Source: an uncultured Clostridia bacterium
GTDB taxonomy: Bacteria; Bacillota; Clostridia; Christensenellales; UBA1242
Assembly: GCA_944362545.1 (NCBI GenBank)
Contig: CALVTJ010000002.1
Location: 36,134 to 100,133 of the forward strand
Length of the DNA stretch: 64,000 bases
Direction: 5' to 3'
A program made the translations under genes and the position numbers. This document shows positions 1-64,000 of the stretch, in pieces (the first letter of the stretch is position 1; each line of letters begins with the position of its first letter). The notes beneath the pieces are model-generated. The model did no database searches, had not been told where the DNA came from, and saw only the letters and a list, made by a program, of their open reading frames with translations.

Positions 1-573
1 AAACTTGGAAGTCCAACACTTTTTGAGCCATATCTTGAAAAAGTGAGAGATTTAACAAAAATTCCGATTGATATATTGAGGCGTGATGTTAATCAACAGC
101 AAGAAAGACCAAAATTTAAAATTCAAGAGCCGACCCTGCCACAGACAGTGGAAAATGGCGATGAAAAAGCAGCGAAATTTATTTTGGCATCGCTTTTGCA
201 CAAAAAGGACTATGTGGACAAGCGAATTGATTATCAGAAACTTTTGGAAGGTTTTGAAAAATATTTGGATATAATAAATCAAAATCTGCCATTATCTGCA
301 ATCTTTGATGATGAAGATTCATCCAGTGATAAAATGCTGATGGAACTTGTCAATTTCAATTTTACAGAATTTGAAAGTTATGCAGAACGGTATTTTAGAG
401 AATGTGTTTGGAAAATTGCCGAACAAAAATTGCGACAAAAACAAAGTCAACTCAATGAAGAATATAAAAATTGTGAAGATTTGACACGAAGAGCGGAAAT
501 TGCCAAGATGCTTGGCAAGATTGCAATTCAGTTGAAAAATAAAAGTTTGGAGGAATTCAATGTCAGAAGATAA
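1..573 (+). CDS. dnaG: DNA primase DnaG, C-terminal part (5' end lies outside the window)
   Basis: Frame 1 is open from base 1 with no stop before 571-573, so tracked ORF 43..573 is the tail of a longer gene. It overlaps the sigA start (560) by 14 nt, matching the conserved Firmicute dnaG-sigA operon. The residues themselves are only weakly diagnostic. Confidence 0.6.
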
Positions 574-1636
574 AAAACAAGATGGAGCAAGAATCAAATT
601 GATGCAAGACCGACTCCTTGCTCTTGCTATAAAAAAAGGTTCCATAAATGAGGATGATGTGAGATTTTCCATGTTGAAAGTGGGAGATAACGCACAAAAT
701 GTGGACAAATTTTTGGGACATTTAAAGAAAAAGGGCATCAAAATCATCGCCAGCAACGATGAGGATTTGTATAAGGACAATTTTTCGGATTTGGTGGCAT
801 CCACAAGTGTAGATGATCCTGTGAAGATGTATCTCAAAGACATCGGCAAAGTCCCTCTCTTGACACCAGAACAGGAGAAGGATTTGGCAAAAAAAGTTAT
901 GCAGGGTGACCAATACGCAAAATCTGTTTTATGTGAATCCAACCTTCGTCTTGTTGTAAGTGTGGCAAAAAAGTATGTTGGTAAAACCTCAATGTCGTTT
1001 CTTGACTTGATTCAGGAAGGAAATATGGGATTGTTGAGAGCGGTGGACAAGTTTGATTACACCAAGGGCTTTAAGTTTTCGACTTATGCAACTTGGTGGA
1101 TAAGACAGGCTATCACTCGTGCCATGGCTGACCAATCAAGAACAATTCGCATTCCTGTGCATATGGTGGAGACAATCAACAAATATGTCAAGGTCTCCAG
1201 AACTTTGATGCAAAAACTTGGCAGAGACCCAACCATTGAAGAGATTGCGAAAGAGATGGATTTGTCCGTAGCAAAGGTTATGGAAATTCAAAAGACTGCA
1301 CAGGACCCAATTTCTTTGGAAACCCCAATGGGCGAAGAAGATGATGGAAAAATGGCAGATGTCATTGTGGATGAAAGCGCAAAATCACCAATTGAAAGTG
1401 CGACACAGACTTTGCTTCGAGAACAACTTTTGGCCGTCATTGACACATTGACACCAAGAGAACAAGAGGTTATTCGACAAAGATATGGACTTTTGGATGG
1501 CAGACAAAAGACCTTGGAAGAGGTCGGCCGTGAATTCCATGTGACAAGGGAACGTATAAGACAGATTGAAGCAAAAGCGCTTCGCAAATTGAAAAATCCC
1601 AGCCGTAGCAAAAGACTTGCGGACTTTGTGGACTGA
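560..1636 (+). CDS. sigA: RNA polymerase primary sigma factor (sigma-70 / SigA)
   Basis: GGAGG lies 6 nt before the ATG. Region 2 motif [16 protein letters not shown], region 1.2 [16 protein letters not shown], and region 4 [24 protein letters not shown] are all present. Confidence 0.97.
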
Positions 1637-1669
1637 TGGTGAATAACAAAATAAAAAATGGAGATAAAG

Positions 1670-2377
1670 ATGAATATTGAAAACTTGTTGAAATATCAAA
1701 AATTGGATCAGGAACTCTTTGCAGTTGAACAAAAGATTGCAAACAGTCCTTATCGCAAAAAGGCAAACGAACTTGCAACCTTGGCAAAAAAGACACAGAC
1801 AAAATCCGTGGAACTTGAAACGGAAGCGGAGAAACTTTTGGCACAGATTGAAGATTTGAAAGAGAAGTATGCTACAAACAAAGCACAGGCAGACAAGATG
1901 ATGTCCGGCAAGATTGAAAACATGACAGTGGAAGAACTTGACAAGTTGTCCACATTGCAAAAAGCAATTTCAAAAAATTTGAGTGTGCTTGAAAAAATGC
2001 TCCAAAAGAGCGCTGAAAACATCAATCACATTTTGGCAGAGTTTAACAAGACAAAGAAACTCTATGACCAAGCCAGAACACAATATGTCACTTGCAAGCA
2101 AAAACTTGATGAACAAACCAAGGCAAGCGAGCCAGAGAAAGCAAAAATCAAAAAACAGTTGGAAGTTTTGGAAAAGGATGTTGACCCACAGATTATGGCG
2201 GATTATAAAAAGAAACGCAATGATAACATTTTTCCTGTCATTGTTCCGCTTGAAAATGGAAACTTTTGTGGCAGATGTCGCATGGAACTTCCAAAAGTGG
2301 CAATTTCGCGACTCAAAGAAAAAGGAATTATCACTTGCGAACATTGCAAGAGATATATCTATTTGAAACAAGAATGA
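1670..2377 (+). CDS. Coiled-coil protein with C-terminal C4 zinc ribbon (COG1579 / DUF164-like)
   Basis: Long K/E/Q-rich coiled coil ends in CGRCRMELP...CEHCKRYIY. I prefer the ATG at 1670 (GGAG 6 nt upstream) to the tracked 1658. Confidence 0.7.
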   Translation: MNIENLLKYQKLDQELFAVEQKIANSPYRKKANELATLAKKTQTKSVELETEAEKLLAQIEDLKEKYATNKAQADKMMSGKIENMTVEELDKLSTLQKAISKNLSVLEKMLQKSAENINHILAEFNKTKKLYDQARTQYVTCKQKLDEQTKASEPEKAKIKKQLEVLEKDVDPQIMADYKKKRNDNIFPVIVPLENGNFCGRCRMELPKVAISRLKEKGIITCEHCKRYIYLKQE

Positions 2378-2396
2378 ATGTCAATTTAACAAGTTG

Positions 2397-2425
2397 AGAC
2401 AGAACAATGATGTTCTGTCTTTTTT
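2397..2425. terminator. Bidirectional intrinsic terminator between convergent genes
   Basis: Perfect 10-bp stem agacagaaca / tgttctgtct with a 4-nt loop, T-run on the plus side and A-rich sequence before it. Confidence 0.7.
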
Positions 2426-2429
2426 GTTT

Positions 2430-3581
2430 TTATAAGATTTTTTCTACTCTTTTATGTTTTAAAAGAGTTTTGATGGCTAGCACAAGGCGTTCAATCTCTT
2501 GGTAGGTGTTGAAGTAGGACATTGACACACGCACCGCACCTTGTGAAAGTGTGCCGAGCGCTTTGTGTTTGAGTGGAGCACAGTGAAAACCGCTTCGCAC
2601 GCAGATTGACCATTTTTCGTTTAGGTAGTTTGCCACTTCCGGTGAGTCAACATTTGGAATGTTGAAGGCAAACACGCCGTTTGTGTTTTCGGTTTTGGTG
2701 TAGATTTCAATTGGCAGTTTTGATAGTTCATAGTGCAGATAAGTTGTCAAATCTTCCAATTTTTCTTGAATTGGTTTGAAGTTTTCTTCAACAAATTTGA
2801 CTCCTTCTCCAAAACCCAAAATGGCAGGAGTGTTTATTGTTCCACTTTCAAAGCGTTCTGGCAGAGTGAGAGGTTGAAAAAGTTCCAGCGAGTTTGTGCC
2901 TGTTCCGCCAAAGCGAATGGGTGCAAGGTCAAAATCGCCATTGATGGCAAGAGCGCCAACTCCTTGCGGAGCATAAAATCCTTTGTGTGGAGCAAGAGCG
3001 AGCATGTTGATGTTCGTATTTTGCATATCATAATGAAAATGTCCACCACCTTGTGCACCATCCACCAAAAACAAAATGTTCTTTTCTTTTAAGTGTCTGC
3101 CTATATCTTCAATGTCACAAACATCACCATTTACATTTGAAACATGATTGCATATGACAAGATAGGTCTTATCGGTCAGCAGTTTTTCAATATCTTGCCA
3201 AACAATGCCCAACCTTCCTGACTGTTGGGCGATGGAATAGTCAAAATCGTGAGATAAACTTTTGAGATGTTCCAATGGTCGCAACACGGAGTTGTGTTCA
3301 TTTTCTGTGCAGATGATATGACCATTAGGTCTGAAACTGCCTAATATGGCAAGATTGAGCGCATCGGTGCAATTTAATGTGAAGATGATTTTGTCTGGAG
3401 TTGTGCCAACATGGCATGCCACAGTTTCTCGCACATTTTGCACGGCAAGTGCTGATTTGAGCGCTTGCTTATGCCCACTTCTTCCAGGGTTTGCTGAAAA
3501 CTCATTGAGCCCGCTCAAAACCGCTTTTTGAACATTCTTTGGTTTGATAATACTTGATGCAGAGTTGTCGAGATATATCAT
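2430..3581 (-). CDS. Cysteine desulfurase / class V aminotransferase (NifS/IscS/Csd-like)
   Basis: N-terminal IYLDNSASS and the PLP-lysine region LAPHKGFYAPQGVGAL. Length 383 aa. Confidence 0.85.
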   Translation of the reverse strand: MIYLDNSASSIIKPKNVQKAVLSGLNEFSANPGRSGHKQALKSALAVQNVRETVACHVGTTPDKIIFTLNCTDALNLAILGSFRPNGHIICTENEHNSVLRPLEHLKSLSHDFDYSIAQQSGRLGIVWQDIEKLLTDKTYLVICNHVSNVNGDVCDIEDIGRHLKEKNILFLVDGAQGGGHFHYDMQNTNINMLALAPHKGFYAPQGVGALAINGDFDLAPIRFGGTGTNSLELFQPLTLPERFESGTINTPAILGFGEGVKFVEENFKPIQEKLEDLTTYLHYELSKLPIEIYTKTENTNGVFAFNIPNVDSPEVANYLNEKWSICVRSGFHCAPLKHKALGTLSQGAVRVSMSYFNTYQEIERLVLAIKTLLKHKRVEKIL

Positions 3582-3658
3582 TTTGACCTTCTTTTAAACA
3601 AAAGATTTGTATTAACAATATAATAAATTAGGGGAGTTTTTGTGCATAAGGAGGTGCT

Positions 3659-3916
3659 GTGAATTATATTATTGCGATTTTCAGGTCAAGGTATGCAACA
3701 CTAAATTTTTCCAATCTTCTTCGTGCTAACAACATCCCTGTTGCCATCATAAACACTCCACAAAGCATAAATCGAACTTGCGGAATTTCTGTCAAGTTTT
3801 TGAGTGATTATTTTGGCAAAGTGCAGACTTTGCTTTCGCGAATTGATTTGAGAAGTTTTGATGGATTTTATTCGCTGACAGTCAGGGGAGGAAAACCCAA
3901 CTTGATAAAACTTTAA
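3659..3916 (+). CDS. DUF3343-like small protein (putative sulfur/selenium-relay partner)
   Basis: AAGGAGG precedes the GTG start. The 85-aa pattern IFRSRYATLNFSNLLRANNIPVAIINTPQSINRTCGISVKF fits DUF3343. It is divergent from the cysteine desulfurase, a common pairing. Confidence 0.6.
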   Translation: MNYIIAIFRSRYATLNFSNLLRANNIPVAIINTPQSINRTCGISVKFLSDYFGKVQTLLSRIDLRSFDGFYSLTVRGGKPNLIKL

Positions 3917-3953
3917 AATTGACAAAATAAATCCAAAAAGTTCTACAAAAGAG

Positions 3954-3987
3954 AAGAAGCACAAAGGCATAAATGTGCTTCTTTTTC
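3954..3987 (+). terminator. Intrinsic terminator after the DUF3343 gene
   Basis: 9-bp stem aagaagcac / gtgcttctt followed by a T-run. Confidence 0.6.
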
Positions 3988-4000
3988 ATAAAATAGCGTT

Positions 4001-4543
4001 ATGAACGCTTGGGCAAAAGGGATTATAACCATTTTTTTATGTTTGTCATTTTTGTTTTTGGCAGTTTTTGGCGTGCAGTGCGTGTATGGCTATCTTTTTC
4101 CTGTCAAGTTTGAAACAGAAATCGAGCAGGCGTGTGCGGAAAGTGGAGTAGAGCGGGCGGTGGTGTTTTCTCTTATCAATGTTGAAAGCCACTTTGATGA
4201 AAATGCTTCATCTTCAAAAGGTGCGGTGGGGCTTATGCAGATTATGCCCAGCACTGCACAGGAAGTGGCAATCTCACTTGGCATAAAGGATTTTGATTTG
4301 CAAGAACCAGAGCAAAACATTCGCATTGGCACTGCATATCTTGCCAAACTTTTGAAGCGTTTTGAAGATTTGAAAGTGGCACTTGCCTCTTACAATGCTG
4401 GACCATCCAATGTCAGCGCATGGCTGAAAGATGAAAGATACAGCGATGATGGCAAAACATTGAAAGATATTCCGTTTGCAGAAACAAAAAATTACATTGA
4501 AAAATTTGAGAAAAATTATCGCTATTACAGCAAAAAAATGTAG
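4001..4543 (+). CDS. Membrane-anchored lytic transglycosylase (SLT domain)
   Basis: N-terminal TM helix, catalytic-Glu motif NVESHFDENASSSKGAVGLMQIMPSTA, and downstream AYNAGPSNV. Confidence 0.9.
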   Translation: MNAWAKGIITIFLCLSFLFLAVFGVQCVYGYLFPVKFETEIEQACAESGVERAVVFSLINVESHFDENASSSKGAVGLMQIMPSTAQEVAISLGIKDFDLQEPEQNIRIGTAYLAKLLKRFEDLKVALASYNAGPSNVSAWLKDERYSDDGKTLKDIPFAETKNYIEKFEKNYRYYSKKM

Positions 4544-4565
4544 AAGTGTTTCTTGTTTTTTATTT

Positions 4566-5444
4566 TTATAATGTTGCAAAATCTGCTTCATCAAACCAAG
4601 CAGGTGCACTGACTGTATCATTTGATTTTGTCAAAATAATGGTGGCATCACATGGCACAATCAAATCTCCGGTTTGACCAAAAGTTTGCATTTGAAAGTT
4701 GATTGAAATCAGTTGGTTGTTTGAGTCAAAGGTCATTATCATCTCGCCAAAGCCATCGGTTTTGAGTTTTTCAAGTGTTTCGCCAGAGCCAAACATTCCA
4801 TCAGCATTTGGGCATTTGTCCATGACAAAGTTTGCATATTCAAACATGTTAAGGTCAATTGTCAAAGAGTAGCTATTTGGTCTGCTGGTTTTTGTGACAT
4901 CGTTTTGATAGATTATGTCAAATGCATCATCCAAAAACATATAATCAAATGAAACCAAAATCATGCTCAAATTTTGACTTTCACTCATATTGTCGGCAAA
5001 AAGTGATTTGCTTTTTTCTCCATCACGGTCGGTGTAAACATATTCGCCATCATAATATTCCAGTGTGCTTGTTGTGAAGGTCTCGCTTCCGCTAACATCG
5101 TTTAGGCTGTTTGAAAGAGTGTATCTTGTCCACACTCCGTTGGTCTTTTCAATAAGTGCCATATATTGAGTGTTGCTTGACATTTCTCCTGCTGACATTT
5201 TGCTTTCAACATAGACATCTGTGTTATGAAATTTTGTGAAAACATCTCTGTTTGTTGAAGGTATCTCATCTTCCAAAGCATTTGTCATTTTTTCAAGCGC
5301 AAGGGCGTTTACAATGATTTCCTTTGCCTGCAAAATAGAAATTGTTTCAGTGCTTTTCTCTCCACATCCTGCAAACAAAAAACATCCACATATTAAAATC
5401 ATGCAGACATTAAAAATGCTTGTCCAAATTCTTTTAACTGTCAT
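4566..5444 (-). CDS. Putative lipoprotein, unknown function
   Basis: Signal peptide with lipobox LFAGC|GEKS. No recognisable domain. Confidence 0.55.
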   Translation of the reverse strand: MTVKRIWTSIFNVCMILICGCFLFAGCGEKSTETISILQAKEIIVNALALEKMTNALEDEIPSTNRDVFTKFHNTDVYVESKMSAGEMSSNTQYMALIEKTNGVWTRYTLSNSLNDVSGSETFTTSTLEYYDGEYVYTDRDGEKSKSLFADNMSESQNLSMILVSFDYMFLDDAFDIIYQNDVTKTSRPNSYSLTIDLNMFEYANFVMDKCPNADGMFGSGETLEKLKTDGFGEMIMTFDSNNQLISINFQMQTFGQTGDLIVPCDATIILTKSNDTVSAPAWFDEADFATL

Positions 5445-5575
5445 AATTTATCTCCTATTACTATTTATAATAGCGGGGGGGGGATAAAAGTCAAGTTTTA
5501 TGCGTTTCATTTTAAAAGACAAGATGAAAACTTTTTGAGTAAACTTGAAAATGAAAAAAAGTGCAAAAAATTTCT

Positions 5576-5658
<83 letters not shown>

Positions 5659-5735
5659 ATGAGTTGGTATAGTTTTTCTTCCAAATTCCACATTTAATAA
5701 AAAAATACGAAATTTGGTTCGTATTCAAATGCTTT

Positions 5736-5811
5736 TGGTGGCTCGCCGGGGGTTCGAACCCCGGACCCCAAGATTAAAAGTCTTGTGCTCTACCAACTGA
5801 GCTAGCGAACC
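5736..5811 (-). tRNA. tRNA-Lys(TTT)
   Basis: Reverse complement GGTTCGCTAGCTCAGTTGGTAGAGCACAAGACTTTTAATCTTGG...GGTTCGAACCCCCGGCGAGCCACCA. Anticodon loop CTTTTAA. Confidence 0.93.
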
Positions 5812-5841
5812 TTAATTAATTTTACCTCTCTTTCAAAAGGT

Positions 5842-5916
5842 TGGCAGGGGTGGCAGGATTTGAACCTACGCATGCAAGAGTCAAAGTCTTGTGCCTTACC
5901 GCTTGGCTACACCCCT
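5842..5916 (-). tRNA. tRNA-Gln(TTG)
   Basis: Reverse complement AGGGGTGTAGCCAAGCGGTAAGGCACAAGACTTTGACTCTTG...GGTTCAAATCCTGCCACCCCTGCCA. Anticodon loop CTTTGAC. Confidence 0.92.
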
Positions 5917-5954
5917 ATGTTTTAGGTGCCGTTTTTGACATTCTGTTTTTTTTG

Positions 5955-6030
5955 TGGCTGGGGTGGTAGGATTCGAACCTACGCAATGTTGGAGTCAGAG
6001 TCCAATGCCTTACCGCTTGGCGACACCCCA
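5955..6030 (-). tRNA. tRNA-Gln(CTG)
   Basis: Reverse complement TGGGGTGTCGCCAAGCGGTAAGGCATTGGACTCTGACTCCAA...GGTTCGAATCCTACCACCCCAGCCA. Anticodon loop CTCTGAC. Confidence 0.92.
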
Positions 6031-6058
6031 ATGTCCGCATTTTTCTGCGGATTTTTTA

Positions 6059-6135
6059 TGGGGTGATCGAAGGGGGTTGAACCCTTGACCTCCAGAGCCA
6101 CAATCTGGCGTTCTCCCAACTGAACTACGACCACC
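6059..6135 (-). tRNA. tRNA-His(GTG) with encoded G(-1)
   Basis: Reverse complement G-GTGGTCGTAGTTCAGTTGGGAGAACGCCAGATTGTGGCTCTGG...GGTTCAACCCCCTTCGATCACCCCA. Anticodon loop TTGTGGC. The extra 5' G is typical of tRNA-His. Confidence 0.92.
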
Positions 6136-6138
6136 ACA

Positions 6139-6215
<77 letters not shown>

Positions 6216-6218
6216 AGA

Positions 6219-6292
6219 TGGAGCAGGTGAAGGGAATCGGACCCTCGCAACCAGCTTGGAAGGCTAGTGTTCTACCACTGAACTACACCTGC
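6219..6292 (-). tRNA. tRNA-Gly(TCC)
   Basis: Reverse complement GCAGGTGTAGTTCAGTGGTAGAACACTAGCCTTCCAAGCTGG...TCCGATTCCCTTCACCTGCTCCA. Anticodon loop CTTCCAA. Confidence 0.92.
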
Positions 6293-6340
6293 AAATGCTT
6301 TTATAGTTTATCATGCACCAAACAAAAAGTCAAGAAATTT

Positions 6341-6381
6341 TATAAAAAAATATAAAAAGAATGACCACAAAAGGCCATTCT
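6341..6381 (-). terminator. Intrinsic terminator downstream of the Spo0A_C-like gene
   Basis: Hairpin agaatgacc / ggccattct (9 bp, 1 mismatch) at 6358-6381, followed on the minus strand by a long U-rich tract (plus-strand A-run 6341-6357). Confidence 0.6.
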
Positions 6382-6403
6382 CGTGTTTTTATTCATTTTT
6401 TCT

Positions 6404-6775
6404 TTATATGACATTTTTATAAAGTCCCAAATTGTAATACTCCGCTACAAGTTTGATTATTTCCGCAGTAGTTGGCTTGTAGCCAGGTTTGAAAATTTCC
6501 ATGCCATAAATTTTATTTACGATATCAAATCCTTTGGTGTTGTATGTAAGTGTTATGGCATTTTGAATGTTCGCTTCCACACGGAAGGGATTTTCAATGC
6601 CAAGTTGTTCGGCCACTATTTTAAACAAGTTTTTGAGATTGTAAACCAACATTGGTTTTTCTATCACAAGTTCCACTGCCTTGACAAGAAAGGAAAAACC
6701 AACCAAATCACATTTGATCCCTATCCTTATAAGTGTCAATTTGACAACTCTTTCAACTTCACTCATTTCTTCCAT
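6404..6775 (-). CDS. Stand-alone Spo0A C-terminal (DNA-binding) domain protein, no receiver domain
   Basis: The 123-aa protein aligns by eye with the Spo0A effector domain: LIRIGIKCDLVGFSFLVKAVELV (cf. HEIGVPAHIKGYQYLREAI), NPFRVEANIQNAITLTY (cf. TASRVERAIRHAIEVAW), YKPTTAEIIKLVAEYY (cf. KPTNSEFIAMVADKL). Confidence 0.75.
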   Translation of the reverse strand: MEEMSEVERVVKLTLIRIGIKCDLVGFSFLVKAVELVIEKPMLVYNLKNLFKIVAEQLGIENPFRVEANIQNAITLTYNTKGFDIVNKIYGMEIFKPGYKPTTAEIIKLVAEYYNLGLYKNVI

Positions 6776-6886
6776 TTTTCCACCTTTTATCCTTTACCGA
6801 CATATTATATCATGAAACTTTAAAATTAGCAAATATTTTTCAATATTTTACAAATTATATTTTAAAAATATTTTATTGCAAGATTC

Positions 6887-6915
6887 TTGCCTAATTTTTT
6901 AGAATCTGTTATAAT
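6887..6915 (+). promoter_or_regulatory. Sigma-A type promoter for tRNA-Ser
   Basis: TTGCCT, 17-nt spacer, TATAAT (6910-6915). The tRNA starts 12 nt later. Confidence 0.6.
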
Positions 6916-6926
6916 GTTGTCATTGT

Positions 6927-7017
6927 GGAAACGTATCAAAGTGGTCGCACTGAGCCGCACTCGAAATGCGGTTGTCGAGGAATCGGCACGTGGGTTCGAA
7001 TCCCACCGTTTCCGCCA
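6927..7017 (+). tRNA. tRNA-Ser(CGA), class II, CCA encoded
   Basis: GGAAACG acceptor pairs with CGTTTCC. Anticodon stem-loop CCGCA-CTCGAAA-TGCGG, long variable arm TGTCGAGGAATCGGCAC, T-arm GTGGGTTCGAATCCCAC. Confidence 0.88.
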
Positions 7018-7117
7018 ATTTTTTTTATTAAAGGCAGAAAACTAAAAAACGGTGGGATAAAAGCCTCTGGCTTTTGCAAAACAAAAGTTTTGCACGAACC
7101 CACTATCGTGGCTGAGA
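6997..7117 (+). repeat. Copy 1 of the 120-bp duplicated module (tRNA-Ser T-loop/acceptor 3' end plus 100-bp structured trailer)
   Basis: 7011-7117 matches 7201-7307 with one mismatch (g7108 / a7298). The overlap extends back into CGAATCCCACCGTT of the tRNA. Confidence 0.95.
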
Positions 7118-7187
7118 CCGCGAGCAGGGGAGAAGAGTGCGGTCAGCGGTTTGACTTGGAGTAAACAAGTTTACTGTCAAACCTATG

Positions 7188-7307
7188 CGAATCCACCATT
7201 TCCGCCAATTTTTTTTATTAAAGGCAGAAAACTAAAAAACGGTGGGATAAAAGCCTCTGGCTTTTGCAAAACAAAAGTTTTGCACGAACCCACTATCATG
7301 GCTGAGA
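7188..7307 (+). repeat. Copy 2 of the 120-bp module, beginning with a truncated tRNA 3' end (cgaatccaccatttccgcca)
   Basis: Offset is exactly 190 bp from copy 1. It lacks the tRNA 5' half, so it is a tRNA 3' fragment plus the same trailer. Confidence 0.95.
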
Positions 7308-7362
7308 ACAAGGTTCAAGATTCCATTTTTTTGTTGGAGCAAGGGGTGAAAGATATTTAATT

Positions 7363-7929
7363 TTAAATTTTCTCTTCAATATCAAGCATGCCACTATGAG
7401 ACAATTTTTGATATATAGCGTTGCAAATAAGGCAGTCTTTTTCTGCTCGGTGTGCACCGACAATGTCAATGCCAAGATGACTTGCCACTGTGGTCTGTTT
7501 GTGATTGTAAAGGTGTGGTAAAAATTTTCTTGCAAAACGCAAGATATCGACATAATCATTTGACAGTGGGGTGTTTAAATAATATATCATGTTGTCATAA
7601 AGAAAATTTATATCAAAATTGACATTATAGCCCATAAGAATGTCATCTCGGACAAATTCTTTTAAGCTAATCAGGGCAGGCACAATGTCAATGCCGGTTT
7701 GTGCGATGTTGGTGGTAATGCCTGTAAGTTTTGTTATAAATGGATGAACCTTGCCTTTTGGCTTTATGAGAGTGGAAAATGTGGCGACCTTTTCGCCGTT
7801 TCTAAATTTAACGGCAGATATTTCCAAAATTTCACAGATATGAGAAAGAAAACCGTTGGTTTCAATGTCAATGACCACATAATCTTTTGGATATGTCCAC
7901 AAACTTTGACCTTTAAATTCTCGCATCAT
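7363..7929 (-). CDS. DEDDh 3'-5' exonuclease (DnaQ / PolIII-epsilon-like), stand-alone
   Basis: GGAGG lies 4 nt before ATGATG at 7929. Exo I VVIDIETNGF, Exo II GYNVNFDINFL, Exo III HRAEKDCLIC. I prefer this start to the tracked 7980. Confidence 0.85.
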   Translation of the reverse strand: MMREFKGQSLWTYPKDYVVIDIETNGFLSHICEILEISAVKFRNGEKVATFSTLIKPKGKVHPFITKLTGITTNIAQTGIDIVPALISLKEFVRDDILMGYNVNFDINFLYDNMIYYLNTPLSNDYVDILRFARKFLPHLYNHKQTTVASHLGIDIVGAHRAEKDCLICNAIYQKLSHSGMLDIEEKI

Positions 7930-8202
7930 TTTTCCTCCAATGTTTAAAAAATTGATGTATGCATTGCGTTTTTTATACATTTAAGTTGGTTTGATTGTCA
8001 AAATATTAGTTTAAAGATGTTTTATTATAGCATAAATTGGTCAATTGTTAAACAATGGGAATTGACATTTCGAAAAAATTTCAAAGATAATCCATTCGCC
8101 ATTTTTCGTGATTTTTAGCAAAATTTGACATAATTTTCTCTGTAAATTTGCTGTTTTTTGGTTTATAATGTTGTCGCTATTTTTTAAAAGGAGAAAAAGA
8201 TT

Positions 8203-8541
8203 ATGCCATTTATTGTCACAGAACCACAGAGAATTGAAGGAACAGAACTTGGTTTTGCCGTTTATCCCTATCATTTCAATTTTCAGGACTTTTTGGAAAA
8301 AGATAGAAAATTCAATAATAAACTTTTGATTTTCAAGATGAAACATTCGCCATTTGCTGAAGTGGAATTTGTTTTGTTTGAGTCTAGATATTCCGATCAA
8401 ATTGAGTCAAAATATTATGTCAATGATGTTTTGAAAGAATTTGTCAAGACTCATCAACAATATATCATAGATCGTGAGAAGTTGGAACGCTTTTTTGATA
8501 AAAACATCTACAATCGCAAACACATTGGTCCTTCACTTTAA
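8203..8541 (+). CDS. Hypothetical protein (112 aa)
   Basis: AAAGGAGAAAAAGATT precedes the ATG. No recognisable motif. Confidence 0.5.
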   Translation: MPFIVTEPQRIEGTELGFAVYPYHFNFQDFLEKDRKFNNKLLIFKMKHSPFAEVEFVLFESRYSDQIESKYYVNDVLKEFVKTHQQYIIDREKLERFFDKNIYNRKHIGPSL

Positions 8542-8622
8542 CCAAAAATAATTTTCTGCGTGATTTTTCTCCCTGCATTTGCTAAAGAGGTCTCTTTTGT
8601 GGTATTCTTTATTTATTAAATC

Positions 8623-10743
8623 ATGGCAGAGAAAAGCAAGAAAATTTTTAACGCGCGACCACTTTTTTATGGCTTTTTGGCCTTGTTGTTGGCAATTTCA
8701 ACTTCAAGGTATGTTTTTGCCGGAGATGTCAAATATATCATCTTTGATTGTGTGATTTTTCTCGCATTTGCTGTTTTTTGCATTTGGGCAAAAAATTTCA
8801 AAACCTTGATTGCCATCATTTGTGTTTTAGCCTTTGGTTTTGGTTGGTTTTTTGTTGGGCAAGCAAACTTTTTAGGCAAGGTCTATGAAGGAACTTGTCA
8901 GGTTGTTGGAAGGATTTCTGACAATGTCAATTTTTCTTCTTATGGAAACAGTGCAGATGTTGTTTTGAAAGATGTCTATATAAATGGGAAGAAAGAGAAA
9001 AACATAGCACTTAAAATTTACATAGACAGCACGGATGATTTTGAAATTGGAGACATTATTGCATTTGAAGCGGAAGTTGACAGAGTGTCACTTTTCACAC
9101 TCGGTGATTTTAACAGTTTTTATTTTCGCGATGACACGCCTTACACAAGTTCTGTGTCGGCGGATGACTTTTTTGTGCAAGGAAATAGTTTAAACTTTGA
9201 TGAACGTTTCAGATTGCAGGTTAAAGATTTGCTTTATCAAAATATGGATGAAGACAGCGGGGCAGTGGCTTTTGCTCTGCTTTTTGGTGACAGAATCGAA
9301 GTGGATGATGACATCTATGATGCTTACAAAACCTCAGGCATTGTGCATGTGTTGACTGTTTCTGGACTTCATGTCAGTTTTTTGTTTGGACTTTTAGGCT
9401 TTTTCATGAAAAAGTTGAAAGTAAGGGGCATTTACAACTTTTTGATTTGTGCTGTATGTTTGATTTTTTATACATGGCTGTGCGGTTTTGTGTCAACAAT
9501 GGTCAGGTCTGGTATTATGGGACTTGTGCTTTTGGGTGCAAAACTTTCGGGTAAATGTTATGACAATTTAAATTCTCTTGGTTTGGCAGGGATTTTGATT
9601 TTACTTTTTTCACCACTTTCTGCACTCGATTTGAGTTTTTTGATGAGTTTCTTTTGCATGATAGGTATTTTTGTCATTTCTCCATATCTTTCAAAATTGT
9701 TTAGAAAGGCATTGCCAAAAGCGGTGGCAGATTCAATCGCAGTTTCAATTTCTGCTGAAATCGGAATTTTACCATTTGTTGCCAGCATTTATGCGGGTGT
9801 TAATTTTCTCTCATTTTTTGTTAATTTGATTGTTATTCCTATCTTTTCAATTATATATCCGATTTTGTTTGTTGGGATGTTTTTAGTTATGCTCATGCCA
9901 TTTCTGGGGTTTGTGTTCACGGTTTGTGGATGGGGATTGAATTTTGTTGCACAAATTGCAAGTTTCTTTGCAGATGCAACCTTTGTTCTAAATGCTGAAC
10001 CTCTTGACATCTTTTTGGTGACGCTCATGTTTGTACTCTTCTTTTTGTGTAGCAGATTTTTTATGACAAGCAAAAAGACCAAAACTGTGTGCTGTTGTTG
10101 CATTTTGGTGCTTGGTGGAGTGTTGGGATGTGTAAACTTGATTCCGCAAGATGTTTCTGCTTGTGTGTCTTATGGATACAATTATTCTGCACCAATTGTG
10201 ATGCTAACAAATGACAGTGGAAAGAGTGTGATTGTGGATATCGGCTATTATTCTTACACAAAAAATATGATGCGTGCATCAAAAATTGATGCATGTGACA
10301 CAATTTTTGTGCTACAAAGGTCAAATGTGTCTGTTGACACGGCGCGCGAAATTGGTGTGGAAAATATCATAAGATGTGATGCCGGACAAGGATTGGATGA
10401 AGATGTGGTGGTCAACTTCGACCAAATAGGATTGGTCGATGGTTTTTCTTTTGTTTATCGGTCTTATAATGACAGGCTTATTGGCCTAGAAATTGGTTTT
10501 GATGATATAAATGTTTTTATTTTGAGAGATCTAAATCAAACGGATGAGGCACTAGATTTTGTTGCAAATGAAAATTATGATATAGTTATTCTTGGAAAAC
10601 ATGATGAGTATGCAGACCACTTTTCCGGGTCACAGATATTGACTTTTTATGAAAATCCGCTTGCGGAAACAAGTTTTGCAAACAATGGTAATATTTATTG
10701 CAATTTAGGTGATAAAAAATTTGATTGGAGGTGTTTAGATTGA
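8623..10743 (+). CDS. comEC: DNA internalisation competence protein ComEC/Rec2 with a degenerate C-terminal metallo-beta-lactamase domain
   Basis: Polytopic membrane protein with the competence-domain signature YKTSGIVHVLTVSGLHVSFL. The C-terminal domain starts VIVDIGY but has no HxHxDH motif. Confidence 0.9.
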   Translation: MAEKSKKIFNARPLFYGFLALLLAISTSRYVFAGDVKYIIFDCVIFLAFAVFCIWAKNFKTLIAIICVLAFGFGWFFVGQANFLGKVYEGTCQVVGRISDNVNFSSYGNSADVVLKDVYINGKKEKNIALKIYIDSTDDFEIGDIIAFEAEVDRVSLFTLGDFNSFYFRDDTPYTSSVSADDFFVQGNSLNFDERFRLQVKDLLYQNMDEDSGAVAFALLFGDRIEVDDDIYDAYKTSGIVHVLTVSGLHVSFLFGLLGFFMKKLKVRGIYNFLICAVCLIFYTWLCGFVSTMVRSGIMGLVLLGAKLSGKCYDNLNSLGLAGILILLFSPLSALDLSFLMSFFCMIGIFVISPYLSKLFRKALPKAVADSIAVSISAEIGILPFVASIYAGVNFLSFFVNLIVIPIFSIIYPILFVGMFLVMLMPFLGFVFTVCGWGLNFVAQIASFFADATFVLNAEPLDIFLVTLMFVLFFLCSRFFMTSKKTKTVCCCCILVLGGVLGCVNLIPQDVSACVSYGYNYSAPIVMLTNDSGKSVIVDIGYYSYTKNMMRASKIDACDTIFVLQRSNVSVDTAREIGVENIIRCDAGQGLDEDVVVNFDQIGLVDGFSFVYRSYNDRLIGLEIGFDDINVFILRDLNQTDEALDFVANENYDIVILGKHDEYADHFSGSQILTFYENPLAETSFANNGNIYCNLGDKKFDWRCLD

Positions 10744-11672
10744 AAACATTAAAGGCAAGATTGAAAAAAAAGATTGAAGCAAGTTATCTTATTCAAGGAG
10801 AAGACATACTTTTGTATGACAAAGCGCTTGAAATGATAAAAAAAGCTGTAAATTTGCAACTTGAAGATTTCAACTTCATCGTTTTTGATGATGAATCTTT
10901 TGATGGTGATGCGGTTATTGACAGTTGCCAAACATTGCCAATGGGAAGTGACTACAAGATAGTCCTGCTCAAAAACATTGTGAAAGTGCCGGAAAATTTC
11001 AAGAAAAAACTACGTGATTATCTCAAAAATCCGGTGGAAAGCACAGTGCTTGTCATCTTTGACTTTTTCAATAAGTTTGATTTTATCATCAGCGAAAAGA
11101 TCAGTGCAAAGCGTTTGGATGATGCGAGTTTGAAGGAAATCATTATTGATGAACTTCAAAAGCATGGAAAAATCATAAAAAATGATGCCTGTCAACAACT
11201 TATCGAATCGTGTTGTAATTATTATTCTCTCATCAAAAATGAACTTGAAAAATTGGACTCTTGTGATGATGTTGAAATCACCACAAAAACGGTGGACAGT
11301 CTTGTGAGCAAAGAAACAGAGTTTACGGTTTTTGAACTTACGGATGCGCTTTCAAGGCGTGATGGTGACAAGGCGGTGTCACTTTTAAATCTTATGGACA
11401 AAGACACAAAGACCTTTTCACTTATTCTAAATCATTTTAGAAGATTGTTTTTTGTCGCCATTTCAGGACTATCTGATCAAGAACTTTCCGAACTCCTTTC
11501 AGTCAAAGAGTATGCCATTGTTAAAGCAAGAACACTTGCCAAAAACTTTTCAAAAATCCAACTCAAAAACATCTATGAAATGCTTAATGATGTGGATTTT
11601 TACATCAAAAATGGGCAAATGCAGATAGAAAATGCGCTATATTATTTGATTTTTGGTATTCTTTATTGTTAA
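10740..11672 (+). CDS. holA: DNA polymerase III delta subunit
   Basis: Lies immediately after comEC (conserved comEC-holA synteny). N-terminus SYLIQGEDILLYDKALEMIKKA. GGAGG at 10727-10731 favours the TTG at 10740, which overlaps the comEC stop. Confidence 0.75.
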   Translation: MKTLKARLKKKIEASYLIQGEDILLYDKALEMIKKAVNLQLEDFNFIVFDDESFDGDAVIDSCQTLPMGSDYKIVLLKNIVKVPENFKKKLRDYLKNPVESTVLVIFDFFNKFDFIISEKISAKRLDDASLKEIIIDELQKHGKIIKNDACQQLIESCCNYYSLIKNELEKLDSCDDVEITTKTVDSLVSKETEFTVFELTDALSRRDGDKAVSLLNLMDKDTKTFSLILNHFRRLFFVAISGLSDQELSELLSVKEYAIVKARTLAKNFSKIQLKNIYEMLNDVDFYIKNGQMQIENALYYLIFGILYC

Positions 11673-11772
11673 TATAATTATATGTATGGGCAAAAAGAAA
11701 AAGCATGATTGATAAAAGATAAAGTTATAGAAAATATTAAAAAGACAGATTGTGTCAAAAGGATGAAGAATT

Positions 11773-12369
11773 ATGGATTTGGATGAATTGAAACAAGAAT
11801 TTTTGGAAATTTATTATGACAACATCGAACGCGATGGAGCGGAAGCACTGTTAAATTATCTTGAAAAGACAGATTTCTTCACAGCACCAGCATCAGGCAG
11901 AAGACATTCCAATTTTGAGGGTGGGTTATGTTTGCACAGCATAAATGTCTATAAACGCTATCTCAAACTTTTGCAAAATGAGTATGGCGACAAGTGGCAG
12001 GAAGTGATTTCGCCGGAAAGTGTGGCAATTATTGGACTTTTGCATGACATTTGCAAGGTTAACACCTATACCGTTGAAATGAGAAATGTCAAAGTGAATG
12101 GAGAATGGATTCAAAAACCATATTACAAGTATGCCGACACTCTGCCCTATGGACATGGAGAAAAGTCAGTTTACATGATTTCTGGATTCATGAAACTGAC
12201 AAGAGAAGAAGCAATGGCAATAAATTGGCACATGGGGGCATTTGATGCACGCGTGCGAGAAAATTCAAACATTTTGGGAGAAGTTTTCTACCGTTATCCA
12301 ACAGCGTTTTTGTTTCATTTAGCAGACTATATGGCTACATATCTTGATGAAAAGCCCGTTGAAGATTGA
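11773..12369 (+). CDS. HD-domain metal-dependent phosphohydrolase
   Basis: H...HD pattern (GLCLHSINV ... IGLLHDICK) plus downstream YGHGEKS and NWHMGAFD. Confidence 0.7.
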   Translation: MDLDELKQEFLEIYYDNIERDGAEALLNYLEKTDFFTAPASGRRHSNFEGGLCLHSINVYKRYLKLLQNEYGDKWQEVISPESVAIIGLLHDICKVNTYTVEMRNVKVNGEWIQKPYYKYADTLPYGHGEKSVYMISGFMKLTREEAMAINWHMGAFDARVRENSNILGEVFYRYPTAFLFHLADYMATYLDEKPVED

Positions 12370-12385
12370 AAAATTGTCAAAAAAA

Positions 12386-12406
12386 ACCGCAAAATGCGCG
12401 GTTTTT
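12386..12406 (+). terminator. Intrinsic terminator after the HD gene
   Basis: accgc-aaaatgc-gcggt followed by TTTTT. The stem is short. Confidence 0.45.
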
Positions 12407-12521
12407 GTGCATATATAATGTATTATCGACATAGATTGCATAAAAAACATGAAAGTTTTGGTGTTTGTTATTTTTCTATCATAAAAAATTGCAGAAATGT
12501 TTATTTTTTGAGAAATGGGTA

Positions 12522-12550
12522 TTGACAGTTTGTGCATTTTGTTTTATAAT
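12522..12550 (+). promoter_or_regulatory. Consensus sigma-A promoter of the 803-aa gene
   Basis: TTGACA (12522-12527), 17-nt spacer, TATAAT (12545-12550). Confidence 0.7.
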
Positions 12551-12578
12551 GTAAGCAAGAAAAACGGAGGTGTTTATC

Positions 12579-14990
12579 ATGGATGTTAAAACACAAGGAA
12601 GAAAAATAGGGAAAAAAGCTTTTCAAGATATGTGGAAAAAGGCTCCTGCATTTTCTGTTGACAAAAAGACAGGACTTGGGCTTGGAAAGGTTGAAGTTTT
12701 AAACAGCAGAGGTTCGAGAAGCAGATTTTTGTTCGTAAAAGATGATTCTACTGGTGCTGTTTGTTGTTATCGACAATCCCTTTATAATGAAAAGTGGAAT
12801 GAAAAAGCAATTCCAAATGCATATTTTGTAAGGAAAGTGGCTGTTGACAGCAAAGAAAATGTCTTCAAAACTTACAATTCAGCTTCCAATGTTTCAGAGA
12901 CAGTGACAAATCTTCTTTCTGACACACAAGGAACGGCTGTTAAGGATGCACTTACTGTAATGAGTGACAACAGCAAGAACAATGGCTTTGAAGAGATTTA
13001 CGAAGCCATTAAGGAACAATTTTCTAAAGAGCGTGTTGGGAATACAGAAATAAGAGATGATTATATTCCAAACTTTTCGTTGGTTCAGCCAATAACTTCT
13101 AGCGAGAAAGGGAAAAAGAGTACCGCAATAATTCTTGTTGACAATACAGGGGTGGACATCCAAGATTCAGCCAGAGTTCATTTGGTTGCTGTAAAACAAA
13201 AAGGAAAACATGATCATGACTATCAATGGTTGGTGGTTGGGCCTCATCCAAATAAGAAAAAAGAAAGAGAAGGGATTTCTTCACTTTACTTATTGGATGA
13301 CTTGAAAGATAAAAAAGGAAATGATATCAATATCAATAGTTCTGAAGAACTTTTGAAAAATGGTGCTTTTGTTGTTGGAAAAGTTCGTTATGACAAAGAG
13401 AACGAAGTTTCTATCAAATATTACAAGGATGCAAAAGCAAAGAGTGCAAATAAGCAGGTCTCTGCAGTTGATGTGACAGGAGATTTGAAAGCTTGGGAGC
13501 AGAACACTCTCAGCGTATATAGCAGATTTGATAGACCGGCAAGCGAAAAGGTTAAAGAAACAAGACCAACACTTAAATCTCAAAAAGCCTTGAAAATATC
13601 TGCTGTTGCTGCAGTTGCACTTGCTGCTGTTTTAACAGCGGGACACTTTACAGCAAATGCGATTATTGATAATCAAAGAGAAACAGAGACTTTGTATAAT
13701 CAGAATTATGATGAAGCATATGCAAGTGTGCCTGATGAAAGTGCATTGGCAAGAGAGTTTGGTGCTAGCCAAATGCAAGACAGAATTGGCGGTGTCAGTG
13801 GATCATTGTTAAATTATGAAAATTCTGGTCTTGGTGTGACTGCAACTGCTGGCAATATAACAAATGTTGTAAACACGCCTGTTGATTTTTATACACAACA
13901 AGAACTTGTAAAATTTGATGGCGAATGGATTGGGCAAGATAAATATGACTATGCAACAGACACCGTTGAAGGTGCTTTTGAAGAGCTTGGAAAAACTATT
14001 GCTAATGAAGTTAGTCAAAATGGAATTCATGTGGGAGTGAGAGAGGATAATTCATCTTCTATTTCAGTGAATTACATTTATGGTGCAGTTGATGCCCTTG
14101 CTCCAAGTGATGCTCTTGAAAGTTCGGATGCTATGGAAGAGTATTTGACAACAGTTTATGGAGACAGCAATCTTGCTGCCGCTGCAGTTGGCGCTTATGA
14201 AAAGGGGTATGAGTCCGCTGTCAAAGAGATGGTGGCAAATCCTGATCACAATGATGACCTCATCATAAATGAAGGAGATATTCCTGTTGTTGATTACACA
14301 AGTGAAGATCTTCACACTGCGGCTGCTGCTACAGTTGCATCTTTGACAAAGAGTGGAAAAAATTATGATGCTGATGAAATCAACATTGCTTATGCTTCAT
14401 ATGAAGACCAAGTTGTTTTTGCAAACACCACAGATGGTGACTACCTCTATCAAATTGATTTGACAAATGGAGGAAGAGACAATTCTGTTATCGAGTCAAC
14501 ACAAGATATGATTGACAAACTTGAGAATGCAGACAACTGCAAAGAATCAATCCATCTTGACACATTGCTTTCACAGTTGGACTATGCAGATATAGCGATA
14601 GACAAAACAGTAGCTGAGTATGAACGCCAAAATGGTGTGTCGGGAACAGCCATTTATGTGGCTGACTATAACTCTCTTCAACAGAATCCAGACAAGAAAA
14701 CAGAATTTAGACTGGCACCAAAAATTACTTATGTAAGTGATAATGGCGCAAGAATGGAAACTAGAGATTCAACAGTTGTGACAGTAAAACAGGCAGATAG
14801 ACCTCAATCAAATTGTGCTGAAATGGTTGCAGTCTCTGTGTTCGGAGATGCTGTTGCAGGAAGATATACAATATATGGAAGAATTAAAACAGAACCAAAT
14901 GCTGTTGTATATGAAAATAACGATTTGACAGTTGCAGCGCCAGAGACTACGCAAACTTATCAAAACACAAAGGATGACAGAAGTTTGTAA
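12579..14990 (+). CDS. Large bitopic membrane protein, unknown function (803 aa)
   Basis: GGAGG lies 8 nt before the ATG at 12579. A single central TM helix (ALKISAVAAVALAAVLTAGHF) separates two domains of about 340 and 440 aa. No recognisable motif. Confidence 0.6.
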   Translation: MDVKTQGRKIGKKAFQDMWKKAPAFSVDKKTGLGLGKVEVLNSRGSRSRFLFVKDDSTGAVCCYRQSLYNEKWNEKAIPNAYFVRKVAVDSKENVFKTYNSASNVSETVTNLLSDTQGTAVKDALTVMSDNSKNNGFEEIYEAIKEQFSKERVGNTEIRDDYIPNFSLVQPITSSEKGKKSTAIILVDNTGVDIQDSARVHLVAVKQKGKHDHDYQWLVVGPHPNKKKEREGISSLYLLDDLKDKKGNDININSSEELLKNGAFVVGKVRYDKENEVSIKYYKDAKAKSANKQVSAVDVTGDLKAWEQNTLSVYSRFDRPASEKVKETRPTLKSQKALKISAVAAVALAAVLTAGHFTANAIIDNQRETETLYNQNYDEAYASVPDESALAREFGASQMQDRIGGVSGSLLNYENSGLGVTATAGNITNVVNTPVDFYTQQELVKFDGEWIGQDKYDYATDTVEGAFEELGKTIANEVSQNGIHVGVREDNSSSISVNYIYGAVDALAPSDALESSDAMEEYLTTVYGDSNLAAAAVGAYEKGYESAVKEMVANPDHNDDLIINEGDIPVVDYTSEDLHTAAAATVASLTKSGKNYDADEINIAYASYEDQVVFANTTDGDYLYQIDLTNGGRDNSVIESTQDMIDKLENADNCKESIHLDTLLSQLDYADIAIDKTVAEYERQNGVSGTAIYVADYNSLQQNPDKKTEFRLAPKITYVSDNGARMETRDSTVVTVKQADRPQSNCAEMVAVSVFGDAVAGRYTIYGRIKTEPNAVVYENNDLTVAAPETTQTYQNTKDDRSL

Positions 14991-15017
14991 GGAGTAATCT
15001 AAAAAATAAAGAAAAGG

Positions 15018-15043
15018 CAGACAAAATGTCTGTCTTTTTTTTG
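15018..15043 (+). terminator. Intrinsic terminator after the 803-aa gene
   Basis: cagaca-aaa-tgtctg hairpin followed by tcTTTTTTTT. Confidence 0.6.
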
Positions 15044-15105
15044 TTTAAAACCGATATATTTATAAAGATATAGAATCTTTTTATTTTAAAATGAAATTTG
15101 TAGGG

Positions 15106-15579
15106 TTATTTTATATTTTTCAGCCAGTTTTCCAATACTTTTTTATTTGTCACCATTGTTTTGCCACTAAATTCGAGGTTAAGTCCTTCCTTGACAAGTG
15201 CATCTTTACAAATTTTGGCAAAATCTTTGAAAGTGTGTCCAATCCATCCACCATTTGTAGCAAACGGATAGATAGTTTTGCCTGACAAATTTACTGAACT
15301 TAAAAATGACTTCATGGCAGGAGCAAATGTGTACCACCAAACAGGTGTGCCAAGAATGATTGTGTCATATTTTGAAAAGTCGATGTTCAGTGGTTTGATT
15401 TTTGGCATAAATCCAGTATTGATTTCTTTTTGTCCTTGGTCCACAATGCTTTCATAACTGCCTTTGTATGGCTCGACTGTTTCAATTTCAAAAATATCTG
15501 CGTTGGTGTACTTGGAAATAAGTCGTGATATTTGTCTTGTGTTTCCTCCCAGCGAATAAAAAATTACTACTGCTTTCAT
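15106..15579 (-). CDS. Flavodoxin-family protein
   Basis: GGAGG precedes the ATG at 15579. MKAVVIFYSLGGNTRQISR (FMN phosphate loop) and ILGTPVWWYTFAPAM. Confidence 0.8.
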   Translation of the reverse strand: MKAVVIFYSLGGNTRQISRLISKYTNADIFEIETVEPYKGSYESIVDQGQKEINTGFMPKIKPLNIDFSKYDTIILGTPVWWYTFAPAMKSFLSSVNLSGKTIYPFATNGGWIGHTFKDFAKICKDALVKEGLNLEFSGKTMVTNKKVLENWLKNIK

Positions 15580-15664
15580 AAATTTATCCTCCAATTCAAT
15601 TATAGCCACATAAATGGACAAAATCAAATATCTCATGAGAATTTTGCCAAAAGATTTTTGCCTG

Positions 15665-16375
15665 TTATGAAATCTTTATTGTAAGTTCAGTGATGGTTTT
15701 GTTATCATATGATATGAAGACAACCCCATCTTCATAGGCAACCAACTCGTAAGACAAAGCCATTGGTACCTGTGAGATTGCAATTCTGCCGGATGTTAAA
15801 AATTTGCAATCATGCCAATAGCCAAAATCCGGTGATGACAAAGAGAATTTAGCAGTTTCTCCGGCATCTACTGTGATAATGTTTCCACTCACACTGCAGT
15901 TTTGGGCGTTTTTGATATCAACAGAGATATATCCATCATTTGGCAATGTAATGTCTGGTTCTTCTGGAGATGTGCCACTGTCATCAGGATGATCATTGTC
16001 TGGTTCGCTTGTTTCAGGAGGCAGGGGATTGGATGAGACAGTGACAGAATAGACTTTGCTTGCTGTGTCACTTTTATATCTTGCGGTGACAGTGAGTTGT
16101 GTTGAGCCAACGGACAGACCTATGATATTGCGACCGACAATGTTAGCCACTTTTTCATTGTTGATTTCAAAGGTGACAACAGCATAAGGATTTGACACTT
16201 GATATTCAAGGTCTTGTTCTTCGCCAACACCAACCGAGATATCATGAGAATAGACAGTCAAATCGACATTTTCTTCTTTTGAAGGAAGGAAGACATATAA
16301 CAAAATTCCAGCAATGACAGCCAGAACAAGCACACAAGGGCAGATATATTTTAACAAAACATCTTTAGTATTCAC
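15665..16375 (-). CDS. Membrane-anchored protein with a bacterial Ig-like (Big_2-type) domain
   Basis: N-terminal TM anchor. The stretch VGVGEEQDLEYQVSNP...GLSVGSTQLTVTARYKSDTASKVYSVTV resembles Big_2. A Pro/Asp/Glu-rich linker follows. Confidence 0.55.
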   Translation of the reverse strand: MNTKDVLLKYICPCVLVLAVIAGILLYVFLPSKEENVDLTVYSHDISVGVGEEQDLEYQVSNPYAVVTFEINNEKVANIVGRNIIGLSVGSTQLTVTARYKSDTASKVYSVTVSSNPLPPETSEPDNDHPDDSGTSPEEPDITLPNDGYISVDIKNAQNCSVSGNIITVDAGETAKFSLSSPDFGYWHDCKFLTSGRIAISQVPMALSYELVAYEDGVVFISYDNKTITELTIKIS

Positions 16376-16574
16376 AAAAAAATTATATCAAACCCTGTGC
16401 TCAAATTGCAAAGTATATGTTTATATTTTCCGATAATTTTTAATATTTGTCGTTTTTTTGCATAAAAATAGCACCAATATTAGTTGTGATTTGTCGCGGA
16501 TAGAGAAAAAACAAGCATCAAAGGAGTGTTTTGGTGCTTGCAACAAAACTGAGGCTAAGTGCAGTTTTTTCTCG

Positions 16575-16660
16575 TGGTGCAGAAGATGGGAGTTGAACCC
16601 ACAAGATGTTGCCATCACAGGTACCTGAAACCTGCGCGTCTGCCATTCCGCCACTTCTGC
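16575..16660 (-). tRNA. tRNA-Leu(CAG), CCA encoded
   Basis: Reverse complement GCAGAAGTGGCGGAATGGCAGACGCGCAGGTTTCAGGTACCTG...GGTTCAACTCCCATCTTCTGCACCA. Anticodon loop TTCAGGT, long variable arm. Confidence 0.9.
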
Positions 16661-16806
16661 GTGTTTTTATTATAATATCAATCCTTCTTTTTGTCAAGAA
16701 TTGACATTTTGTTGTGAAAAATTTTTATATATTTTGTTTATCTGAAAGTATATTTTTGACTTTGTCATGTTTTGTCTTTTCTTTGCTTTTGTGGAGGATT
16801 GTTTTG

Positions 16807-16815
16807 TGCTATAAT
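16807..16815 (+). promoter_or_regulatory. Extended -10 element (TGcTATAAT) 6 nt upstream of the rlmCD ATG
   Basis: TATAAT at 16810-16815 is preceded by TG at 16807-16808. The ATG at 16822 follows after gtttac with no SD, which suggests a leaderless mRNA. Confidence 0.45.
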
Positions 16816-16821
16816 GTTTAC

Positions 16822-18120
16822 ATGAACAAAGAAAACAAATGTGACAAGGAAATGGTTGAAACAAAAATATTTGACATATCATATGAGGGTGCGGGTGTAG
16901 GAAGAGTTAATGGGCAGATTATTTTTGTGCCAAAAACCTTAAAAGATGAGAATGTTAAGGCTGTTGTGACAAAGAGAAACAGCCATTTTCTGCAAGGGCG
17001 TTTATATGAAGTTTTGCAGGCAAGTCCGTTGCGCCAGATTCCATTTTGCCCTTATTTTGACAAATGTGGAGGGTGCGACTTTCAACACTGTTCATATCTT
17101 GTTGAACAGGACATAAAAAAAGAGATTTTGTCAGAAGAACTTGCAAAAATTGGTTTTTATGGAAAGATTGATTTTCAACCAAGTGATGAGAGAAAACATT
17201 ACAGAAACAAAATTAAGATGGAAGTAAAAAACAATAGAATTGGGTTTTTCAAAGCAAAATCTCATGATTTTTTTGAGATTGAAACTTGTCCTATTGCAAG
17301 TGAAAAAATCAATGCTGTTTTGCCACTTGTAAAGGTATTTTTGAAAGAAAACAATTTCAATCATATCAAGAGTATTTATGTCAAGCAAGTGAAGGACAGG
17401 TTGGCAATTTGCTTTCTTTTTGAGGATTTTTGTGAGAGAGACCAGAAAAGAATGATAAAATCCTCAAAATTGTTGGATGTTTTCCAAGATATATCCATCT
17501 ATTTTGGCTTTGGCGATGTGCTTGAAAGTGACAAAACAAAATTGATTTGTGTGTCAAAAGGTCAAGGTTTGGTCTTTAATTTCAAAGGAAAAACGTTTGA
17601 TTTGAATGTGTCGGCGTTTAATCAAGTCAATGATGTTGTGGCGGAAAAACTTTATCAATATGTTGTAGATCATGTGAATGGCAAGCGTGTGATAAATGCG
17701 TACTCTGGACAGGGGCTTTTGACTTTGATGTTGGCAGAAAAGGCTAAATTTGTTTACGGTATTGAATGGCAGAGAAGCGCACATGAGTCAGCAGAGAGAT
17801 TGAAAGATTTTTTGGAAGAATATCGCCTTGAAAACATCTGTGGGCGTGTGGAAGATGAGATAGGAAGTGTTCTGCTTCGAGATAACATTGATAGCATTGT
17901 GCTTGACCCTGCAAGAGAAGGGTGCAAAAATGAAGTTTTGAAGGCAATTTGTGATGGAAAAATCGGTCAGGTGATTTATATTTCGTGCAATTTTTCCACT
18001 CTTGTGCGTGATGCGAAAAATTTGCAGGGAGATTTTGAAATTGAAAGTGTAAAAATCTTTGATATGTTCCCTTGCACAGCAAACATGGAAACTGTGATGA
18101 TTTTAAGAAGAAAAGGATGA
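16822..18120 (+). CDS. rlmCD: 23S rRNA (uracil-C5)-methyltransferase, RumA/RlmCD family (TRAM + 4Fe-4S + SAM MTase)
   Basis: TRAM-like N-terminus, Cys cluster CPYFDKCGGCDFQHC, SAM fold YSGQGLLTLMLA, C-terminal FDMFPCTANMETV. The start at 16822 is my choice; the tracked ORF starts at 16714. Confidence 0.85.
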   Translation: MNKENKCDKEMVETKIFDISYEGAGVGRVNGQIIFVPKTLKDENVKAVVTKRNSHFLQGRLYEVLQASPLRQIPFCPYFDKCGGCDFQHCSYLVEQDIKKEILSEELAKIGFYGKIDFQPSDERKHYRNKIKMEVKNNRIGFFKAKSHDFFEIETCPIASEKINAVLPLVKVFLKENNFNHIKSIYVKQVKDRLAICFLFEDFCERDQKRMIKSSKLLDVFQDISIYFGFGDVLESDKTKLICVSKGQGLVFNFKGKTFDLNVSAFNQVNDVVAEKLYQYVVDHVNGKRVINAYSGQGLLTLMLAEKAKFVYGIEWQRSAHESAERLKDFLEEYRLENICGRVEDEIGSVLLRDNIDSIVLDPAREGCKNEVLKAICDGKIGQVIYISCNFSTLVRDAKNLQGDFEIESVKIFDMFPCTANMETVMILRRKG

Positions 18121-18199
18121 AACTTTTCTTCTTTTTTTTGCGCGGTTTTATTGTCAAATTTTGTCGCATATAATTACTTAAAAAAATTTAAGTATTTGT

Positions 18200-18228
18200 T
18201 TGACAACATTTTGGCAGTGTGATATCAT
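18200..18228 (+). promoter_or_regulatory. Sigma-A promoter of the 313-aa / 1494-aa operon
   Basis: TTGACA (18200-18205), 17-nt spacer, TATCAT (18223-18228) preceded by TG. Confidence 0.6.
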
Positions 18229-18303
18229 ATATATTGTAATCACTTACATCTTGTTTTTTACGCTAATGAAGATTATAAAAATTATGGTTTGTGGGAGTTG
18301 TCA

Positions 18304-19245
18304 ATGACATCTTCAAGATATAAAAGATTGACAGGATTTGTACTTATTGTTGCCATTGCATTGGTGACCGGTTTTCTTGTTGGGAAGATTTATGTTGACA
18401 ATCTTGAACCTCCGACACAAGTCAGTGCAGAAGAGTCTTCTTTGCGAGAAAGTGAAGAAACAATAAAAGATTGGGTTGAGCAGGCAGAAAGTGGCAAAAG
18501 TGCGACCTCTTTTTCAGCTGTTGAACTTTACAATATAGCAGAATATAAACTTTACAATGCGGATAAATATTACAAAGTTATGACAGGAAAGGTCTCAAAC
18601 ACATTCAGTTCTCCACAAGAGATGAGAGGAATTAAGATTTTTAATGATGGCATTTTGGCTTATGACAAACTCAGTCCATCAAGCATTCCAATCGCAAATA
18701 TCTGCTCACGTATTGTCTATGACACTAATACAGGCAAAATCAAAATCAATTCAAATGGCAGTTGGGCGAGTGGAACTGCCGATATTACTGGTGTTTTTGA
18801 TAAAAATAAATTTGATGATTACACATTGGAGGAATACAAAGAAAAATATAATACTATTCCAACCAATGTTATGCCATATATAATTTCCAGTATTACTTGC
18901 AGTCAAGAAGGCTCCATAACGCCTGTTGTGTCAAATGGAGATGGGACATATTCTTTTTCGATAAAGTTGAGTGGAGATAATTTGACACTTGCTGCACTCT
19001 ATTATTCTTACGAAATTCAAATTTCAAGTGGAGCAATGAATTTGCCGACTTGGAAGTCTCTCCAAATGAATGTGACTATTGATGAAGATTTTAATTTTAA
19101 AACCATTAGTTATGTTGAAATTTATGGTGTTAAAATGAATATTTTGGGCGGAATATCTGCCACTGTCACCGACAATTTTGTAGATAATTTCTATTTTGGC
19201 GATGCCGTGCCAGAGATTCCGGCAGATGTTAAGGAGATTTTGTGA
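18304..19245 (+). CDS. Membrane-anchored extracytoplasmic protein, unknown function (313 aa)
   Basis: GGGAG lies 6 nt before the ATG at 18304. N-terminal TM anchor GFVLIVAIALVTGFLV. The stop overlaps the next start (TGATG). Confidence 0.6.
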   Translation: MTSSRYKRLTGFVLIVAIALVTGFLVGKIYVDNLEPPTQVSAEESSLRESEETIKDWVEQAESGKSATSFSAVELYNIAEYKLYNADKYYKVMTGKVSNTFSSPQEMRGIKIFNDGILAYDKLSPSSIPIANICSRIVYDTNTGKIKINSNGSWASGTADITGVFDKNKFDDYTLEEYKEKYNTIPTNVMPYIISSITCSQEGSITPVVSNGDGTYSFSIKLSGDNLTLAALYYSYEIQISSGAMNLPTWKSLQMNVTIDEDFNFKTISYVEIYGVKMNILGGISATVTDNFVDNFYFGDAVPEIPADVKEIL

Positions 19246-22200
19246 TGGAAGCACCAAGAAACACAAATCATAATTTTCTCCCTAGAATGTTTAAGGCGTT
19301 CACACTCTATTTTGTGATTACGCTGGCTGTTTTTTTTGGTTATGTGCAAATTTTTGGAGATATAAAACCAAAAATCATAACCTTGCCTACAGGCGATGCG
19401 GAAGCGGGGGATGAATCTCTTTTTGGACAGTTTGTTGAAAAGATGACAAACTTTCAAAATGTGGATGCAAACTTCAACCTGTCTTTTGAGAACAATTCTT
19501 TGCAGGTTGAAGCACAAGGCAATGTTGTGTTTGATATGGAAACTGGAGGATTTTCTGCTGACATTGATTTGATTTACAACGATCAGACATTTGACATTAA
19601 AGCCGTTTTTGCAAATTCAAATGTCTATCTTTCCGTGGATGAAAACACGTACAAGTTTGATACATCGAATGGTGTTGATGCATCTAGCATGTTTGATGTT
19701 TTGTCGCAGGTGATTGACTTTTCATCTGTTTTGGATGGTATTGGCGACACCTTGGGCATTGACTTGGCAAATCTTAATGTCGACAACATTTTGTCAAGTT
19801 TGACTGTTTCAAGTGAGCAGAATGAAGAAACAGGAGATATTACATTTGTGATCGGTCTTGGAAATGTGATAAGTGCACAGGTTGTGTGTGATGAGAATTT
19901 TGATATCAAGACTGTCAGACTTCGTGATGTTTTGATTTCTGGAAATAGCATAAAATTTAGTGCTATGGTCAATGGCATGAATAAGGATGACATTGCTGTA
20001 AGCTATATTGAAACAGGTGATGAGATTGATATGTCAGGGCTTGTAGACTATGTAAACTATGCTCAAAACCTTTTTGAAAATGATGTTGTTGGCGTAAATG
20101 TGACAGTGACAGCAAATGGCGAAAAGTATGATGGCAGTCTTGTTATTGACCAAACGGAAGGAATGAAGGTTGGCTTGCAGACAGCATATAATGGTTTGGA
20201 TATTGCACTTGTTTATGCGGATGATATGATTTATGTTGATGTTGGAAGTTTGAAACTTTCATTTAATGTCAATGATTTTGAAAAATGGAAAGATAAACTT
20301 GAGACAATAATTGAACATTACACATCCAAAAACACAAGTGATTTTGTCGCCGACCTTTTGGAAGAGTATTTTGATTTAAACATTGAAAGTCTTGATGCAA
20401 ATGAGATTGCAAAACAGATTTTAGGCAAATTTTTTGACAGCGAAGATAAGATATCTTCCGTTTTGCCAAACAAAACAAGTGTGAATGGCAATCAGTTTAT
20501 TCTTGATTGGGAAAATGGTTTGAAGATTGTTTTGACTCAAGCAGATGACATCCTTTCAAATGTTGATGTGACATTTGACAGCATCAACATGTTTGCCGAG
20601 TTTGAAATTTTGCAAAATGGCATCACTATCAGTGGAGATTATTTTGACTTGACAAATCTTTTGCCAATTGCAAACATTGTTGAAACAGGCATTTTTGAGG
20701 CTGACTTTACCGCATCTTATAACACTCTTGATTTGTCAGGAACAATCAAAGTGAATGGAAAAGAACTTGAAATTTCAAACTTGCTTGTGATGGGCGAATA
20801 TGCAAACATTAGACTTCATGAAAATGTGCTTTATTTTGCCTATGGAAACATGAAAGTCAAGTTTGATTTGAATGATATTCAAAATGGAAATGTTGACATC
20901 AAGCAAGTGCTCAATCAAATCACTTCACAAAGTTTTGGCGTAGAGATTGATTTTGGAGTGTTTAAAGAGTTGGTTGATATGTTGACAAACTGGACAATGC
21001 AAGATTTTCTTGATAGACTCACTATCACACTTGATGGAAATGCTGACAGGATAAGTTTGACATTGGAAAACGAGAAAAATTATACTTCATCGAAAATTTT
21101 GACTGCGTATATCGACTTTTTGAACAACAATCTTTCAAATGTGCAGGTCAATCTTTATGATGTTGTAAGGGCGAACTTGCAAGTTTTGTCAACAGACACT
21201 TCGACAATTGAACCATTTAATGAAGAAGATTATCAAGATTATTCATCCGATTTTGTTAGCGGAATGTTTGACAGTTTGAAGGTGGCCGAAGATGTTTATG
21301 CACTTTCAAGCAACATTGCAATCCGCTACAGCACGAACAATTTCTATGGGCAATTGACTGCAATGCTTGTGATGGATGAAAATGCCGATGAATTTGGCGG
21401 ATTTATGCCGGCGGTGTCAATTTATACCACTTCGCTTGGACTTGACAGTTATGTTTATCTGATTGGAAAAGATGTTTATGTTGATATAAATGGTCTTCAG
21501 GTGACTGCTGATTTGAGTCAAGACACAATAGATGAAATTTTGGGTTTTGTTGAAGATAACTTTGCCATCTCTCTCGGTGGAGAGACATTGACCACCACAA
21601 CAACAGCATTCAGAGTTATTTTGCCAGCACTTGACCAAATTTATGGACATTGGGTTGCGGGAGAATTTGGGAATGGACTTCAGATTGATATCAATGATGA
21701 CTTGTGGTATCAAGAAAATGCAAGATTTTATGACATTGTCCTGCAAATTTTGATTGATAACTATCAAAACACAATCATTCCAACTCAAATTGTTGTTGGA
21801 GCAAACATTGAAGATGAAAACACAACAGTTTATGATGATTACAGCGATGCTTGGCTGAAAAACGGAGATGAACTGTTGGAAAAAGAATTGACACAACAAC
21901 TCAACTTTGCAGTTTATTTGACTGATATTGTTGTGGGTTCAAATATCGAAAATCTTGCATCAATTTTTGTCACTGATGGTGGTTGGGAAAACATTATTGC
22001 CGTAAAATCAAACTACGGAACAACAAATCTTGCTGATTTCAATTCTTACAAGACTTTACTTGACTTTACCGAAACCGTTGTTGACTATGGCAAATCATTG
22101 AATTATCAATTTGATATCACTGCAAGCATTGCAAATGATACATCAACAACCACACTTGGTGGAGATGCAATTATTGAGGTTGGAGATTTGCCAGAAGGGG

Positions 22201-23729
22201 CAGAAAACACCAGCGGTTTTGAACTTTTTGATGGAAAGTTTTTGAAGGTTCAAAGCGGACTTGACATAACTGCAGGAGACACAAGACATCTTGTTGACTT
22301 GTTATATGAAAGCAATGATTCCAGCGCACTTTATGTGACATATTCGCATGGTGCAGAAATTGATGCGGGCAACAAGTTTAGAGCAAAGGTCAATAATTCA
22401 AATTTGAGTGAAATCATTTCAATGCTTTTGAAGTTTGCAAATATTGACATTGGAAATGATCTAATGACAGCATTGAGTTTGCAAGAGAGTAATATTGATT
22501 TTAGGTTTGTTCAGTCTTTGCTTGGAATAACAGAAAATGATATAAGTGATGATGTTTCACATGTTGACCAAATTTTGAGTTCTGTTGAAAATATCACAAA
22601 AATGTTGCATTTAATCACATTGCAAAAAACACAAATGGGAAATGGCTTGTTTGAAACATCAATTAAAATTCAAATTGACATCAACGGCAAGATTGCTGTT
22701 GCCACATTTGTGACTCGTGAAGAATTGCAAGAAAATGGCCAAGTGTCAACAGTTTTGAGAAATATCAGTGTGGAAAACCTTGTGTTTGGTGAAAATGTTT
22801 TGAGCATTACAATTCAAATTCAGGATTTTGATTCAAATAATTTTGATTATAACACGCAGGAGACACACATTGATTTCAGTGATATCTCAAGTTTTGTGGA
22901 TGTTGCAGTAAACACATTAAACACAAAGGGTGCGAGTTTCAAAGGCTCAACTACTATCTCAATTCCTTTGTTTGGAGACATCAATGTTGGGTTTGATGTG
23001 TTTATGGGACTTGATGAACATAATGAATTTTACCTTTATCTTGAACTTGATGTTGGAGAAAAGAGAGAAATTACATGGACTGCTGTGAAAGGCAATGATA
23101 CTTATACCACTTATAATGTTGTATTGGCCAGAAAACCTTGGGATAAGAGAATAACAACTGTTGAATATAAATCCGGAGTATTGAATATTGTCAACACAAC
23201 TTATGGCAGTCGTTCAACTGATTTGTCATCCCCGAAAGATATCGTTAAAACATATTCTTATAAAGCTGAAGATATAGGACAAAATTTGATGCTAATTATG
23301 GCACAAGCACTTGGTCTTACCAATGTTGGCTATGATGCCATTAAGTTGGCGATCGAGATGATGGATCCTAATCCAACTATTGAACAGGCAGTAAAAGGTT
23401 TTTCTTATAATTCTAACAATTATTCTTTGACTATAAACGCAGAAAATCTTACAGGAATGAGTGGAATCCGTGACATTACATTAAATATTGGTGTAAGCAA
23501 AGATTATGTCGTGGATGTGGACAACAGTGAATTGGGGACATACCAAAAATCTCACAAATTTATTGATAAAATAACCACAGAAATCAACATTGCAGACATT
23601 ATTGTGATTCCATTGACATTGCAGTCTGTTGAAGGAACAAATTACACAACAGCAGGGGGAAGGTTGATTTACACAAATGAATATTACAGGCAACAATATT
23701 TGACCAGCATTGGAAAGATTGTCAGTTAA
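19245..23729 (+). CDS. Giant membrane-anchored protein, unknown function (1494 aa) with internally repeated modules
   Basis: Translationally coupled to the upstream gene. N-terminal TM helix FTLYFVITLAVFFGYV. The rest is beta-rich and N/D/T-rich, with a recurring Y-V/L-x-V...K-F-D/N motif roughly every 200 aa. Confidence 0.65.
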   Translation: MEAPRNTNHNFLPRMFKAFTLYFVITLAVFFGYVQIFGDIKPKIITLPTGDAEAGDESLFGQFVEKMTNFQNVDANFNLSFENNSLQVEAQGNVVFDMETGGFSADIDLIYNDQTFDIKAVFANSNVYLSVDENTYKFDTSNGVDASSMFDVLSQVIDFSSVLDGIGDTLGIDLANLNVDNILSSLTVSSEQNEETGDITFVIGLGNVISAQVVCDENFDIKTVRLRDVLISGNSIKFSAMVNGMNKDDIAVSYIETGDEIDMSGLVDYVNYAQNLFENDVVGVNVTVTANGEKYDGSLVIDQTEGMKVGLQTAYNGLDIALVYADDMIYVDVGSLKLSFNVNDFEKWKDKLETIIEHYTSKNTSDFVADLLEEYFDLNIESLDANEIAKQILGKFFDSEDKISSVLPNKTSVNGNQFILDWENGLKIVLTQADDILSNVDVTFDSINMFAEFEILQNGITISGDYFDLTNLLPIANIVETGIFEADFTASYNTLDLSGTIKVNGKELEISNLLVMGEYANIRLHENVLYFAYGNMKVKFDLNDIQNGNVDIKQVLNQITSQSFGVEIDFGVFKELVDMLTNWTMQDFLDRLTITLDGNADRISLTLENEKNYTSSKILTAYIDFLNNNLSNVQVNLYDVVRANLQVLSTDTSTIEPFNEEDYQDYSSDFVSGMFDSLKVAEDVYALSSNIAIRYSTNNFYGQLTAMLVMDENADEFGGFMPAVSIYTTSLGLDSYVYLIGKDVYVDINGLQVTADLSQDTIDEILGFVEDNFAISLGGETLTTTTTAFRVILPALDQIYGHWVAGEFGNGLQIDINDDLWYQENARFYDIVLQILIDNYQNTIIPTQIVVGANIEDENTTVYDDYSDAWLKNGDELLEKELTQQLNFAVYLTDIVVGSNIENLASIFVTDGGWENIIAVKSNYGTTNLADFNSYKTLLDFTETVVDYGKSLNYQFDITASIANDTSTTTLGGDAIIEVGDLPEGAENTSGFELFDGKFLKVQSGLDITAGDTRHLVDLLYESNDSSALYVTYSHGAEIDAGNKFRAKVNNSNLSEIISMLLKFANIDIGNDLMTALSLQESNIDFRFVQSLLGITENDISDDVSHVDQILSSVENITKMLHLITLQKTQMGNGLFETSIKIQIDINGKIAVATFVTREELQENGQVSTVLRNISVENLVFGENVLSITIQIQDFDSNNFDYNTQETHIDFSDISSFVDVAVNTLNTKGASFKGSTTISIPLFGDINVGFDVFMGLDEHNEFYLYLELDVGEKREITWTAVKGNDTYTTYNVVLARKPWDKRITTVEYKSGVLNIVNTTYGSRSTDLSSPKDIVKTYSYKAEDIGQNLMLIMAQALGLTNVGYDAIKLAIEMMDPNPTIEQAVKGFSYNSNNYSLTINAENLTGMSGIRDITLNIGVSKDYVVDVDNSELGTYQKSHKFIDKITTEINIADIIVIPLTLQSVEGTNYTTAGGRLIYTNEYYRQQYLTSIGKIVS

Positions 23730-23746
23730 GTAAAAATAAATAAAAA

Positions 23747-23777
23747 AGATAGGCTTGAAATGACCTATCTTTTTTTG
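23747..23777. terminator. Bidirectional terminator between the giant gene and metG
   Basis: agatagg / cctatct 7-bp stem flanked by an A-run and a T-run. Confidence 0.6.
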
Positions 23778-23781
23778 TCTT

Positions 23782-25512
23782 TTATCTCTTTTTTAGTTCG
23801 CTGATGTCAAATGGATGCGAAAGAGTGGATTTATATCTTTCAATTGTTTCATCATCCAGGCGTGCAAACAGTGGTTTTGGAGAGTTTGTCGTGTGTGACT
23901 TTGAAATGTCAATTTGGCTCGCTTTTTGCCATATTTCAGAGGCATCTGGGCGACCTGTGAAGTTGAGTTGTTCTGTCCATATTTGTGCTGTTCTGTTTGG
24001 AATGATCGGACTCGCTACAATAGCAAGTGCTTTTGCCATGTTCAAACACAGATAAAGCACTTTTTTTGCACTTTCCATGTCTCCATTTTTGATGAGTGTC
24101 CATGGTGCAGATTTTTCAAGATAGATGTTTCCTATGCTTGCAAAACGCATGATTTCTTTGTATGCCGACCTAAATTCTGTTTGGGCATAAAGGTCGCCAA
24201 TTTGATCTGGCAGGGTGGTGATTGCATCTACCATTTCTCTGTCATTGTCATTGAGATGGTTTTTGATGTCATCAAAGTCGATGCCAAGACAACCAGCAAA
24301 GTTTTTGTGTATCATGTTTAATGTGCGGTTGAAGAAGTTGCCATATTTACCAACAAGTTCGGCATTTGTGTTGAGTTTAAACCCTTCATATGTGAAGTCG
24401 CTGTCCTTGTTTTCCGGGAAGATAGACACAAGATATGCGCGCAGAGCATCAATATCAATATCGCTATCCATGAGATTATTACAGAAAATACCAATTTTCT
24501 TTGATTTTGAAAATTTTTGTCCCTCAAAATTCAGGAAATTGAAACCGACAACATTTTCGGCAAGGTTATACTTTTTGCAAGCAAGTTCCATACTTGGAAA
24601 GAAAATTGCGTGAAAATCGATGTTATCTTTGCCAATGAAGTTGTATATTTTGCAGTCCTTGTTTTGCCAGCGGTCCTTGACCATGTCATCTCCTCCGAGT
24701 TCTTTGGTGATGGAAATGTAGCCAATAGGCGCATCAAACCAGACATAGAAAACTTTATCCTCATAACCTTTGAGTGGCACTTTGATGCCCCAAGGAATGT
24801 CACGAGTGATACAACGCGGTTGTAGTCCTTCTTTAAACCACTTGTTTGTCATACTATAAACATGAGGACGCCAAACATCTTTCTTGCTTTCTACCCATTT
24901 TTGAAGTTGTGGCTGAATTTTGTCGAGTGAAACATAAATGTGTTTTGTCGATTTTTTGACAGCATCTTTGCCACAAAAACTGCACTTTGGATTGATAAGA
25001 TTATCAAGTTCGTATGTTTTGCCACAGTTGTCGCATTGGTCGCCATAGGCTTTGTCGTATCCGCAATATGGGCAGGTGCCATAGACAAATCTGTCAGCAA
25101 GAGCTATTTTGTCATGCTCGCAATAGAGCATGGTGCTTTCCTTCTCGACCGTGTAGCCATTTTTGTAAATCTCGTTGAAAAAGTCGACTGTGACTTCTTT
25201 GTGAGTTTCGTTGTTTGTTCCGCTGAAAATATCAAAACTGATATCCAATTTTTTTGCAATATCTTTGATTTTTGTATTCATAGTATGGATGAATTCTTCT
25301 GGTTTCAGACCGACTTCTCTTGCCGAGATGAAACTTGCGGTGCCATAATCATCAGTTCCACTTACATAGATTACATCATCACCGGCGGTTCTGTGATAGC
25401 GTGCAAAGATGTCGCCAGGGAGCCAACATCCAACAACATGTCCAAGATGTGGCAGTCCATTAACATACAAAAGTGCAGAGGTGACTAATATTTTTTCCTT
25501 TTTCTTTTTCAT
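23782..25512 (-). CDS. metG: Methionyl-tRNA synthetase
   Basis: HIGH motif NGLPHLGH, zinc knuckles CPYCGYDKAYGDQCDNCG and CSFCG, KMSKS variant KFSKSKK. Confidence 0.95.
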   Translation of the reverse strand: MKKKKEKILVTSALLYVNGLPHLGHVVGCWLPGDIFARYHRTAGDDVIYVSGTDDYGTASFISAREVGLKPEEFIHTMNTKIKDIAKKLDISFDIFSGTNNETHKEVTVDFFNEIYKNGYTVEKESTMLYCEHDKIALADRFVYGTCPYCGYDKAYGDQCDNCGKTYELDNLINPKCSFCGKDAVKKSTKHIYVSLDKIQPQLQKWVESKKDVWRPHVYSMTNKWFKEGLQPRCITRDIPWGIKVPLKGYEDKVFYVWFDAPIGYISITKELGGDDMVKDRWQNKDCKIYNFIGKDNIDFHAIFFPSMELACKKYNLAENVVGFNFLNFEGQKFSKSKKIGIFCNNLMDSDIDIDALRAYLVSIFPENKDSDFTYEGFKLNTNAELVGKYGNFFNRTLNMIHKNFAGCLGIDFDDIKNHLNDNDREMVDAITTLPDQIGDLYAQTEFRSAYKEIMRFASIGNIYLEKSAPWTLIKNGDMESAKKVLYLCLNMAKALAIVASPIIPNRTAQIWTEQLNFTGRPDASEIWQKASQIDISKSHTTNSPKPLFARLDDETIERYKSTLSHPFDISELKKR

Positions 25513-25638
25513 AAATTTATCCTTCTTTTTTCAAAAATGTGTGATTTTTTTCTGTTTTTTTAATAAAAATGCTGTTTTTTTGCAATTTTTATATTTTTGC
25601 AATTTTTGATTTTACAAAAATTAAATTTTTTTCATTTT

Positions 25639-26961
25639 TTATTCACACATTCGGTCGTCTTTGATTTTTTCAACAATTTTTTCGATAGGAAGTTTTTCCT
25701 GACTTGATGTTGCCATATTTTTGAGAGTGTATTGTTTTGATTGGAATTCATCACTGCCGACAATCAAAACATATTTTATGTTTCTGCGATTTGCTTCTTT
25801 CATTTTTGACTTGAATGTCTTGTTTTCATAAAGGCAATCTGCTCTCACACCATTATCTCTCAAAAGAGTTGTCAAACGCAAGCCTTCTTCCAAAGTGTCA
25901 TCAAAAGTGATGATGGCACACTCAATTTCGTTGTATTTTTCGAGGTTGAAGTAATTTTCTTTAAGCAAAATGTCAAACAGGCGGGTGACTCCTACGCTCA
26001 TTCCAACACCGGGCATTTTCTTATCAGAAAAATAACTGCAAAGATTGTCAAATCTTCCACCACCACCAATCGCTCCGAGTTCTTCTTTTCCTTTTATAAA
26101 GCCTTCAAAAACTGTGCCGGTGTAATAATTGTGTCCGCGAATGATTGAAAGGTCAAATGTGACTGCTGTTGCACCGAATGATTTGAGATATTTGTTTGTC
26201 TCTTCAAGTTCATCAATGCCTTGGCAAAAAAGTTGGTTTTTGCTAAAGTTTCGCAAAATTGACAAAATTTCCTCATTTTTTCCTGATAATTGTGCAATTT
26301 TTGTGATTTTTTCGCTATTTTCCTGTGAAAGTCCAATTTCTTTGAGTTGTGACACAATTTCTGTATATGGAAGTTTTGCTAATTTGTCCAAAACAATAAA
26401 GATGTATGTCGATTTTTCTTCCATCCCGATTTCTTGAATGAAACCGGCAAGTATTTTTCTGTTTGAGAGATGAATTTCAACATCAAGTTTGAGTGCTTTG
26501 AAGCATTTTTCAAAAAGAGACACACATTCTGCATCAGCAACAAGTGAAAGGGTTTCATTTCCAATGATGTCAGCATCACATTGATAAAATTCTCTGAAAC
26601 GCCCCTTTTGTGGTCGTTCTCCGCGATAAACTTTTCCTATTTGATATCTTTTGAATGGAAAGTTAAGCTCTTCTTTGTGCATGGCGACAAAGCGTGCAAG
26701 AGGCACCGTTAAATCATATCTCATGCACATGTCAGTTGAGCCTTTTGTGAAGCGATAGACCTCTTTGTCTGTGTCTCCACCACTTTTTGCAAGCAGTGTT
26801 TCAGAGTATTCTAGCACAGGAGTGTCAAGTGGAACAAAGCAGTTTTCTTTAAAAGTATCTTCTATGGTGTTTAAAAAAGATGAGAACAGCATTTGTTGCT
26901 TTGGCATAAGTTCCCAAAACCCTTGCAACTTTCTCGGAATAATCAGATGTGAATTGTTCAT
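25639..26961 (-). CDS. hisS: Histidyl-tRNA synthetase
   Basis: Class II motifs RYDLTVPLARFVA, FREFYQCDADIIG and GGGGRFDNL. The C-terminal anticodon-binding domain is present (IKYVLIVGSDE). Confidence 0.93.
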   Translation of the reverse strand: MNNSHLIIPRKLQGFWELMPKQQMLFSSFLNTIEDTFKENCFVPLDTPVLEYSETLLAKSGGDTDKEVYRFTKGSTDMCMRYDLTVPLARFVAMHKEELNFPFKRYQIGKVYRGERPQKGRFREFYQCDADIIGNETLSLVADAECVSLFEKCFKALKLDVEIHLSNRKILAGFIQEIGMEEKSTYIFIVLDKLAKLPYTEIVSQLKEIGLSQENSEKITKIAQLSGKNEEILSILRNFSKNQLFCQGIDELEETNKYLKSFGATAVTFDLSIIRGHNYYTGTVFEGFIKGKEELGAIGGGGRFDNLCSYFSDKKMPGVGMSVGVTRLFDILLKENYFNLEKYNEIECAIITFDDTLEEGLRLTTLLRDNGVRADCLYENKTFKSKMKEANRRNIKYVLIVGSDEFQSKQYTLKNMATSSQEKLPIEKIVEKIKDDRMCE

Positions 26962-27078
26962 TTTTTCTCCTTGAAATTTCTTGTAATAATGTGTGTAAAT
27001 ATATAATATTTTTCTTTAAATTCTAATATAATTTTTTGATAATTGTCAATGTTTTTGTTCAGTTTTAAGGTCTAAAGT

Positions 27079-27259
27079 TGTGCACAAAGATTTTCCACTT
27101 ATCCACAAATTTATATTTATTCACAGCAATTTATGTTTATACAAACAGTGTTTTTTTGAGAAAATGTGAAGAAAACCACATGAGTTATCCACATTTCCAC
27201 ATTTTTGTGGACAATTCTTTCAAAAATCATTACATATACCATGATTTTTGTGAATATAA
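27079..27259. promoter_or_regulatory. DnaA-box cluster
   Basis: Perfect TTATCCACA at 27099-27107 and 27185-27193. One-mismatch boxes are TTATTCACA (27117-27125) and TGTGGACAA (27206-27214, reverse complement of TTGTCCACA). Two-mismatch boxes lie at 27079-27087, 27193-27201 and 27249-27257. Confidence 0.75.
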
Positions 27260-27389
27260 TTGTGTAAAACTTTATTTTTATGCAAAGTAGATTTTTCGAC
27301 ATTTATGTATAATTTTTTTTGTGTTTAAAAGGGACTAAAAATATTTATGAATTTATACATTTTTGATGTATAAAAATGCACTACAAATT

Positions 27390-29423
27390 CTACTTTTTTT
27401 TCTTGTTATTTTTAAGCAAAAACTTGCTTGGTTTGCTGTCACTCAAAAAGTAGAGTTTGTGAAGTGCTCGTGTTGAGGAAACATACAGAAGATTTCGGTC
27501 GAGTTCGTTGCGATAATTTTCCGCATTTGCAAAAGGAATAATCACACAATCAAATTCGATTCCTTTCGCTTTGGCTGGTGTTGTGATAATTCTGCGAGAG
27601 GCTACTTGTGTGTCGCTCATGATTTTGAATTTTGAGATAAGGGCACTTTCCTTTTGAAGTTTTGCTATTTCATCCTTCGATTTGCAGATGATGGCAACGC
27701 TCTGTTTTTTAAGTTTACTGTCACTCTCGCGCAGTTTCAAAACTTTGTCAATTGCTTTTGCACAACTTTTGACTTTCAAACATTCCACTTCCTCTCCATT
27801 GCGGTTGACATTTTGTGCTATGCGTTTGCCGAGTATTTTTTGCGAGAAGAGAGAAATTTGCAAGGTGCTTCGATAGGACTTTGTCAAAAATTTGACCTTT
27901 GCGTGCGTTAATTTTGCAAGATATGTGAGATATTCTGGTGACAATGTTCTGTCAATGCTTTGATAAACATCTCCAAGATAAAGTTTTTGACACTTCCAAA
28001 TTTTGTCAAAAAGGTAGAAGTGACATGGGGTGTAGTCTTGCATTTCATCCACGATGACATATTTGGCATCAAAGTCTTTTTTCAGTCCAAACAAATTTTC
28101 TTTGATGAGCATGACAGGAGCAATATCATACGCTCCGATGCTTGTCACTTCGGAAAGTTCTTGGCTTCGCAAAAACAGATTGTAAATGCGCAAAAGGTCA
28201 ACTGTCATGAAATTGTGATACAAAATCTTTTTAGCACGTTCGACAAGTTCGTTGTGTTCAATCTCTGTCACATTGAAGCGGTCGGCGATATTTTCTGCCA
28301 GAACTTCCACTCTTTTGTGAACAGGTAGTTTTGACAGGCGATTGAAGTAGACATCATGCAGATCTTCTTTTGTTATCACCATTTCCTGAAAGTTTAATGT
28401 CTTTGGAATAAACAAATTGCAAATGTCATGGTCAAGAAAGTTTTTTAGTGCATCCAAAAATTCAAAACTTGATTTGACAGCAATGTTTTCAAAATCTTGT
28501 TGATTTTGCTTGCTGATAACTCTTTCAAGCATGTCTTCTCTGGATTCAAACGGAAGATTTAACAGGCGCTTTGCCATGTTTGAAAAGGTGGTTGTAAATG
28601 CTCTACTTTCGCCAAGGGTTGGCAAAACTTCACCAATATAATCGGCAAAACTTTCGCTAGGAGACAAAATCAAGATATCTTCACTTTTGAGTTTGTCACG
28701 ATATTTATATAAAAGATATGAAACACGGTGCATGGCAATGGAAGTCTTTCCGGAACCTGCCACACCTTGCACGATGGTGTTTTTCATGTCATCGGCACGA
28801 ATCAAAACATTTTGTTCTTTTTGAATGGTTGACACAATGTCGTGCATTTTGGTGGTGGCATTCTTTGAGAGTTGTTCCATCAAGATTTCATCATCAATCA
28901 CCATGTTGCTGTCGATGTAGTAAACAAGTTTCCCATTTTGAATCTTGAATTGGCGTTTGAGGGAAACATCCCCACTTATCTGCCCTTGTGGGCAGGTGTA
29001 GCTGGTGTGACCGATTTGGTCATCATAATAGATGGAACAAACATCTGCACGCCAATCATAGACCCAATTGGTTTCGTTTTTATCTTGAACAAGTCCAAGT
29101 CCGATATAAAATTTTTGTGGTGTCGTTTGGTCATCTGCCTTGAAATCAAACCTTCCAAAGTATGGATTTTTCTTCTGGCGGTCTAGCCTTTGAAGTTCTC
29201 TTGTTAGAGAAAGATTTTGCTGGTCAAGGATTGTCATTTGAGCACGCAAACTGCCAGCCTCATCTTTGACATAATAGTAATTTTCTGCGATATACTTTTG
29301 CAGTTTTTGGATGGTGTCAAGATTTTCTTTATATTTTTTTTGCCCATCTTCTTTTAAAATGTCAATCTCGGCAAGTGTCCGCGAAAGATATTCTTTCTCC
29401 AACTCATTATCTTTCTTGTCCAT
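27390..29423 (-). CDS. helD: HelD-like superfamily 1 helicase (UvrD/Rep family, RNAP-associated helicase IV type)
   Basis: HelD-type N-terminus with coiled coil and NPYFGRFDF...FYIGLGLV. Walker A GVAGSGKTS, Walker B VIVDEMQDYT, then SYRST and GIEFDCVIIP. Confidence 0.8.
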   Translation of the reverse strand: MDKKDNELEKEYLSRTLAEIDILKEDGQKKYKENLDTIQKLQKYIAENYYYVKDEAGSLRAQMTILDQQNLSLTRELQRLDRQKKNPYFGRFDFKADDQTTPQKFYIGLGLVQDKNETNWVYDWRADVCSIYYDDQIGHTSYTCPQGQISGDVSLKRQFKIQNGKLVYYIDSNMVIDDEILMEQLSKNATTKMHDIVSTIQKEQNVLIRADDMKNTIVQGVAGSGKTSIAMHRVSYLLYKYRDKLKSEDILILSPSESFADYIGEVLPTLGESRAFTTTFSNMAKRLLNLPFESREDMLERVISKQNQQDFENIAVKSSFEFLDALKNFLDHDICNLFIPKTLNFQEMVITKEDLHDVYFNRLSKLPVHKRVEVLAENIADRFNVTEIEHNELVERAKKILYHNFMTVDLLRIYNLFLRSQELSEVTSIGAYDIAPVMLIKENLFGLKKDFDAKYVIVDEMQDYTPCHFYLFDKIWKCQKLYLGDVYQSIDRTLSPEYLTYLAKLTHAKVKFLTKSYRSTLQISLFSQKILGKRIAQNVNRNGEEVECLKVKSCAKAIDKVLKLRESDSKLKKQSVAIICKSKDEIAKLQKESALISKFKIMSDTQVASRRIITTPAKAKGIEFDCVIIPFANAENYRNELDRNLLYVSSTRALHKLYFLSDSKPSKFLLKNNKKKK

Positions 29424-29455
29424 GGGGTTTTCACCTCCTGTTTTTGTAAGAAAAT

Positions 29456-32029
29456 TTATTCTTCATCAAGGTTCGTTGATTCATATGTCACAGCATCGGT
29501 TTGTGTTGCTTCTTCATCTTGTGCTATTTCAGTTGTAGAATTATATGAATTTTCAGAATCTTCTTCATCTTCTTTTTCAGCAAGTGCAACACCGGTGATT
29601 TTGGCATTATTTTTAAGTTTCATAATCTTCACACCTTGGCTGACTCTTGAGAAATGACTGATGTCAGCGGTTGGGGTGCGAATAATCACTCCGTTGTCTG
29701 CAATGAGAAGCAAGTCGCAATCTTCTTCAATTTGTTTGAGTGAGACAAGTTTGCCGGTCTTTTCATTGAAAACACCGGCTTTCACACCGCTTCCACCGCG
29801 CTGTTGAAGTCTAAATTCATCAATTTTTGTTTGCTTGCCATATCCATTTTCGGAAATGGTGATGATGTTTGTGTTTTCATGAACGATTGCCATGTCAACA
29901 ACATAATCCCCATCGGCAAGTTTCATGCTTCTCACACCTTGGCTGTCTCTGCCGACAAGTCGGACATCAGTTTCGTTGAAGCGGATACATTTTCCATCAT
30001 GAGATGCAACCAAAATGTCATCTCTGCCAGATGTGATGTCAACGCCGATGAGTTCATCTCCATCAACAAGTTTGATGGCAATCTTGCCTACCTTTCTTAT
30101 GTTTTCATATTCCGACAGTGGTGTCTTTTTGATAAGACCATTTTTGGTTGCCATAATTAAATTGCCCTTTGCATCCTTTTTGAGTGGAATGATGGCATTG
30201 ACCTTTTCGCCAAGAGAAAGTTGCAAAAGATTGATGATGGCTCTTCCCTTTGCCTGTCGTTGTGCTTCTGGAATTTCATACGCCTTGGCGCTGTAAACTT
30301 TGCCAAGATTTGTAAAGTAGAGAAGTTCATCATGTGTCGAGCAGACAAACATCTTTTCCACAAAATCCTCATCTTTGGTCTTGTGGGCGGTTATGCCGAC
30401 TCCACCGCGATGTTGTGCTTTATATTCATCTGCTGACATACGCTTGATATAGCCCATGTGTGTCATAGATATGATGACATCTTCTTCGGCAATCAAATCT
30501 TCAATGTCAATTCCTCCCATTTCCATGCTGATTTCGGTCTTACGCTTATCTCCAAATTGCTGTTTGACCTCTTCCAAATCATCTCTGACAATCTTCAAAA
30601 CTCTTGCCGGCTTGTCAAGAATATCTTTAAGGTCGGTGATAGTCGCTTCCAACGAGGCGAGTTCTTCATTGAGTTTTTCCACTTCCAAAGATGTGAGTTT
30701 TGAAAGTTTCATTTCCAAAATGGCGTTTGCTTGAATTTCATCAAGTTCAAATTGTGTGGTCAAGTTTGTGACTGCTTCGTTCTTGTCAGATGATTGTTTG
30801 ATAACCTTGATAACTTCATCGATGTTTGCAAGCGCAATAACCAATCCTTTGACAATATGTTCTCTCTCTTCCGCTTTTTTAAGGTCATAACGTGTCTTGC
30901 GCACAACCACTTCTTTTTGGTGTTCAAGATAATAATAGAGCATCTCCTTCAGGTTGAGCACTTTTGGGACGCCGTTTACAAGGGCGAGCATGATGATGCC
31001 ACTGCTTTGTTGAAGCATGGTGTGTTTGTAAAGAAGGTTCAAAACCACCTGTGCATTGGCATCCTTTTTGATGTCAACAACAACTCTCAAACCATCTCTG
31101 TCACTTTCATCACGCAGGTCGCTGATGCCATCAATTTTTTTGTTTTTGACCATGTCGGCCATTTGTTGAATGAATCGCGCTTTGTTGACCTGATATGGAA
31201 GTTCGGTAATCAAAATTCTTTGTCTGCCAGATGATGTTTCTTCAATCTCGGCACGACCTCTGACCAAAATTCCACCACGCCCGGTTTTGTAGGCATGTTT
31301 AACTGCCGTTCTGCCCATGATAATTCCACCGGTTGGATAGTCAGGTGCAGGGATGATTTTGATAAGTTCATCAATGTCGATGTCTGGGTTGTCAATCATG
31401 GCTTGCAGACCGTTTATAACTTCGGTTAAGTTGTGTGGTGGGATGTTTGTTGCCATGCCGACAGCAATGCCATCTGCACCATTTACCAAAAGATTTGGAA
31501 ATCTTGAAGGCAAAACCATAGGCTCTTGCAAGGTGTCATCAAAGTTTGGTCTGAAGTCAACTGTTTCTTTGTCAATGTCACGAAGCATAAGTTCGGCAAT
31601 CTTTGAAAGTCTTGCTTCGGTATAACGCTGTGCGGCTGGTGGGTCTCCATCGACAGAACCAAAGTTTCCGTGTCCATCAACGAGTGGATATCTTATTGAA
31701 AAGTCCTGTGCAAGTCTTACCAAAGCATCATAAATTGAACTGTCGCCATGTGGGTGATATTTTCCCATAACTTCACCGACAATTCTTGCACTCTTTTTGT
31801 ATGGTTTGTCATAGAAGTTGTTGAGTTCTCCCATGCTATACAAAATTCTTCTGTGAACAGGCTTGAGTCCATCTCTAACATCCGGAATCGCTCTTGAAAC
31901 ATTGACAGCCATGGCATAGGCAACAAACGACCTTTTCAGTTCGCCAACAACTTCAATCGGTTTGATTTTTTCATTTGCAAAGAGTTCTCGCAGATTTTTT
32001 TTCTTCTCTTCATCTTCTTTCTTGCTCAT
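29456..32029 (-). CDS. gyrA: DNA gyrase subunit A
   Basis: [20 protein letters not shown] and the QRDR-like region [18 protein letters not shown]-terminal beta-pinwheel repeats and an acidic tail. Confidence 0.98.
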
Positions 32030-32063
32030 TTTTCTTCCTCATTTTCTTTATATTTTATCTTGA

Positions 32064-34151
<2,088 letters not shown>

Positions 34152-34233
34152 TTATAACATATAGGAGAAGAAAAAACAATTTGTTTTGATGTTTTTCTTG
34201 CATTTTTTTAACAATAAACATCAAACCTTGCCA

Positions 34234-34262
34234 TTGACAAAAATAATGAAAAAGTTTATAAT
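34234..34262 (+). promoter_or_regulatory. Consensus sigma-A promoter of the Fic gene
   Basis: TTGACA (34234-34239), 17-nt spacer, TATAAT (34257-34262). This placement makes the tracked TTG start at 34266 implausible. Confidence 0.65.
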
Positions 34263-34286
34263 AATTTGGCAAAAAGGATATGGAAA

Positions 34287-35420
34287 ATGGGAATCAAATC
34301 AGCTAATGCTTCAGTAAAAAAATATGATTTTGAAACTTTTATGAGAAAGTTTGAAAAAGTTGTTGGACAATTGACCATAGAAGAGGGATACAAACTTTAC
34401 ACAGAAAAAAAGTGTATTTTTGTCAATTCAAAGCCAAAGCAAGGAGCCAAAGAATTTTCTAGCTTTTATTGTTTTAATGAGAGAGACTATTCAGCCCTCA
34501 ATCTTGTTCTTTCTGATATCAGCAAAAAAATATCTGCACTTCGCAAAGGAAGCCTTGAAAGAGCAGACAAAATGGACAAAGTTGAAGAAATTATGAGAGG
34601 TGTGATATATGAGGTAGAATCTGATCCGGAATCTGCTGTTTTTATTTCAAATTATTATTACAAAAAATTTATCAAACCATATATCAAAAAAATTTATGAT
34701 TATTACACAAAAAACGAATTTGATGCCAATGAATGTAAGCAAATGTATATGCAAGCGCACAATGATATTTTAAAACATAAAGTGTTTGGACAATTTGTTG
34801 ATAGTAATTATATCATAAACAATTTTTTAACCTTTAACACTGCTTTTCAATTTGTCTTTGAGTATGCATATTCAAAACGATACACCGAAAAAACAAAAGA
34901 GGATTTTTTAAAACTTATTTTTAATACTTATGAGTTGGAGTCTGGGCATGCAAATCAAGGTTTTAGGTCACATAATGTGAGAATAAGGAAAGGAAATTGG
35001 ACTCCTGTCGATGGTTCACAAGTTGGGAAAAGTATGGATATTTTGTCAGATTGGTATGCAAACAGCAGAGATGCGAAAAGTTTAAATCCAATTGAATTGG
35101 CGTGCATAATTCATTGTGAACTTGTGCGTATGCAACCATTTTCAGATGGAAACCACAGACTTGCAAGACTTGTTGCAAACGAAACATTGATTGAAGCAGA
35201 TTTTCCATCCGTTTCCATTCCTTTCAATTTGAGAGATGAATACAACAAGGCGACTAACAAGGCAATTGAAGAACACGATATTGATGATTTAATTGACATT
35301 TATTATGAACAGGTATATAAAAATGCATTGAAGATAAATAAATGTCTTGATAAAGAAGAGAAAAAACAAGAGAATCAAGATAGAAAAAGAGAAAATGAAG
35401 GCGCAGAAATGCAACTGTAA
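34287..35420 (+). CDS. Fic/DOC-family protein with a non-canonical active-site motif
   Basis: Fido core IIHCELVRMQPFSDGNHRLARLVANE aligns to HPFx[DE]GNGRxxR but reads QPFSDGNHR. Flap-like GFRSHNVRI lies upstream. ATG at 34287 follows AAAGGA. Confidence 0.75.
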   Translation: MGIKSANASVKKYDFETFMRKFEKVVGQLTIEEGYKLYTEKKCIFVNSKPKQGAKEFSSFYCFNERDYSALNLVLSDISKKISALRKGSLERADKMDKVEEIMRGVIYEVESDPESAVFISNYYYKKFIKPYIKKIYDYYTKNEFDANECKQMYMQAHNDILKHKVFGQFVDSNYIINNFLTFNTAFQFVFEYAYSKRYTEKTKEDFLKLIFNTYELESGHANQGFRSHNVRIRKGNWTPVDGSQVGKSMDILSDWYANSRDAKSLNPIELACIIHCELVRMQPFSDGNHRLARLVANETLIEADFPSVSIPFNLRDEYNKATNKAIEEHDIDDLIDIYYEQVYKNALKINKCLDKEEKKQENQDRKRENEGAEMQL

Positions 35421-35465
35421 AAGAAGGGCAACTGTAAAGTTGTTTTTTTTCTTTGCATAAAACTC

Positions 35466-35494
35466 TTGACAATGCATATAAATGTGTGTATAAT
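35466..35494 (+). promoter_or_regulatory. Consensus sigma-A promoter of tRNA-fMet
   Basis: TTGACA (35466-35471), 17-nt spacer, TATAAT (35489-35494). The tRNA starts 13 nt later. Confidence 0.75.
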
Positions 35495-35506
35495 AAAAAA
35501 TGATGA

Positions 35507-35583
<77 letters not shown>

Positions 35584-35591
35584 GAAAAAGA

Positions 35592-35634
35592 AATCGCTAT
35601 ATGCCTGTAAAATAAAGGTGTATAGCGATTTTTC
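35592..35634 (+). terminator. Terminator after tRNA-fMet
   Basis: 10-bp stem aatcgctata / tatagcgatt, 19-nt loop, then TTTTC. Confidence 0.55.
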
Positions 35635-35747
35635 ATTTATAATAAATGTTGTCAAGATGATATTGTTTTTATTCAAAATTTGTCAATGTGTGAGAAAAGT
35701 GTGAGATGTTGAAAAAAATAAAGCAGAGTTTTTATTTGCTCTACTTT

Positions 35748-35948
35748 TCAGTCATTTATAAGTTCATCAATGCTGATGTTGAAGATTTTTGAAAGTTTTC
35801 GTAGCATGGCAATAGAGGGTTCGGTTCGACCTTGTTCCCAATTTGCATAACAACTTTCAACAACACCAAGTTTGTCAGCCACTTGCTTTTGTGTGAGATT
35901 GTTGTCCTTTCGTGCGATTTTCAGATTTTCACAAAAATTTTTATCCAT
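35748..35948 (-). CDS. XRE-family HTH transcriptional regulator (66 aa)
   Basis: LTQKQVADKLGVVESCYANWEQGRTEPSIAMLRKLSKIFNISIDELI is a classical Cro/C1 HTH. TAAAAT lies 6 nt upstream of the ATG with no SD. Confidence 0.88.
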   Translation of the reverse strand: MDKNFCENLKIARKDNNLTQKQVADKLGVVESCYANWEQGRTEPSIAMLRKLSKIFNISIDELIND

Positions 35949-35957
35949 GCCTATATT

Positions 35958-36010
35958 TTATCTAAAACTAGACAAAATATCTTGACACTAGACAATTTAT
36001 CTAGTATAAT
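35958..36010. promoter_or_regulatory. Divergent control region: consensus promoter whose spacer is an operator-like repeat set
   Basis: TTGACA (35982-35987), 17-nt spacer, TATAAT (36005-36010). Four 7-8-bp half-sites are present: TTATCTA (35958), CTAGACAA (35968), CTAGACAA (35988), TTATCTAG (35997). Confidence 0.6.
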
Positions 36011-36029
36011 ATATCCATTGGAGGCAAAT

Positions 36030-36728
36030 ATGGAAGATATAAGAATTGCAGAAGATGAAGAACAGAAACTTTTACATATCAAATTTACTATGCCATGGTT
36101 TTTGCATATGATATTTATTCTCGGATGTTTAGTTATGTTGGTGTGTGCGATTTTGATGACACAACCGCCAATTATAGGTGAGATTGTTGCACTTTATTGG
36201 ATTCTGTTTGTATTTTTTTTGGTAGTTTATATTGCGTATTTGTTTGGTATTAAGCATCAAGAGTGTGTTGTGACAGATAAAATGATAAGAGGAAATCAAT
36301 TTATATTGTTTGGCTACAAAAGATATGGTTTTAGATTTGACACAATCAGCAATGTTGAAGCGAAAAATGTGTTTGGTGTAAACAATATTCGTTTGACATT
36401 CACACAAGGCTACACAAGTTTAGAGAGAAATGGAAAGTGTTATTATGATCTTAAATGTGTGGCCGATTATGAATATGTGATTGAAAAATTAAATCAAATA
36501 TTATCAAAAGTTAAAAATGACAAAGATGTTTCATCAAAACTTGCACTCAAGCAAACGGAGGCGTTAAACAACATTGCATCTTCCATGAAAAATGTTCCTG
36601 AAAACAATTCCAGAAATAATGAAGATGTGGTTGAGTCAATCAAGAAATTGAAAGAACTTTTGGACAGCGGAATTATCACACAACAAGAATTTGAAGAGAA
36701 GAAAAAGAAATTGTTGGAAAAAATTTAA
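36030..36728 (+). CDS. Membrane protein with bPH_2/DUF304-like domain and C-terminal SHOCT domain
   Basis: GGAGG lies 5 nt before the ATG at 36030. Two TM helices are followed by ECVVTDKMIRGNQFILFGYKRYGFRFDTISNVEAKNVFGVNNIRLTF (PH-like). The C-terminus SIKKLKELLDSGIITQQEFEEKKKKLL is SHOCT. Confidence 0.65.
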   Translation: MEDIRIAEDEEQKLLHIKFTMPWFLHMIFILGCLVMLVCAILMTQPPIIGEIVALYWILFVFFLVVYIAYLFGIKHQECVVTDKMIRGNQFILFGYKRYGFRFDTISNVEAKNVFGVNNIRLTFTQGYTSLERNGKCYYDLKCVADYEYVIEKLNQILSKVKNDKDVSSKLALKQTEALNNIASSMKNVPENNSRNNEDVVESIKKLKELLDSGIITQQEFEEKKKKLLEKI

Positions 36729-36768
36729 AAAACAGCACGCTCTTGTGCTGTTTTTTATGTGTTCTTTT

Positions 36769-37557
36769 TTAAATTATCATTGTGGCGACAAGGCAGAAGA
36801 ACGCAAGGAAAAGTGCCAAGTGGTCAAATCTGCTTTTTAAGAAGTTTTCAAGGCAGGCATAGCCAGATAAAACAAGACAACCGATACAGAAGAGAATGTT
36901 TGTTATGTTTGTGGCATAGAGCAAAGCCGTTAGCATTTGCCCAAACAAAATGCCAATACCTAGAAACATAATAAACAAACTTAAAGTATCAAATGGATTT
37001 TTTATTTTTTTGAGAATCAGCAAAAGCAGTGTTAAGGCGCAGGCGAGTGCAAGACCAATCAAAAAGCCATAGAAAGTTTCCATGCCAATGTAAAGAGCAG
37101 AAAATGCCAAACATATGCTTGTCAAAAGAAAGGCAGAGTTTTGAAGGAGTGTTCCATCACTGTTTAAGAAGAGGTGCTTGCTTTGTCTCTTCTTGTCTTT
37201 TTGTTGCGGGACAGTTTCTTCTTCATTGATCACTTCTTCATCTGTCACTTCTTCTTTAATCTCTTTGGTTTCAGAAAGGTTATCTTCAGTCTGTGGCAAA
37301 CTTTCTTTTTTGATTTTTAAATATTCTTTTAAATTGAAAAGTGACAAAAATTGTGGAATGATTGCAATTATAATGAAAATTGAATAACCAGCAAAATTGT
37401 TGTGATAATTTGCACCAACTATTGCTAGGCAGACAAGACTTGCTAGAGCGAGAGTTTGAAACAAGAAAAGAAGTGTCTTGTTCTTTCTGAAAAAACAGAC
37501 ACAACCAGCCAAAATTGCTGTGGCAACAAACATACAAATTACCGCTACCAATAACAT
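36769..37557 (-). CDS. Polytopic membrane protein, unknown function, with a central acidic linker
   Basis: Multiple TM helices on both sides of an E/K-rich loop. I prefer the ATG at 37557 (MLLVAVICMF), which sits 6 nt after a TATAAT. Confidence 0.5.
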   Translation of the reverse strand: MLLVAVICMFVATAILAGCVCFFRKNKTLLFLFQTLALASLVCLAIVGANYHNNFAGYSIFIIIAIIPQFLSLFNLKEYLKIKKESLPQTEDNLSETKEIKEEVTDEEVINEEETVPQQKDKKRQSKHLFLNSDGTLLQNSAFLLTSICLAFSALYIGMETFYGFLIGLALACALTLLLLILKKIKNPFDTLSLFIMFLGIGILFGQMLTALLYATNITNILFCIGCLVLSGYACLENFLKSRFDHLALFLAFFCLVATMII

Positions 37558-37563
37558 ATTTTT

Positions 37564-37592
37564 ATTATAAACAAATTTTGGCAAATTGTCCA
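37564..37592 (-). promoter_or_regulatory. Promoter placed for leaderless translation of the membrane protein
   Basis: On the minus strand: TGGACA (37587-37592), 17-nt spacer, TATAAT (37564-37569), 6 nt, ATG. Confidence 0.5.
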
Positions 37593-37678
37593 ACAAAAAT
37601 AGTCAATTTTACAATATAGTAAAAAAGAAAGTCACAGGCAATTCGCTGTGACTTTTTTATCATGGAAAAATTTTATCA

Positions 37679-39358
37679 TTATTTTGTTGGTTTTGGCATT
37701 TTGAAACCATCTTTGAGAGAGATTGTGTAGTTGAAAATCATGTTGTCTTTTGTGGAGTCTTTGTCTACACAATAATAACCTTTTCTCATAAATTGGAATT
37801 TGTCTTCAATCTTTGCCTTTTTCAAGAAGTTTTCAGCAAGTGCCTTTGATTCAGTCATAGAATTTGGGGTGAGCATTTCATCAAGTGTGACACCTTCACT
37901 CATGGCTTTGATTGGGTCAATATATTCATCCTTTATGAGATTTTTGAAATTTCTTATGGTGATTTCAAAACAATTGTTTGCAGAAACGAAGTGAATGGTT
38001 CCTTTGCATTTGATGCCGGATGTGTCGTTTCCGCTCTTGGTGTTTGGAACATATTCACATTCCAAGTGGTCGATTTCGCCGTTCTTGCCATAGACAACTT
38101 TGTTGCATTTGATAATGTATGCACCTTTAAGGCGGACAATTCCGCCGACAACAAGGCGATTGTATTTCGGTGGTGGATTTAGACTGAAGTCCTCTTTTTC
38201 AATGTAAATCTCTTTGCTGAAAAGTGCTTTGTGTTGTCCGGCAGTTTCATCATTCGGATTGTTGTCAATGAGCACCTCTTCTTCGCCTTCATAGTTTGTG
38301 ATAAGCACTTTGAGTGGGTCAAGCACAACCATTGCGCGAGTGGCGATTTGGTTGAGGTCATTTCTTATGTGATAGTCAAGAGCAGAAAGTGGGATGACAC
38401 TGTCCGCTTTTGTGACACCAGCACTTTTGATGAAATCTTTTATGCCCTGTGCGGTGTAGCCTCTTCTTTTCATTCCAACAATGGTCAAAAATCTTGGGTC
38501 ATCCCAGCCCATAACCTTTTTGTCATTGACAAGTTGCTTGAGATGTCTTTTGCCGAGCAGAACATTTTCAAGATTGAGTTTGGCAAATTCAATTTGTCGT
38601 GGTGGATATGGTTTTTTCCAACCCTTTTCCAAAACCCAGTTATAAAGTGGACGGTGGTCTTCAAAACTCATGTCGCACAAACTGAAAGTCACGCCTTCCA
38701 TGGCATCTTCAAGTGGATGGGCGTAATCATACATTGGATAGATGCACCACTTGTCGCCAGTGCGATAGTGATGTGCATGCAAAACTCTGTAGATAATAGG
38801 GTCACGCATGTTTATGTTTGGATGAGCCATGTCAATCTTGGCGCGGAGCACAACAGAACCATCTGCATATTTGCCGGCTTTCATATCTCTGAAAATCTGC
38901 AAACTCTCTTGCCATGGGCGGTTGCGGTAAGGGCTTTCCTTGCCAGGGGTGGTGAGTGTGCCTCTTGTGGCAGAGATTTCTTCAGCAGACTGTTCATCAA
39001 CATACGCATCGCCATTTTTGATGAGTTGTTCAGCAATTTCATACATGCCATCAAAATATGCTTCACTTGCATAAATGAGTTTTTTTGGCTTATAACCGAG
39101 CCACGCAAGGTCGGCAAGATAACTGTTTGCAAAGTCGCCATCTTCTTTTGCTGGATTTGTGTCATCCATGCGAAGATATGTGTAGCCACCATATTTCTTT
39201 GCAGTTTCAAAGTCGATTGTGATGGCTTTGCAGTGTCCGATGTGCCAATAACCACTTGGTTCTGGTGGGAAGCGAGTGATGACCTCTTTTGCCTTTCCGC
39301 TTGCAAGGTCCTTGTTGATTTCTTCTTCAATAAAGTTTGTCGGTTCGATAAGTTTCAT
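37679..39358 (-). CDS. glnS: Glutaminyl-tRNA synthetase
   Basis: NFIEEEINKDLASGKAKEVITRFPPEPSGYWHIGHCKA and LRMDDTNPAKED closely parallel E. coli GlnRS. A full C-terminal beta-barrel anticodon-binding region is present. Confidence 0.93.
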   Translation of the reverse strand: MKLIEPTNFIEEEINKDLASGKAKEVITRFPPEPSGYWHIGHCKAITIDFETAKKYGGYTYLRMDDTNPAKEDGDFANSYLADLAWLGYKPKKLIYASEAYFDGMYEIAEQLIKNGDAYVDEQSAEEISATRGTLTTPGKESPYRNRPWQESLQIFRDMKAGKYADGSVVLRAKIDMAHPNINMRDPIIYRVLHAHHYRTGDKWCIYPMYDYAHPLEDAMEGVTFSLCDMSFEDHRPLYNWVLEKGWKKPYPPRQIEFAKLNLENVLLGKRHLKQLVNDKKVMGWDDPRFLTIVGMKRRGYTAQGIKDFIKSAGVTKADSVIPLSALDYHIRNDLNQIATRAMVVLDPLKVLITNYEGEEEVLIDNNPNDETAGQHKALFSKEIYIEKEDFSLNPPPKYNRLVVGGIVRLKGAYIIKCNKVVYGKNGEIDHLECEYVPNTKSGNDTSGIKCKGTIHFVSANNCFEITIRNFKNLIKDEYIDPIKAMSEGVTLDEMLTPNSMTESKALAENFLKKAKIEDKFQFMRKGYYCVDKDSTKDNMIFNYTISLKDGFKMPKPTK

Positions 39359-39480
39359 AGTTTTGCTCCTGTAATAATCAATATTTTAAGATATAACAAA
39401 AGCAAAAGTCAAGTGTAATAACATTAAGGTAAAGATTTTTTGTGCATTTATGTCGCGAGGAAAAATTCTTTTGCGAATTT

Positions 39481-39518
39481 GCAAAAAACAAAAAATCACA
39501 AACATTTTTGTTTGTGAT
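39481..39518 (-). terminator. Intrinsic terminator after sigH
   Basis: atcacaaac / gtttgtgat 9-bp stem with a U-tract on the minus strand (plus-strand A-run 39481-39494). Confidence 0.65.
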
Positions 39519-39533
39519 GGTTTTGTGAAATAA

Positions 39534-40148
39534 TTATTTTTTGTGATTAAGTTTTGTGCGCAATTTGGTTTTTATGCGCGACAGCGAATTGTCAATGCTC
39601 TTGTTTGAGATGTGCAATGTGTTTGAAATTTCTTTGTAAGAATAGCCTTGAAGATATAGACTCAAAACCTTGTATTCAAGTTCGGACAAACTTTCTTTTA
39701 TGATCCGTTTCAATTTTTCATAATTCTCTCGGTCAATAATCTTCTCATCAGGGGCAGAGTCAATAATAAGTTCCACCGGCAGATAATCCACGCTGTCGTT
39801 TGAAGTGTTGTCTTGAAAGTTGTTAAAAGAAACCGCCGAGGAGAGTGGTTTGTTTTTGTTTGTGTTTGCCTTTTTGACTGCTGATTGAATTTGATGTTTT
39901 ATGCAGATGATAGCGAAGGTCTTGAAGGAAGTTTCTCTGTGACCGGAATAGCCTCTGATTGCTTTGTAAAGTCCAATCATCCCTTCTTGAACCAAATCTT
40001 CCAAATCTCCGCCAACAATAAAGTAGCCACGGCTGAGTTTTGTCACCAAATCTTTGTAGCGCTCAAAAAGTTCGGTTTCGGCGTTGCCGTTTCCTTCTTT
40101 GATTTGTCCCAAAAGTTGTTCATCAGAAAGTTTTTTTAAATCGTTCAT
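39534..40148 (-). CDS. sigH: RNA polymerase sigma factor SigH-like
   Basis: EDLVQEGMIGLYKAIRGYSGHRETSFKTFAIICIKHQIQSAVK parallels B. subtilis SigH. It sits in the mrnC-rlmB-(..)-sigH context. AAGGA precedes the ATG at 40148. Confidence 0.85.
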   Translation of the reverse strand: MNDLKKLSDEQLLGQIKEGNGNAETELFERYKDLVTKLSRGYFIVGGDLEDLVQEGMIGLYKAIRGYSGHRETSFKTFAIICIKHQIQSAVKKANTNKNKPLSSAVSFNNFQDNTSNDSVDYLPVELIIDSAPDEKIIDRENYEKLKRIIKESLSELEYKVLSLYLQGYSYKEISNTLHISNKSIDNSLSRIKTKLRTKLNHKK

Positions 40149-40248
40149 AGGCTTTCCTTTGCGCAAAAAATCGCTTTTATTTTTGTTTTTATTACGGTAA
40201 AAAATTGCAAAATGTTCAAAAATTTGAATAGGTGATGCAATTTTTTGA

Positions 40249-40974
40249 TTATTTTTCTTCTCTTTGTCGCAAAATCTCATAAATCACAATCGCGGTTGCA
40301 ACAGAGGCGTTGAGAGAATTTACACTGCCATAAAGTGGCAGGGTGACAATGCCATCACAATAGGTGCGAATGGACTGCTTGACACCATTTCCTTCGCTTC
40401 CAACCACAATGCCAACAGGCCCGGTCAGATTTTGTTTGTAGATGTTCTCTCCACCGGTTTCGGCAACATAAATCCAAAGTCCTTCCTCTTTGAGTTTGTC
40501 AATTGCCTCTTTGAGATTTGTCACGCGTGCAATGCGCATGTTTGAAATTGCACCGGCGCTTGTGCGCACAACTGTTTCATTGACTTGGCAGGCACGCATT
40601 TTTGGAATGATGATTCCATCCACTCCGGCACATTCGCAAGTTCTTATGATTGCACCAAAGTTGTGCGGGTCCTCAATGCCATCCAAAAGCACAACAAAGG
40701 CATCATGATTGTTTGCTTTTGCGTGAGCCAAAATGTCATCAATGTCGCAATACTGAAAATCCACCGTTTCGGCGATGTAGCCTTGATGATGCCCTGTTTC
40801 GCTCATGTTGTCCATAACCTTTTTTGGCAAAAATTCGATTTTCAGTTTGCTACGCTTTGCAAGTGAGATGATTTCATCTTTGCGAGTGATATAATTTTTG
40901 TCAATGATAAGTTTGTTTATGGTCACATTATTTTTGAGTGCTTCCAAAACCTGATTTCTTCCTTCAATTTTCAT
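40249..40974 (-). CDS. rlmB: 23S rRNA (guanosine-2'-O-)-methyltransferase RlmB (SpoU/TrmH family)
   Basis: SpoU motifs LDGIEDPHNFGAIIRT, VVGSEGNGV and IPLYGSVNSLNASVA. Overlaps mrnC by 4 nt. Confidence 0.9.
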   Translation of the reverse strand: MKIEGRNQVLEALKNNVTINKLIIDKNYITRKDEIISLAKRSKLKIEFLPKKVMDNMSETGHHQGYIAETVDFQYCDIDDILAHAKANNHDAFVVLLDGIEDPHNFGAIIRTCECAGVDGIIIPKMRACQVNETVVRTSAGAISNMRIARVTNLKEAIDKLKEEGLWIYVAETGGENIYKQNLTGPVGIVVGSEGNGVKQSIRTYCDGIVTLPLYGSVNSLNASVATAIVIYEILRQREEK

Positions 40975-41357
40975 CTTTCTTCTCCATTTTCTCTCATTGA
41001 AAGTGACAAAATTTCTTGCAGTCTGTCAAATTTTTTGTGAAGATACAAAAATCCAACAAGTGCTTCAAATGCGGTGGCCTTTTTGTAGGTTTCTTCATCA
41101 AAGTTTTTGGCGGAATGTTTGTTGTGGCTGTTGCGCGCACGTCTGACAACATCCGCTTCTTCTTGACTTAAATCTGCTTGCAGTTTTTCCAAGGTTTGCA
41201 TCTGTCTTTTTGCATTGCAAAACTTTTTTGCAATGTTATGATAGTTGTTTATTTTGTTGATTTGCCCTTCTAGCACTTTTTCTCTGACATAGGTGGTGTG
41301 AATGGCATCGCCTAAAAATGCCAGAGCAAGCGGGGACAATTGGTCAATTTTTTCCAT
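40971..41357 (-). CDS. mrnC: Mini-ribonuclease 3
   Basis: LALAFLGDAIHTTYVREKVL and AFEALVGFLYL. Size is 128 aa and it sits upstream of rlmB. Confidence 0.88.
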   Translation of the reverse strand: MEKIDQLSPLALAFLGDAIHTTYVREKVLEGQINKINNYHNIAKKFCNAKRQMQTLEKLQADLSQEEADVVRRARNSHNKHSAKNFDEETYKKATAFEALVGFLYLHKKFDRLQEILSLSMRENGEER

Positions 41358-41384
41358 AATTTTCCTTTCTTTGTTTTGAAGAGA

Positions 41385-42479
41385 TTAGTTGTTAAAGCGG
41401 AACAAAACCACATCGCCATCTTGCACGACATAATCTTTTCCTTCCATGCGAACCTTTCCCTTTTCTTTGGCTTTGAGAAAACTTCCTGCTTCGACAAGGT
41501 CATTGAAACTTACCACTTCTGCCTTGATGAAACCTTTTTCAAAGTCGGAGTGAATTTTTCCGGCAGCCTCGGGTGCTTTCGTGCCTTTTGTGATAGTCCA
41601 AGCACGCACTTCCTTTTCGCCGGCGGTCAAATAACTTTGCAGTCCCAAAAGGTCATAACTTGCTACAACAAGTTTTTCAAGTCCACTCTCTTCAATGCCG
41701 AGTTCTTTTTTAAACTCTTCTTTTTCATCTTTGTCAAGGCCGACAAGTTCTTCTTCAATCTTTGCGCAAAGCACGACAACTTTTGCTCCTTCTTCTTCGG
41801 CAATTTCTTTGACCTGCTTGACATAATCACAGTCAGGTTTTCCAAGGTCATCTTCGCCGATGTTTGCCACATAAATGACAGGTTTTGCGGTCAAAAGTGA
41901 AAAGTTTTTGAGAAGTTTTTTCTCTTCATCTGAATACTGCAAAATTCTTGCCTGTTTTCCAACTTCCAACGCTTCTTTAATGCGGGTGAGCATATTGACA
42001 GTCAAAAGCAACGATTTGTCTCCGGTTGTTTTGACAAGTTTGGCATTTTTCTCCAAAATTTTGTTGACTTGTTCAAGGTCAGCAAGGGCGAGTTCCATTT
42101 CAATGGTTTCAATGTCACGCTTTGGGTTTACACTTCCGCTGACATGGATGATTTTGTCATTGTCAAAACATCTCACAACATGCACAATAGCATCCACTTC
42201 ACGAATGTGACTTAAAAATTTGTTCCCAAGTCCTTCGCCATGACTTGCTCCAGCCACAAGTCCGGCAATATCGACAAATTCAATGCTTGCAGGTGTGATT
42301 TTTTGTGTGTGATACATCTGTCCAAGCACCTGCAATCTCTTGTCCGGAACATCGACAATGCCGATGTTTGGCTCGATGGTGCAAAAAGGATAGTTGGCAC
42401 TTTCTGCGCCAGCCTCTGTGATTGCATTAAAAAGTGAACTTTTGCCAACATTTGGCAATCCTACTACTCCGATTTTCAT
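41385..42479 (-). CDS. ychF: Ribosome-binding ATPase YchF
   Basis: [25 protein letters not shown] motif, and the C-terminal TGS-like region [31 protein letters not shown]. Confidence 0.96.
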
Positions 42480-42551
42480 TTCTATTTCTCCATTATAACA
42501 ATTTTGAAGAGATGATGTTGCTCATCTCTCCAAAGTTTTGATTTTAGTTTT

Positions 42552-45500
42552 TTACAAAGACCTTCCTTCATCGCCTTTTGCTTTGGTTTCTGAAGGTGTT
42601 TTTTTAGGTTGGTAAGTCAAGGTTTTTTCTTGCTCTTCTTGTTTTTCAGGTGGCAGAGTGTAATTGTTGGTTTCGATTATTGGTGTTTCTGATTTGGTTT
42701 TTTTCAGCATGTCAACCTTGTTTTTTGCATCTTTGATGCTGTCCTGTGCGGACTTTACTTCCAATGCTTTTGTGGTCATAACTTCTCTGGCCACTTCGCT
42801 TTTGGTTTTGAGTTCAGGAATCTTTGCTTCATCCAATTTTTCTTTCGCTATGGCAATGTCTTTTTGCAAATCCTTGACCTGTGATTGAGTTGTTGAAAGT
42901 TCACTCTGTAGGCTGAGCAAATCTTTGTTTACAGGACAGGTTTTTGAGTCTTCTGCCAAATATTCTTGAAGTTCTGCAAGTTCTTTTGTCTCTTCTTCTG
43001 ACAACTTGTCTTTGTCTTTTAGTTCTTTCACTTTGTTGATGTTTGTCTCAAGTTCTTCAAAATGTTCTTTGTAGTTTTTTTTCAGTCTTGCATCAATCTG
43101 TGAAAGGATGGACCGTTCTGCAGATGTCAGGGTTGTTTGACTTTGGATGTTTATTTTTGATTGGATGTCCTTGGCAATTTGTTCTTGCTCTTTGATGTTA
43201 TTTTCCAAATCTTTTGTTCTTTTGTCATATTTTGCTTTGTTTTCGGTCGCTTTGGAAACATTTGCTTGCAAAACATCTTTTCTGTTTTGGTTAATTTTCT
43301 GTTCGAGAAGTTTTTTGCCTGCTTCCGGTTTGATGGAATTTTTCACATGTTGAAGGTCAAATTGTGCGGTGATAACATCCTCGTTTGACTGTTGCACAAC
43401 TGTTTTGTTTGTCTGTTTGTTGTGTTTGTCTTCAAGTCTTGATTGACTTTTGTCGAGTTTTTTAACCAACTTATCTTTGTCTTTAAGCAAAAGTGTTTTG
43501 TCTTCATCAATAGCTTTCAGTTGTTGCTGAATATAGTCAATTTCTTCACTTGTGTTTTGTGCTTTTAATTCTCTGTCGAAGACCTTCTTTTTGTTTTTAT
43601 AAATCTCAATCTGTTTGTCATTTTCAGTCACTTTGTCTTGTTCGGCGTTTAACTCATCATAATGCTTGGATATTGTCTGTTGATATTCCGTTCTTTTGTA
43701 TTCAAGTTGTGTTGACAAACCAGCGACTTGGCTGTCTATTTCGCCTTTAAGTCTTGTGGCTTCATCCAACTCTTTTTGTGTTCTCTTTTTGTTATCTGTG
43801 TCGCCAAGACTGTCATATTGTGCAATTTTGCCTTGCAAATCTCTTATCTGCTGAGCCTTTTCTTCTTGTTCTGCAATTTTGTTGTCAAGGTTCTTTTTAA
43901 GTTCAACCATTTCTTTGTTCAACTTCTTGCCATTCTTCTTTACATCATATTTTGCATCTTTAATTTTGACAATATGTTCTTTTTTTACAAATTGTTGTTC
44001 TGTTATATCTCTGTCAAGACCAAATTTATTCAATTTTGTATTGCAATCGTTAATCAATTTGTTGGTTTTCATGATGCTCTTGTCGATGTTCTTCAACTTT
44101 GTTCTGCGTTGTTTGTCAGAAAGTGTGGCATCCTGTTTAATCTCTTTTCTTTTGTTCTGCAAATTCTCTAAAAGTTGCTTTGCATTGTCACGTTTGTTTT
44201 GAACAGGTGCTTCCTTTTGAGCAATTTTTTGAAGAGCAAGTTCTTTTTGTTGGTCAAGTGTCAATTTGACCTTTTTGTCATTATGTCTGCCAAACAAACT
44301 TGAAGCCTCTGTGAAGTATGGCTTAACTTCGTTTATCACAAGTCCGCCAAAACAGAGCATTGCAGGAATTGCCAAAAATGGAAGCAAGCATGACAAAACC
44401 GTGAGAAGTGCTCCAATGCCAAGCAAAGAACCGCTCAATTTGTCATTTTTCCCTTTTTTGTCTTTACCCTTATCATCCTTTTTCTTGTCTTTTTTCTTGT
44501 CATCTTTGCTGTCTTTTTTGTCTTTGCTTTCCTGTTTTTTGTCATCATTGCCATTTGATTTTGGCTCTTCGTTTGAGACAGATTGTTCTTCAGAATTTGA
44601 AGTTTCTTTTGTTGTTTCGATTGCAGATGTTTGTGTGCTGTTTTCTGTTGTTGCTTCAGTTTGTGTTGTGTCGAGTGTGGCAGAAGAGTCTCTTGTATCA
44701 TCGCCATCAGTTGTGCTGTCGGTTGCAGGTTGATTGTCAATAACGCCTGACATTTCAACAGTTTTTTCTTGTGGAGTTGGTGGTTCAACTTGTTGTTCGG
44801 TGGCCTTTTCAGTTTCAATAGTATCCGTATTGTTTTCTGGTGCAGGTGGATCTGGTGTCACAGGAGAAGGTTCTTTTGTCGTATTGTCCACGAAAGCAGA
44901 TGATTCTTTAACATCTTGATTCTCAAGCGTTTCTTGTTTTTCCATAATTTCTCTGCCGAGAATTGGCAAACTGTCATATGACACAATCTGTGCGCCAATT
45001 GTTTTTGCGCGGGAATAACTCAAAAAGGTTTCTCCGCCAACTTCTCTCTTTTTTGGTTTAGATTTTGTCTCGCTTGGCAGTTGTCTTTCAAATTCTGATT
45101 TCAAAATGTTGTTTTTGAGATTTTTGAGTGTTTCGGCGTTTTCCGCGTAGTCCATGTCAATGTTGACACGGGTGTGACTGCTACCTTCTTTAAGTCCAAG
45201 CAAAAGTGATGGGTTTTTGATTTCCTTAGTTGTGGAGTTTGGACTTTCTTCAAGTTGGGCATATTCCACTTCAAACCACTTTGGGCGCTTGATAGAATTT
45301 GATGTTTCGCCCTTGATTTGAAGCCAAACAAATGTCTTTCCATTCTTCTGTCTGAAAAGCAAATCGTGGTTTTCTTTTTCTTCGCCTTTTTGTGTGGAAA
45401 GATTTGTTTTGTAAAACTTTTCTTGTGGATTTTCTTTGCTTCCAAGTTGCAGGGTGTCGTTTTTTGATGCCTGGATGTTCATTGCCACAAGGGTGTCATA

Positions 45501-46238
45501 TGCCGAGCCTTCATTTGGCAAGTCAATTTTCTTTTGCCAAGCTGTTTTGTCTTTTTCTGCAATATTTGCAAGGTCAAGGCAGGATTTGTTTATGGCAACG
45601 TTGAATGGATGTTCGGTGTTTCTGACCACTGCGCGATGGTTTTCTTTGTCCATAACTTGCATGCCAAGTGCAGAGAAAAGCATGGCAAAATTTTCGTTTG
45701 CTGTGCGAATTTGAACATCTTCAATGTTTAGATCCTGTGACAATTTGAGTCTGTCAACTTCAAATGATTCATAATCATCATTGACACTTTCGCCGTTTGG
45801 GATGTTTACACTTGGATTTTGCGAGCGGAAAGATTGAAGAAAGTCTTTTGACATGTTGAGTTTGACAACTTTGTCATCTTCTGTGCCGGCGGTCATAAAA
45901 TAAGCAACAGGCTTTTCATTTTCGCCTGATGTGATTGCCATAAGAACGCTTTCATCCAACGCCTTTTCTTCATCTGTTTTTTCTGCGTTTTCATCAGCAT
46001 CATCAGAAAGAAGTGTGATTTTTTGTAAAGATTTAAGTCCAAGATTTTTTGTCTCTACTTCTTGACTGAAACCGTTTATTTGATGAGAGCCAATTATTAT
46101 ATGGTCCGTGACTGCCTTTTGTCCAACTCTTTTGCGAGCGACAATTTTGTCTTGTTCGAGTGAAGGAGTTTCTTCAGGAGTTTCTGTTTGTGTTGGGTCT
46201 TCTTTTTCTTCTTCTTTGATTTCGATTTCTTCTGCCAT
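42552..46238 (-). CDS. Giant protein (1228 aa): acidic globular N-terminal region, S/T/E/P- and K/D-rich spacers, TM hairpin, ~570-aa coiled coil
   Basis: GGAGG-type RBS upstream. Hydrophobic hairpin LLGIGALLTVLSCLLPFLAIPAMLCFGGLVI lies at about nt 44320-44440. The C-terminal half is heptad-like and K/E/Q-rich. No known catalytic motif. Confidence 0.65.
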   Translation of the reverse strand: MAEEIEIKEEEKEDPTQTETPEETPSLEQDKIVARKRVGQKAVTDHIIIGSHQINGFSQEVETKNLGLKSLQKITLLSDDADENAEKTDEEKALDESVLMAITSGENEKPVAYFMTAGTEDDKVVKLNMSKDFLQSFRSQNPSVNIPNGESVNDDYESFEVDRLKLSQDLNIEDVQIRTANENFAMLFSALGMQVMDKENHRAVVRNTEHPFNVAINKSCLDLANIAEKDKTAWQKKIDLPNEGSAYDTLVAMNIQASKNDTLQLGSKENPQEKFYKTNLSTQKGEEKENHDLLFRQKNGKTFVWLQIKGETSNSIKRPKWFEVEYAQLEESPNSTTKEIKNPSLLLGLKEGSSHTRVNIDMDYAENAETLKNLKNNILKSEFERQLPSETKSKPKKREVGGETFLSYSRAKTIGAQIVSYDSLPILGREIMEKQETLENQDVKESSAFVDNTTKEPSPVTPDPPAPENNTDTIETEKATEQQVEPPTPQEKTVEMSGVIDNQPATDSTTDGDDTRDSSATLDTTQTEATTENSTQTSAIETTKETSNSEEQSVSNEEPKSNGNDDKKQESKDKKDSKDDKKKDKKKDDKGKDKKGKNDKLSGSLLGIGALLTVLSCLLPFLAIPAMLCFGGLVINEVKPYFTEASSLFGRHNDKKVKLTLDQQKELALQKIAQKEAPVQNKRDNAKQLLENLQNKRKEIKQDATLSDKQRRTKLKNIDKSIMKTNKLINDCNTKLNKFGLDRDITEQQFVKKEHIVKIKDAKYDVKKNGKKLNKEMVELKKNLDNKIAEQEEKAQQIRDLQGKIAQYDSLGDTDNKKRTQKELDEATRLKGEIDSQVAGLSTQLEYKRTEYQQTISKHYDELNAEQDKVTENDKQIEIYKNKKKVFDRELKAQNTSEEIDYIQQQLKAIDEDKTLLLKDKDKLVKKLDKSQSRLEDKHNKQTNKTVVQQSNEDVITAQFDLQHVKNSIKPEAGKKLLEQKINQNRKDVLQANVSKATENKAKYDKRTKDLENNIKEQEQIAKDIQSKINIQSQTTLTSAERSILSQIDARLKKNYKEHFEELETNINKVKELKDKDKLSEEETKELAELQEYLAEDSKTCPVNKDLLSLQSELSTTQSQVKDLQKDIAIAKEKLDEAKIPELKTKSEVAREVMTTKALEVKSAQDSIKDAKNKVDMLKKTKSETPIIETNNYTLPPEKQEEQEKTLTYQPKKTPSETKAKGDEGRSL

Positions 46239-46388
46239 TTTTCCTCCTTAATATAATTTAAGTTTAACATAATATGCGGTTTTTGTCAATAAATGTAGGA
46301 GAATTGACATACAGCAATTTATTTGTTTTTTTGTAAGTTTTCTTTTGCATTATTATGGCAAAAATAATGGTGAAAAATCTTGTTTTGG

Positions 46389-46417
46389 TTGATATTTTTT
46401 GCAATTATTGTTATAAT
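46389..46417 (+). promoter_or_regulatory. Sigma-A promoter of secA
   Basis: TTGATA (46389-46394), 17-nt spacer, TATAAT (46412-46417). Confidence 0.6.
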
Positions 46418-46450
46418 GCTTGTTGAAATGCTTATTTTTAGGAGATTTTA

Positions 46451-49153
46451 ATGGGACTTTTTGGGAATGAAAACAAAGCACAAGTGAAAAAATTGAAAAA
46501 AATTGCCGACAAAGTTGTGGCATTGGAAGATAAATATAAAGCATACACCGATGAACAACTCAAGGCTTGCACTGAAGAATTTAAGAAGCGTTATCAAAAC
46601 GGTGAAACATTGATGCAACTTCTGCCAGAGGCATATGCAGTTGTGAGAGAAGCCTCTGACCGAGTTTTGAAAATGCGACATTTTTATGTGCAAATTTTGG
46701 GCGGAATTGCTCTGCACCAAGGGCGTATTGCTGAAATGGCAACAGGTGAAGGAAAGACTTTGGTTGCCACACTGCCGGCATATCTAAATGCCTTGACAGG
46801 ACTTGGTGTGCATGTTGTGACAGTCAATGAATATCTTGCCAAGCGCGATGCCGAATGGATGGGAAAAGTTTACAAATTTTTGGGTATGAGCGTTGGTGTG
46901 ATTGTTGCCGGAATGGATGAAAAGGCAAAGAGAGCAGCATACAACTGCGATATAACATATTGCACAAACAACGAACTTGGCTTTGACTATCTTCGTGACA
47001 ACATGGCAATCATGAAAGAACAACGTGTTCAGCGCGGGCACAACTTTGCCATTGTCGATGAAGTTGACTCCATTTTGATTGATGAAGCCAGAACACCGCT
47101 TATCATTTCCGGTCGTGGAATGAAGTCTAGTGACAACTATGTCAAAGCACAAAAATTTGTCAAGACCTTGAAAGCCGATGACTTTGAGATGGATGAAAAG
47201 ACCAAGGCCATAAACCTTACCGAAAGCGGAATTGCCAAGGCTGAAAGGTTTTATGGCACAGGCAATTTGTCGGATGTTGACAACATTGAAACAAATCACT
47301 ACATCAACAACGCCTTGAAGGCAAACTATGTTATGTTTAGAGATGAAAACTACATTGTCAAAGATGGCGAAGTGGTCATTGTCGATGAATTTACCGGTCG
47401 TTTGATGCCGGGGCGAAGATATAATGATGGACTTCATCAGGCAATCGAAGCCAAAGAAGGTGTGCAGATTAAGGATGAAAACAAAACCCTTGCCACAATC
47501 ACCTTCCAAAATTTCTTTAGGATTTACAAAAAACTCTCCGGCATGACAGGAACTGCCAAAACGGAAGAGGGCGAATTTAGGGCAATTTACAAACTTGATG
47601 TTGTGACAATTCCGACAAATAAGCCAAACATAAGAATTGATGAGCCGGACATTGTCTTTACCACTGAACGCGGAAAAATCAAGGCAATTGTTGAAGAAAT
47701 CAAACGTAGACACGAAATTGGACAACCAATCTTGGTCGGAACAATCACAATTGAAAAGAGTGAACTTTTGTCAAAGGCGCTTAAAGAAGCAAAAATCAAG
47801 CATTCGGTTTTGAATGCGAAAAATCATGAACTTGAAAGCCAAATTGTCGCACAGGCAGGACGAAAGGGAGCGGTGACAATCGCCACAAACATGGCAGGTC
47901 GTGGAACGGATATTTTGCTCGGCGGAAATCCGGAATTTATGGCAAAAAAGAAGATGCAGGAAGAGAATTTCACCGAGGAACAAATCTCTTATGCAACCGC
48001 TTTCAACACTGTTGATGATGAAGAACTTAACAAGGCAAGAGAAAGATACAATTCTCTTTATAACGAATTTAAACAGACCACTGATGCTGAAAAAGAAGAA
48101 GTCAAAAAGGTCGGAGGACTTCATATCATTGGCACAGAAAGACATGAGTCAAGGCGTATTGACAATCAGCTCCGCGGGCGTGCTTCGCGTCAAGGCGATC
48201 CGGGTTCCAGCGTGTTTTTCTTGTCGCTGGAAGATGACCTTATCAGGCGTTTTGGTGGAGATAGGTTGAAGAAGATTGCTCAATTTTTTAAACTTGAGGA
48301 AGACACTCCAATTCAACTCAAAATTTTGTCAAAACAGATTGAAAGTGCCCAGAAGAAGATTGAAATTCAAAACTTCTCCATGAGAAAGACTGTTTTGCAA
48401 TTTGATGATGTCATGAATGCGCAGAGAGAAGTTATCTATGGCGAACGCAACAAGGTGCTTGATGGACTTGAAGTTCATGAGCAAATCATGAAGATGTTTC
48501 CAGGGGTTATTTCCAAGTTTTGCGACAAGTGTGTGAGTGATGAAAAACCATATTTTGAATGGGATTACGCAAAGATAAATCAAGAACTTGAGCGCGGACT
48601 TTTGGAAAAAGGAAAGAACATCATAACCGAAGAATTTTGCGAAGGTTTTGACAGAAATGACTTGGAAGAAGCAGTGATTAAACTTGTGGAAAAACGCTAT
48701 AATGAGCGAATGACTGAAGCGGGCAAGTTTGGTATTGATTTTGAAAAGATTGAAAGGTTTGTGCTTTTGAAGGTTGTGGACACAAATTGGATGAACCATA
48801 TCGATGATATGCAAACCATGAAAAATGAAATTTTTGCTCGTGGCTTTGGCAATCAAGACCCAATTCTTGCTTACAAGAAAGAAGGTTATGAGATGTTTGA
48901 CAACATGATTGAAAAGATAAGAGAGACCACCTGCATTGTTTTGCTTAACACCAGCATTGAAGTAAGAAGACCAGAACCAAGACCTCAACAAGCAAAAGTG
49001 ACCGAAGCAAAGACTTATGACCCGGCCAAAAAACCAGAAGAAATAAAGAAACAAGTGACCGTGAAAAACACCACAAAAAAGGTTGGAAGAAATGACCCAT
49101 GTCCTTGTGGAAGCGGAAAGAAATACAAAAACTGTTGTGGCAAAAATGCTTAA
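46451..49153 (+). CDS. secA: Preprotein translocase ATPase SecA
   Basis: MATGEGKTLVATLPAYLNAL, DEVDSILIDEARTPLIISG, and the C-terminal zinc motif CPCGSGKKYKNCCG. Confidence 0.98.
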   Translation: MGLFGNENKAQVKKLKKIADKVVALEDKYKAYTDEQLKACTEEFKKRYQNGETLMQLLPEAYAVVREASDRVLKMRHFYVQILGGIALHQGRIAEMATGEGKTLVATLPAYLNALTGLGVHVVTVNEYLAKRDAEWMGKVYKFLGMSVGVIVAGMDEKAKRAAYNCDITYCTNNELGFDYLRDNMAIMKEQRVQRGHNFAIVDEVDSILIDEARTPLIISGRGMKSSDNYVKAQKFVKTLKADDFEMDEKTKAINLTESGIAKAERFYGTGNLSDVDNIETNHYINNALKANYVMFRDENYIVKDGEVVIVDEFTGRLMPGRRYNDGLHQAIEAKEGVQIKDENKTLATITFQNFFRIYKKLSGMTGTAKTEEGEFRAIYKLDVVTIPTNKPNIRIDEPDIVFTTERGKIKAIVEEIKRRHEIGQPILVGTITIEKSELLSKALKEAKIKHSVLNAKNHELESQIVAQAGRKGAVTIATNMAGRGTDILLGGNPEFMAKKKMQEENFTEEQISYATAFNTVDDEELNKARERYNSLYNEFKQTTDAEKEEVKKVGGLHIIGTERHESRRIDNQLRGRASRQGDPGSSVFFLSLEDDLIRRFGGDRLKKIAQFFKLEEDTPIQLKILSKQIESAQKKIEIQNFSMRKTVLQFDDVMNAQREVIYGERNKVLDGLEVHEQIMKMFPGVISKFCDKCVSDEKPYFEWDYAKINQELERGLLEKGKNIITEEFCEGFDRNDLEEAVIKLVEKRYNERMTEAGKFGIDFEKIERFVLLKVVDTNWMNHIDDMQTMKNEIFARGFGNQDPILAYKKEGYEMFDNMIEKIRETTCIVLLNTSIEVRRPEPRPQQAKVTEAKTYDPAKKPEEIKKQVTVKNTTKKVGRNDPCPCGSGKKYKNCCGKNA

Positions 49154-49344
49154 AAAATTGCGCTCGCAATGTGAATTTTTGAACATTTTGAAAAAACAAA
49201 CGAAAAAAATTAAATTTTTCGTTTGAAATTGAGTGCTAAAATCTATATAGCTTTTGAAAATAAATCTCTCGTGATTTTGAAGAAAAGCATACTCGCAAAT
49301 GAGCATGCTTTTTTGCTTTTATAGAGTGTTATTTTTGAAAAATC

Positions 49345-49560
49345 TCAATATTCCTTTCTGCCAACAAGATAGTCAAGTGAAACATCAAAAAGGTCGGCAA
49401 GTTTGACAAGATTTTTGAGACTTGGCAAAGACAGCCCAAGTTCGTAGGCTTGATATGATTGATATTTGACACCAATTTTGTCGGCAACATACTTTTGAGT
49501 ATAGCCTGACACAAGTCGCAATTCTTTTATGCGTTTCGACAAATGATATAAATTGTTCAT
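49345..49560 (-). CDS. XRE-family HTH transcriptional regulator (71 aa)
   Basis: IKELRLVSGYTQKYVADKIGVKYQSYQAYELGLSLPSLKNLVKLADLFDVSLDYLVG. Confidence 0.88.
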   Translation of the reverse strand: MNNLYHLSKRIKELRLVSGYTQKYVADKIGVKYQSYQAYELGLSLPSLKNLVKLADLFDVSLDYLVGRKEY

Positions 49561-49589
49561 TTAAAATCCCCTTTTTCATTTGACATGAT

Positions 49590-49634
49590 ACAGTTATTGA
49601 CTGTAAAATAAATAAAAATACAGTTATAAACTGT
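49590..49634. promoter_or_regulatory. Two 15-bp palindromic operators (ACAGTnnnnnACTGT) in the divergent XRE / 123-aa intergenic region
   Basis: acagttattgactgt (49590-49604) and acagttataaactgt (49620-49634) have centres 30 bp apart. They overlap TTGACA (49580-49585), 18-nt spacer, TAAAAT (49604-49609). Confidence 0.65.
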
Positions 49635-49661
49635 GTAAAACGGGCGGAAAAAGGAGAGAAT

Positions 49662-50033
49662 ATGGATGTTGAGTTGGTTTGTTGTGGATTTGGAAGGATG
49701 AAAGATGTCGAGCCTGTTAGGAAATATGTTGAAAAAATGCTCAATGGTGGAGTGTTTTTGTTGAAAATCAAAAAAGTGGTTTTGGCTGGTGAAAGTGATT
49801 TTTGCAAAATTTGCGGACATGTGGTTGAAAATTTGCAAAAACAGGGCGCAGAGCTTATTATTTCAAAGACTGCGACAAAAGAAGAGAAACATCTTTATTT
49901 TGTCGGTTGTGGGGATGATATTGATGCCGTTGAAAACAGGAGACTTCAAAAACTTTTGGCGTTGGCATGGTGTCACAGAGAGGATGTGTCACTTGCTGTG
50001 AGAGAATATTTTTTGTCGGTTCAAAACTCTTGA
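49662..50033 (+). CDS. Hypothetical Cys-rich protein (123 aa)
   Basis: AAAGGAGAG precedes the ATG. Contains CC, CxxC (FCKICGH), GCGDD and WCH. No family recognised. Confidence 0.5.
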   Translation: MDVELVCCGFGRMKDVEPVRKYVEKMLNGGVFLLKIKKVVLAGESDFCKICGHVVENLQKQGAELIISKTATKEEKHLYFVGCGDDIDAVENRRLQKLLALAWCHREDVSLAVREYFLSVQNS

Positions 50034-50038
50034 CAATT

Positions 50039-50067
50039 CTTTTATTTTATGTTATATAAATAAAGCA
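50039..50067 (+). promoter_or_regulatory. Sigma-A promoter of the rpsF-ssb-rpsR-rpmE cluster
   Basis: TTGACA (50039-50044), 17-nt spacer, TATATA (50062-50067). Confidence 0.6.
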
Positions 50068-50135
50068 GTAAAAATTTACTGTCCTTGCTTTTAAGTGCAA
50101 AACTTGAAAGCCATCAGTCCAAAAGGAGGTAAAAG

Positions 50136-50417
50136 ATGAATAAGTATGAACTTATGTTTATCATTGCCAGCGATGTCAGTGACGAAAAGAGAGAAGAACT
50201 TATTGCAAAACAAAAGGCATATGTAGAATCTCACAAGGGCACTGTTGAAGGCATTGAGAAGGTTGGGATGAAGAAGTTTGCTTATCCAATCAACTTCAAA
50301 AACGAAGGATTTTATGTTGTTATGAACATTGAAATGAATTCTGCAGAAGTTGATGCAATGAACAAACTCATGACCATCACAGATGGAATTGTTCGTCAAA
50401 TGTTTGTAAGAAAATAG
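50136..50417 (+). CDS. rpsF: 30S ribosomal protein S6
   Basis: MNKYELMFIIASDVSDEKREELI...FAYPINFKNEGFYVVMN. GGAGG RBS. Confidence 0.96.
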   Translation: MNKYELMFIIASDVSDEKREELIAKQKAYVESHKGTVEGIEKVGMKKFAYPINFKNEGFYVVMNIEMNSAEVDAMNKLMTITDGIVRQMFVRK

Positions 50418-50427
50418 GAGAAAATTT

Positions 50428-50856
50428 ATGAATAAGGTTATTTTGGTTGGAAATTTGACAAGAGATCCAGAACTTCAAACCACAAACAGTGGAAGGTCTG
50501 TTTGCCGTTTTGGACTTGCCGTTCAAAGAAGATTTTCAAATGCTGATGGAGAAAGGGGCGCAGACTTCTTCAACATCACAGTTTGGGGAAACAATGGTGA
50601 AAATTGCCATAAATATTTGAAAAAAGGTTCAAAGTGTGCAATTTCTGGAAGAATCCAAATCTCCACCTATGATGCTGCCGATGGAACAAAAAGAACATCA
50701 ACTGACATCATTGCAGAAGAAGTTGAATTTGTGGGTTCAAGGGTTCAAAATGATGGAATTGACAATTCTTCATATTCTGCACCAAGCGACAACAAGCCTG
50801 CACAGAAGCAGACTAGCGAACTTGAAGAAATTGATGATGACAGTTTGCCATTCTAA
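50428..50856 (+). CDS. ssb: Single-stranded DNA-binding protein
   Basis: MNKVILVGNLTRDPELQTT OB fold and the acidic tail EEIDDDSLPF. Confidence 0.96.
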   Translation: MNKVILVGNLTRDPELQTTNSGRSVCRFGLAVQRRFSNADGERGADFFNITVWGNNGENCHKYLKKGSKCAISGRIQISTYDAADGTKRTSTDIIAEEVEFVGSRVQNDGIDNSSYSAPSDNKPAQKQTSELEEIDDDSLPF

Positions 50857-50916
50857 AGTTTTGGCATAAAAGTCGAAAAAGCGGATTTTAAAACGCGAAA
50901 AAATTAGGAGAGAAAA

Positions 50917-51228
50917 ATGAACGAAGATGTAAAGACCGAAGATAAGGTTGTTGAAAAAGCAGAAAAGGCTGAAATCAAAACCGAAAAAGTTGAAAAGGTC
51001 ACAAAAAAATATCGTAAACCTGCAAAGAAGAAAGTTTGTGCTTTCTGTGTTGCTGGGGAAAAGACAATTGACTACAAAGATGTAGCAAAAATCAGAAAAT
51101 ATATCACAGAAAAAGGCAAGATTTTGCCAAGACGCCAGACAGGTGTTTGCTCTTATCATCAAAGAGAACTTTCAAATGCGATCAAGAGAGCAAGAAACAT
51201 GGCACTTCTTCCATATGTTGGTGATTAA
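50917..51228 (+). CDS. rpsR: 30S ribosomal protein S18 with a ~25-aa K/E-rich N-terminal extension
   Basis: Core [69 protein letters not shown] lies 7 nt before the ATG at 50917. Confidence 0.93.
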
Positions 51229-51243
51229 AAGGAGAACATGACA

Positions 51244-51450
51244 ATGAAAAAAGGAATTCATCCAGATTATCATGAAGTGACAGTTGTTTGTGCATGTGGA
51301 AACACTTTCAAGACAGGTTCTTGTGTTAAAGGTGACACATTGAAGATTGATATATGCAACAAATGCCATCCTTTCTATACAGGAAAGAAGAAGGTCGTGG
51401 ACTCAAGCGGAACAGTTGAAAACTTCAAGAAGAAATATAATCTTCAATAA
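51244..51450 (+). CDS. rpmE: 50S ribosomal protein L31 (Cys-containing type A)
   Basis: [22 protein letters not shown]...[11 protein letters not shown]. The ATG at 51244 has better SD spacing than 51238. Confidence 0.93.
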
Positions 51451-51509
51451 AAATTAAACAGAGAAATCAACAAAAATTGAATAAAATCATAAGAAAATTG
51501 CGATAAAAA

Positions 51510-51540
51510 CCAGCCTAGAGTGGTTGGTTTTTTTGTTTTT
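51510..51540 (+). terminator. Intrinsic terminator after rpmE
   Basis: ccagcc-tagagt-ggttgg hairpin followed by TTTTTTTGTTTTT. Confidence 0.6.
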
Positions 51541-51690
51541 GTGTGATTTTAAAAGATTTGTGATAAGTCTTTTTTTCCAAAGTTTTTGCTAAAGTGGTAA
51601 GACAAACAGGAAAATTATTTTTATATAATCAAAATTGAAAGTTAACAAAAAAAACACGAATTTGATTTCGTGTTTTTCCTTATTTTTGTT

Positions 51691-52416
51691 TTATCTTTCT
51701 CTGTCGTTTTCAAACTGCTCATCAAATTTTATCAAACCACTCTCAAAACTTTTTGCTGATTTGTAAAACCCTTTGTCATTGAGTTTATCCATAAGGTCAA
51801 CCATTGTTTGTGTGGCAACAGCGCGAAGTGAAATGATTGCTTCTGGAGTGTCAAAACGTTTTGCTTCTCTGTTGAGTTTTGAGAACACATCTGTGCTGAT
51901 GACAGAGCAAATTTGTTCATCTTTCAAAAATGTTTCTGGCATGGATTCCAATGCCTCAAAGGTCTCTTGTGGTGTTGTGAAGCGACCTTGCGTGTAATAT
52001 TTGACAGCATTTTGTTGTCTTGTTTTGAGTGATGCCTTTGTGCCATCGAAAACACCGGCATTTTCAGTTTTGTAGATTTCTTGTGTGAAATCGGATGCTT
52101 TGGCAAGAATATATCTTGTCATAGGTTCGGCAATATGTTTGCAAACAGCATCAATTGCAGTCAATTCCATCAAATTTTTGGTGTGTTTGTATGAGTGGAA
52201 CTTTTCTTTTGGAATAGTCAATTTGATATAGTCTTCTGCTTTAATGTTTATGATATCTCCAATTTCAATTTGCAAATTGCCATCCTTGTCATATCCATGG
52301 TCGGTGATGTAAAGTCCTGTGTCTTTCAAAGCTCCTTTGATGATTTTTCCGGTTCCATCAATCAAACCTTCTTTTTGCATATCCAATTCAAATTCTGTAG
52401 GTTTCAATCCTGGCAT
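51691..52416 (-). CDS. Hypothetical protein (241 aa)
   Basis: AAAGGAGAGGAAGTT precedes the ATG at 52416 (MPGLKPTEF...). No recognisable motif. Confidence 0.5.
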   Translation of the reverse strand: MPGLKPTEFELDMQKEGLIDGTGKIIKGALKDTGLYITDHGYDKDGNLQIEIGDIINIKAEDYIKLTIPKEKFHSYKHTKNLMELTAIDAVCKHIAEPMTRYILAKASDFTQEIYKTENAGVFDGTKASLKTRQQNAVKYYTQGRFTTPQETFEALESMPETFLKDEQICSVISTDVFSKLNREAKRFDTPEAIISLRAVATQTMVDLMDKLNDKGFYKSAKSFESGLIKFDEQFENDRER

Positions 52417-52544
52417 AACTTCCTCTCCTTTTTTCTTGAAAAGTTTAACACAATGCAGAGTTTTTGTCAATAGCAAATTGTAAAAGGGTGTCCACAATTT
52501 GAAAATGTGATGTTATTTTTTTGGTAAATGGCAATAATTTTGGC

Positions 52545-54344
52545 ATGAAAAAGATATTTTTTCCAACTTCAAATGGAGTTGTTATTCATCGTGATGACAA
52601 AAAAGTGATTTCTGCCACCGATTGTGATGGACAGAAAAGGGTTTTGAGTTTTCGCGAAAGAAACAAAATCATCTTTTGGCTCTTTCCATTTGCACGCGGT
52701 GTGCAATTTTTCTTTTGCGGAATTTTTGGCTTTTTTCAGTCCCTCATGTTGTCTTTTGACATCTGTAATTCACAAAAAATCAAACAAAAGGATATCAACA
52801 AATATTACACTCAAAAACTCATTATTGCTGTCATTATCATGGTGCTTGGCGTGATTTTTTCTGCCTTTGTGCTCGGCTTTTTGCCCGGCAAGATTGGCTA
52901 TGCAATTGTGGACCACACCGGCAGTGATATATTGCGCAATGTGGTCATATTGTGTTTCAAATTGTTGCTATTTTTGCTTTTTATAGGGGCTCTTCGAGTT
53001 TTTCCTGTGGTGATGGAATGTTTCCGCTTTAATCGTGCATATGAAGTTTTGCTTGAAAATGCTTGGATAGATAAACAAAAGAGAAAAAATGTTGAAAAAC
53101 AAAAAAATATCAAAAAATCACAGAAAAATAGAAAAAAAACTCAAAAAAATCAATTTTTTGCTGTTTTTTCACAAACGAATCGTGATACAGAGCCAAATTT
53201 TTTGAATTATCTTGTTTTCGTTTTTCTTTTAGATTTTGTTGTGGTAATATTATGGGGAGTGGACTTTGGCTTTTGGCTTAATTTGGGTGTCGATATCGCC
53301 GTGTTTGTGGTTTGCACAAGTGTTGGCTTTGAAATTGTCAATTTTCTGTCCAATTCACCATTTAAGATTTTTAGAAAGTTGTTGGGTATAATGTCCTTTT
53401 TGGTCTATGCAAAACCGGCAATCACGCATTTGGAAACGGTCAAAGTTGGACTTTTGGAACTTAATATGTTATGCACACAAAAGGAAAGGGAATTTATGAA
53501 TGATGAAAGCAAAAAGGCATTTTCGATGGTCTATTTGCAGGTACGAAACAAATTACAAAATGTCGGCATAACTGACAAGAGCGATGCTGATTGGCTTATT
53601 GCCACCGTGCTTGGAAAAAACAGAGCAGAAATCAAACTTGTACCTTACGTGACCGAAAAACAATATCAAGATATCATGAAAGCAACTGAAAGGCGGGCAA
53701 AAGGTGAAAGTATTGACAACATCTTTGGATTTACAGAGTTTTATGGTTTACGTTTTGATGTCAATAAAAAAGTTTTGACTCCGCGCATGGAAACTGAAAT
53801 TTTGGTTGAACAAGTTTTGAAGGCAGAAAAAAATTTCAAAAATGCCACAATTTTGGATGTTGGCACGGGCTCTGGTGCGATTGCTGTGGCTATTGCTAAA
53901 AACTGTGATGCCAATGTTTCTGCACTTGATATCAGCAAAAATGCGCTTGCAGTTGCGGAAAATAATGCCAAAAAAAATGGTGTAAATGTTGAATTTTTAC
54001 ATTCAAACCTTTTTGATGGCTTGAAAAGAAGGAGAAAGTTTGATATAATTGTGTCAAATCCACCATATATTCCGACAAATGACATTGAAAAGCTTGACAA
54101 AAATGTCAAAGATTGTGATCCGCACATCGCTCTGGATGGCGGAGAAGATGGGCTTGATTTTTACAGGAAAATCATCGCACAGGCACCAGAAAGATTGAAT
54201 GTCGATGGGATGTTGTTTTTTGAAGTGGGAAAAGGTCAGGCGCGTGCGGTCAAAAAATTGATGTTGGCAAATGGATTTGAAGACATAAAGATTGTCAAAG
54301 ACTATAACAAAATTGAGAGAGTTGTTTATGGAAAACGAAAGTAA
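52545..54344 (+). CDS. prmC: Fusion protein: DUF1385-like membrane domain + release-factor glutamine N5-methyltransferase PrmC/HemK
   Basis: The C-terminal ~280 aa carry the SAM motif ILDVGTGSGAIAV and catalytic IVSNPPYIP. The N-terminal ~320 aa are polytopic and sit where DUF1385 genes lie in rpmE-DUF1385-prmC-prfA clusters. Start uncertain: ATG 52545 or TTG 52521. Confidence 0.75.
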   Translation: MKKIFFPTSNGVVIHRDDKKVISATDCDGQKRVLSFRERNKIIFWLFPFARGVQFFFCGIFGFFQSLMLSFDICNSQKIKQKDINKYYTQKLIIAVIIMVLGVIFSAFVLGFLPGKIGYAIVDHTGSDILRNVVILCFKLLLFLLFIGALRVFPVVMECFRFNRAYEVLLENAWIDKQKRKNVEKQKNIKKSQKNRKKTQKNQFFAVFSQTNRDTEPNFLNYLVFVFLLDFVVVILWGVDFGFWLNLGVDIAVFVVCTSVGFEIVNFLSNSPFKIFRKLLGIMSFLVYAKPAITHLETVKVGLLELNMLCTQKEREFMNDESKKAFSMVYLQVRNKLQNVGITDKSDADWLIATVLGKNRAEIKLVPYVTEKQYQDIMKATERRAKGESIDNIFGFTEFYGLRFDVNKKVLTPRMETEILVEQVLKAEKNFKNATILDVGTGSGAIAVAIAKNCDANVSALDISKNALAVAENNAKKNGVNVEFLHSNLFDGLKRRRKFDIIVSNPPYIPTNDIEKLDKNVKDCDPHIALDGGEDGLDFYRKIIAQAPERLNVDGMLFFEVGKGQARAVKKLMLANGFEDIKIVKDYNKIERVVYGKRK

Positions 54345-55416
54345 AGAATTGTTAGCAAAAACTGAAAAATCAAAAGTTAGGTTTGAAGAACTTACAAACC
54401 TGATTTCTTGTCCGGAAATTATTGCGGATAATAAGGAATGGAAAAAACTCGTTAAAGAAAGAAATTCTCTCGAGCCTATTGCACAGGCACACGAAAGGTT
54501 AAAAAAGGAACTTTCCGACCTTGACAAGAGCGAAAACGATTTGAAAAACGAAACGGACAGTGAGATGAGAGCACTTTTTGAGAGCGAAATTGAAAATCTC
54601 AAAAATGAAGTTGACAAGACTGTGGAAGAAATCAAAATTTTGCTTTTGCCGAAGGATGAAAACGATGACAGCAATGCCATTGTGGAAATTCGTGCGGCGG
54701 CAGGTGGTGAAGAGTCGGCACTTTTTGGAATGGAACTTTGCAGGATGTATTCTCATTATGCTGAGAAAAAGCACTGGAAAGTAGAATATATTGATATGAA
54801 CCAAACCGAACTTGGTGGAATTAAAGAAGCAACCTTGATGATAAAGGGCAAGGGTGCTTATGCGCGCATGAAGTTTGAAAGTGGAGTGCACAGAGTGCAA
54901 AGAGTTCCAGAAACCGAAAGTCAGGGCAGAATTCACACATCCACGGTGACTGTTGCGGTTTTGCCGGAAGTGGAGGACATTGACATTGACATTCAGGACA
55001 AAGATTTGCGCATTGATGTTTTTCATTCAGGTGGTGCAGGTGGGCAGAATGTCAACAAGGTTGAAACGGCAATAAGAATTACATATTTGCCACTCAATAT
55101 TGTTGTCACCTGTCAGGATGAGCGAAGCCAACTCAAGAATAAAGAGAAAGCAATGAACATCTTGAAGTCAAAAATCTATGACTATTATGAAGAACAGCGA
55201 AACAGCCAACTTGAAGCAAATCGTAAACAGCAGGTTGGTCGTGGAAATCGCAATGAAAGAATCAGAACTTACAACTATCCACAAGGAAGAGTGACCGATC
55301 ACCGAACAAACCTTTCTTCATATGATTTGGAAGGAGTTTTAAATGGAAATATTGATCCATTTATTGATGCGATGATTTTAAAGACACAGACCGACCTTTT
55401 GAATGTGACAGAATAA
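54328..55416 (+). CDS. prfA: Peptide chain release factor 1
   Basis: GGQ motif SGGAGGQNVNKVETAIRITYLP. Recognition loop QRVPETESQGRIHTS (PxT type). The ATG at 54328 overlaps the prmC end by 17 nt. Confidence 0.93.
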   Translation: MENESKELLAKTEKSKVRFEELTNLISCPEIIADNKEWKKLVKERNSLEPIAQAHERLKKELSDLDKSENDLKNETDSEMRALFESEIENLKNEVDKTVEEIKILLLPKDENDDSNAIVEIRAAAGGEESALFGMELCRMYSHYAEKKHWKVEYIDMNQTELGGIKEATLMIKGKGAYARMKFESGVHRVQRVPETESQGRIHTSTVTVAVLPEVEDIDIDIQDKDLRIDVFHSGGAGGQNVNKVETAIRITYLPLNIVVTCQDERSQLKNKEKAMNILKSKIYDYYEEQRNSQLEANRKQQVGRGNRNERIRTYNYPQGRVTDHRTNLSSYDLEGVLNGNIDPFIDAMILKTQTDLLNVTE

Positions 55417-55417
55417 A

Positions 55418-55434
55418 AACGGTCATGGACCGTT
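55418..55434 (+). terminator. Hairpin after prfA (weak U-tract)
   Basis: aacggtc-atg-gaccgtt followed by attctt. Confidence 0.35.
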
Positions 55435-55452
55435 ATTCTTGGAGAAGAACCT

Positions 55453-55618
55453 TGTCATGCTGAGCAAGGTCGAAGTATCCAAAGAAATCGTTTGTTATGC
55501 TGAACGAAATTGAAGCATCTCATGAGATTCTTCGACTCGTGCTATGCACGGCTCAGAATGATAGGGGAATTACTTAGATTCTTCGACACGAGCACTTTGT
55601 GCTCGGCTCAGAATGACA
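55453..55618. repeat. Cluster of four REP-like palindromic units (two in each orientation)
   Basis: gtcatgctgagcaaggtcgaagtatc and gttatgctgaacgaaattgaagcatc (forward). gattcttcgactcgtgctatgcacggctcagaatgat and gattcttcgacacgagcactttgtgctcggctcagaatgac (inverted, each with an inner hairpin). The patch is locally GC-richer than its surroundings. Confidence 0.7.
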
Positions 55619-55696
55619 AACAGACTCATAATGACAAAAGAAGAAATGACATAAAAAAAGACACCACAAATTGTGATGTCTTTTATTTTTTTCATA

Positions 55697-56119
55697 TTAT
55701 GCATGGAGTAAAACTTTTGCTGTATTGAGAAGAGCCTCCCCTCCGATATCAACATTTTCTGGGTCAAATACACTGAATGCATTGAGAATCATTGGCAAAA
55801 AGACATTGAAGAACAAAATCAAAACAACGACTACAACAATCGATACGATGATGTTTATCAGGCGTTTTTTGTTTTCTTCTCTCTGTTCTGCAGAATCCGC
55901 TCTTGCCATCTTGACACCAACATAAACTGCATAGATACCACCACAGGCGCCAACCAAAACAAGTAAAACCCAAAGAACTGTTGACAACACTGAAAGAAGT
56001 GGTGTAAGCCAAGTTGCATAATCAATGCCACCAATACCAGAATGTTCGTTGATGTAGTTGATGATGTCCTGCCAACTTGAAACTCCATCAATTGACAATA
56101 ATGAACTCAAAAATCCCAT
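55697..56119 (-). CDS. Small membrane protein with a two-helix VirB2/TrbC-like (T4SS-pilin-like) pattern
   Basis: GGAGG RBS. LLSVLSTVLWVLLVLVGACGGIYAVYVGVKMARADSAEQREENKKRLINIIVSIVVVVVLILF is helix, charged loop, helix. Assignment rests on pattern only. Confidence 0.35.
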   Translation of the reverse strand: MGFLSSLLSIDGVSSWQDIINYINEHSGIGGIDYATWLTPLLSVLSTVLWVLLVLVGACGGIYAVYVGVKMARADSAEQREENKKRLINIIVSIVVVVVLILFFNVFLPMILNAFSVFDPENVDIGGEALLNTAKVLLHA

Positions 56120-56407
56120 CAGTTTTTACCTCCATTTGTTTATTATTTATTGTTCTCAAAAGTTCAAAAGAATATTCTTTTCTTTTGATTACAATAGAAT
56201 GATAACATAAAGAAAAAAAAATTCCAAACGATTTTATCAAAAAAAATAAATTTTTTTTAAAAATATTTTTTGGAATTTTTTTATTTAAAAATAATTTTCA
56301 GCAATTTTTCTATAAATTTTTTAAATGCTAGAAAAAATGTGCTAAAAAAATGATTATTTTCATAATTTTAGGTCATTTTTATTATTTTTTCTTTAAAATT
56401 GAAATAA

Positions 56408-56578
56408 TTACACTAAATTGTTTAAACAACGACAACCCGAATAATTTGGATAATAATTGTTGCTGTTTGACAGACCGAGCAGGAGCAAAAGCAAAATGTT
56501 TGTATTAGTTGCCAAATTTGTGTCATTTGAAGAGCTCAAAACTGAAAGTAAGAACACCCATAAAATATCTTGTGACAT
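56408..56578 (-). CDS. 56-aa hydrophobic Cys-containing peptide
   Basis: AAAGGAGGG lies 5 nt before the ATG at 56578. Hand translation gives MSQDILWVFLLSVLSSSNDTNLATNTNILLLLLLGLSNSNNYYPNYSGCRCLNNLV. The tracked ORF (90 aa) starts further upstream without an SD. Confidence 0.5.
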   Translation of the reverse strand: MSQDILWVFLLSVLSSSNDTNLATNTNILLLLLLGLSNSNNYYPNYSGCRCLNNLV

Positions 56579-56783
56579 AATTCCCTCCTTTTCACCAAAA
56601 TATTTTAAATTAAGACCAAAAGACAAAAAATTTTCTTTTGACTTTCTTCTTTCGTTGAGCGAAGATAGTGTTGAGAACAATTTTCTTCGTCATGTGCAAA
56701 CACAAGGGAGCCTTGTCGTTTGTTGATGCTAGTGTTATATATGACACAAAAATTTGTTTGGTGACAAAAAGGAGAAAAATGAG

Positions 56784-57119
56784 ATGAACAAACTTTTGAG
56801 AATTTCGGAGCGGAACAAATTTGAGATGATCGACCTTCTGCCAGATGATGATTGTATAAACAAGTTGGCACTTTATTTTCAAAATTTTTCTGATCAAACT
56901 CGAATTAAAATTTTATCTGCCCTTGCTATCAAAGATTTGTGTGTCAATGATCTTGCAAAGATCTTGGGAATAAATCAAACCACAATCTCTCATCAACTCA
57001 AAATTTTGAAAGACCAAGAGGTTGTGGATTTCAGGCGGGAAGGCAAGGTTTTGATTTATCGTTTGAAATCACAGGTGGTAAATGAGATGATGATGTATGC
57101 GGTCAAAAACTTGACCTGA
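56784..57119 (+). CDS. ArsR/SmtB-family metalloregulator-like HTH protein
   Basis: LALYFQNFSDQTRIKILSALAIKDLCVNDLAKILGINQTTISHQLKILKDQEVV. The alpha3 site reads CVN instead of CVC. Confidence 0.85.
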   Translation: MNKLLRISERNKFEMIDLLPDDDCINKLALYFQNFSDQTRIKILSALAIKDLCVNDLAKILGINQTTISHQLKILKDQEVVDFRREGKVLIYRLKSQVVNEMMMYAVKNLT

Positions 57120-57177
57120 AATCTCGTTTTTGGTGCATCTGCACCAAAAAGCTCATCGAACAGTCAAGTTTTTGACC
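57101..57177. terminator. Extended two-tier hairpin spanning the arsR stop (likely bidirectional terminator)
   Basis: Outer arms ggtcaaaaacttgac (57101-57115) and gtcaagtttttgacc (57163-57177) are perfect 15-bp complements. Inner arms tttttggtgca (57127-57137) and tgcaccaaaaa (57140-57150) are perfect 11-bp complements. Confidence 0.6.
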
Positions 57178-57427
57178 TACTCGCCACCAAACGAAGCATC
57201 ACAATCTGCACTTTAACGAAACTTGCTGATGCAAGTGTTCGTAGTGTCGCTTGATTGTTTCTTGATCCCAAAAGTTTAAAAACTTTCGGGACCCTGGTTT
57301 AGATAATGGCGACTTTGTGGCGACTTAAAGAGGAGAGATGAGATAAAAACATGACATTGATTGACAGATTTTAACCTACTCGCTACTTGAAGAAAGACTG
57401 TCGCAGATTTTTCATTTTTGTTCGTTT

Positions 57428-57471
57428 GTTCAAAAAACGATGTCGGTGTGCTGTTTTTTGAACATTTTTTA
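57428..57471 (+). terminator. Orphan intrinsic terminator inside the arsR-queH spacer
   Basis: Perfect 11-bp stem gttcaaaaaac / gttttttgaac, 14-nt loop, then ATTTTTTAT. No annotated gene ends here. Confidence 0.55.
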
Positions 57472-57557
57472 TAAAAGAAATTGTTTTTTGCGAGTTTATT
57501 GCTGAGATAAACTTGAAAAACTGATTAAATTTTACTAACTTCTTTGTTTTGATTTTC

Positions 57558-57586
57558 TTGACAATCTTGCCCTAAAAAAGTAAAAT
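57558..57586 (+). promoter_or_regulatory. Sigma-A promoter of queH-lepB with a very short leader
   Basis: TTGACA (57558-57563), 17-nt spacer, TAAAAT (57581-57586). The ATG at 57596 is 9 nt downstream with no SD. Confidence 0.55.
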
Positions 57587-57595
57587 AACATAGTT

Positions 57596-58144
57596 ATGAA
57601 AAAGAAAATGTTGTTGCACTCATGTTGTGGACCATGTTCCACTGTGGTTATTGAAAGATTGAAGGATAATTTTGATGTCACAATCTTTTATTTCAATCCA
57701 AACATCGAGCCAAAAGAGGAATATGAAAAGCGAAAGACAGAACAGCAAAAGGTCTGCAAATTTTTTGGTGTGCCGTTTATTGATTTTGATTATGACAACC
57801 AAGGTTGGAGAAAGTTTGTTGAAGGTTTGGAAAATGAAAAAGAAGGTGGAGCAAGGTGCGAAAAGTGTTTTTTATTTCGCCTGGATGGCACGGCAAAATA
57901 TGCCAAAGAAAATGGTTTTGATATCTTTGCCACCACTCTGTCTGTCAGTCCTCACAAAAACAGTCTTGTGATAAACAATGTTGGGCAGATTATTTCAAAA
58001 AAATATGACATCGAATTTCTGCCAGAGAGTTTCAAAAAGAAGGATGGGTATCTTCGCAGTATTAACCTTTCAAAAGGACTGAATTTATACAGACAAAATT
58101 ATTGCGGTTGCAGTTTTGCAAACTGGACATTGAAAAAACATTGA
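57596..58144 (+). CDS. queH: Epoxyqueuosine reductase QueH (DUF208)
   Basis: LLHSCCGPCS N-terminal motif, CEKCFLFRL, and C-terminal YRQNYCGCSFA. Confidence 0.9.
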   Translation: MKKKMLLHSCCGPCSTVVIERLKDNFDVTIFYFNPNIEPKEEYEKRKTEQQKVCKFFGVPFIDFDYDNQGWRKFVEGLENEKEGGARCEKCFLFRLDGTAKYAKENGFDIFATTLSVSPHKNSLVINNVGQIISKKYDIEFLPESFKKKDGYLRSINLSKGLNLYRQNYCGCSFANWTLKKH

Positions 58145-59053
58145 TTGGAGAAGGCTTTGAACGATTTTAAGGGAGATTTTATTCAATATAGTGATGAAAA
58201 AGTGAAAGATGAGACAAAGCATCTTGCACTTTATTTCACTGTGCATATCTTTCTTTATATTGTGTTGTTGTTTTTCTTGATTTTCTTTGTGTGGTATACA
58301 GTCTTTATCTCTTCACATAGTTTTTATGCTGTTAAAGGTGTTTCTATGATGCCGATGCTAAACGCGCAGATAACCGAGCAACAACTGGAAAATAATCTTC
58401 TTGAAGCACAGGAAATGTCGTTTGATGCGGTTTATGTTGACAGAACAACCGACCCGCAGGTTTTTGATATTATTGTAGTGTCAAGACCAAATGAAGAAGC
58501 AATCATCAAGCGACTTATGGCAGTTGGTGGGGACTATATCACCATTGTAAAAGGAGAAAGTGAAACTGGACAGGAATGTTTTTTCTTCTATCGCATTCCA
58601 AAAGGCACCGACCTGTCTACTATCAGTGATGATGAACAGTTTAAAGTCTTGGAAAATGGCGAAAACGGCTATCAAATTTATGACAGCGAGACACTTTGGA
58701 TTCACCATGACAGTGTTTTAAATCCTGTTGAGACATTTGCAAATGAGCAGTTGAATGATTTTGATTATGAAAGAAACTTTTTTAACACATTTTTGAGAAG
58801 TTATCAGGATGGAAATGGCAATTTTTATCTTTCACCAAATGGGCTGGTCTATGTGCGCGTGCCAGAAAATCAAGTTTTTTATATGGGCGACAACAGAGAG
58901 TATTCTTCCGATTGCCGTTTGACAGGATTTTGCGATAAAAGTGCTGTGGTCGGCAGGGCGGAATTTGTTGTCTATAATTATAATTTTGCTAACAGACTTT
59001 GGGAAGTGGTTAAATTCTATTTTAGAGAAATGGAAGAATTTTTTGCAAGATAG
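58145..59053 (+). CDS. lepB: Signal peptidase I (S26 family) with a long insertion
   Basis: TM anchor, Ser box AVKGVSMMPML, Lys box IIKRLMAVGGD, and GDNREYSSDCR. Start uncertain: TTG 58145, or TTG 58157 which lies 6 nt after GGAG. Confidence 0.85.
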   Translation: MEKALNDFKGDFIQYSDEKVKDETKHLALYFTVHIFLYIVLLFFLIFFVWYTVFISSHSFYAVKGVSMMPMLNAQITEQQLENNLLEAQEMSFDAVYVDRTTDPQVFDIIVVSRPNEEAIIKRLMAVGGDYITIVKGESETGQECFFFYRIPKGTDLSTISDDEQFKVLENGENGYQIYDSETLWIHHDSVLNPVETFANEQLNDFDYERNFFNTFLRSYQDGNGNFYLSPNGLVYVRVPENQVFYMGDNREYSSDCRLTGFCDKSAVVGRAEFVVYNYNFANRLWEVVKFYFREMEEFFAR

Positions 59054-59154
59054 TCATTTTTTTCTTTATTTTGTTTGGCAAATCCCTTTATTTATGCTAC
59101 AATAAAACTAGCATAAGATATGCTAAATATCAATTAAAGGAGATAAGATAAAAT

Positions 59155-59430
59155 ATGAACAAAGGTGAATTCATTAAGGCTGTTGCTGAAAAGGCAAACT
59201 GCACGCAAAAAGATGCTGGCATCGTTTTCGATTCTGTTATCGATACTATTGTTAGCGTTTTGAAGAGTGGGGAGAAAATCCAAATTCCTGGATTTGGTTC
59301 TTTTGAACTCGTTAAAAAACCGGCAACGACAAAAATTAACCCACAGACAAAGAAGACAATCAAGGTTGCCGCTTGCAAGGTTCCAAAGTTTAAGTTTGGA
59401 AAGAGCTTTAAAGCAGTTTTCAATGACTAA
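59155..59430 (+). CDS. hup: DNA-binding protein HU
   Basis: MNKGEFIKAVAEKANCTQKDAGIVFDSVIDTIVSVLKSGEKIQIPGFGSFELVKKPA...NPQT. AAAGGAG RBS. Confidence 0.96.
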   Translation: MNKGEFIKAVAEKANCTQKDAGIVFDSVIDTIVSVLKSGEKIQIPGFGSFELVKKPATTKINPQTKKTIKVAACKVPKFKFGKSFKAVFND

Positions 59431-59446
59431 TGAGAACATCTTGAAA

Positions 59447-59476
59447 AGAAATCAGCAGGGCTGGTTTCTTTTTTTG
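59447..59476 (+). terminator. Intrinsic terminator after hup
   Basis: agaaatcag / ctggtttct stem (one G:U pair), loop caggg, then TTTTTTT. Confidence 0.7.
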
Positions 59477-59520
59477 TTTAATTGGCTGGGATATCGATTT
59501 TGCAAATTGTGGAAGATGGG

Positions 59521-59553
59521 CAAAAAAGAAGAGAAACAACAGTGTTGTTTCTC
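59521..59553 (-). terminator. Intrinsic terminator after the rubrerythrin gene
   Basis: gagaaacaa / ttgtttctc stem. On the minus strand it is followed by TTCTTTTTTG. Confidence 0.65.
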
Positions 59554-59611
59554 TTGGAGCCCTGCGGGCTCGTTGCGCCTTTCTGGTGCAACCTTTTTTG
59601 CCCCTGTCATG

Positions 59612-60202
59612 TTATCTCAATTCTTTTTCTAAATCAATGATAATATAGCCCTGTGGCATATGGCAAAGTGGGCATTCTTTGAAACCTTCTTTTGCGATGT
59701 TGACATATCCGCATGAGGAGCATTTCCATTCGGTCGGAGTGTCTCTTTTATACATTTTTCCACTTTTGTAAAGATTGCCGAGATATTCCAGCATATTGTG
59801 ATGAGTGGATTCCACTTTTGCCACCATTTCAAAGGACTTTGCTATATCCAAAAACCCTTCATCTTTGGCGATGCGCGCGAAACTCGGGTAGATGTTTTCC
59901 GCCTCGGCAAGTTCGATTTTGCTCTCTTGCAAAAGACTTGTTTTAAGTTCTGGTGGCTCAAATGGATAGCCGGCTTCAATGGAGATGTTTTTCTGTTCTC
60001 CACCCTTTTCTATGATGTAATCATAAAAAATTTTGGCATGAGCCATTTCATTTTTTGCCAGTGTTTTCATGGTGTCTGATAAAAATTTTTGTTGGTCGGC
60101 AAGCGCCTGCTTTGACATAAATTGATATCTTGCGCCGGCTTGGCATTCAGCCGAAAATGAACGTGCCAGATTGGTTTTTGTCACGCTGTCATTAAATTCC
60201 AT
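59612..60202 (-). CDS. rbr: Rubrerythrin
   Basis: AGGAG precedes the ATG at 60202. Ferritin-like ExxH pairs (NEMAHAKIF, VESTHHNML) and a C-terminal rubredoxin-like CSSCGY...CPLCH. Confidence 0.9.
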   Translation of the reverse strand: MEFNDSVTKTNLARSFSAECQAGARYQFMSKQALADQQKFLSDTMKTLAKNEMAHAKIFYDYIIEKGGEQKNISIEAGYPFEPPELKTSLLQESKIELAEAENIYPSFARIAKDEGFLDIAKSFEMVAKVESTHHNMLEYLGNLYKSGKMYKRDTPTEWKCSSCGYVNIAKEGFKECPLCHMPQGYIIIDLEKELR

Positions 60203-60306
60203 AATTATTCTCCTTTTAACAGATTTAATATTGCCAAAATAAATACGTTTAAACATTTGCATTTTTTTTATTTTTTGTTTAAAATATCTCTATAAAAGGA
60301 GTCGGC

Positions 60307-61065
60307 ATGTTTCTTGGAGATAAAGGCAAACCAACCAAATATCCTACACTGCGTCTAAACTATGACATTGTCATTGACAACGAAAAGTTTACATTGAAAA
60401 AATTGACTCATAGACTTGGATTTTACACGATTTTATTTCAAGAAAAAATCAAAGAAACTGAAATCATTTATGACACGGACAAACTTCTTTTGACGGGTGC
60501 GGGGCTTATCATAAGAAAAAAAATGTCACCAAAAAGGACATATTTTTCTTTGGTTAGACTCTCATCCATGAACAACATTAGAAACAGAGAGAAAAAGTCA
60601 TTCTTGGGCGAGTGCGAACCAAATGACCAACCAAGCGACTTCCCTGTGCAGATTGCTGATGCTATAAACAATGTTTTCAACAATTTGTTTACTGTAAATC
60701 TGGTGGATATTGTCAAACATTGCATGCCATACATACGCATTGATATTGGAGGGAACAGGTATAAAATCATCAGTGGAACAGGCTATGAGGCAGAACTTTC
60801 GTTTGAAAATTTAAAAGCAAAAGATGTACGTTCTGGGCGTAAGGGAAAAACAAGAGCTTTCTCATTGAAGATGGAACTTGATCCAAATTATGAAAAAGAA
60901 CGCCAGCAGATTTTGGATGTTATCGAAAGGTGGTGTAAGGAACTTGTCCCAACGGATAGACACAGGTTTGAAATTGCCGAGGTTTTGGTTAGACCGCGAG
61001 AACCAAAAGCAAAAAGTGATAGCAAGAAAAAAATTAAACATCAAAATCGGGGAGAGCAAAACTAG
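60307..61065 (+). CDS. Hypothetical protein, possibly CYTH-like (triphosphate tunnel fold), with a basic tail
   Basis: ETEIIYDTDKLLLTGAGLIIRKK resembles the CYTH pattern xDTYFDTPDxxLxxxxxALRIR. No clear N-terminal ExExK. AAAGGAG RBS. Confidence 0.35.
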   Translation: MFLGDKGKPTKYPTLRLNYDIVIDNEKFTLKKLTHRLGFYTILFQEKIKETEIIYDTDKLLLTGAGLIIRKKMSPKRTYFSLVRLSSMNNIRNREKKSFLGECEPNDQPSDFPVQIADAINNVFNNLFTVNLVDIVKHCMPYIRIDIGGNRYKIISGTGYEAELSFENLKAKDVRSGRKGKTRAFSLKMELDPNYEKERQQILDVIERWCKELVPTDRHRFEIAEVLVRPREPKAKSDSKKKIKHQNRGEQN

Positions 61066-61153
61066 TTCTCCTTTTATTTGTCAGAATTTGTCGCTTTTTA
61101 AACAATTTTTGTGCTTTGTTTTTTAATATTTTCATCGCTCATATAGATATAGA

Positions 61154-62647
61154 GTGAAGAAAAAATCGACAAAAAGCAGTTTAGGCTTTGGGACAAAACT
61201 ATGCTATGGAATAGGAAATTTGGGCTATGGCTCAATGGGACAAACTGTCAGCAGTTTTATCATGTTTTTTGCTACAAGCGTGCTGGGACTTCCTGGGCTT
61301 TTGGTAGGTTTTACTATTGCCATAACTTCCCTTTGGGATGGACTTTCCGACCCGCTTGTAGGCTATCTCTCTGACCATACAAAAAGCAAATTTTTTGGCA
61401 GAAGACTTGGACATATGTTGTTTGCAAGTTTTGCGCTCGCTCTGAACAACATTTTGCTTTGGCTTTGCCCACAGAACGCAAGTCAGCCGGTGATGATGCT
61501 TTGGCTTTTGTCATTTTTGTTGTTGCAGGAGACCTTCAACACATTTTTTGCCACACCTTATTCTGCTCTTTGTATTGACATTGCTCCAGATTATAACGAC
61601 CAAACCAAAATGCAGGGGGTTAAGACAGTTTTTTATATCTTGGGCATGATTATGCCTAGCATTTTGATGTATATTTTTTTGCCATCCGCAAATGTGGGAG
61701 TGCAAGGACAGTTTAACAGGCAAGGATACATCAACATCGCCTGTGTAAATTCTGCGCTTGCACTTGTTTGTGGTTTGATTACGGTGATTGGAACACGCAA
61801 GCGTGTGCGTGCCATGCCAAATTATGCGCAAAGTTTGCAGGATAAACAAGGGGAAAATGACAACAATTCAAAATCTCATCAGAAACGCCATAGCCTCGCA
61901 ACCATCTTGGCAGGTTATGTGGAAACATTCAAGAAAAAGGACTTCCGCACGGTCATGCTGGGCTATTCAGTGTCGCTGATTGCCACAGTCTTTATAACTT
62001 CGGTTGGCATGCACCTGTTTACTTTTTGCTATCATTTTTCCAGCACTCAGATTTCGGCAATCATGATTTGTCTCTTTGGTGGGGCGATTATTTCGCAGGT
62101 TTTGTGGGTGAATGTTGTAAAAAAATATGACAAAAAGCAGACTCTCATCTTTGCTCTTTCTGTCATTTTGTTTGGCATTGCACTGACAAGCATAACTTTT
62201 TTGTTTAGGCTGTATTGTACGAGCGATTTTATCTTTTGGTTTGTTTTGCCGTGTATGTTTGTGTGTGGAATTGGTTCTGGCGCTCTCTATTCTTTGCCAC
62301 ATTCAATGTATGCCGATGTCGTGACAATGGAACAATACAAAACCGGCATTAACAATGCAGGGCGCTACACCGGCTATTACACCTTCACTTACAATTTTTC
62401 AAATTCCATTGCTTTGCTTTTTATTGGAGTGCTGTTGGATTTGGTTAAGTTTGACTCATCTCAACCTGTTCAGGCACTGTCGGTGCAGGCGGGACTTGGA
62501 AAGATAGTCTTTTTGGGGAGTGCAATTTCGCTGACACTTGCAATCATAATCTTTTCAAGATACAGCATCAAGCGTGCGGATGTTTTGAAAGTCCAAATCA
62601 AAGCGAATGAAAACAAAGAAGAAAAAAGGATGAGTGGAAAAGAATAA
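61154..62647 (+). CDS. MFS transporter, glycoside-pentoside-hexuronide (GPH) cation symporter family
   Basis: YGIGNLGYGSMGQTV... and SLWDGLSDPLVGYLSDHTKSKFFGRRLG match the GPH signature D-x-x-x-D-P-x-x-G. About 12 TM helices. GTG start as tracked, with no clear SD. Confidence 0.8.
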   Translation: MKKKSTKSSLGFGTKLCYGIGNLGYGSMGQTVSSFIMFFATSVLGLPGLLVGFTIAITSLWDGLSDPLVGYLSDHTKSKFFGRRLGHMLFASFALALNNILLWLCPQNASQPVMMLWLLSFLLLQETFNTFFATPYSALCIDIAPDYNDQTKMQGVKTVFYILGMIMPSILMYIFLPSANVGVQGQFNRQGYINIACVNSALALVCGLITVIGTRKRVRAMPNYAQSLQDKQGENDNNSKSHQKRHSLATILAGYVETFKKKDFRTVMLGYSVSLIATVFITSVGMHLFTFCYHFSSTQISAIMICLFGGAIISQVLWVNVVKKYDKKQTLIFALSVILFGIALTSITFLFRLYCTSDFIFWFVLPCMFVCGIGSGALYSLPHSMYADVVTMEQYKTGINNAGRYTGYYTFTYNFSNSIALLFIGVLLDLVKFDSSQPVQALSVQAGLGKIVFLGSAISLTLAIIIFSRYSIKRADVLKVQIKANENKEEKRMSGKE

Positions 62648-62675
62648 TTTTTGACATTTTTCGCACAATAGTGAC

Positions 62676-63182
62676 ATGAAAAAATTAAAGATTTTGGCTG
62701 TTATTTTGTGCATATTCTCGGTCCTTGCACTGTGCGGTTGCGGAAACAAAGAACTTGACTCTGCCAGCATTGTGCGCGATGATTTGCGAACGGGCGGAAG
62801 TTTAAGTTTTGTCTATGACCAAAAAGAGTGCATAATCTACATTGGTGGACAGGATGAAGTGGTGCAATATAGTCAAGCGGATGAAACGCGCGACCTAGAT
62901 GCAGGGTGCAGAGTTGGATTGAAAGTGACCGCACCGAATGAAAATCTTGACCTTTCAACTGCCACACTTGAAATGAATGGTGTCAATTATTCCAGCGGAA
63001 GTTTTTTGGAAAAGATAAATGGACAGCACCAGCGTTTTTTCAATCTTTATCCAATTGTGTCGCCAAAGGATGACAGGGTTTCTTTTTCTGTGACATGGCA
63101 GGATGGAACAAAAAAGCAGACCTACAAAGTCATCATGGTCCCTGGTACAAAGTTTGAAGATAAGAATGGAAATATCTCATAA
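62676..63182 (+). CDS. Putative lipoprotein, unknown function
   Basis: Signal peptide ending VLALCGCGNK. No recognisable domain. Confidence 0.5.
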   Translation: MKKLKILAVILCIFSVLALCGCGNKELDSASIVRDDLRTGGSLSFVYDQKECIIYIGGQDEVVQYSQADETRDLDAGCRVGLKVTAPNENLDLSTATLEMNGVNYSSGSFLEKINGQHQRFFNLYPIVSPKDDRVSFSVTWQDGTKKQTYKVIMVPGTKFEDKNGNIS

Positions 63183-63222
63183 TTGTTGTTTAACCTTATA
63201 TGGTGTTATTTTAGATAAAATA

Positions 63223-63258
63223 AGAGCAGACAAATATCACTTGTTTGCTCTTTTATTT
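63223..63258 (+). terminator. Intrinsic terminator after the lipoprotein gene
   Basis: agagcagaca / tgtttgctct 10-bp stem (one G:U pair) followed by TTTTATTT. Confidence 0.6.
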
Positions 63259-63317
63259 AACAACACAAACCGTTTACGGAATAACATAAATTCATTTTGG
63301 TTCGCATTTGTTTATTT

Positions 63318-63392
63318 TGGTGACCCCGACGGGATTCGAACCCATGATACCGCCGTGAAAGGGCGGTGTCTTAACCGCTTGACCACGGGGCC
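63318..63392 (-). tRNA. tRNA-Glu(TTC), CCA encoded
   Basis: Reverse complement GGCCCCGTGGTCAAGCGGTTAAGACACCGCCCTTTCACGGCGG...GGTTCGAATCCCGTCGGGGTCACCA. Anticodon loop CTTTCAC. Confidence 0.92.
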
Positions 63393-63542
63393 AAAATTTA
63401 ACTCAATGCTTTGTAAGTATAATATAACTTGCCTTTTTCTGTCAAGTGTTTTTTGAAAATTCCACAAAAAAATTGTTTTTGTGATTTGTTGTGTATGTCC
63501 TTGACTTGATTTTTTGAAAAGTGATAATCTTGTTGTAGACAA

Positions 63543-64000
63543 ATGAAAAAAGATTTTAAGGAAAAGTTTTTAATGTTCTTCAAGAAGGTTGGCAATGGCT
63601 TTGCCAACTTGCTTTTCCCTGACAATATCAAATGTTTCTTCTGCGGGGATGATGTACCGGACTTTGAATACAAGCCGTTTTGTGATGGCTGTGAAAAGAA
63701 AATTTCTTTCAACAACAAAAAGCGTTGTCTTGTTTGCAGTGAGCCGATTGATGATGACAAAGTGGTCTGTGATGAATGTAAGAAAACGAAAAGATATTTC
63801 AAAAGAGCATTTTGTCCGTTTGTTTATGAAGGCTTGGTAAGGAAGGTTATCCTTGCTTACAAAGACAGTAATGAAAGATATCGTGCCAAGACTTTTGCAA
63901 AGTTTATGGCAGAAGATATCAAAAAGTCTGGTGTCAAGATTGATGTCATAACTTTTGTGCCAATGACCAAAAAGAAACAAAGAAAGAGAAGTTTTAATCA
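63543..64000 (+). CDS. comFC: ComF-family protein (ComFC-like phosphoribosyltransferase-fold), N-terminal part; 3' end lies outside the window
   Basis: Absent from the ORF track because it runs off the window. Hand translation from the ATG at 63543 is open to base 64000: MKKDFKEKFLMFFKKVGNGFANLLFPDNIKCFFCG...CDGCEKK...CLVCSEPIDDDKVVCDECKK...AFCPFVYEGLVRKVILAYKDSNERY...ITFVPMTKKKQRKRSFNQ. The double CxxC zinc finger and the FN(Q) motif are typical of ComFC. Confidence 0.75.
   Translation, partial: MKKDFKEKFLMFFKKVGNGFANLLFPDNIKCFFCGDDVPDFEYKPFCDGCEKKISFNNKKRCLVCSEPIDDDKVVCDECKKTKRYFKRAFCPFVYEGLVRKVILAYKDSNERYRAKTFAKFMAEDIKKSGVKIDVITFVPMTKKKQRKRSFN

Follow-up and report, generated by a model that had tools for sequence, protein, structure and literature searches.

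The locus described here raises the question of why the 3' end of a tRNA gene, together with the 100 nt that follow it, is present twice in the short space between two convergent genes, and whether the second copy was left by an integrating element or arose from DNA of the locus itself. The window (the whole stretch of DNA that was analysed, 64,000 nucleotides in length) carries a tRNA-Ser(CGA) gene with an encoded CCA at 6927-7017 on the plus strand, which was identified by ARAGORN and matched Rfam family RF00005 at 53.9 bits. A strong promoter-like site on the same strand (6887-6915; TTGCCT, a 17-nt spacer and a TG-extended TATAAT, 10 of 12 matches) ends 11 nt upstream of the tRNA start. Convergent with the tRNA gene is a gene for an RNase T-family 3'-5' exonuclease on the minus strand (7363-7980, with the stop codon at 7363; PF00929, E = 1.2e-26), and divergent from it is a gene, also on the minus strand (6404-6775), for a small protein that consists of a Spo0A_C domain only. 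The surrounding genes are of the housekeeping type and include those for ComEC, HolA, RpoD, an aminotransferase and an SLT transglycosylase. The exonuclease has its best named homologues in Ruminococcus.

A first-pass annotation had described a structured module of 120 bp that is present twice, 190 bp apart, and begins within the 3' end of tRNA-Ser(CGA), and both a repeat search and direct reading of the sequence bore this out. The search returned a direct repeat of 115 nt with 98% identity and a spacing of 190 nt (7003-7117 versus 7193-7307), a pair that Tandem Repeats Finder did not call. Reading of the sequence showed that, if a 1-nt deletion is allowed, the repeat extends leftward to 6997 and 7188, the third base of the T-loop. 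Repeat unit 1 (6997-7117, plus strand) is thus composed of the final 21 nt of the tRNA (beginning at the third T-loop base), a T8 spacer and a module that we call M1, and repeat unit 2 (7188-7307, plus strand) of a decayed copy of the tRNA 3' end (7188-7207), the spacer and module M2. The tRNA 3' end is intact in unit 1 and degenerate in unit 2, as had been claimed: the end of the tRNA, cgaatcCcaccGtttccgcca, is matched in the second copy by cgaatc-caccAtttccgcca, in which one C is deleted and one G is changed to A, amounting to two changes in 21 nt. Outside the copied tRNA end the only difference is G7108 versus A7298, in keeping with the earlier statement that 7011-7117 and 7201-7307 differ at one base. 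Identity stops at 7117 and 7307. Between the copies lies a 70-nt segment, U (7118-7187, plus strand), which is unique in the window, and a 55-nt segment, D (7308-7362, plus strand), leads from M2 to the stop codon of the exonuclease gene. A 35-nt core of the module occurred twice in the window, where 0 occurrences were expected.

The duplication is common to the window and five other metagenome assemblies. Four of these (L001, L016, L021 and L023) have the same 587-nt spacer as the window, and the fifth, L020, has a variant of 586 nt; each comes from a different ENA assembly, and the decayed copy of the tRNA end was identical in all five. The Spo0A_C-like protein served as the anchor with which strains were collected, and contigs that encode the identical protein were pooled as belonging to the same species. 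In the interval that runs from the tRNA end (CCA plus ATTTTT) to the exonuclease stop codon, these contigs carry one of three alleles, the flanks of which are 98-99% identical. Allele A has M followed by D, that is, one unit without U (L019, L022 and L048); allele B has M, U, the decayed tRNA end, M and D (the window, L001, L016, L020, L021 and L023); and allele C has a 154-aa open reading frame in place of M, followed by a diverged second half of U and a distal segment, D'' (L017, L018, L024 and L025). No M at all is present in the allele C strains.

The native arrangement of the locus was seen in a sister species (L002 and, independently, L047), the exonuclease of which is 80% identical to that of the window. 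There the tRNA, the spacer, M, U, a distal spacer D' and the exonuclease stop codon follow one another in that order, each present once. This collinear, single-copy order indicates that unit 1 and U are native DNA of the locus and not a foreign insert. The two U segments are 87% identical over 53 nt, with an alignment score that was reached by none of 2000 shuffled sequences, and U is in part orthologous to the allele C loci as well. The M modules of the two species are 94% identical, and the spacer that precedes M has diverged heavily. D is peculiar to alleles A and B; it bears no relation to D' in the sister species or to its counterpart in allele C, D'', which is similar to D'. Two possible derivations of D were considered and rejected: its resemblance to a rearranged start of U is marginal (p about 0.01-0.08), and a third decayed T-arm at its beginning is weak by alignment (p about 0.06). 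Beyond the 80%-identity sister species the synteny of the exonuclease gene is lost, and the loci of P0003, P0008, P0014 and P0016 yielded no comparable spacer.

Segment U had itself been described as structured, and this was upheld for one of its two hairpins. The hairpin in the second half of U (7148-7183) is conserved; in allele C, 13 of its 14 pairs are kept on the plus strand by virtue of G-U pairing, and 9 of 14 on the minus strand, a weak hint that it may fold in a transcript of the tRNA sense. The first hairpin (gaccgc/gcggtc) was rejected as a structural element because its stem is broken in the sister-species sequence L002.

The duplication seems to vary among strains. Alleles A and B were each found on two haplotypes of the left flank: haplotype 1 is shared by the window group (allele B) and L022 (allele A), and haplotype 2 by L020 (allele B) and L019 (allele A). 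Moreover, single-copy contigs carry markers of unit 2, namely the A variant in L048 and the T7 variant in L022. Judging from these markers and haplotypes, the distribution would fit repeated loss by recombination between the units. The single-copy contigs might instead have arisen when allele B was collapsed in a de Bruijn graph, which is conceivable because the exact stretch shared by the units, 97-99 nt, exceeds common assembly k-mer sizes, and the argument from polymorphism would then be weaker. The combination in L022 of an intact tRNA end followed by T7 is not derivable by collapsing any observed B allele.

We favour, with moderate confidence and at about an even chance, the reading that the feature is a gene-less local segmental duplication of native DNA, bounded in the T-loop and situated between convergent genes at a site that behaves as a recombination hot spot. 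The novelty of allele B lies where the end of U meets a second tRNA end and M, with D behind them instead of D'. No second U follows unit 2, and allele B is therefore not a clean tandem duplication. Two routes could have led to it: a duplication with a deletion or replacement as a further step, or the illegitimate joining, in one event, of a fragment whose start lay in the T-loop. In the proposed mechanism, one break-and-join event would have attached a second tRNA end and M to the end of U, the T-loop being the point of joining, and the original distal spacer D' would have been replaced by M2 plus D. The identical stretches of 97-115 nt would then let homologous recombination delete or regenerate the 190-nt unit, giving rise to apparent single-copy and two-copy alleles. 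The locus resembles known small segmental and tandem duplications in its near-identical units of 115-120 nt set 190 nt apart, in the existence of one- and two-unit contigs, and in the unit 2 markers borne by single-copy contigs, but differs from them in that no U lies behind unit 2 and its left edge coincides with a canonical position for recombinases.

Several considerations count against a local duplication. A boundary inside the 7-nt T-loop would arise by chance in roughly 1-in-20 to 1-in-40 cases, and integrases produce boundaries exactly there. Since unit 2 is followed by D and not by U, a further deletion or replacement is needed. In addition, the two changes in the 21-nt tRNA end, as against none or one in the adjacent 100 nt, are unevenly spread for a recent neutral duplicate.

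An att-type scar is a serious rival to local duplication. It is possible, if doubtful, that the T-loop of tRNA-Ser(CGA) was once the recombination site of an integrative element and that the repeats are a decayed att pair, a minimal remnant resembling a cis-mobilizable element. If this doubtful course of events were correct, unit 1 would be attL, where the element made the tRNA end whole again, and unit 2 would be attR, in which the displaced host end is decaying. Nearly all of the element would then have been lost, and the long identity would have to be attributed, again tentatively, to a Campbell-type re-integration with host flank or to gene conversion. The repeat does start at the canonical crossover position (6997/7188), with the intact tRNA end proximal and the decayed one distal, and crossover sites in the T-loop are documented for both tRNA and tmRNA targets (PMC1762012, PMC3146451), while gene-less att-flanked remnants form a defined category, the CIME (PMC5704250). 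The single-copy contigs L019, L022 and L048 could be regarded as conspecific unoccupied or "empty" sites, a use of them that is exposed to possible assembly collapse of the 97-99-nt exact repeat. The locus also behaves as a hot spot, in that relatives have different DNA directly after this tRNA, and in one other species a phage-like element with an integrase resides in tRNA-Ser(GCT) beside the orthologous exonuclease gene.

The DNA between the repeats nevertheless speaks against an integrated element, since U is not foreign: it stands behind M in the single-copy sister species (L002 and L047) and partly persists in allele C. The identity continues 100 nt beyond the tRNA, far past a normal core. 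As the first-pass annotation had noted, an integrase is lacking: none is present within 7 kb, no recombinase domain was found in the open reading frames of at least 140 aa between 560 and 18120, and none was found in the strain loci that carry the identical Spo0A_C-like protein. M plus U gave no blastn match to phage or plasmid records, and patterns for the M closing stem, the M inner hairpins and U each had 0 matches in viral contigs, where the 25-mer from the tRNA 3' end matched only complete tRNA-Ser genes. In seven metagenome relatives with the exact tRNA body the downstream DNA is unrelated, with an apparent open reading frame starting directly after the tRNA in several of them, and it contains neither a second, displaced tRNA end nor an inverted copy of the T-arm.

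Set beside described attL/attR pairs and CIMEs (PMC5704250, PMC3146451, PMC1762012), the locus is similar in having a tRNA-end repeat that starts in the T-loop and encloses no recombination genes, with an intact proximal copy, a decayed distal copy and single-copy contigs; it is dissimilar in that a native 70-nt segment separates the repeats, the identity goes on for 100 nt after the tRNA, and neither a cognate integrase nor a full-length element came up in the searched records. The earlier suggestion of an att remnant therefore agrees with the position of the boundary and the decay of the distal end but not with the content of the locus, no related genome having a mobile element between the copies. 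We are aware of no described CIME that is not far larger than the 190-nt unit. The boundary thus looks like the work of a recombinase, yet no element is attached to it, and local duplication of native DNA remains our preferred reading: a duplicated tRNA 3' end that starts in the T-loop need not signal a foreign element.

A different source for a break at this position is suggested by allele C. Its 154-aa open reading frame (P0140) starts about 80 nt after the tRNA and matches PHROG 5200, annotated as an HNH endonuclease (E = 1e-19), with no match in Pfam. The protein has an HNH-type motif with conserved histidines and cysteines, and H43, C45, C48, H54, H63, C84, C87, H88 and H92 are invariant in 12 homologues, the only ones found in a large protein collection. 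In one of these (L049) the gene is found 63 nt downstream of tRNA-Ser(TGA), and its gene neighbourhood is unrelated. Another (L050) shares a CCGCCA motif and the same hairpin upstream, with GTTTCCGCCA downstream, and is flanked by fragments that resemble tRNA 3' ends. These three contexts are suggestive of an association of the close homologues with tRNA-Ser 3' ends, and the observations that bear on whether the gene homes are its presence or absence between identical flanks and its recurrence beside tRNA-Ser genes. Freestanding homing endonucleases such as phage T4 SegB, which acts in a tRNA gene region (PMC2330249), are comparable to the allele C gene in being present or absent between conserved flanks beside a tRNA; the predicted allele C enzyme differs from SegB in being of the HNH rather than the GIY-YIG type and chromosomal rather than phage-borne. 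This comparison concerns allele C and not the duplication.

One could envisage, as an improbable origin of the duplication, that such a predicted HNH enzyme cleaved near the T-arm or 3' end of the tRNA and that faulty repair of the double-strand break generated a duplication bounded in the T-loop; on this improbable course the copied tRNA end would, through its two changes, no longer offer a second recognition site. The presence of the gene at the same position in L017, L018, L024 and L025, the homologues beside tRNA-Ser(TGA) or with CCGCCA plus the hairpin, and the precedent of SegB (PMC2330249) all speak for this idea. It is weakened by the small number of gene contexts, which is three, by the standing of the protein as a putative enzyme without a known cleavage site, and by its phage relatives (30-37% identity), which do not lie next to tRNAs. 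Nothing ties the enzyme directly to the joint of the duplication.

Whatever produced the second unit, the module that it carries has a structure of its own. In M1 (7047-7104, inverted repeats with no strand assigned) a closing stem, GGTGGG/CCCACT, surrounds two hairpins, AAAAGCC-tct-GGCTTTT and GCAAAAC-aaaa-GTTTTGC. The claim that each copy can be folded as a three-way junction was substantiated, since this junction is the minimum-free-energy fold of both the plus strand (-22.0 kcal/mol, z -3.6) and the minus strand (-21.4 kcal/mol, z -3.0). Equally well founded was the observation that the strands of the closing stem are the exact reverse complement of the T-arm and acceptor segment of the tRNA: 7047-7058, AAACGGTGGGAT, is complementary in this way to tRNA positions 7000-7011, and reading of the sequence showed the same for 7095-7103, CGAACCCAC, and positions 6990-6998. 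Among the other 10 tRNAs of the window, none has a reverse-complement match of more than 8 nt in the 250 nt downstream. The closing stem of M probably goes back to an earlier event in which the tRNA end was duplicated in inverted orientation.

When M was compared between the two species, all five variable columns were unpaired. Approximately 40 of the 68 columns of M are paired, and it is mildly unexpected, at about 0.01-0.03, that four or five changes should all fall in unpaired positions. None of the 20 predicted pairs varies, and covariation scored 0, with only three distinct M sequences to compare.

M is restricted to a single locus, shared by this species and one sister species. Neither the 64-kb window nor the fetched loci contain any further copy of M, U or D, and the M closing-stem pattern gave one chance match, in a Paenibacillus coding region, among 185,579 GTDB species representatives. 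Nor was M found behind any other tRNA, either the 10 others in the window or those of the seven tRNA-body relatives. A search of the whole window against Rfam 15 at gathering thresholds returned the tRNA as the sole family, and in 6800-7500, searched on both strands with E up to 10, the other matches were tRNA-derived and scored far below the gathering thresholds; no family matched M. We infer that M is a lineage-restricted, Y-shaped hairpin.

With regard to function, M may most plausibly serve to terminate or insulate transcription between the convergent genes. The U6 tract that had been pointed out behind the junction on the minus strand is indeed present. No simple terminator was called between the exonuclease stop codon (7363) and the tRNA, so that in alleles A and B the M junction plus U6 is the first, and the only, terminator-like structure that transcription from the exonuclease gene would reach; it is positioned about 30 nt before antisense transcription would enter the tRNA. 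The module resembles the intrinsic terminators found between convergent genes in combining a stable structure with a U6 tract on the minus strand, in a spacer where no other terminator was called, but it lacks the form of a single G+C-rich hairpin, being a three-way junction, and the consensus terminator scan did not call it. In the sister species the U tract behind M is degraded to U4, and a conventional hairpin with a T-run is located in D', adjoining the exonuclease stop codon, which argues that a role in termination is not the full reason for the conservation of M; that the allele C strains do without M likewise speaks against termination as a complete account. The proposal that M is an ornate terminator for the exonuclease gene is plausible for the allele of the window.

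It is very improbable that M works as a structured RNA in the 3' trailer of the tRNA, either as an "anti-T-arm" that would control the maturation of read-through precursors or as a stand-alone small RNA, in which case, no less improbably, the duplication would double its dose. Both species conserve the exact complementarity, over 12 nt and 9 nt, to the T-arm and acceptor strand, and a transcript of the tRNA plus M would, on paper, prefer long-range pairing (-70.5 kcal/mol) to the cloverleaf (-36.2 kcal/mol) plus the junction (-22.0 kcal/mol), but thermodynamic folding disregards the tertiary structure and modification of the tRNA. The 94% conservation of M behind a diverged spacer, the restriction of its changes to unpaired columns, and the G-U pairs that favour folding of the U hairpin on the plus strand in allele C would also suit an RNA. 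Against this, the invariance of all 20 pairs in three distinct sequences means that compensatory substitutions are absent, Rfam has no match for M, and no promoter-like site lies within 7018-7362 on either strand, while the T8 tract directly behind the tRNA may stop most transcription short of M. Furthermore, M is missing from the allele C strains and has no equivalent in the relatives, indicating that it is dispensable. Considering the T8 tract, the tertiary structure of the tRNA and this dispensability, a regulatory RNA role for M is unlikely, and the earlier suggestion of a tRNA-linked noncoding RNA finds no support, M occurring at only one locus in two species with neither compensatory change nor promoter; a new RNA gene or RNA family is likewise unsupported.

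A more elaborate proposal, to which we attach very little probability, is that M is an "anti-T-arm" RNA gating tRNA maturation by capturing the T-arm and 3' acceptor strand in read-through precursors, or else, as DNA, a decoy or immunity copy of the target of chromosomal HNH endonucleases that home to tRNA-Ser 3' ends, with a strain-variable copy number of 0, 1 or 2 tuning the effect. A dispersed repeat or MITE was rejected as an account of the repetition, because the only copies of M in the window are the two adjacent ones and the searches gave none at unrelated loci. That the duplication is an assembly artefact is hardly credible: repeats of approximately 100 nt are hard for short-read assemblers, but the joints M1/U, U/decayed tRNA end and M2/D are identical in the window and in five assemblies from different samples, and the U/decayed-tRNA-end joint is not obtainable by mixing the other observed alleles.

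The duplication at tRNA-Ser(CGA) is a small structural variant that reflects turnover of the DNA just behind a tRNA gene among close strains, which carry one module, two modules or an endonuclease gene at this position, and as it stands it is a local curiosity. The most interesting leads are two side observations, the HNH family associated with tRNA-Ser and the inverted, split copy of the T-arm. The locus would matter more if a small chromosomal family of HNH endonucleases does home to tRNA-Ser 3' ends, or if the inverted, split T-arm copy has the tRNA or an enzyme of that family as its interaction partner.

Four contigs of the allele C type (L017, L018, L024 and L025) carry a 154-aa ORF in place of the entire module region, that is, of the hairpin-rich DNA present as two copies in the window. 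In L017 the ORF lies at positions 1217–1681 on the minus strand of the locus, in the same sense as the tRNA, and starts about 80 nt past tRNA-Ser(CGA). The Pfam search gave no match for the ORF of these four contigs; in a profile comparison, it matched PHROG 5200, annotated as 'HNH endonuclease', with E = 1e-19. Homologues are rare, only 12 having been found among 5.8 billion proteins, and residues H43, C45, C48, H54, H63, C84, C87, H88 and H92 are invariant across these 12 sequences.

The two loci of HNH homologues that were fetched, L049 and L050, showed the gene once more linked to tRNA-Ser 3' ends. The L049 homologue (2348–2962) starts 63 nt past a tRNA-Ser(TGA) gene and is flanked by housekeeping genes. 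No tRNA was called in the region of the L050 homologue (2420–3100); the CCGCCA motif and the same post-tRNA hairpin are found 5' of the gene, and GTTTCCGCCA is found 3' of it. The HNH proteins may form a family of chromosomally encoded endonucleases homing to tRNA-Ser genes. Directly 5' of the L050 homologue is a reverse-transcriptase gene (RVT_1, 500 aa; L050:864–2366), which itself adjoins a DNA methylase gene, a neighbourhood that may represent a retron, a group II intron or a defence context.

Segment D (window 7308–7362), which separates the second module copy from the stop codon of the convergent RNase T-family exonuclease gene, opens with GGTTCAAGATTCC followed by ATTTTTTT (7308–7340). 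This start bears a loose resemblance to a third T-arm in an advanced state of decay, together with the post-tRNA T-run, and its alignment with the T-arm was not significant (p ~0.06). On the other hand, outside tRNA genes the motif GGTTC[AG]A-N(1-3)-T[CT]C occurs only three times on the two strands of the window. In L019, one of the contigs with a single module copy, the exonuclease gene (986–1603) was called in two pieces of 72 and 75 aa. The gene is a pseudogene there or else the assembly is of low quality, and the split call bears on the trust that can be placed in that contig.

Between the tRNA-Ser gene and a cluster of seven tRNA genes (5576–6292, minus strand) lies a gene (6404–6775, minus strand) for a 123-aa protein made up solely of the Spo0A C-terminal DNA-binding domain; relatives, such as L046, keep this arrangement. 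Three sizeable window ORFs, of 806 aa (12570–14990, plus strand), 198 aa (11773–12369, plus strand) and 236 aa (15665–16375, minus strand), had no Pfam match at E values up to 1e-5.

A more distant species, whose exonuclease is 67% identical to that of the window, has the orthologous exonuclease gene followed by a convergent tRNA-Ser(GCT) gene. Comparison of two of its strains (L004:3292–6015 with L003:3555–3930) revealed that one has a phage-like element, with an integrase and an S24 repressor, inserted in the anticodon stem-loop of tRNA-Ser(GCT), the displaced 3' part of which was left adjoining the exonuclease gene.

In the relatives represented by L040–L046, the tRNA-Ser(CGA) body is identical and the DNA immediately 3' of it is wholly different. 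Sequence reading identified what looks like the start of an ORF, with its ribosome-binding site, within about 20–30 nt of the CCA in L042/L044, L043 and L046, the start being backed by an ORF listing for L046 only and recognized by eye in the others. The 3' flank of tRNA-Ser(CGA) appears to be a hot spot for insertion in general.

Follow-up and report, generated by a model that had tools for sequence, protein, structure and literature searches.

Does a dense group of DnaA boxes beside gyrB and gyrA mark the chromosomal replication origin of this uncultured Clostridia bacterium, or does it belong to the secondary DnaA-binding loci found outside the origin? Secondary loci of this kind are central to the timing of initiation, and they have been characterised in few model bacteria, namely as datA and DARS in Escherichia coli and as six clusters in Bacillus subtilis. 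The boxes considered here lie in the spacer between helD and hisS, within a 64-kb stretch of DNA that was analysed as a whole (hereafter the window). An initial annotation of this DNA had offered a relocated or split oriC and a secondary cluster as the two explanations, with a lean to the latter.

The helD-hisS spacer and its DnaA boxes

The spacer (Table 1) has a GC content of 0.224 compared with 0.370 for the window, in agreement with the very AT-rich non-coding region of about 430 bp described at first. The five genes surrounding it share one direction, and the initial statement that gene orientation does not clearly switch here holds for all of them. Beyond gyrB, on the side far from helD, there are a Fic gene and a tRNA-Met gene, as had also been seen, and the 10-kb extension past the left end of the window carries groES-groEL-dnaG-sigA.

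Table 1. Genes, promoter and DnaA boxes of the helD-hisS region, in window coordinates. Mismatches refer to the perfect box.
Feature	Position	Strand	Description
metG, methionine-tRNA ligase	23782-25512	-	NF001100 (NCBIfam), 595.5 bits; follows hisS on the same strand
hisS, histidine-tRNA ligase	25639-26961	-	TIGR00442 (NCBIfam), 369.5 bits; downstream of the cluster
helD-hisS intergenic spacer	26962-27389		428 bp; encloses the entire element; from ORF list and NCBIfam
hisS promoter, sigma-70 type	27020-27049	-	TTGACA 27049-27044, 18-nt spacer, TAGAAT 27025-27020; 11/12 matches
Promoter-proximal box TTGTGCACAA	27078-27087		two mismatches (27078/27079)
Pair B	27091-27107	+	weak box TTTTCCACT 27091-27099 and perfect box TTATCCACA 27099-27107
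Perfect box TTATCCACA	27099-27107	+	
Phased weak boxes	27117-27145	+	one-mismatch TTATTCACA 27117 and TTATACAAA 27137; about 20 bp apart
Weak box TTCTTCACA	27165-27173	-	opposed orientation, two mismatches
Pair A, 18-mer GTTATCCACATTTCCACA	27184-27201	+	perfect box 27185-27193 and overlapping weak box ATTTCCACA 27193-27201
Perfect box TTATCCACA	27185-27193	+	
Inverted box TTGTCCACA	27206-27214	-	one mismatch; 4 bp from pair A
helD-proximal weak-box array	27249-27328	-	27249 ATATTCACA, 27261 TTTTACACA, 27304 TTATACATA, 27320 TTAAACACA
helD, RNA polymerase recycling motor	27390-29423	-	NF041464 (NCBIfam), 409 bits, slightly under the curated cut-off of 419; upstream of the cluster
gyrA	29456-32029		precedes helD; clear NCBIfam match
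gyrB	32064-34112		precedes gyrA; clear NCBIfam match

The two perfect boxes and the two one-mismatch boxes first reported, at 27099, 27185, 27117 (+) and 27206 (-), were all re-found at those positions, and the accompanying estimate of at least three two-mismatch boxes proved conservative, with six positions found (27078/27079, 27091, 27137, 27165 on the minus strand, 27193, and 27249 on the minus strand). Under the relaxed, E. coli-type consensus TTATNCACA, for which up to one mismatch was allowed, about ten boxes fall within about 250 bp. Pair A and the inverted box TTGTCCACA form a convergent three-box core, which corresponds to the abutting series of box, box and inverted box noted earlier (27185-27193, 27193-27201, and 27206-27214 on the minus strand). 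The perfect boxes of pairs A and B are 86 bp apart, or about 8.2 helical turns, and since this is close to eight turns, the two pairs lie on the same face of the helix. The boxes TTATTCACA and TTATACAAA share the orientation of pairs A and B, and every box of the helD-proximal array is opposed in orientation and converges on pair A.

Three perfect boxes were observed in the window versus 0.6 expected. The third, at 33847, is the only one outside the cluster; it lies inside gyrB as the reverse complement of GTT GTG GAT AAC, the codons for 'VVDN' in GyrB, and was rejected as a member of the element because it is a coding by-product. None of 300 first-order Markov simulations of the window gave at least four boxes including at least two perfect ones within 130 bp, and a null with the spacer's own composition gave P = 2e-4 for at least four boxes and P < 2e-4 for at least two perfect boxes. 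Both nulls are rejected, as the initial annotation had anticipated, and the box cluster is real and non-random.

Conservation in related genomes

A HisS scan of species-representative genomes yielded 33 loci, all from uncultured Clostridia (labelled Clostridia, Christensenella sp., Catabacter sp. and Candidatus Caccovivens), with HisS identities of 50-83% overall and of at most 78% for full-length matches. Conservation was assessed in 31 further genomes, each representing a species, from a single clade of uncultured Clostridia, with HisS identities of 50-78%. The gene order gyrB-gyrA-helD-spacer-hisS-metG is kept in nearly all loci of sufficient length, and essentially all perfect boxes of the related 16-21 kb loci are confined to the helD-hisS spacer.

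In an alignment of 31 spacers (alignment A1), the mean column identity is 39%. The 18-mer TGTGGAAATGTGGATAAC, written on the hisS-sense strand and corresponding to window positions 27184-27201, is identical in 31/31 related loci that include the spacer. The pair B motif TGTGGATAAGTGGA and the TGnATA..TAT columns between pairs A and B are likewise invariant or nearly so in alignment A1, and the spacing of the strong boxes is 85-87 bp in 32/32 sequences.

The weaker sites also recur. The boxes at 27117 and 27137 have the consensus TTATnCA(A/C)A among relatives, at the recurrent positions +56 and +76 relative to the 18-mer, and the weak boxes of 27117-27145 are kept even in the distant loci L029, L079, L080, L083 and L112. 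The inverted box TTGTCCACA keeps its offset of -13 in 25/31 aligned spacers. The promoter-proximal box, at position +115, is present in the same proportion (25/31), mostly as TTATGCACA or TTATACACA, each a full match to TTATNCACA, and the opposed weak box TTCTTCACA (position +27) becomes TTATCCCCA in several relatives. Taken together, boxes recur relative to the 18-mer at -111, -68/-58 and -13 in the first orientation and at +8, +56, +76, +94 and +115 in the second, with one opposed box at +27; weak boxes recur in steps of about 20 bp, i.e., about two helical turns. Pooled over the 31 aligned spacers, 77 boxes on the helD side have the orientation of the helD-proximal array and 18 have the other, and on the hisS side the two orientations number 105 versus 25. 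Based on these ordered positions and orientation counts, the element consists of two convergent arrays around two tandem high-affinity pairs. The cluster is an ordered array of DnaA recognition sequences under selection.

Position relative to the hisS promoter

The hisS promoter, a strong one, is kept in relatives as TTGACA-18-TAAAAT, the hisS 5' UTR is short, at 15-78 nt, and the ribosome binding site reads AGGAGA. Pair B is followed by the -35 element after 58-59 bp in 19 sequences, after 47-48 bp in eight and after 93 bp in two, where the value for L022 was taken from alignment A1. The 47-48 bp class is one helical turn shorter, and the 58-59 and 47-48 bp classes cover 27/32 close relatives. 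About 28 bp separate the -35 element from the end of the closest upstream box, and no box overlaps the -35 or -10 element of the hisS promoter.

Distant lineages with the module

When metagenomes were scanned for the 18-mer, it turned up in many phyla, also at genuine origins beside dnaA or dnaN. Written as a pattern, the double-pair module is TGTGGAAATGTGGATAAC, N67-87, TGTGGAWANGTGGAWAA. In each of four metagenomic contigs the exact 18-mer occurs twice at a distance of 95-105 bp, and the same TTATnCAAA-type motifs are found inside the module; L029, from the genome set, has two exact copies 85 bp apart. The module lies between tilS and hisS in L079 (HisS 44% identical), between a divergently oriented ytxC-like gene and metG in L083, and between an epimerase gene and a 138-codon unannotated ORF followed by an rlmB-like methylase gene in L080, and it stands between helD and the contig end in L112. 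Pair B in the distant lineages is an exact second copy of the 18-mer, and in every distant locus TGTGG reads on the sense strand of the gene downstream.

In the distant lineages the best promoter candidate lies anywhere from about 34 to 190 bp from the module, and the internal architecture is thus more constrained than the relation to the promoter. Such a pattern would suit a module that handles DnaA on its own no less than it would suit an operator of the promoter. Given its recurrence behind different upstream genes and the variable promoter distance, the module appears to be an autonomous unit that is found repeatedly upstream of translation-related genes.

Comparison with known DnaA-binding systems

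In B. subtilis, six non-origin clusters bind DnaA, regulate adjoining genes and restrain initiation (PMC3245932, PMC4447404). Like these clusters, the element described here is intergenic and promoter-adjacent and contains many consensus or near-consensus boxes outside oriC in a Firmicute, and it would be expected to share their roles in regulating an adjacent gene and in buffering DnaA. Unlike them, it is flanked by helD and hisS-metG and is highly ordered and deeply conserved, with two origin-type tandem pairs at a distance of 86 bp, weak boxes in phase and arrays that converge. By these sequence features, the element can be placed among the known non-origin DnaA-box clusters, as a new member with an unusually well-resolved architecture.

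The DARS sites of E. coli bind ADP-DnaA preferentially and release ADP from DnaA, and ATP hydrolysis is the activity attributed to datA. The core of DARS1, read directly from MG1655, is ->TTATCCACT, 5 bp, <-TTATCCACA, 3 bp, <-TAATACACA (for the description of the DARS core, see PMC5742627), and the three-box core here is ->TTGTCCACA at 27206(-), 4 bp, <-ATTTCCACA at 27193(+), <-TTATCCACA at 27185(+). In both, one box is opposed to two co-oriented boxes. However, the co-oriented boxes overlap by 1 nt here rather than being separated by a 3-bp gap, the distance to the opposed box is 4 bp rather than 5 bp, and the strongest box is distal here, whereas it is in the middle in DARS1. Moreover, unlike DARS1 and DARS2, the element has no IHF or Fis sites, and it belongs to another phylum.

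Like the element, the E. coli datA locus is a non-coding intergenic cluster in which boxes of high and low affinity point the same way at optimised intervals, and its co-oriented essential boxes have an essential IHF site between them (PMC5742627). In contrast, there is no conserved IHF site between the boxes here, and box number and spacing differ. The sole match to WATCAAnnnnTTR is in the hisS promoter spacer at 27026-27043 and occurs in the window only, with no conserved IHF site in alignment A1; as a single consensus match that is not conserved, it was rejected as a datA-like IHF site. Because the spacings differ and a conserved IHF site is absent, membership in the DARS or datA group cannot be claimed.

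Clusters upstream of dnaA (oriC1/incAB type) also autoregulate dnaA. The element shares with them mixed-orientation boxes around the same 18-mer, and in L117, upstream of a dnaA gene, the same 18-mer is followed by an inverted box (GTTATCCACATTTCCACAatttttgtggacaac). It differs from them in that the downstream gene is hisS rather than dnaA and that there is no second unwinding half nearby.

Proposed role

The best explanation of these observations, to which we give a probability of roughly 0.6, is a selected non-origin DnaA-box cluster that probably modulates transcription of hisS-metG and sequesters DnaA. Its placement outside oriC follows from the constant skew and the absence of a trio array (see below). 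DnaA is predicted to anchor at the two strong tandem pairs and would then spread cooperatively onto the phased weak sites, where gaps of about 20 bp may favor contacts via domain I rather than an AAA+ filament (see PMC5742627 for arguments on spacing). The defined nucleoprotein complex would reach from about -70 to about -300, counted from the hisS(-metG) transcription start, and would most likely make transcription of these two aminoacyl-tRNA synthetase genes dependent on the amount or state of DnaA. Such a complex would unavoidably also be a chromosomal DnaA sink, as are the B. subtilis clusters, and would neither unwind DNA nor fire replication. We infer that DnaA occupies the boxes, for which the preserved box positions in 31 species are indirect support, and likewise infer any titration and the direction in which transcription would change. 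We know of no aminoacyl-tRNA synthetase gene known to be regulated by DnaA, and no paper linking a DnaA box with hisS was found in the literature.

The main alternative, possible but less likely, is that the element is dedicated to controlling how active or available DnaA is, in the manner of datA, DARS or the B. subtilis clusters. It would time initiation by sequestering DnaA or by changing the nucleotide or oligomeric state of the protein, and would lie upstream of hisS only incidentally or because this is a quiet intergenic site. The internal geometry (18-mer, 85-87 bp spacing and phased weak boxes) is near-invariant while the promoter distance varies in distant lineages, as would be expected of such a controller, although the constant orientation toward a downstream translation gene is unexpected of a purely autonomous module. 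The three-box core shares the topology of DARS1, but its start-to-start box spacing is 8 nt rather than 12 as in DARS. Boxes in the same direction at optimised intervals are a hallmark of datA as well (PMC5742627), and the B. subtilis clusters restrain initiation (PMC3245932); against this, there is no conserved IHF-type site, the sole match being the one in the window's hisS promoter spacer. Firmicutes are not known to have Hda or IHF. Titration sites are usually origin-proximal.

A more speculative and rather unlikely variant is a 'decoy origin' fixed in front of aminoacyl-tRNA synthetase genes, in which two trio-less copies of the origin's tandem pair would nucleate an ordered DnaA oligomer that sequesters DnaA or alters its nucleotide or oligomeric state. 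If true, this would be the first datA-/DARS-like element of defined architecture outside Proteobacteria, and translation capacity would be coupled to replication initiation.

Tests of the cluster as a possible replication origin

A bidirectional origin is expected to flip the sign of the GC skew. Third-codon GC (GC3) skew was split into coding-strand and chromosome-strand components, an approach that presumes that strand composition follows replication direction in the usual way. For the 20 genes left of the spacer the chromosome-strand component is +0.20 and for the 31 genes right of it +0.17, and it is still positive in the 9 kb past the left end of the window. For genes co-oriented with hisS in 26 related loci, GC3 skew ranges from -0.19 to -0.45 upstream and from -0.18 to -0.54 downstream. 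The initial annotation had suggested looking for the skew minimum, and there is no sign change across the spacer in the window, in the left extension or in the 26 related species, so that an origin at this position is rejected by skew.

Searches for the genes that usually define the region gave the same picture. As stated at first, dnaA and dnaN are not nearby: tblastn with B. subtilis DnaA and DnaN gave no match in the 64-kb window, tblastn with B. subtilis DnaA gave none in the related loci searched, and no DnaA or DnaN domains were found among the called genes of the 10-kb left extension. The query sequences were validated by matches to dnaA and dnaN of 87% and 75% in Bacillus-like control contigs. 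No parS site, which is a marker of the origin domain, was found.

In the basal unwinding system, one box or a tandem of boxes is followed, after a spacer of at most 16 bp, by at least three (typically 5-8) DnaA-trios with a preference for GAT (Pelliciari et al., PMC8287927), and at oriC of Firmicutes the system comprises tandem DnaA boxes, a spacer, DnaA-trios and an AT-rich region (PMC8287927, PMC6669920). The tandem-box 18-mer GTTATCCACATTTCCACA is identical in four genuine dnaA-dnaN origins recovered in this work (L064, L109, L100 and L077), where it is followed by a 4-nt GC-rich spacer, 5-8 trios (CTA CTA ...) and AT-only DNA. These positive-control origins have 5-8 trios, with 3-5 CTA, at spacer 12. 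In contrast, the longest (.T.) runs at pair A of the helD-hisS spacers are at most 3 (shuffle mean 2.9) with 0 CTA, and they overlap the inverted box; the median run at pair B is 2. The GC spacer is absent beside both pairs, and where the trios would be expected, pair A has the inverted box and pair B has weak boxes. Judged against the positive-control origins, the DnaA-trio array and unwinding system are absent, with runs at chance level, which bears out the earlier remark that no trio array could be seen.

A chromosomal origin that had moved away from dnaA, or a single half of a bipartite origin, would account for the dense consensus boxes, for two tandem pairs identical to the pair beside the trios in real origins, and for the proximity of gyrB and gyrA, which are classically linked to the origin. 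It would also be in line with the very AT-rich surroundings, which include the least stable 51-mer of the window (26994-27044) adjoining the cluster. However, this 51-mer is the hisS promoter and 5' UTR and sits on the side of the co-oriented boxes opposite to that required by the geometry of basal unwinding, and several other spacers are equally unstable. Because there is no skew switch, no dnaA or dnaN, no trio array and no switch in gene orientation, with the five flanking genes running one way through the spacer, the oriC reading is essentially rejected, and the relocated or split origin offered at first is very improbable. The initial lean to a secondary cluster is upheld by the lack of origin signatures, the deep conservation and the conserved hisS promoter adjoining the boxes.

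Other content of the spacer

Examination of the spacer for other functions was negative. The window at gathering thresholds gave tRNAs only, with no T-box, riboswitch or other Rfam family in the spacer; a permissive Rfam scan of the spacer gave only noise, and RNAalifold on 31 spacers predicted zero base pairs. A T-box, riboswitch or small RNA was rejected on the basis of the missing Rfam match and consensus fold. An sda-like small conserved ORF was rejected as well, because no frame is open across species, and so was a plasmid or phage replicon, as blastn of the core gave no match to plasmids or phages. A weak AT-rich hairpin (-9.5 kcal/mol, z = -1.8) follows the helD stop codon, and nothing beyond it was found as a candidate helD terminator.

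That the spacer holds no DnaA element at all, being instead an AT-rich chance pattern, a binding region for a different regulator, a small ORF, a leader or small RNA, or the remnant of a mobile replicon, is scarcely credible: the spacer is AT-rich and its repeated TGnATAAAnAT motifs might in principle bind another factor, but the chance models are rejected, the invariant alignment positions coincide exactly with the DnaA-box positions, the Rfam, consensus-structure, reading-frame and plasmid/phage searches were all negative, and the housekeeping synteny is conserved.

Implications

With a selected non-origin DnaA-box cluster as the preferred reading, the locus adds a candidate secondary DnaA-binding site in an abundant clade of uncultured gut Clostridia, and the comparative data expose unusually clearly which boxes, spacings and weak sites are selected. 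The exact tandem pair by which origins are unwound is reused here outside the origin and without DnaA-trios, which calls for caution with automated oriC predictors that rely on box density. The hisS-metG genes are here without the T-box control that is usual for aminoacyl-tRNA synthetase genes, and the locus suggests a link between DnaA and aminoacyl-tRNA synthetase expression in these bacteria.

Gene orientation and neighboring genes

Third-codon GC skew (GC3 skew) marks the plus strand as leading along the whole window, and 25 of the window's 51 genes are oriented head-on to replication, including gyrB, gyrA, helD, and hisS. A head-on share of one half is unusual in a Firmicute, and this orientation is kept in related species. 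The initial annotation placed a Fic/tRNA islet next to gyrB, and the islet was found there, with tRNA-Met and three genes (one for Fic, one small HTH gene, and one encoding a SHOCT domain), at the classical place of recF, dnaN, and dnaA. Across related species, Fic shows low and uneven similarity (28-55%), and many of them lack the gene, which suggests that the islet is a variable and perhaps mobile insertion.

At the 3′ end of helD, an AT-rich inverted repeat (UUUAUACAU-CAAAA-AUGUAUAAA; -9.5 kcal/mol, z = -1.8) represents a weak terminator candidate, and relatives carry repeated TTTATnCA box-like motifs in this region. T-boxes are typical of Firmicutes; at Rfam gathering thresholds, no T-box leader precedes hisS, metG, or the tRNA-synt_1c gene, the window's three aminoacyl-tRNA synthetase genes, and tRNAs were the sole matches across the 64 kb. 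The four large ORFs had no Pfam match at E ≤ 1e-5, and the 1495-aa and 318-aa ORFs also had no NCBIfam match.

Features of the window and of comparison contigs (window positions unless a contig or locus is named)
Feature	Position	Strand or orientation	Remarks
123-aa protein, Spo0A C-terminal (DNA-binding) domain alone	~6404-6775 (L040, 15845-16216)	-	Adjoins seven-tRNA cluster
806-aa ORF	12570-14990	+	Large ORF
318-aa ORF	18289-19245	+	Large ORF
1495-aa ORF	19242-23729	+	Convergent with metG
Head-on genes	23782-34112 and 36769-46238	Head-on	Also include metG, tRNA-synt_1c ligase gene, ychF, 1228-aa ORF
Inverted repeat	27340-27385	-	Directly 3′ of helD stop codon, then U-rich stretch
Perfect TTATCCACA box	33847-33855		Within gyrB; sole perfect box in window outside spacer cluster
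Fic islet	34266-36728		Between gyrB and tRNA-synt_1c ligase gene
Class I aminoacyl-tRNA ligase gene (tRNA-synt_1c; Glu/Gln type)	37679-39358	Head-on
1228-aa ORF	42552-46238	-	Large ORF
18-mer clusters upstream of dnaA	L117, 9643-9700; L091, L087, L119, L096		Firmicute-like contigs
18-mer with third box	L046, L048, L051, L054, L067, L069, L103, L111, L114, L118, L121		High-GC metagenome contigs

DnaA boxes outside the spacer

The perfect box within gyrB arises, in reverse complement, from GTT GTG GAT AAC, which encodes the conserved ‘VVDN’ ATPase motif of GyrB, and it is therefore a coding by-product; most related loci do not have it as an extra box. Boxes with at most one mismatch number 37 in the whole window versus 19.4 ± 3.5 expected, a count reached in none of 100 shuffles, and the excess holds even when the helD-hisS spacer is left out. 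Biased use of codons or amino acids could account for this excess, as could a chromosomal domain dense in boxes such as those reported near origins (PMC12371093).

The tandem-box 18-mer in other lineages

In 11 metagenome contigs of approximately 70% GC, the same 18-mer as in the spacer has a third box at a constant distance after it (pattern GCCCCGnTCGTCCACAGC), which looks like a conserved triple-box motif of another phylum’s origin or DnaA site. Other contigs, Firmicute-like ones, carry clusters upstream of dnaA that combine the same 18-mer with inverted boxes nearby, and in one of them (L117) the arrangement 18-mer-ATTTT-TGTGGACAA is identical to that in the helD-hisS spacer. Judging from this shared arrangement, the three-box convergent core, consisting of the tandem pair and the inverted box, is a recurrent putative DnaA-binding building block.
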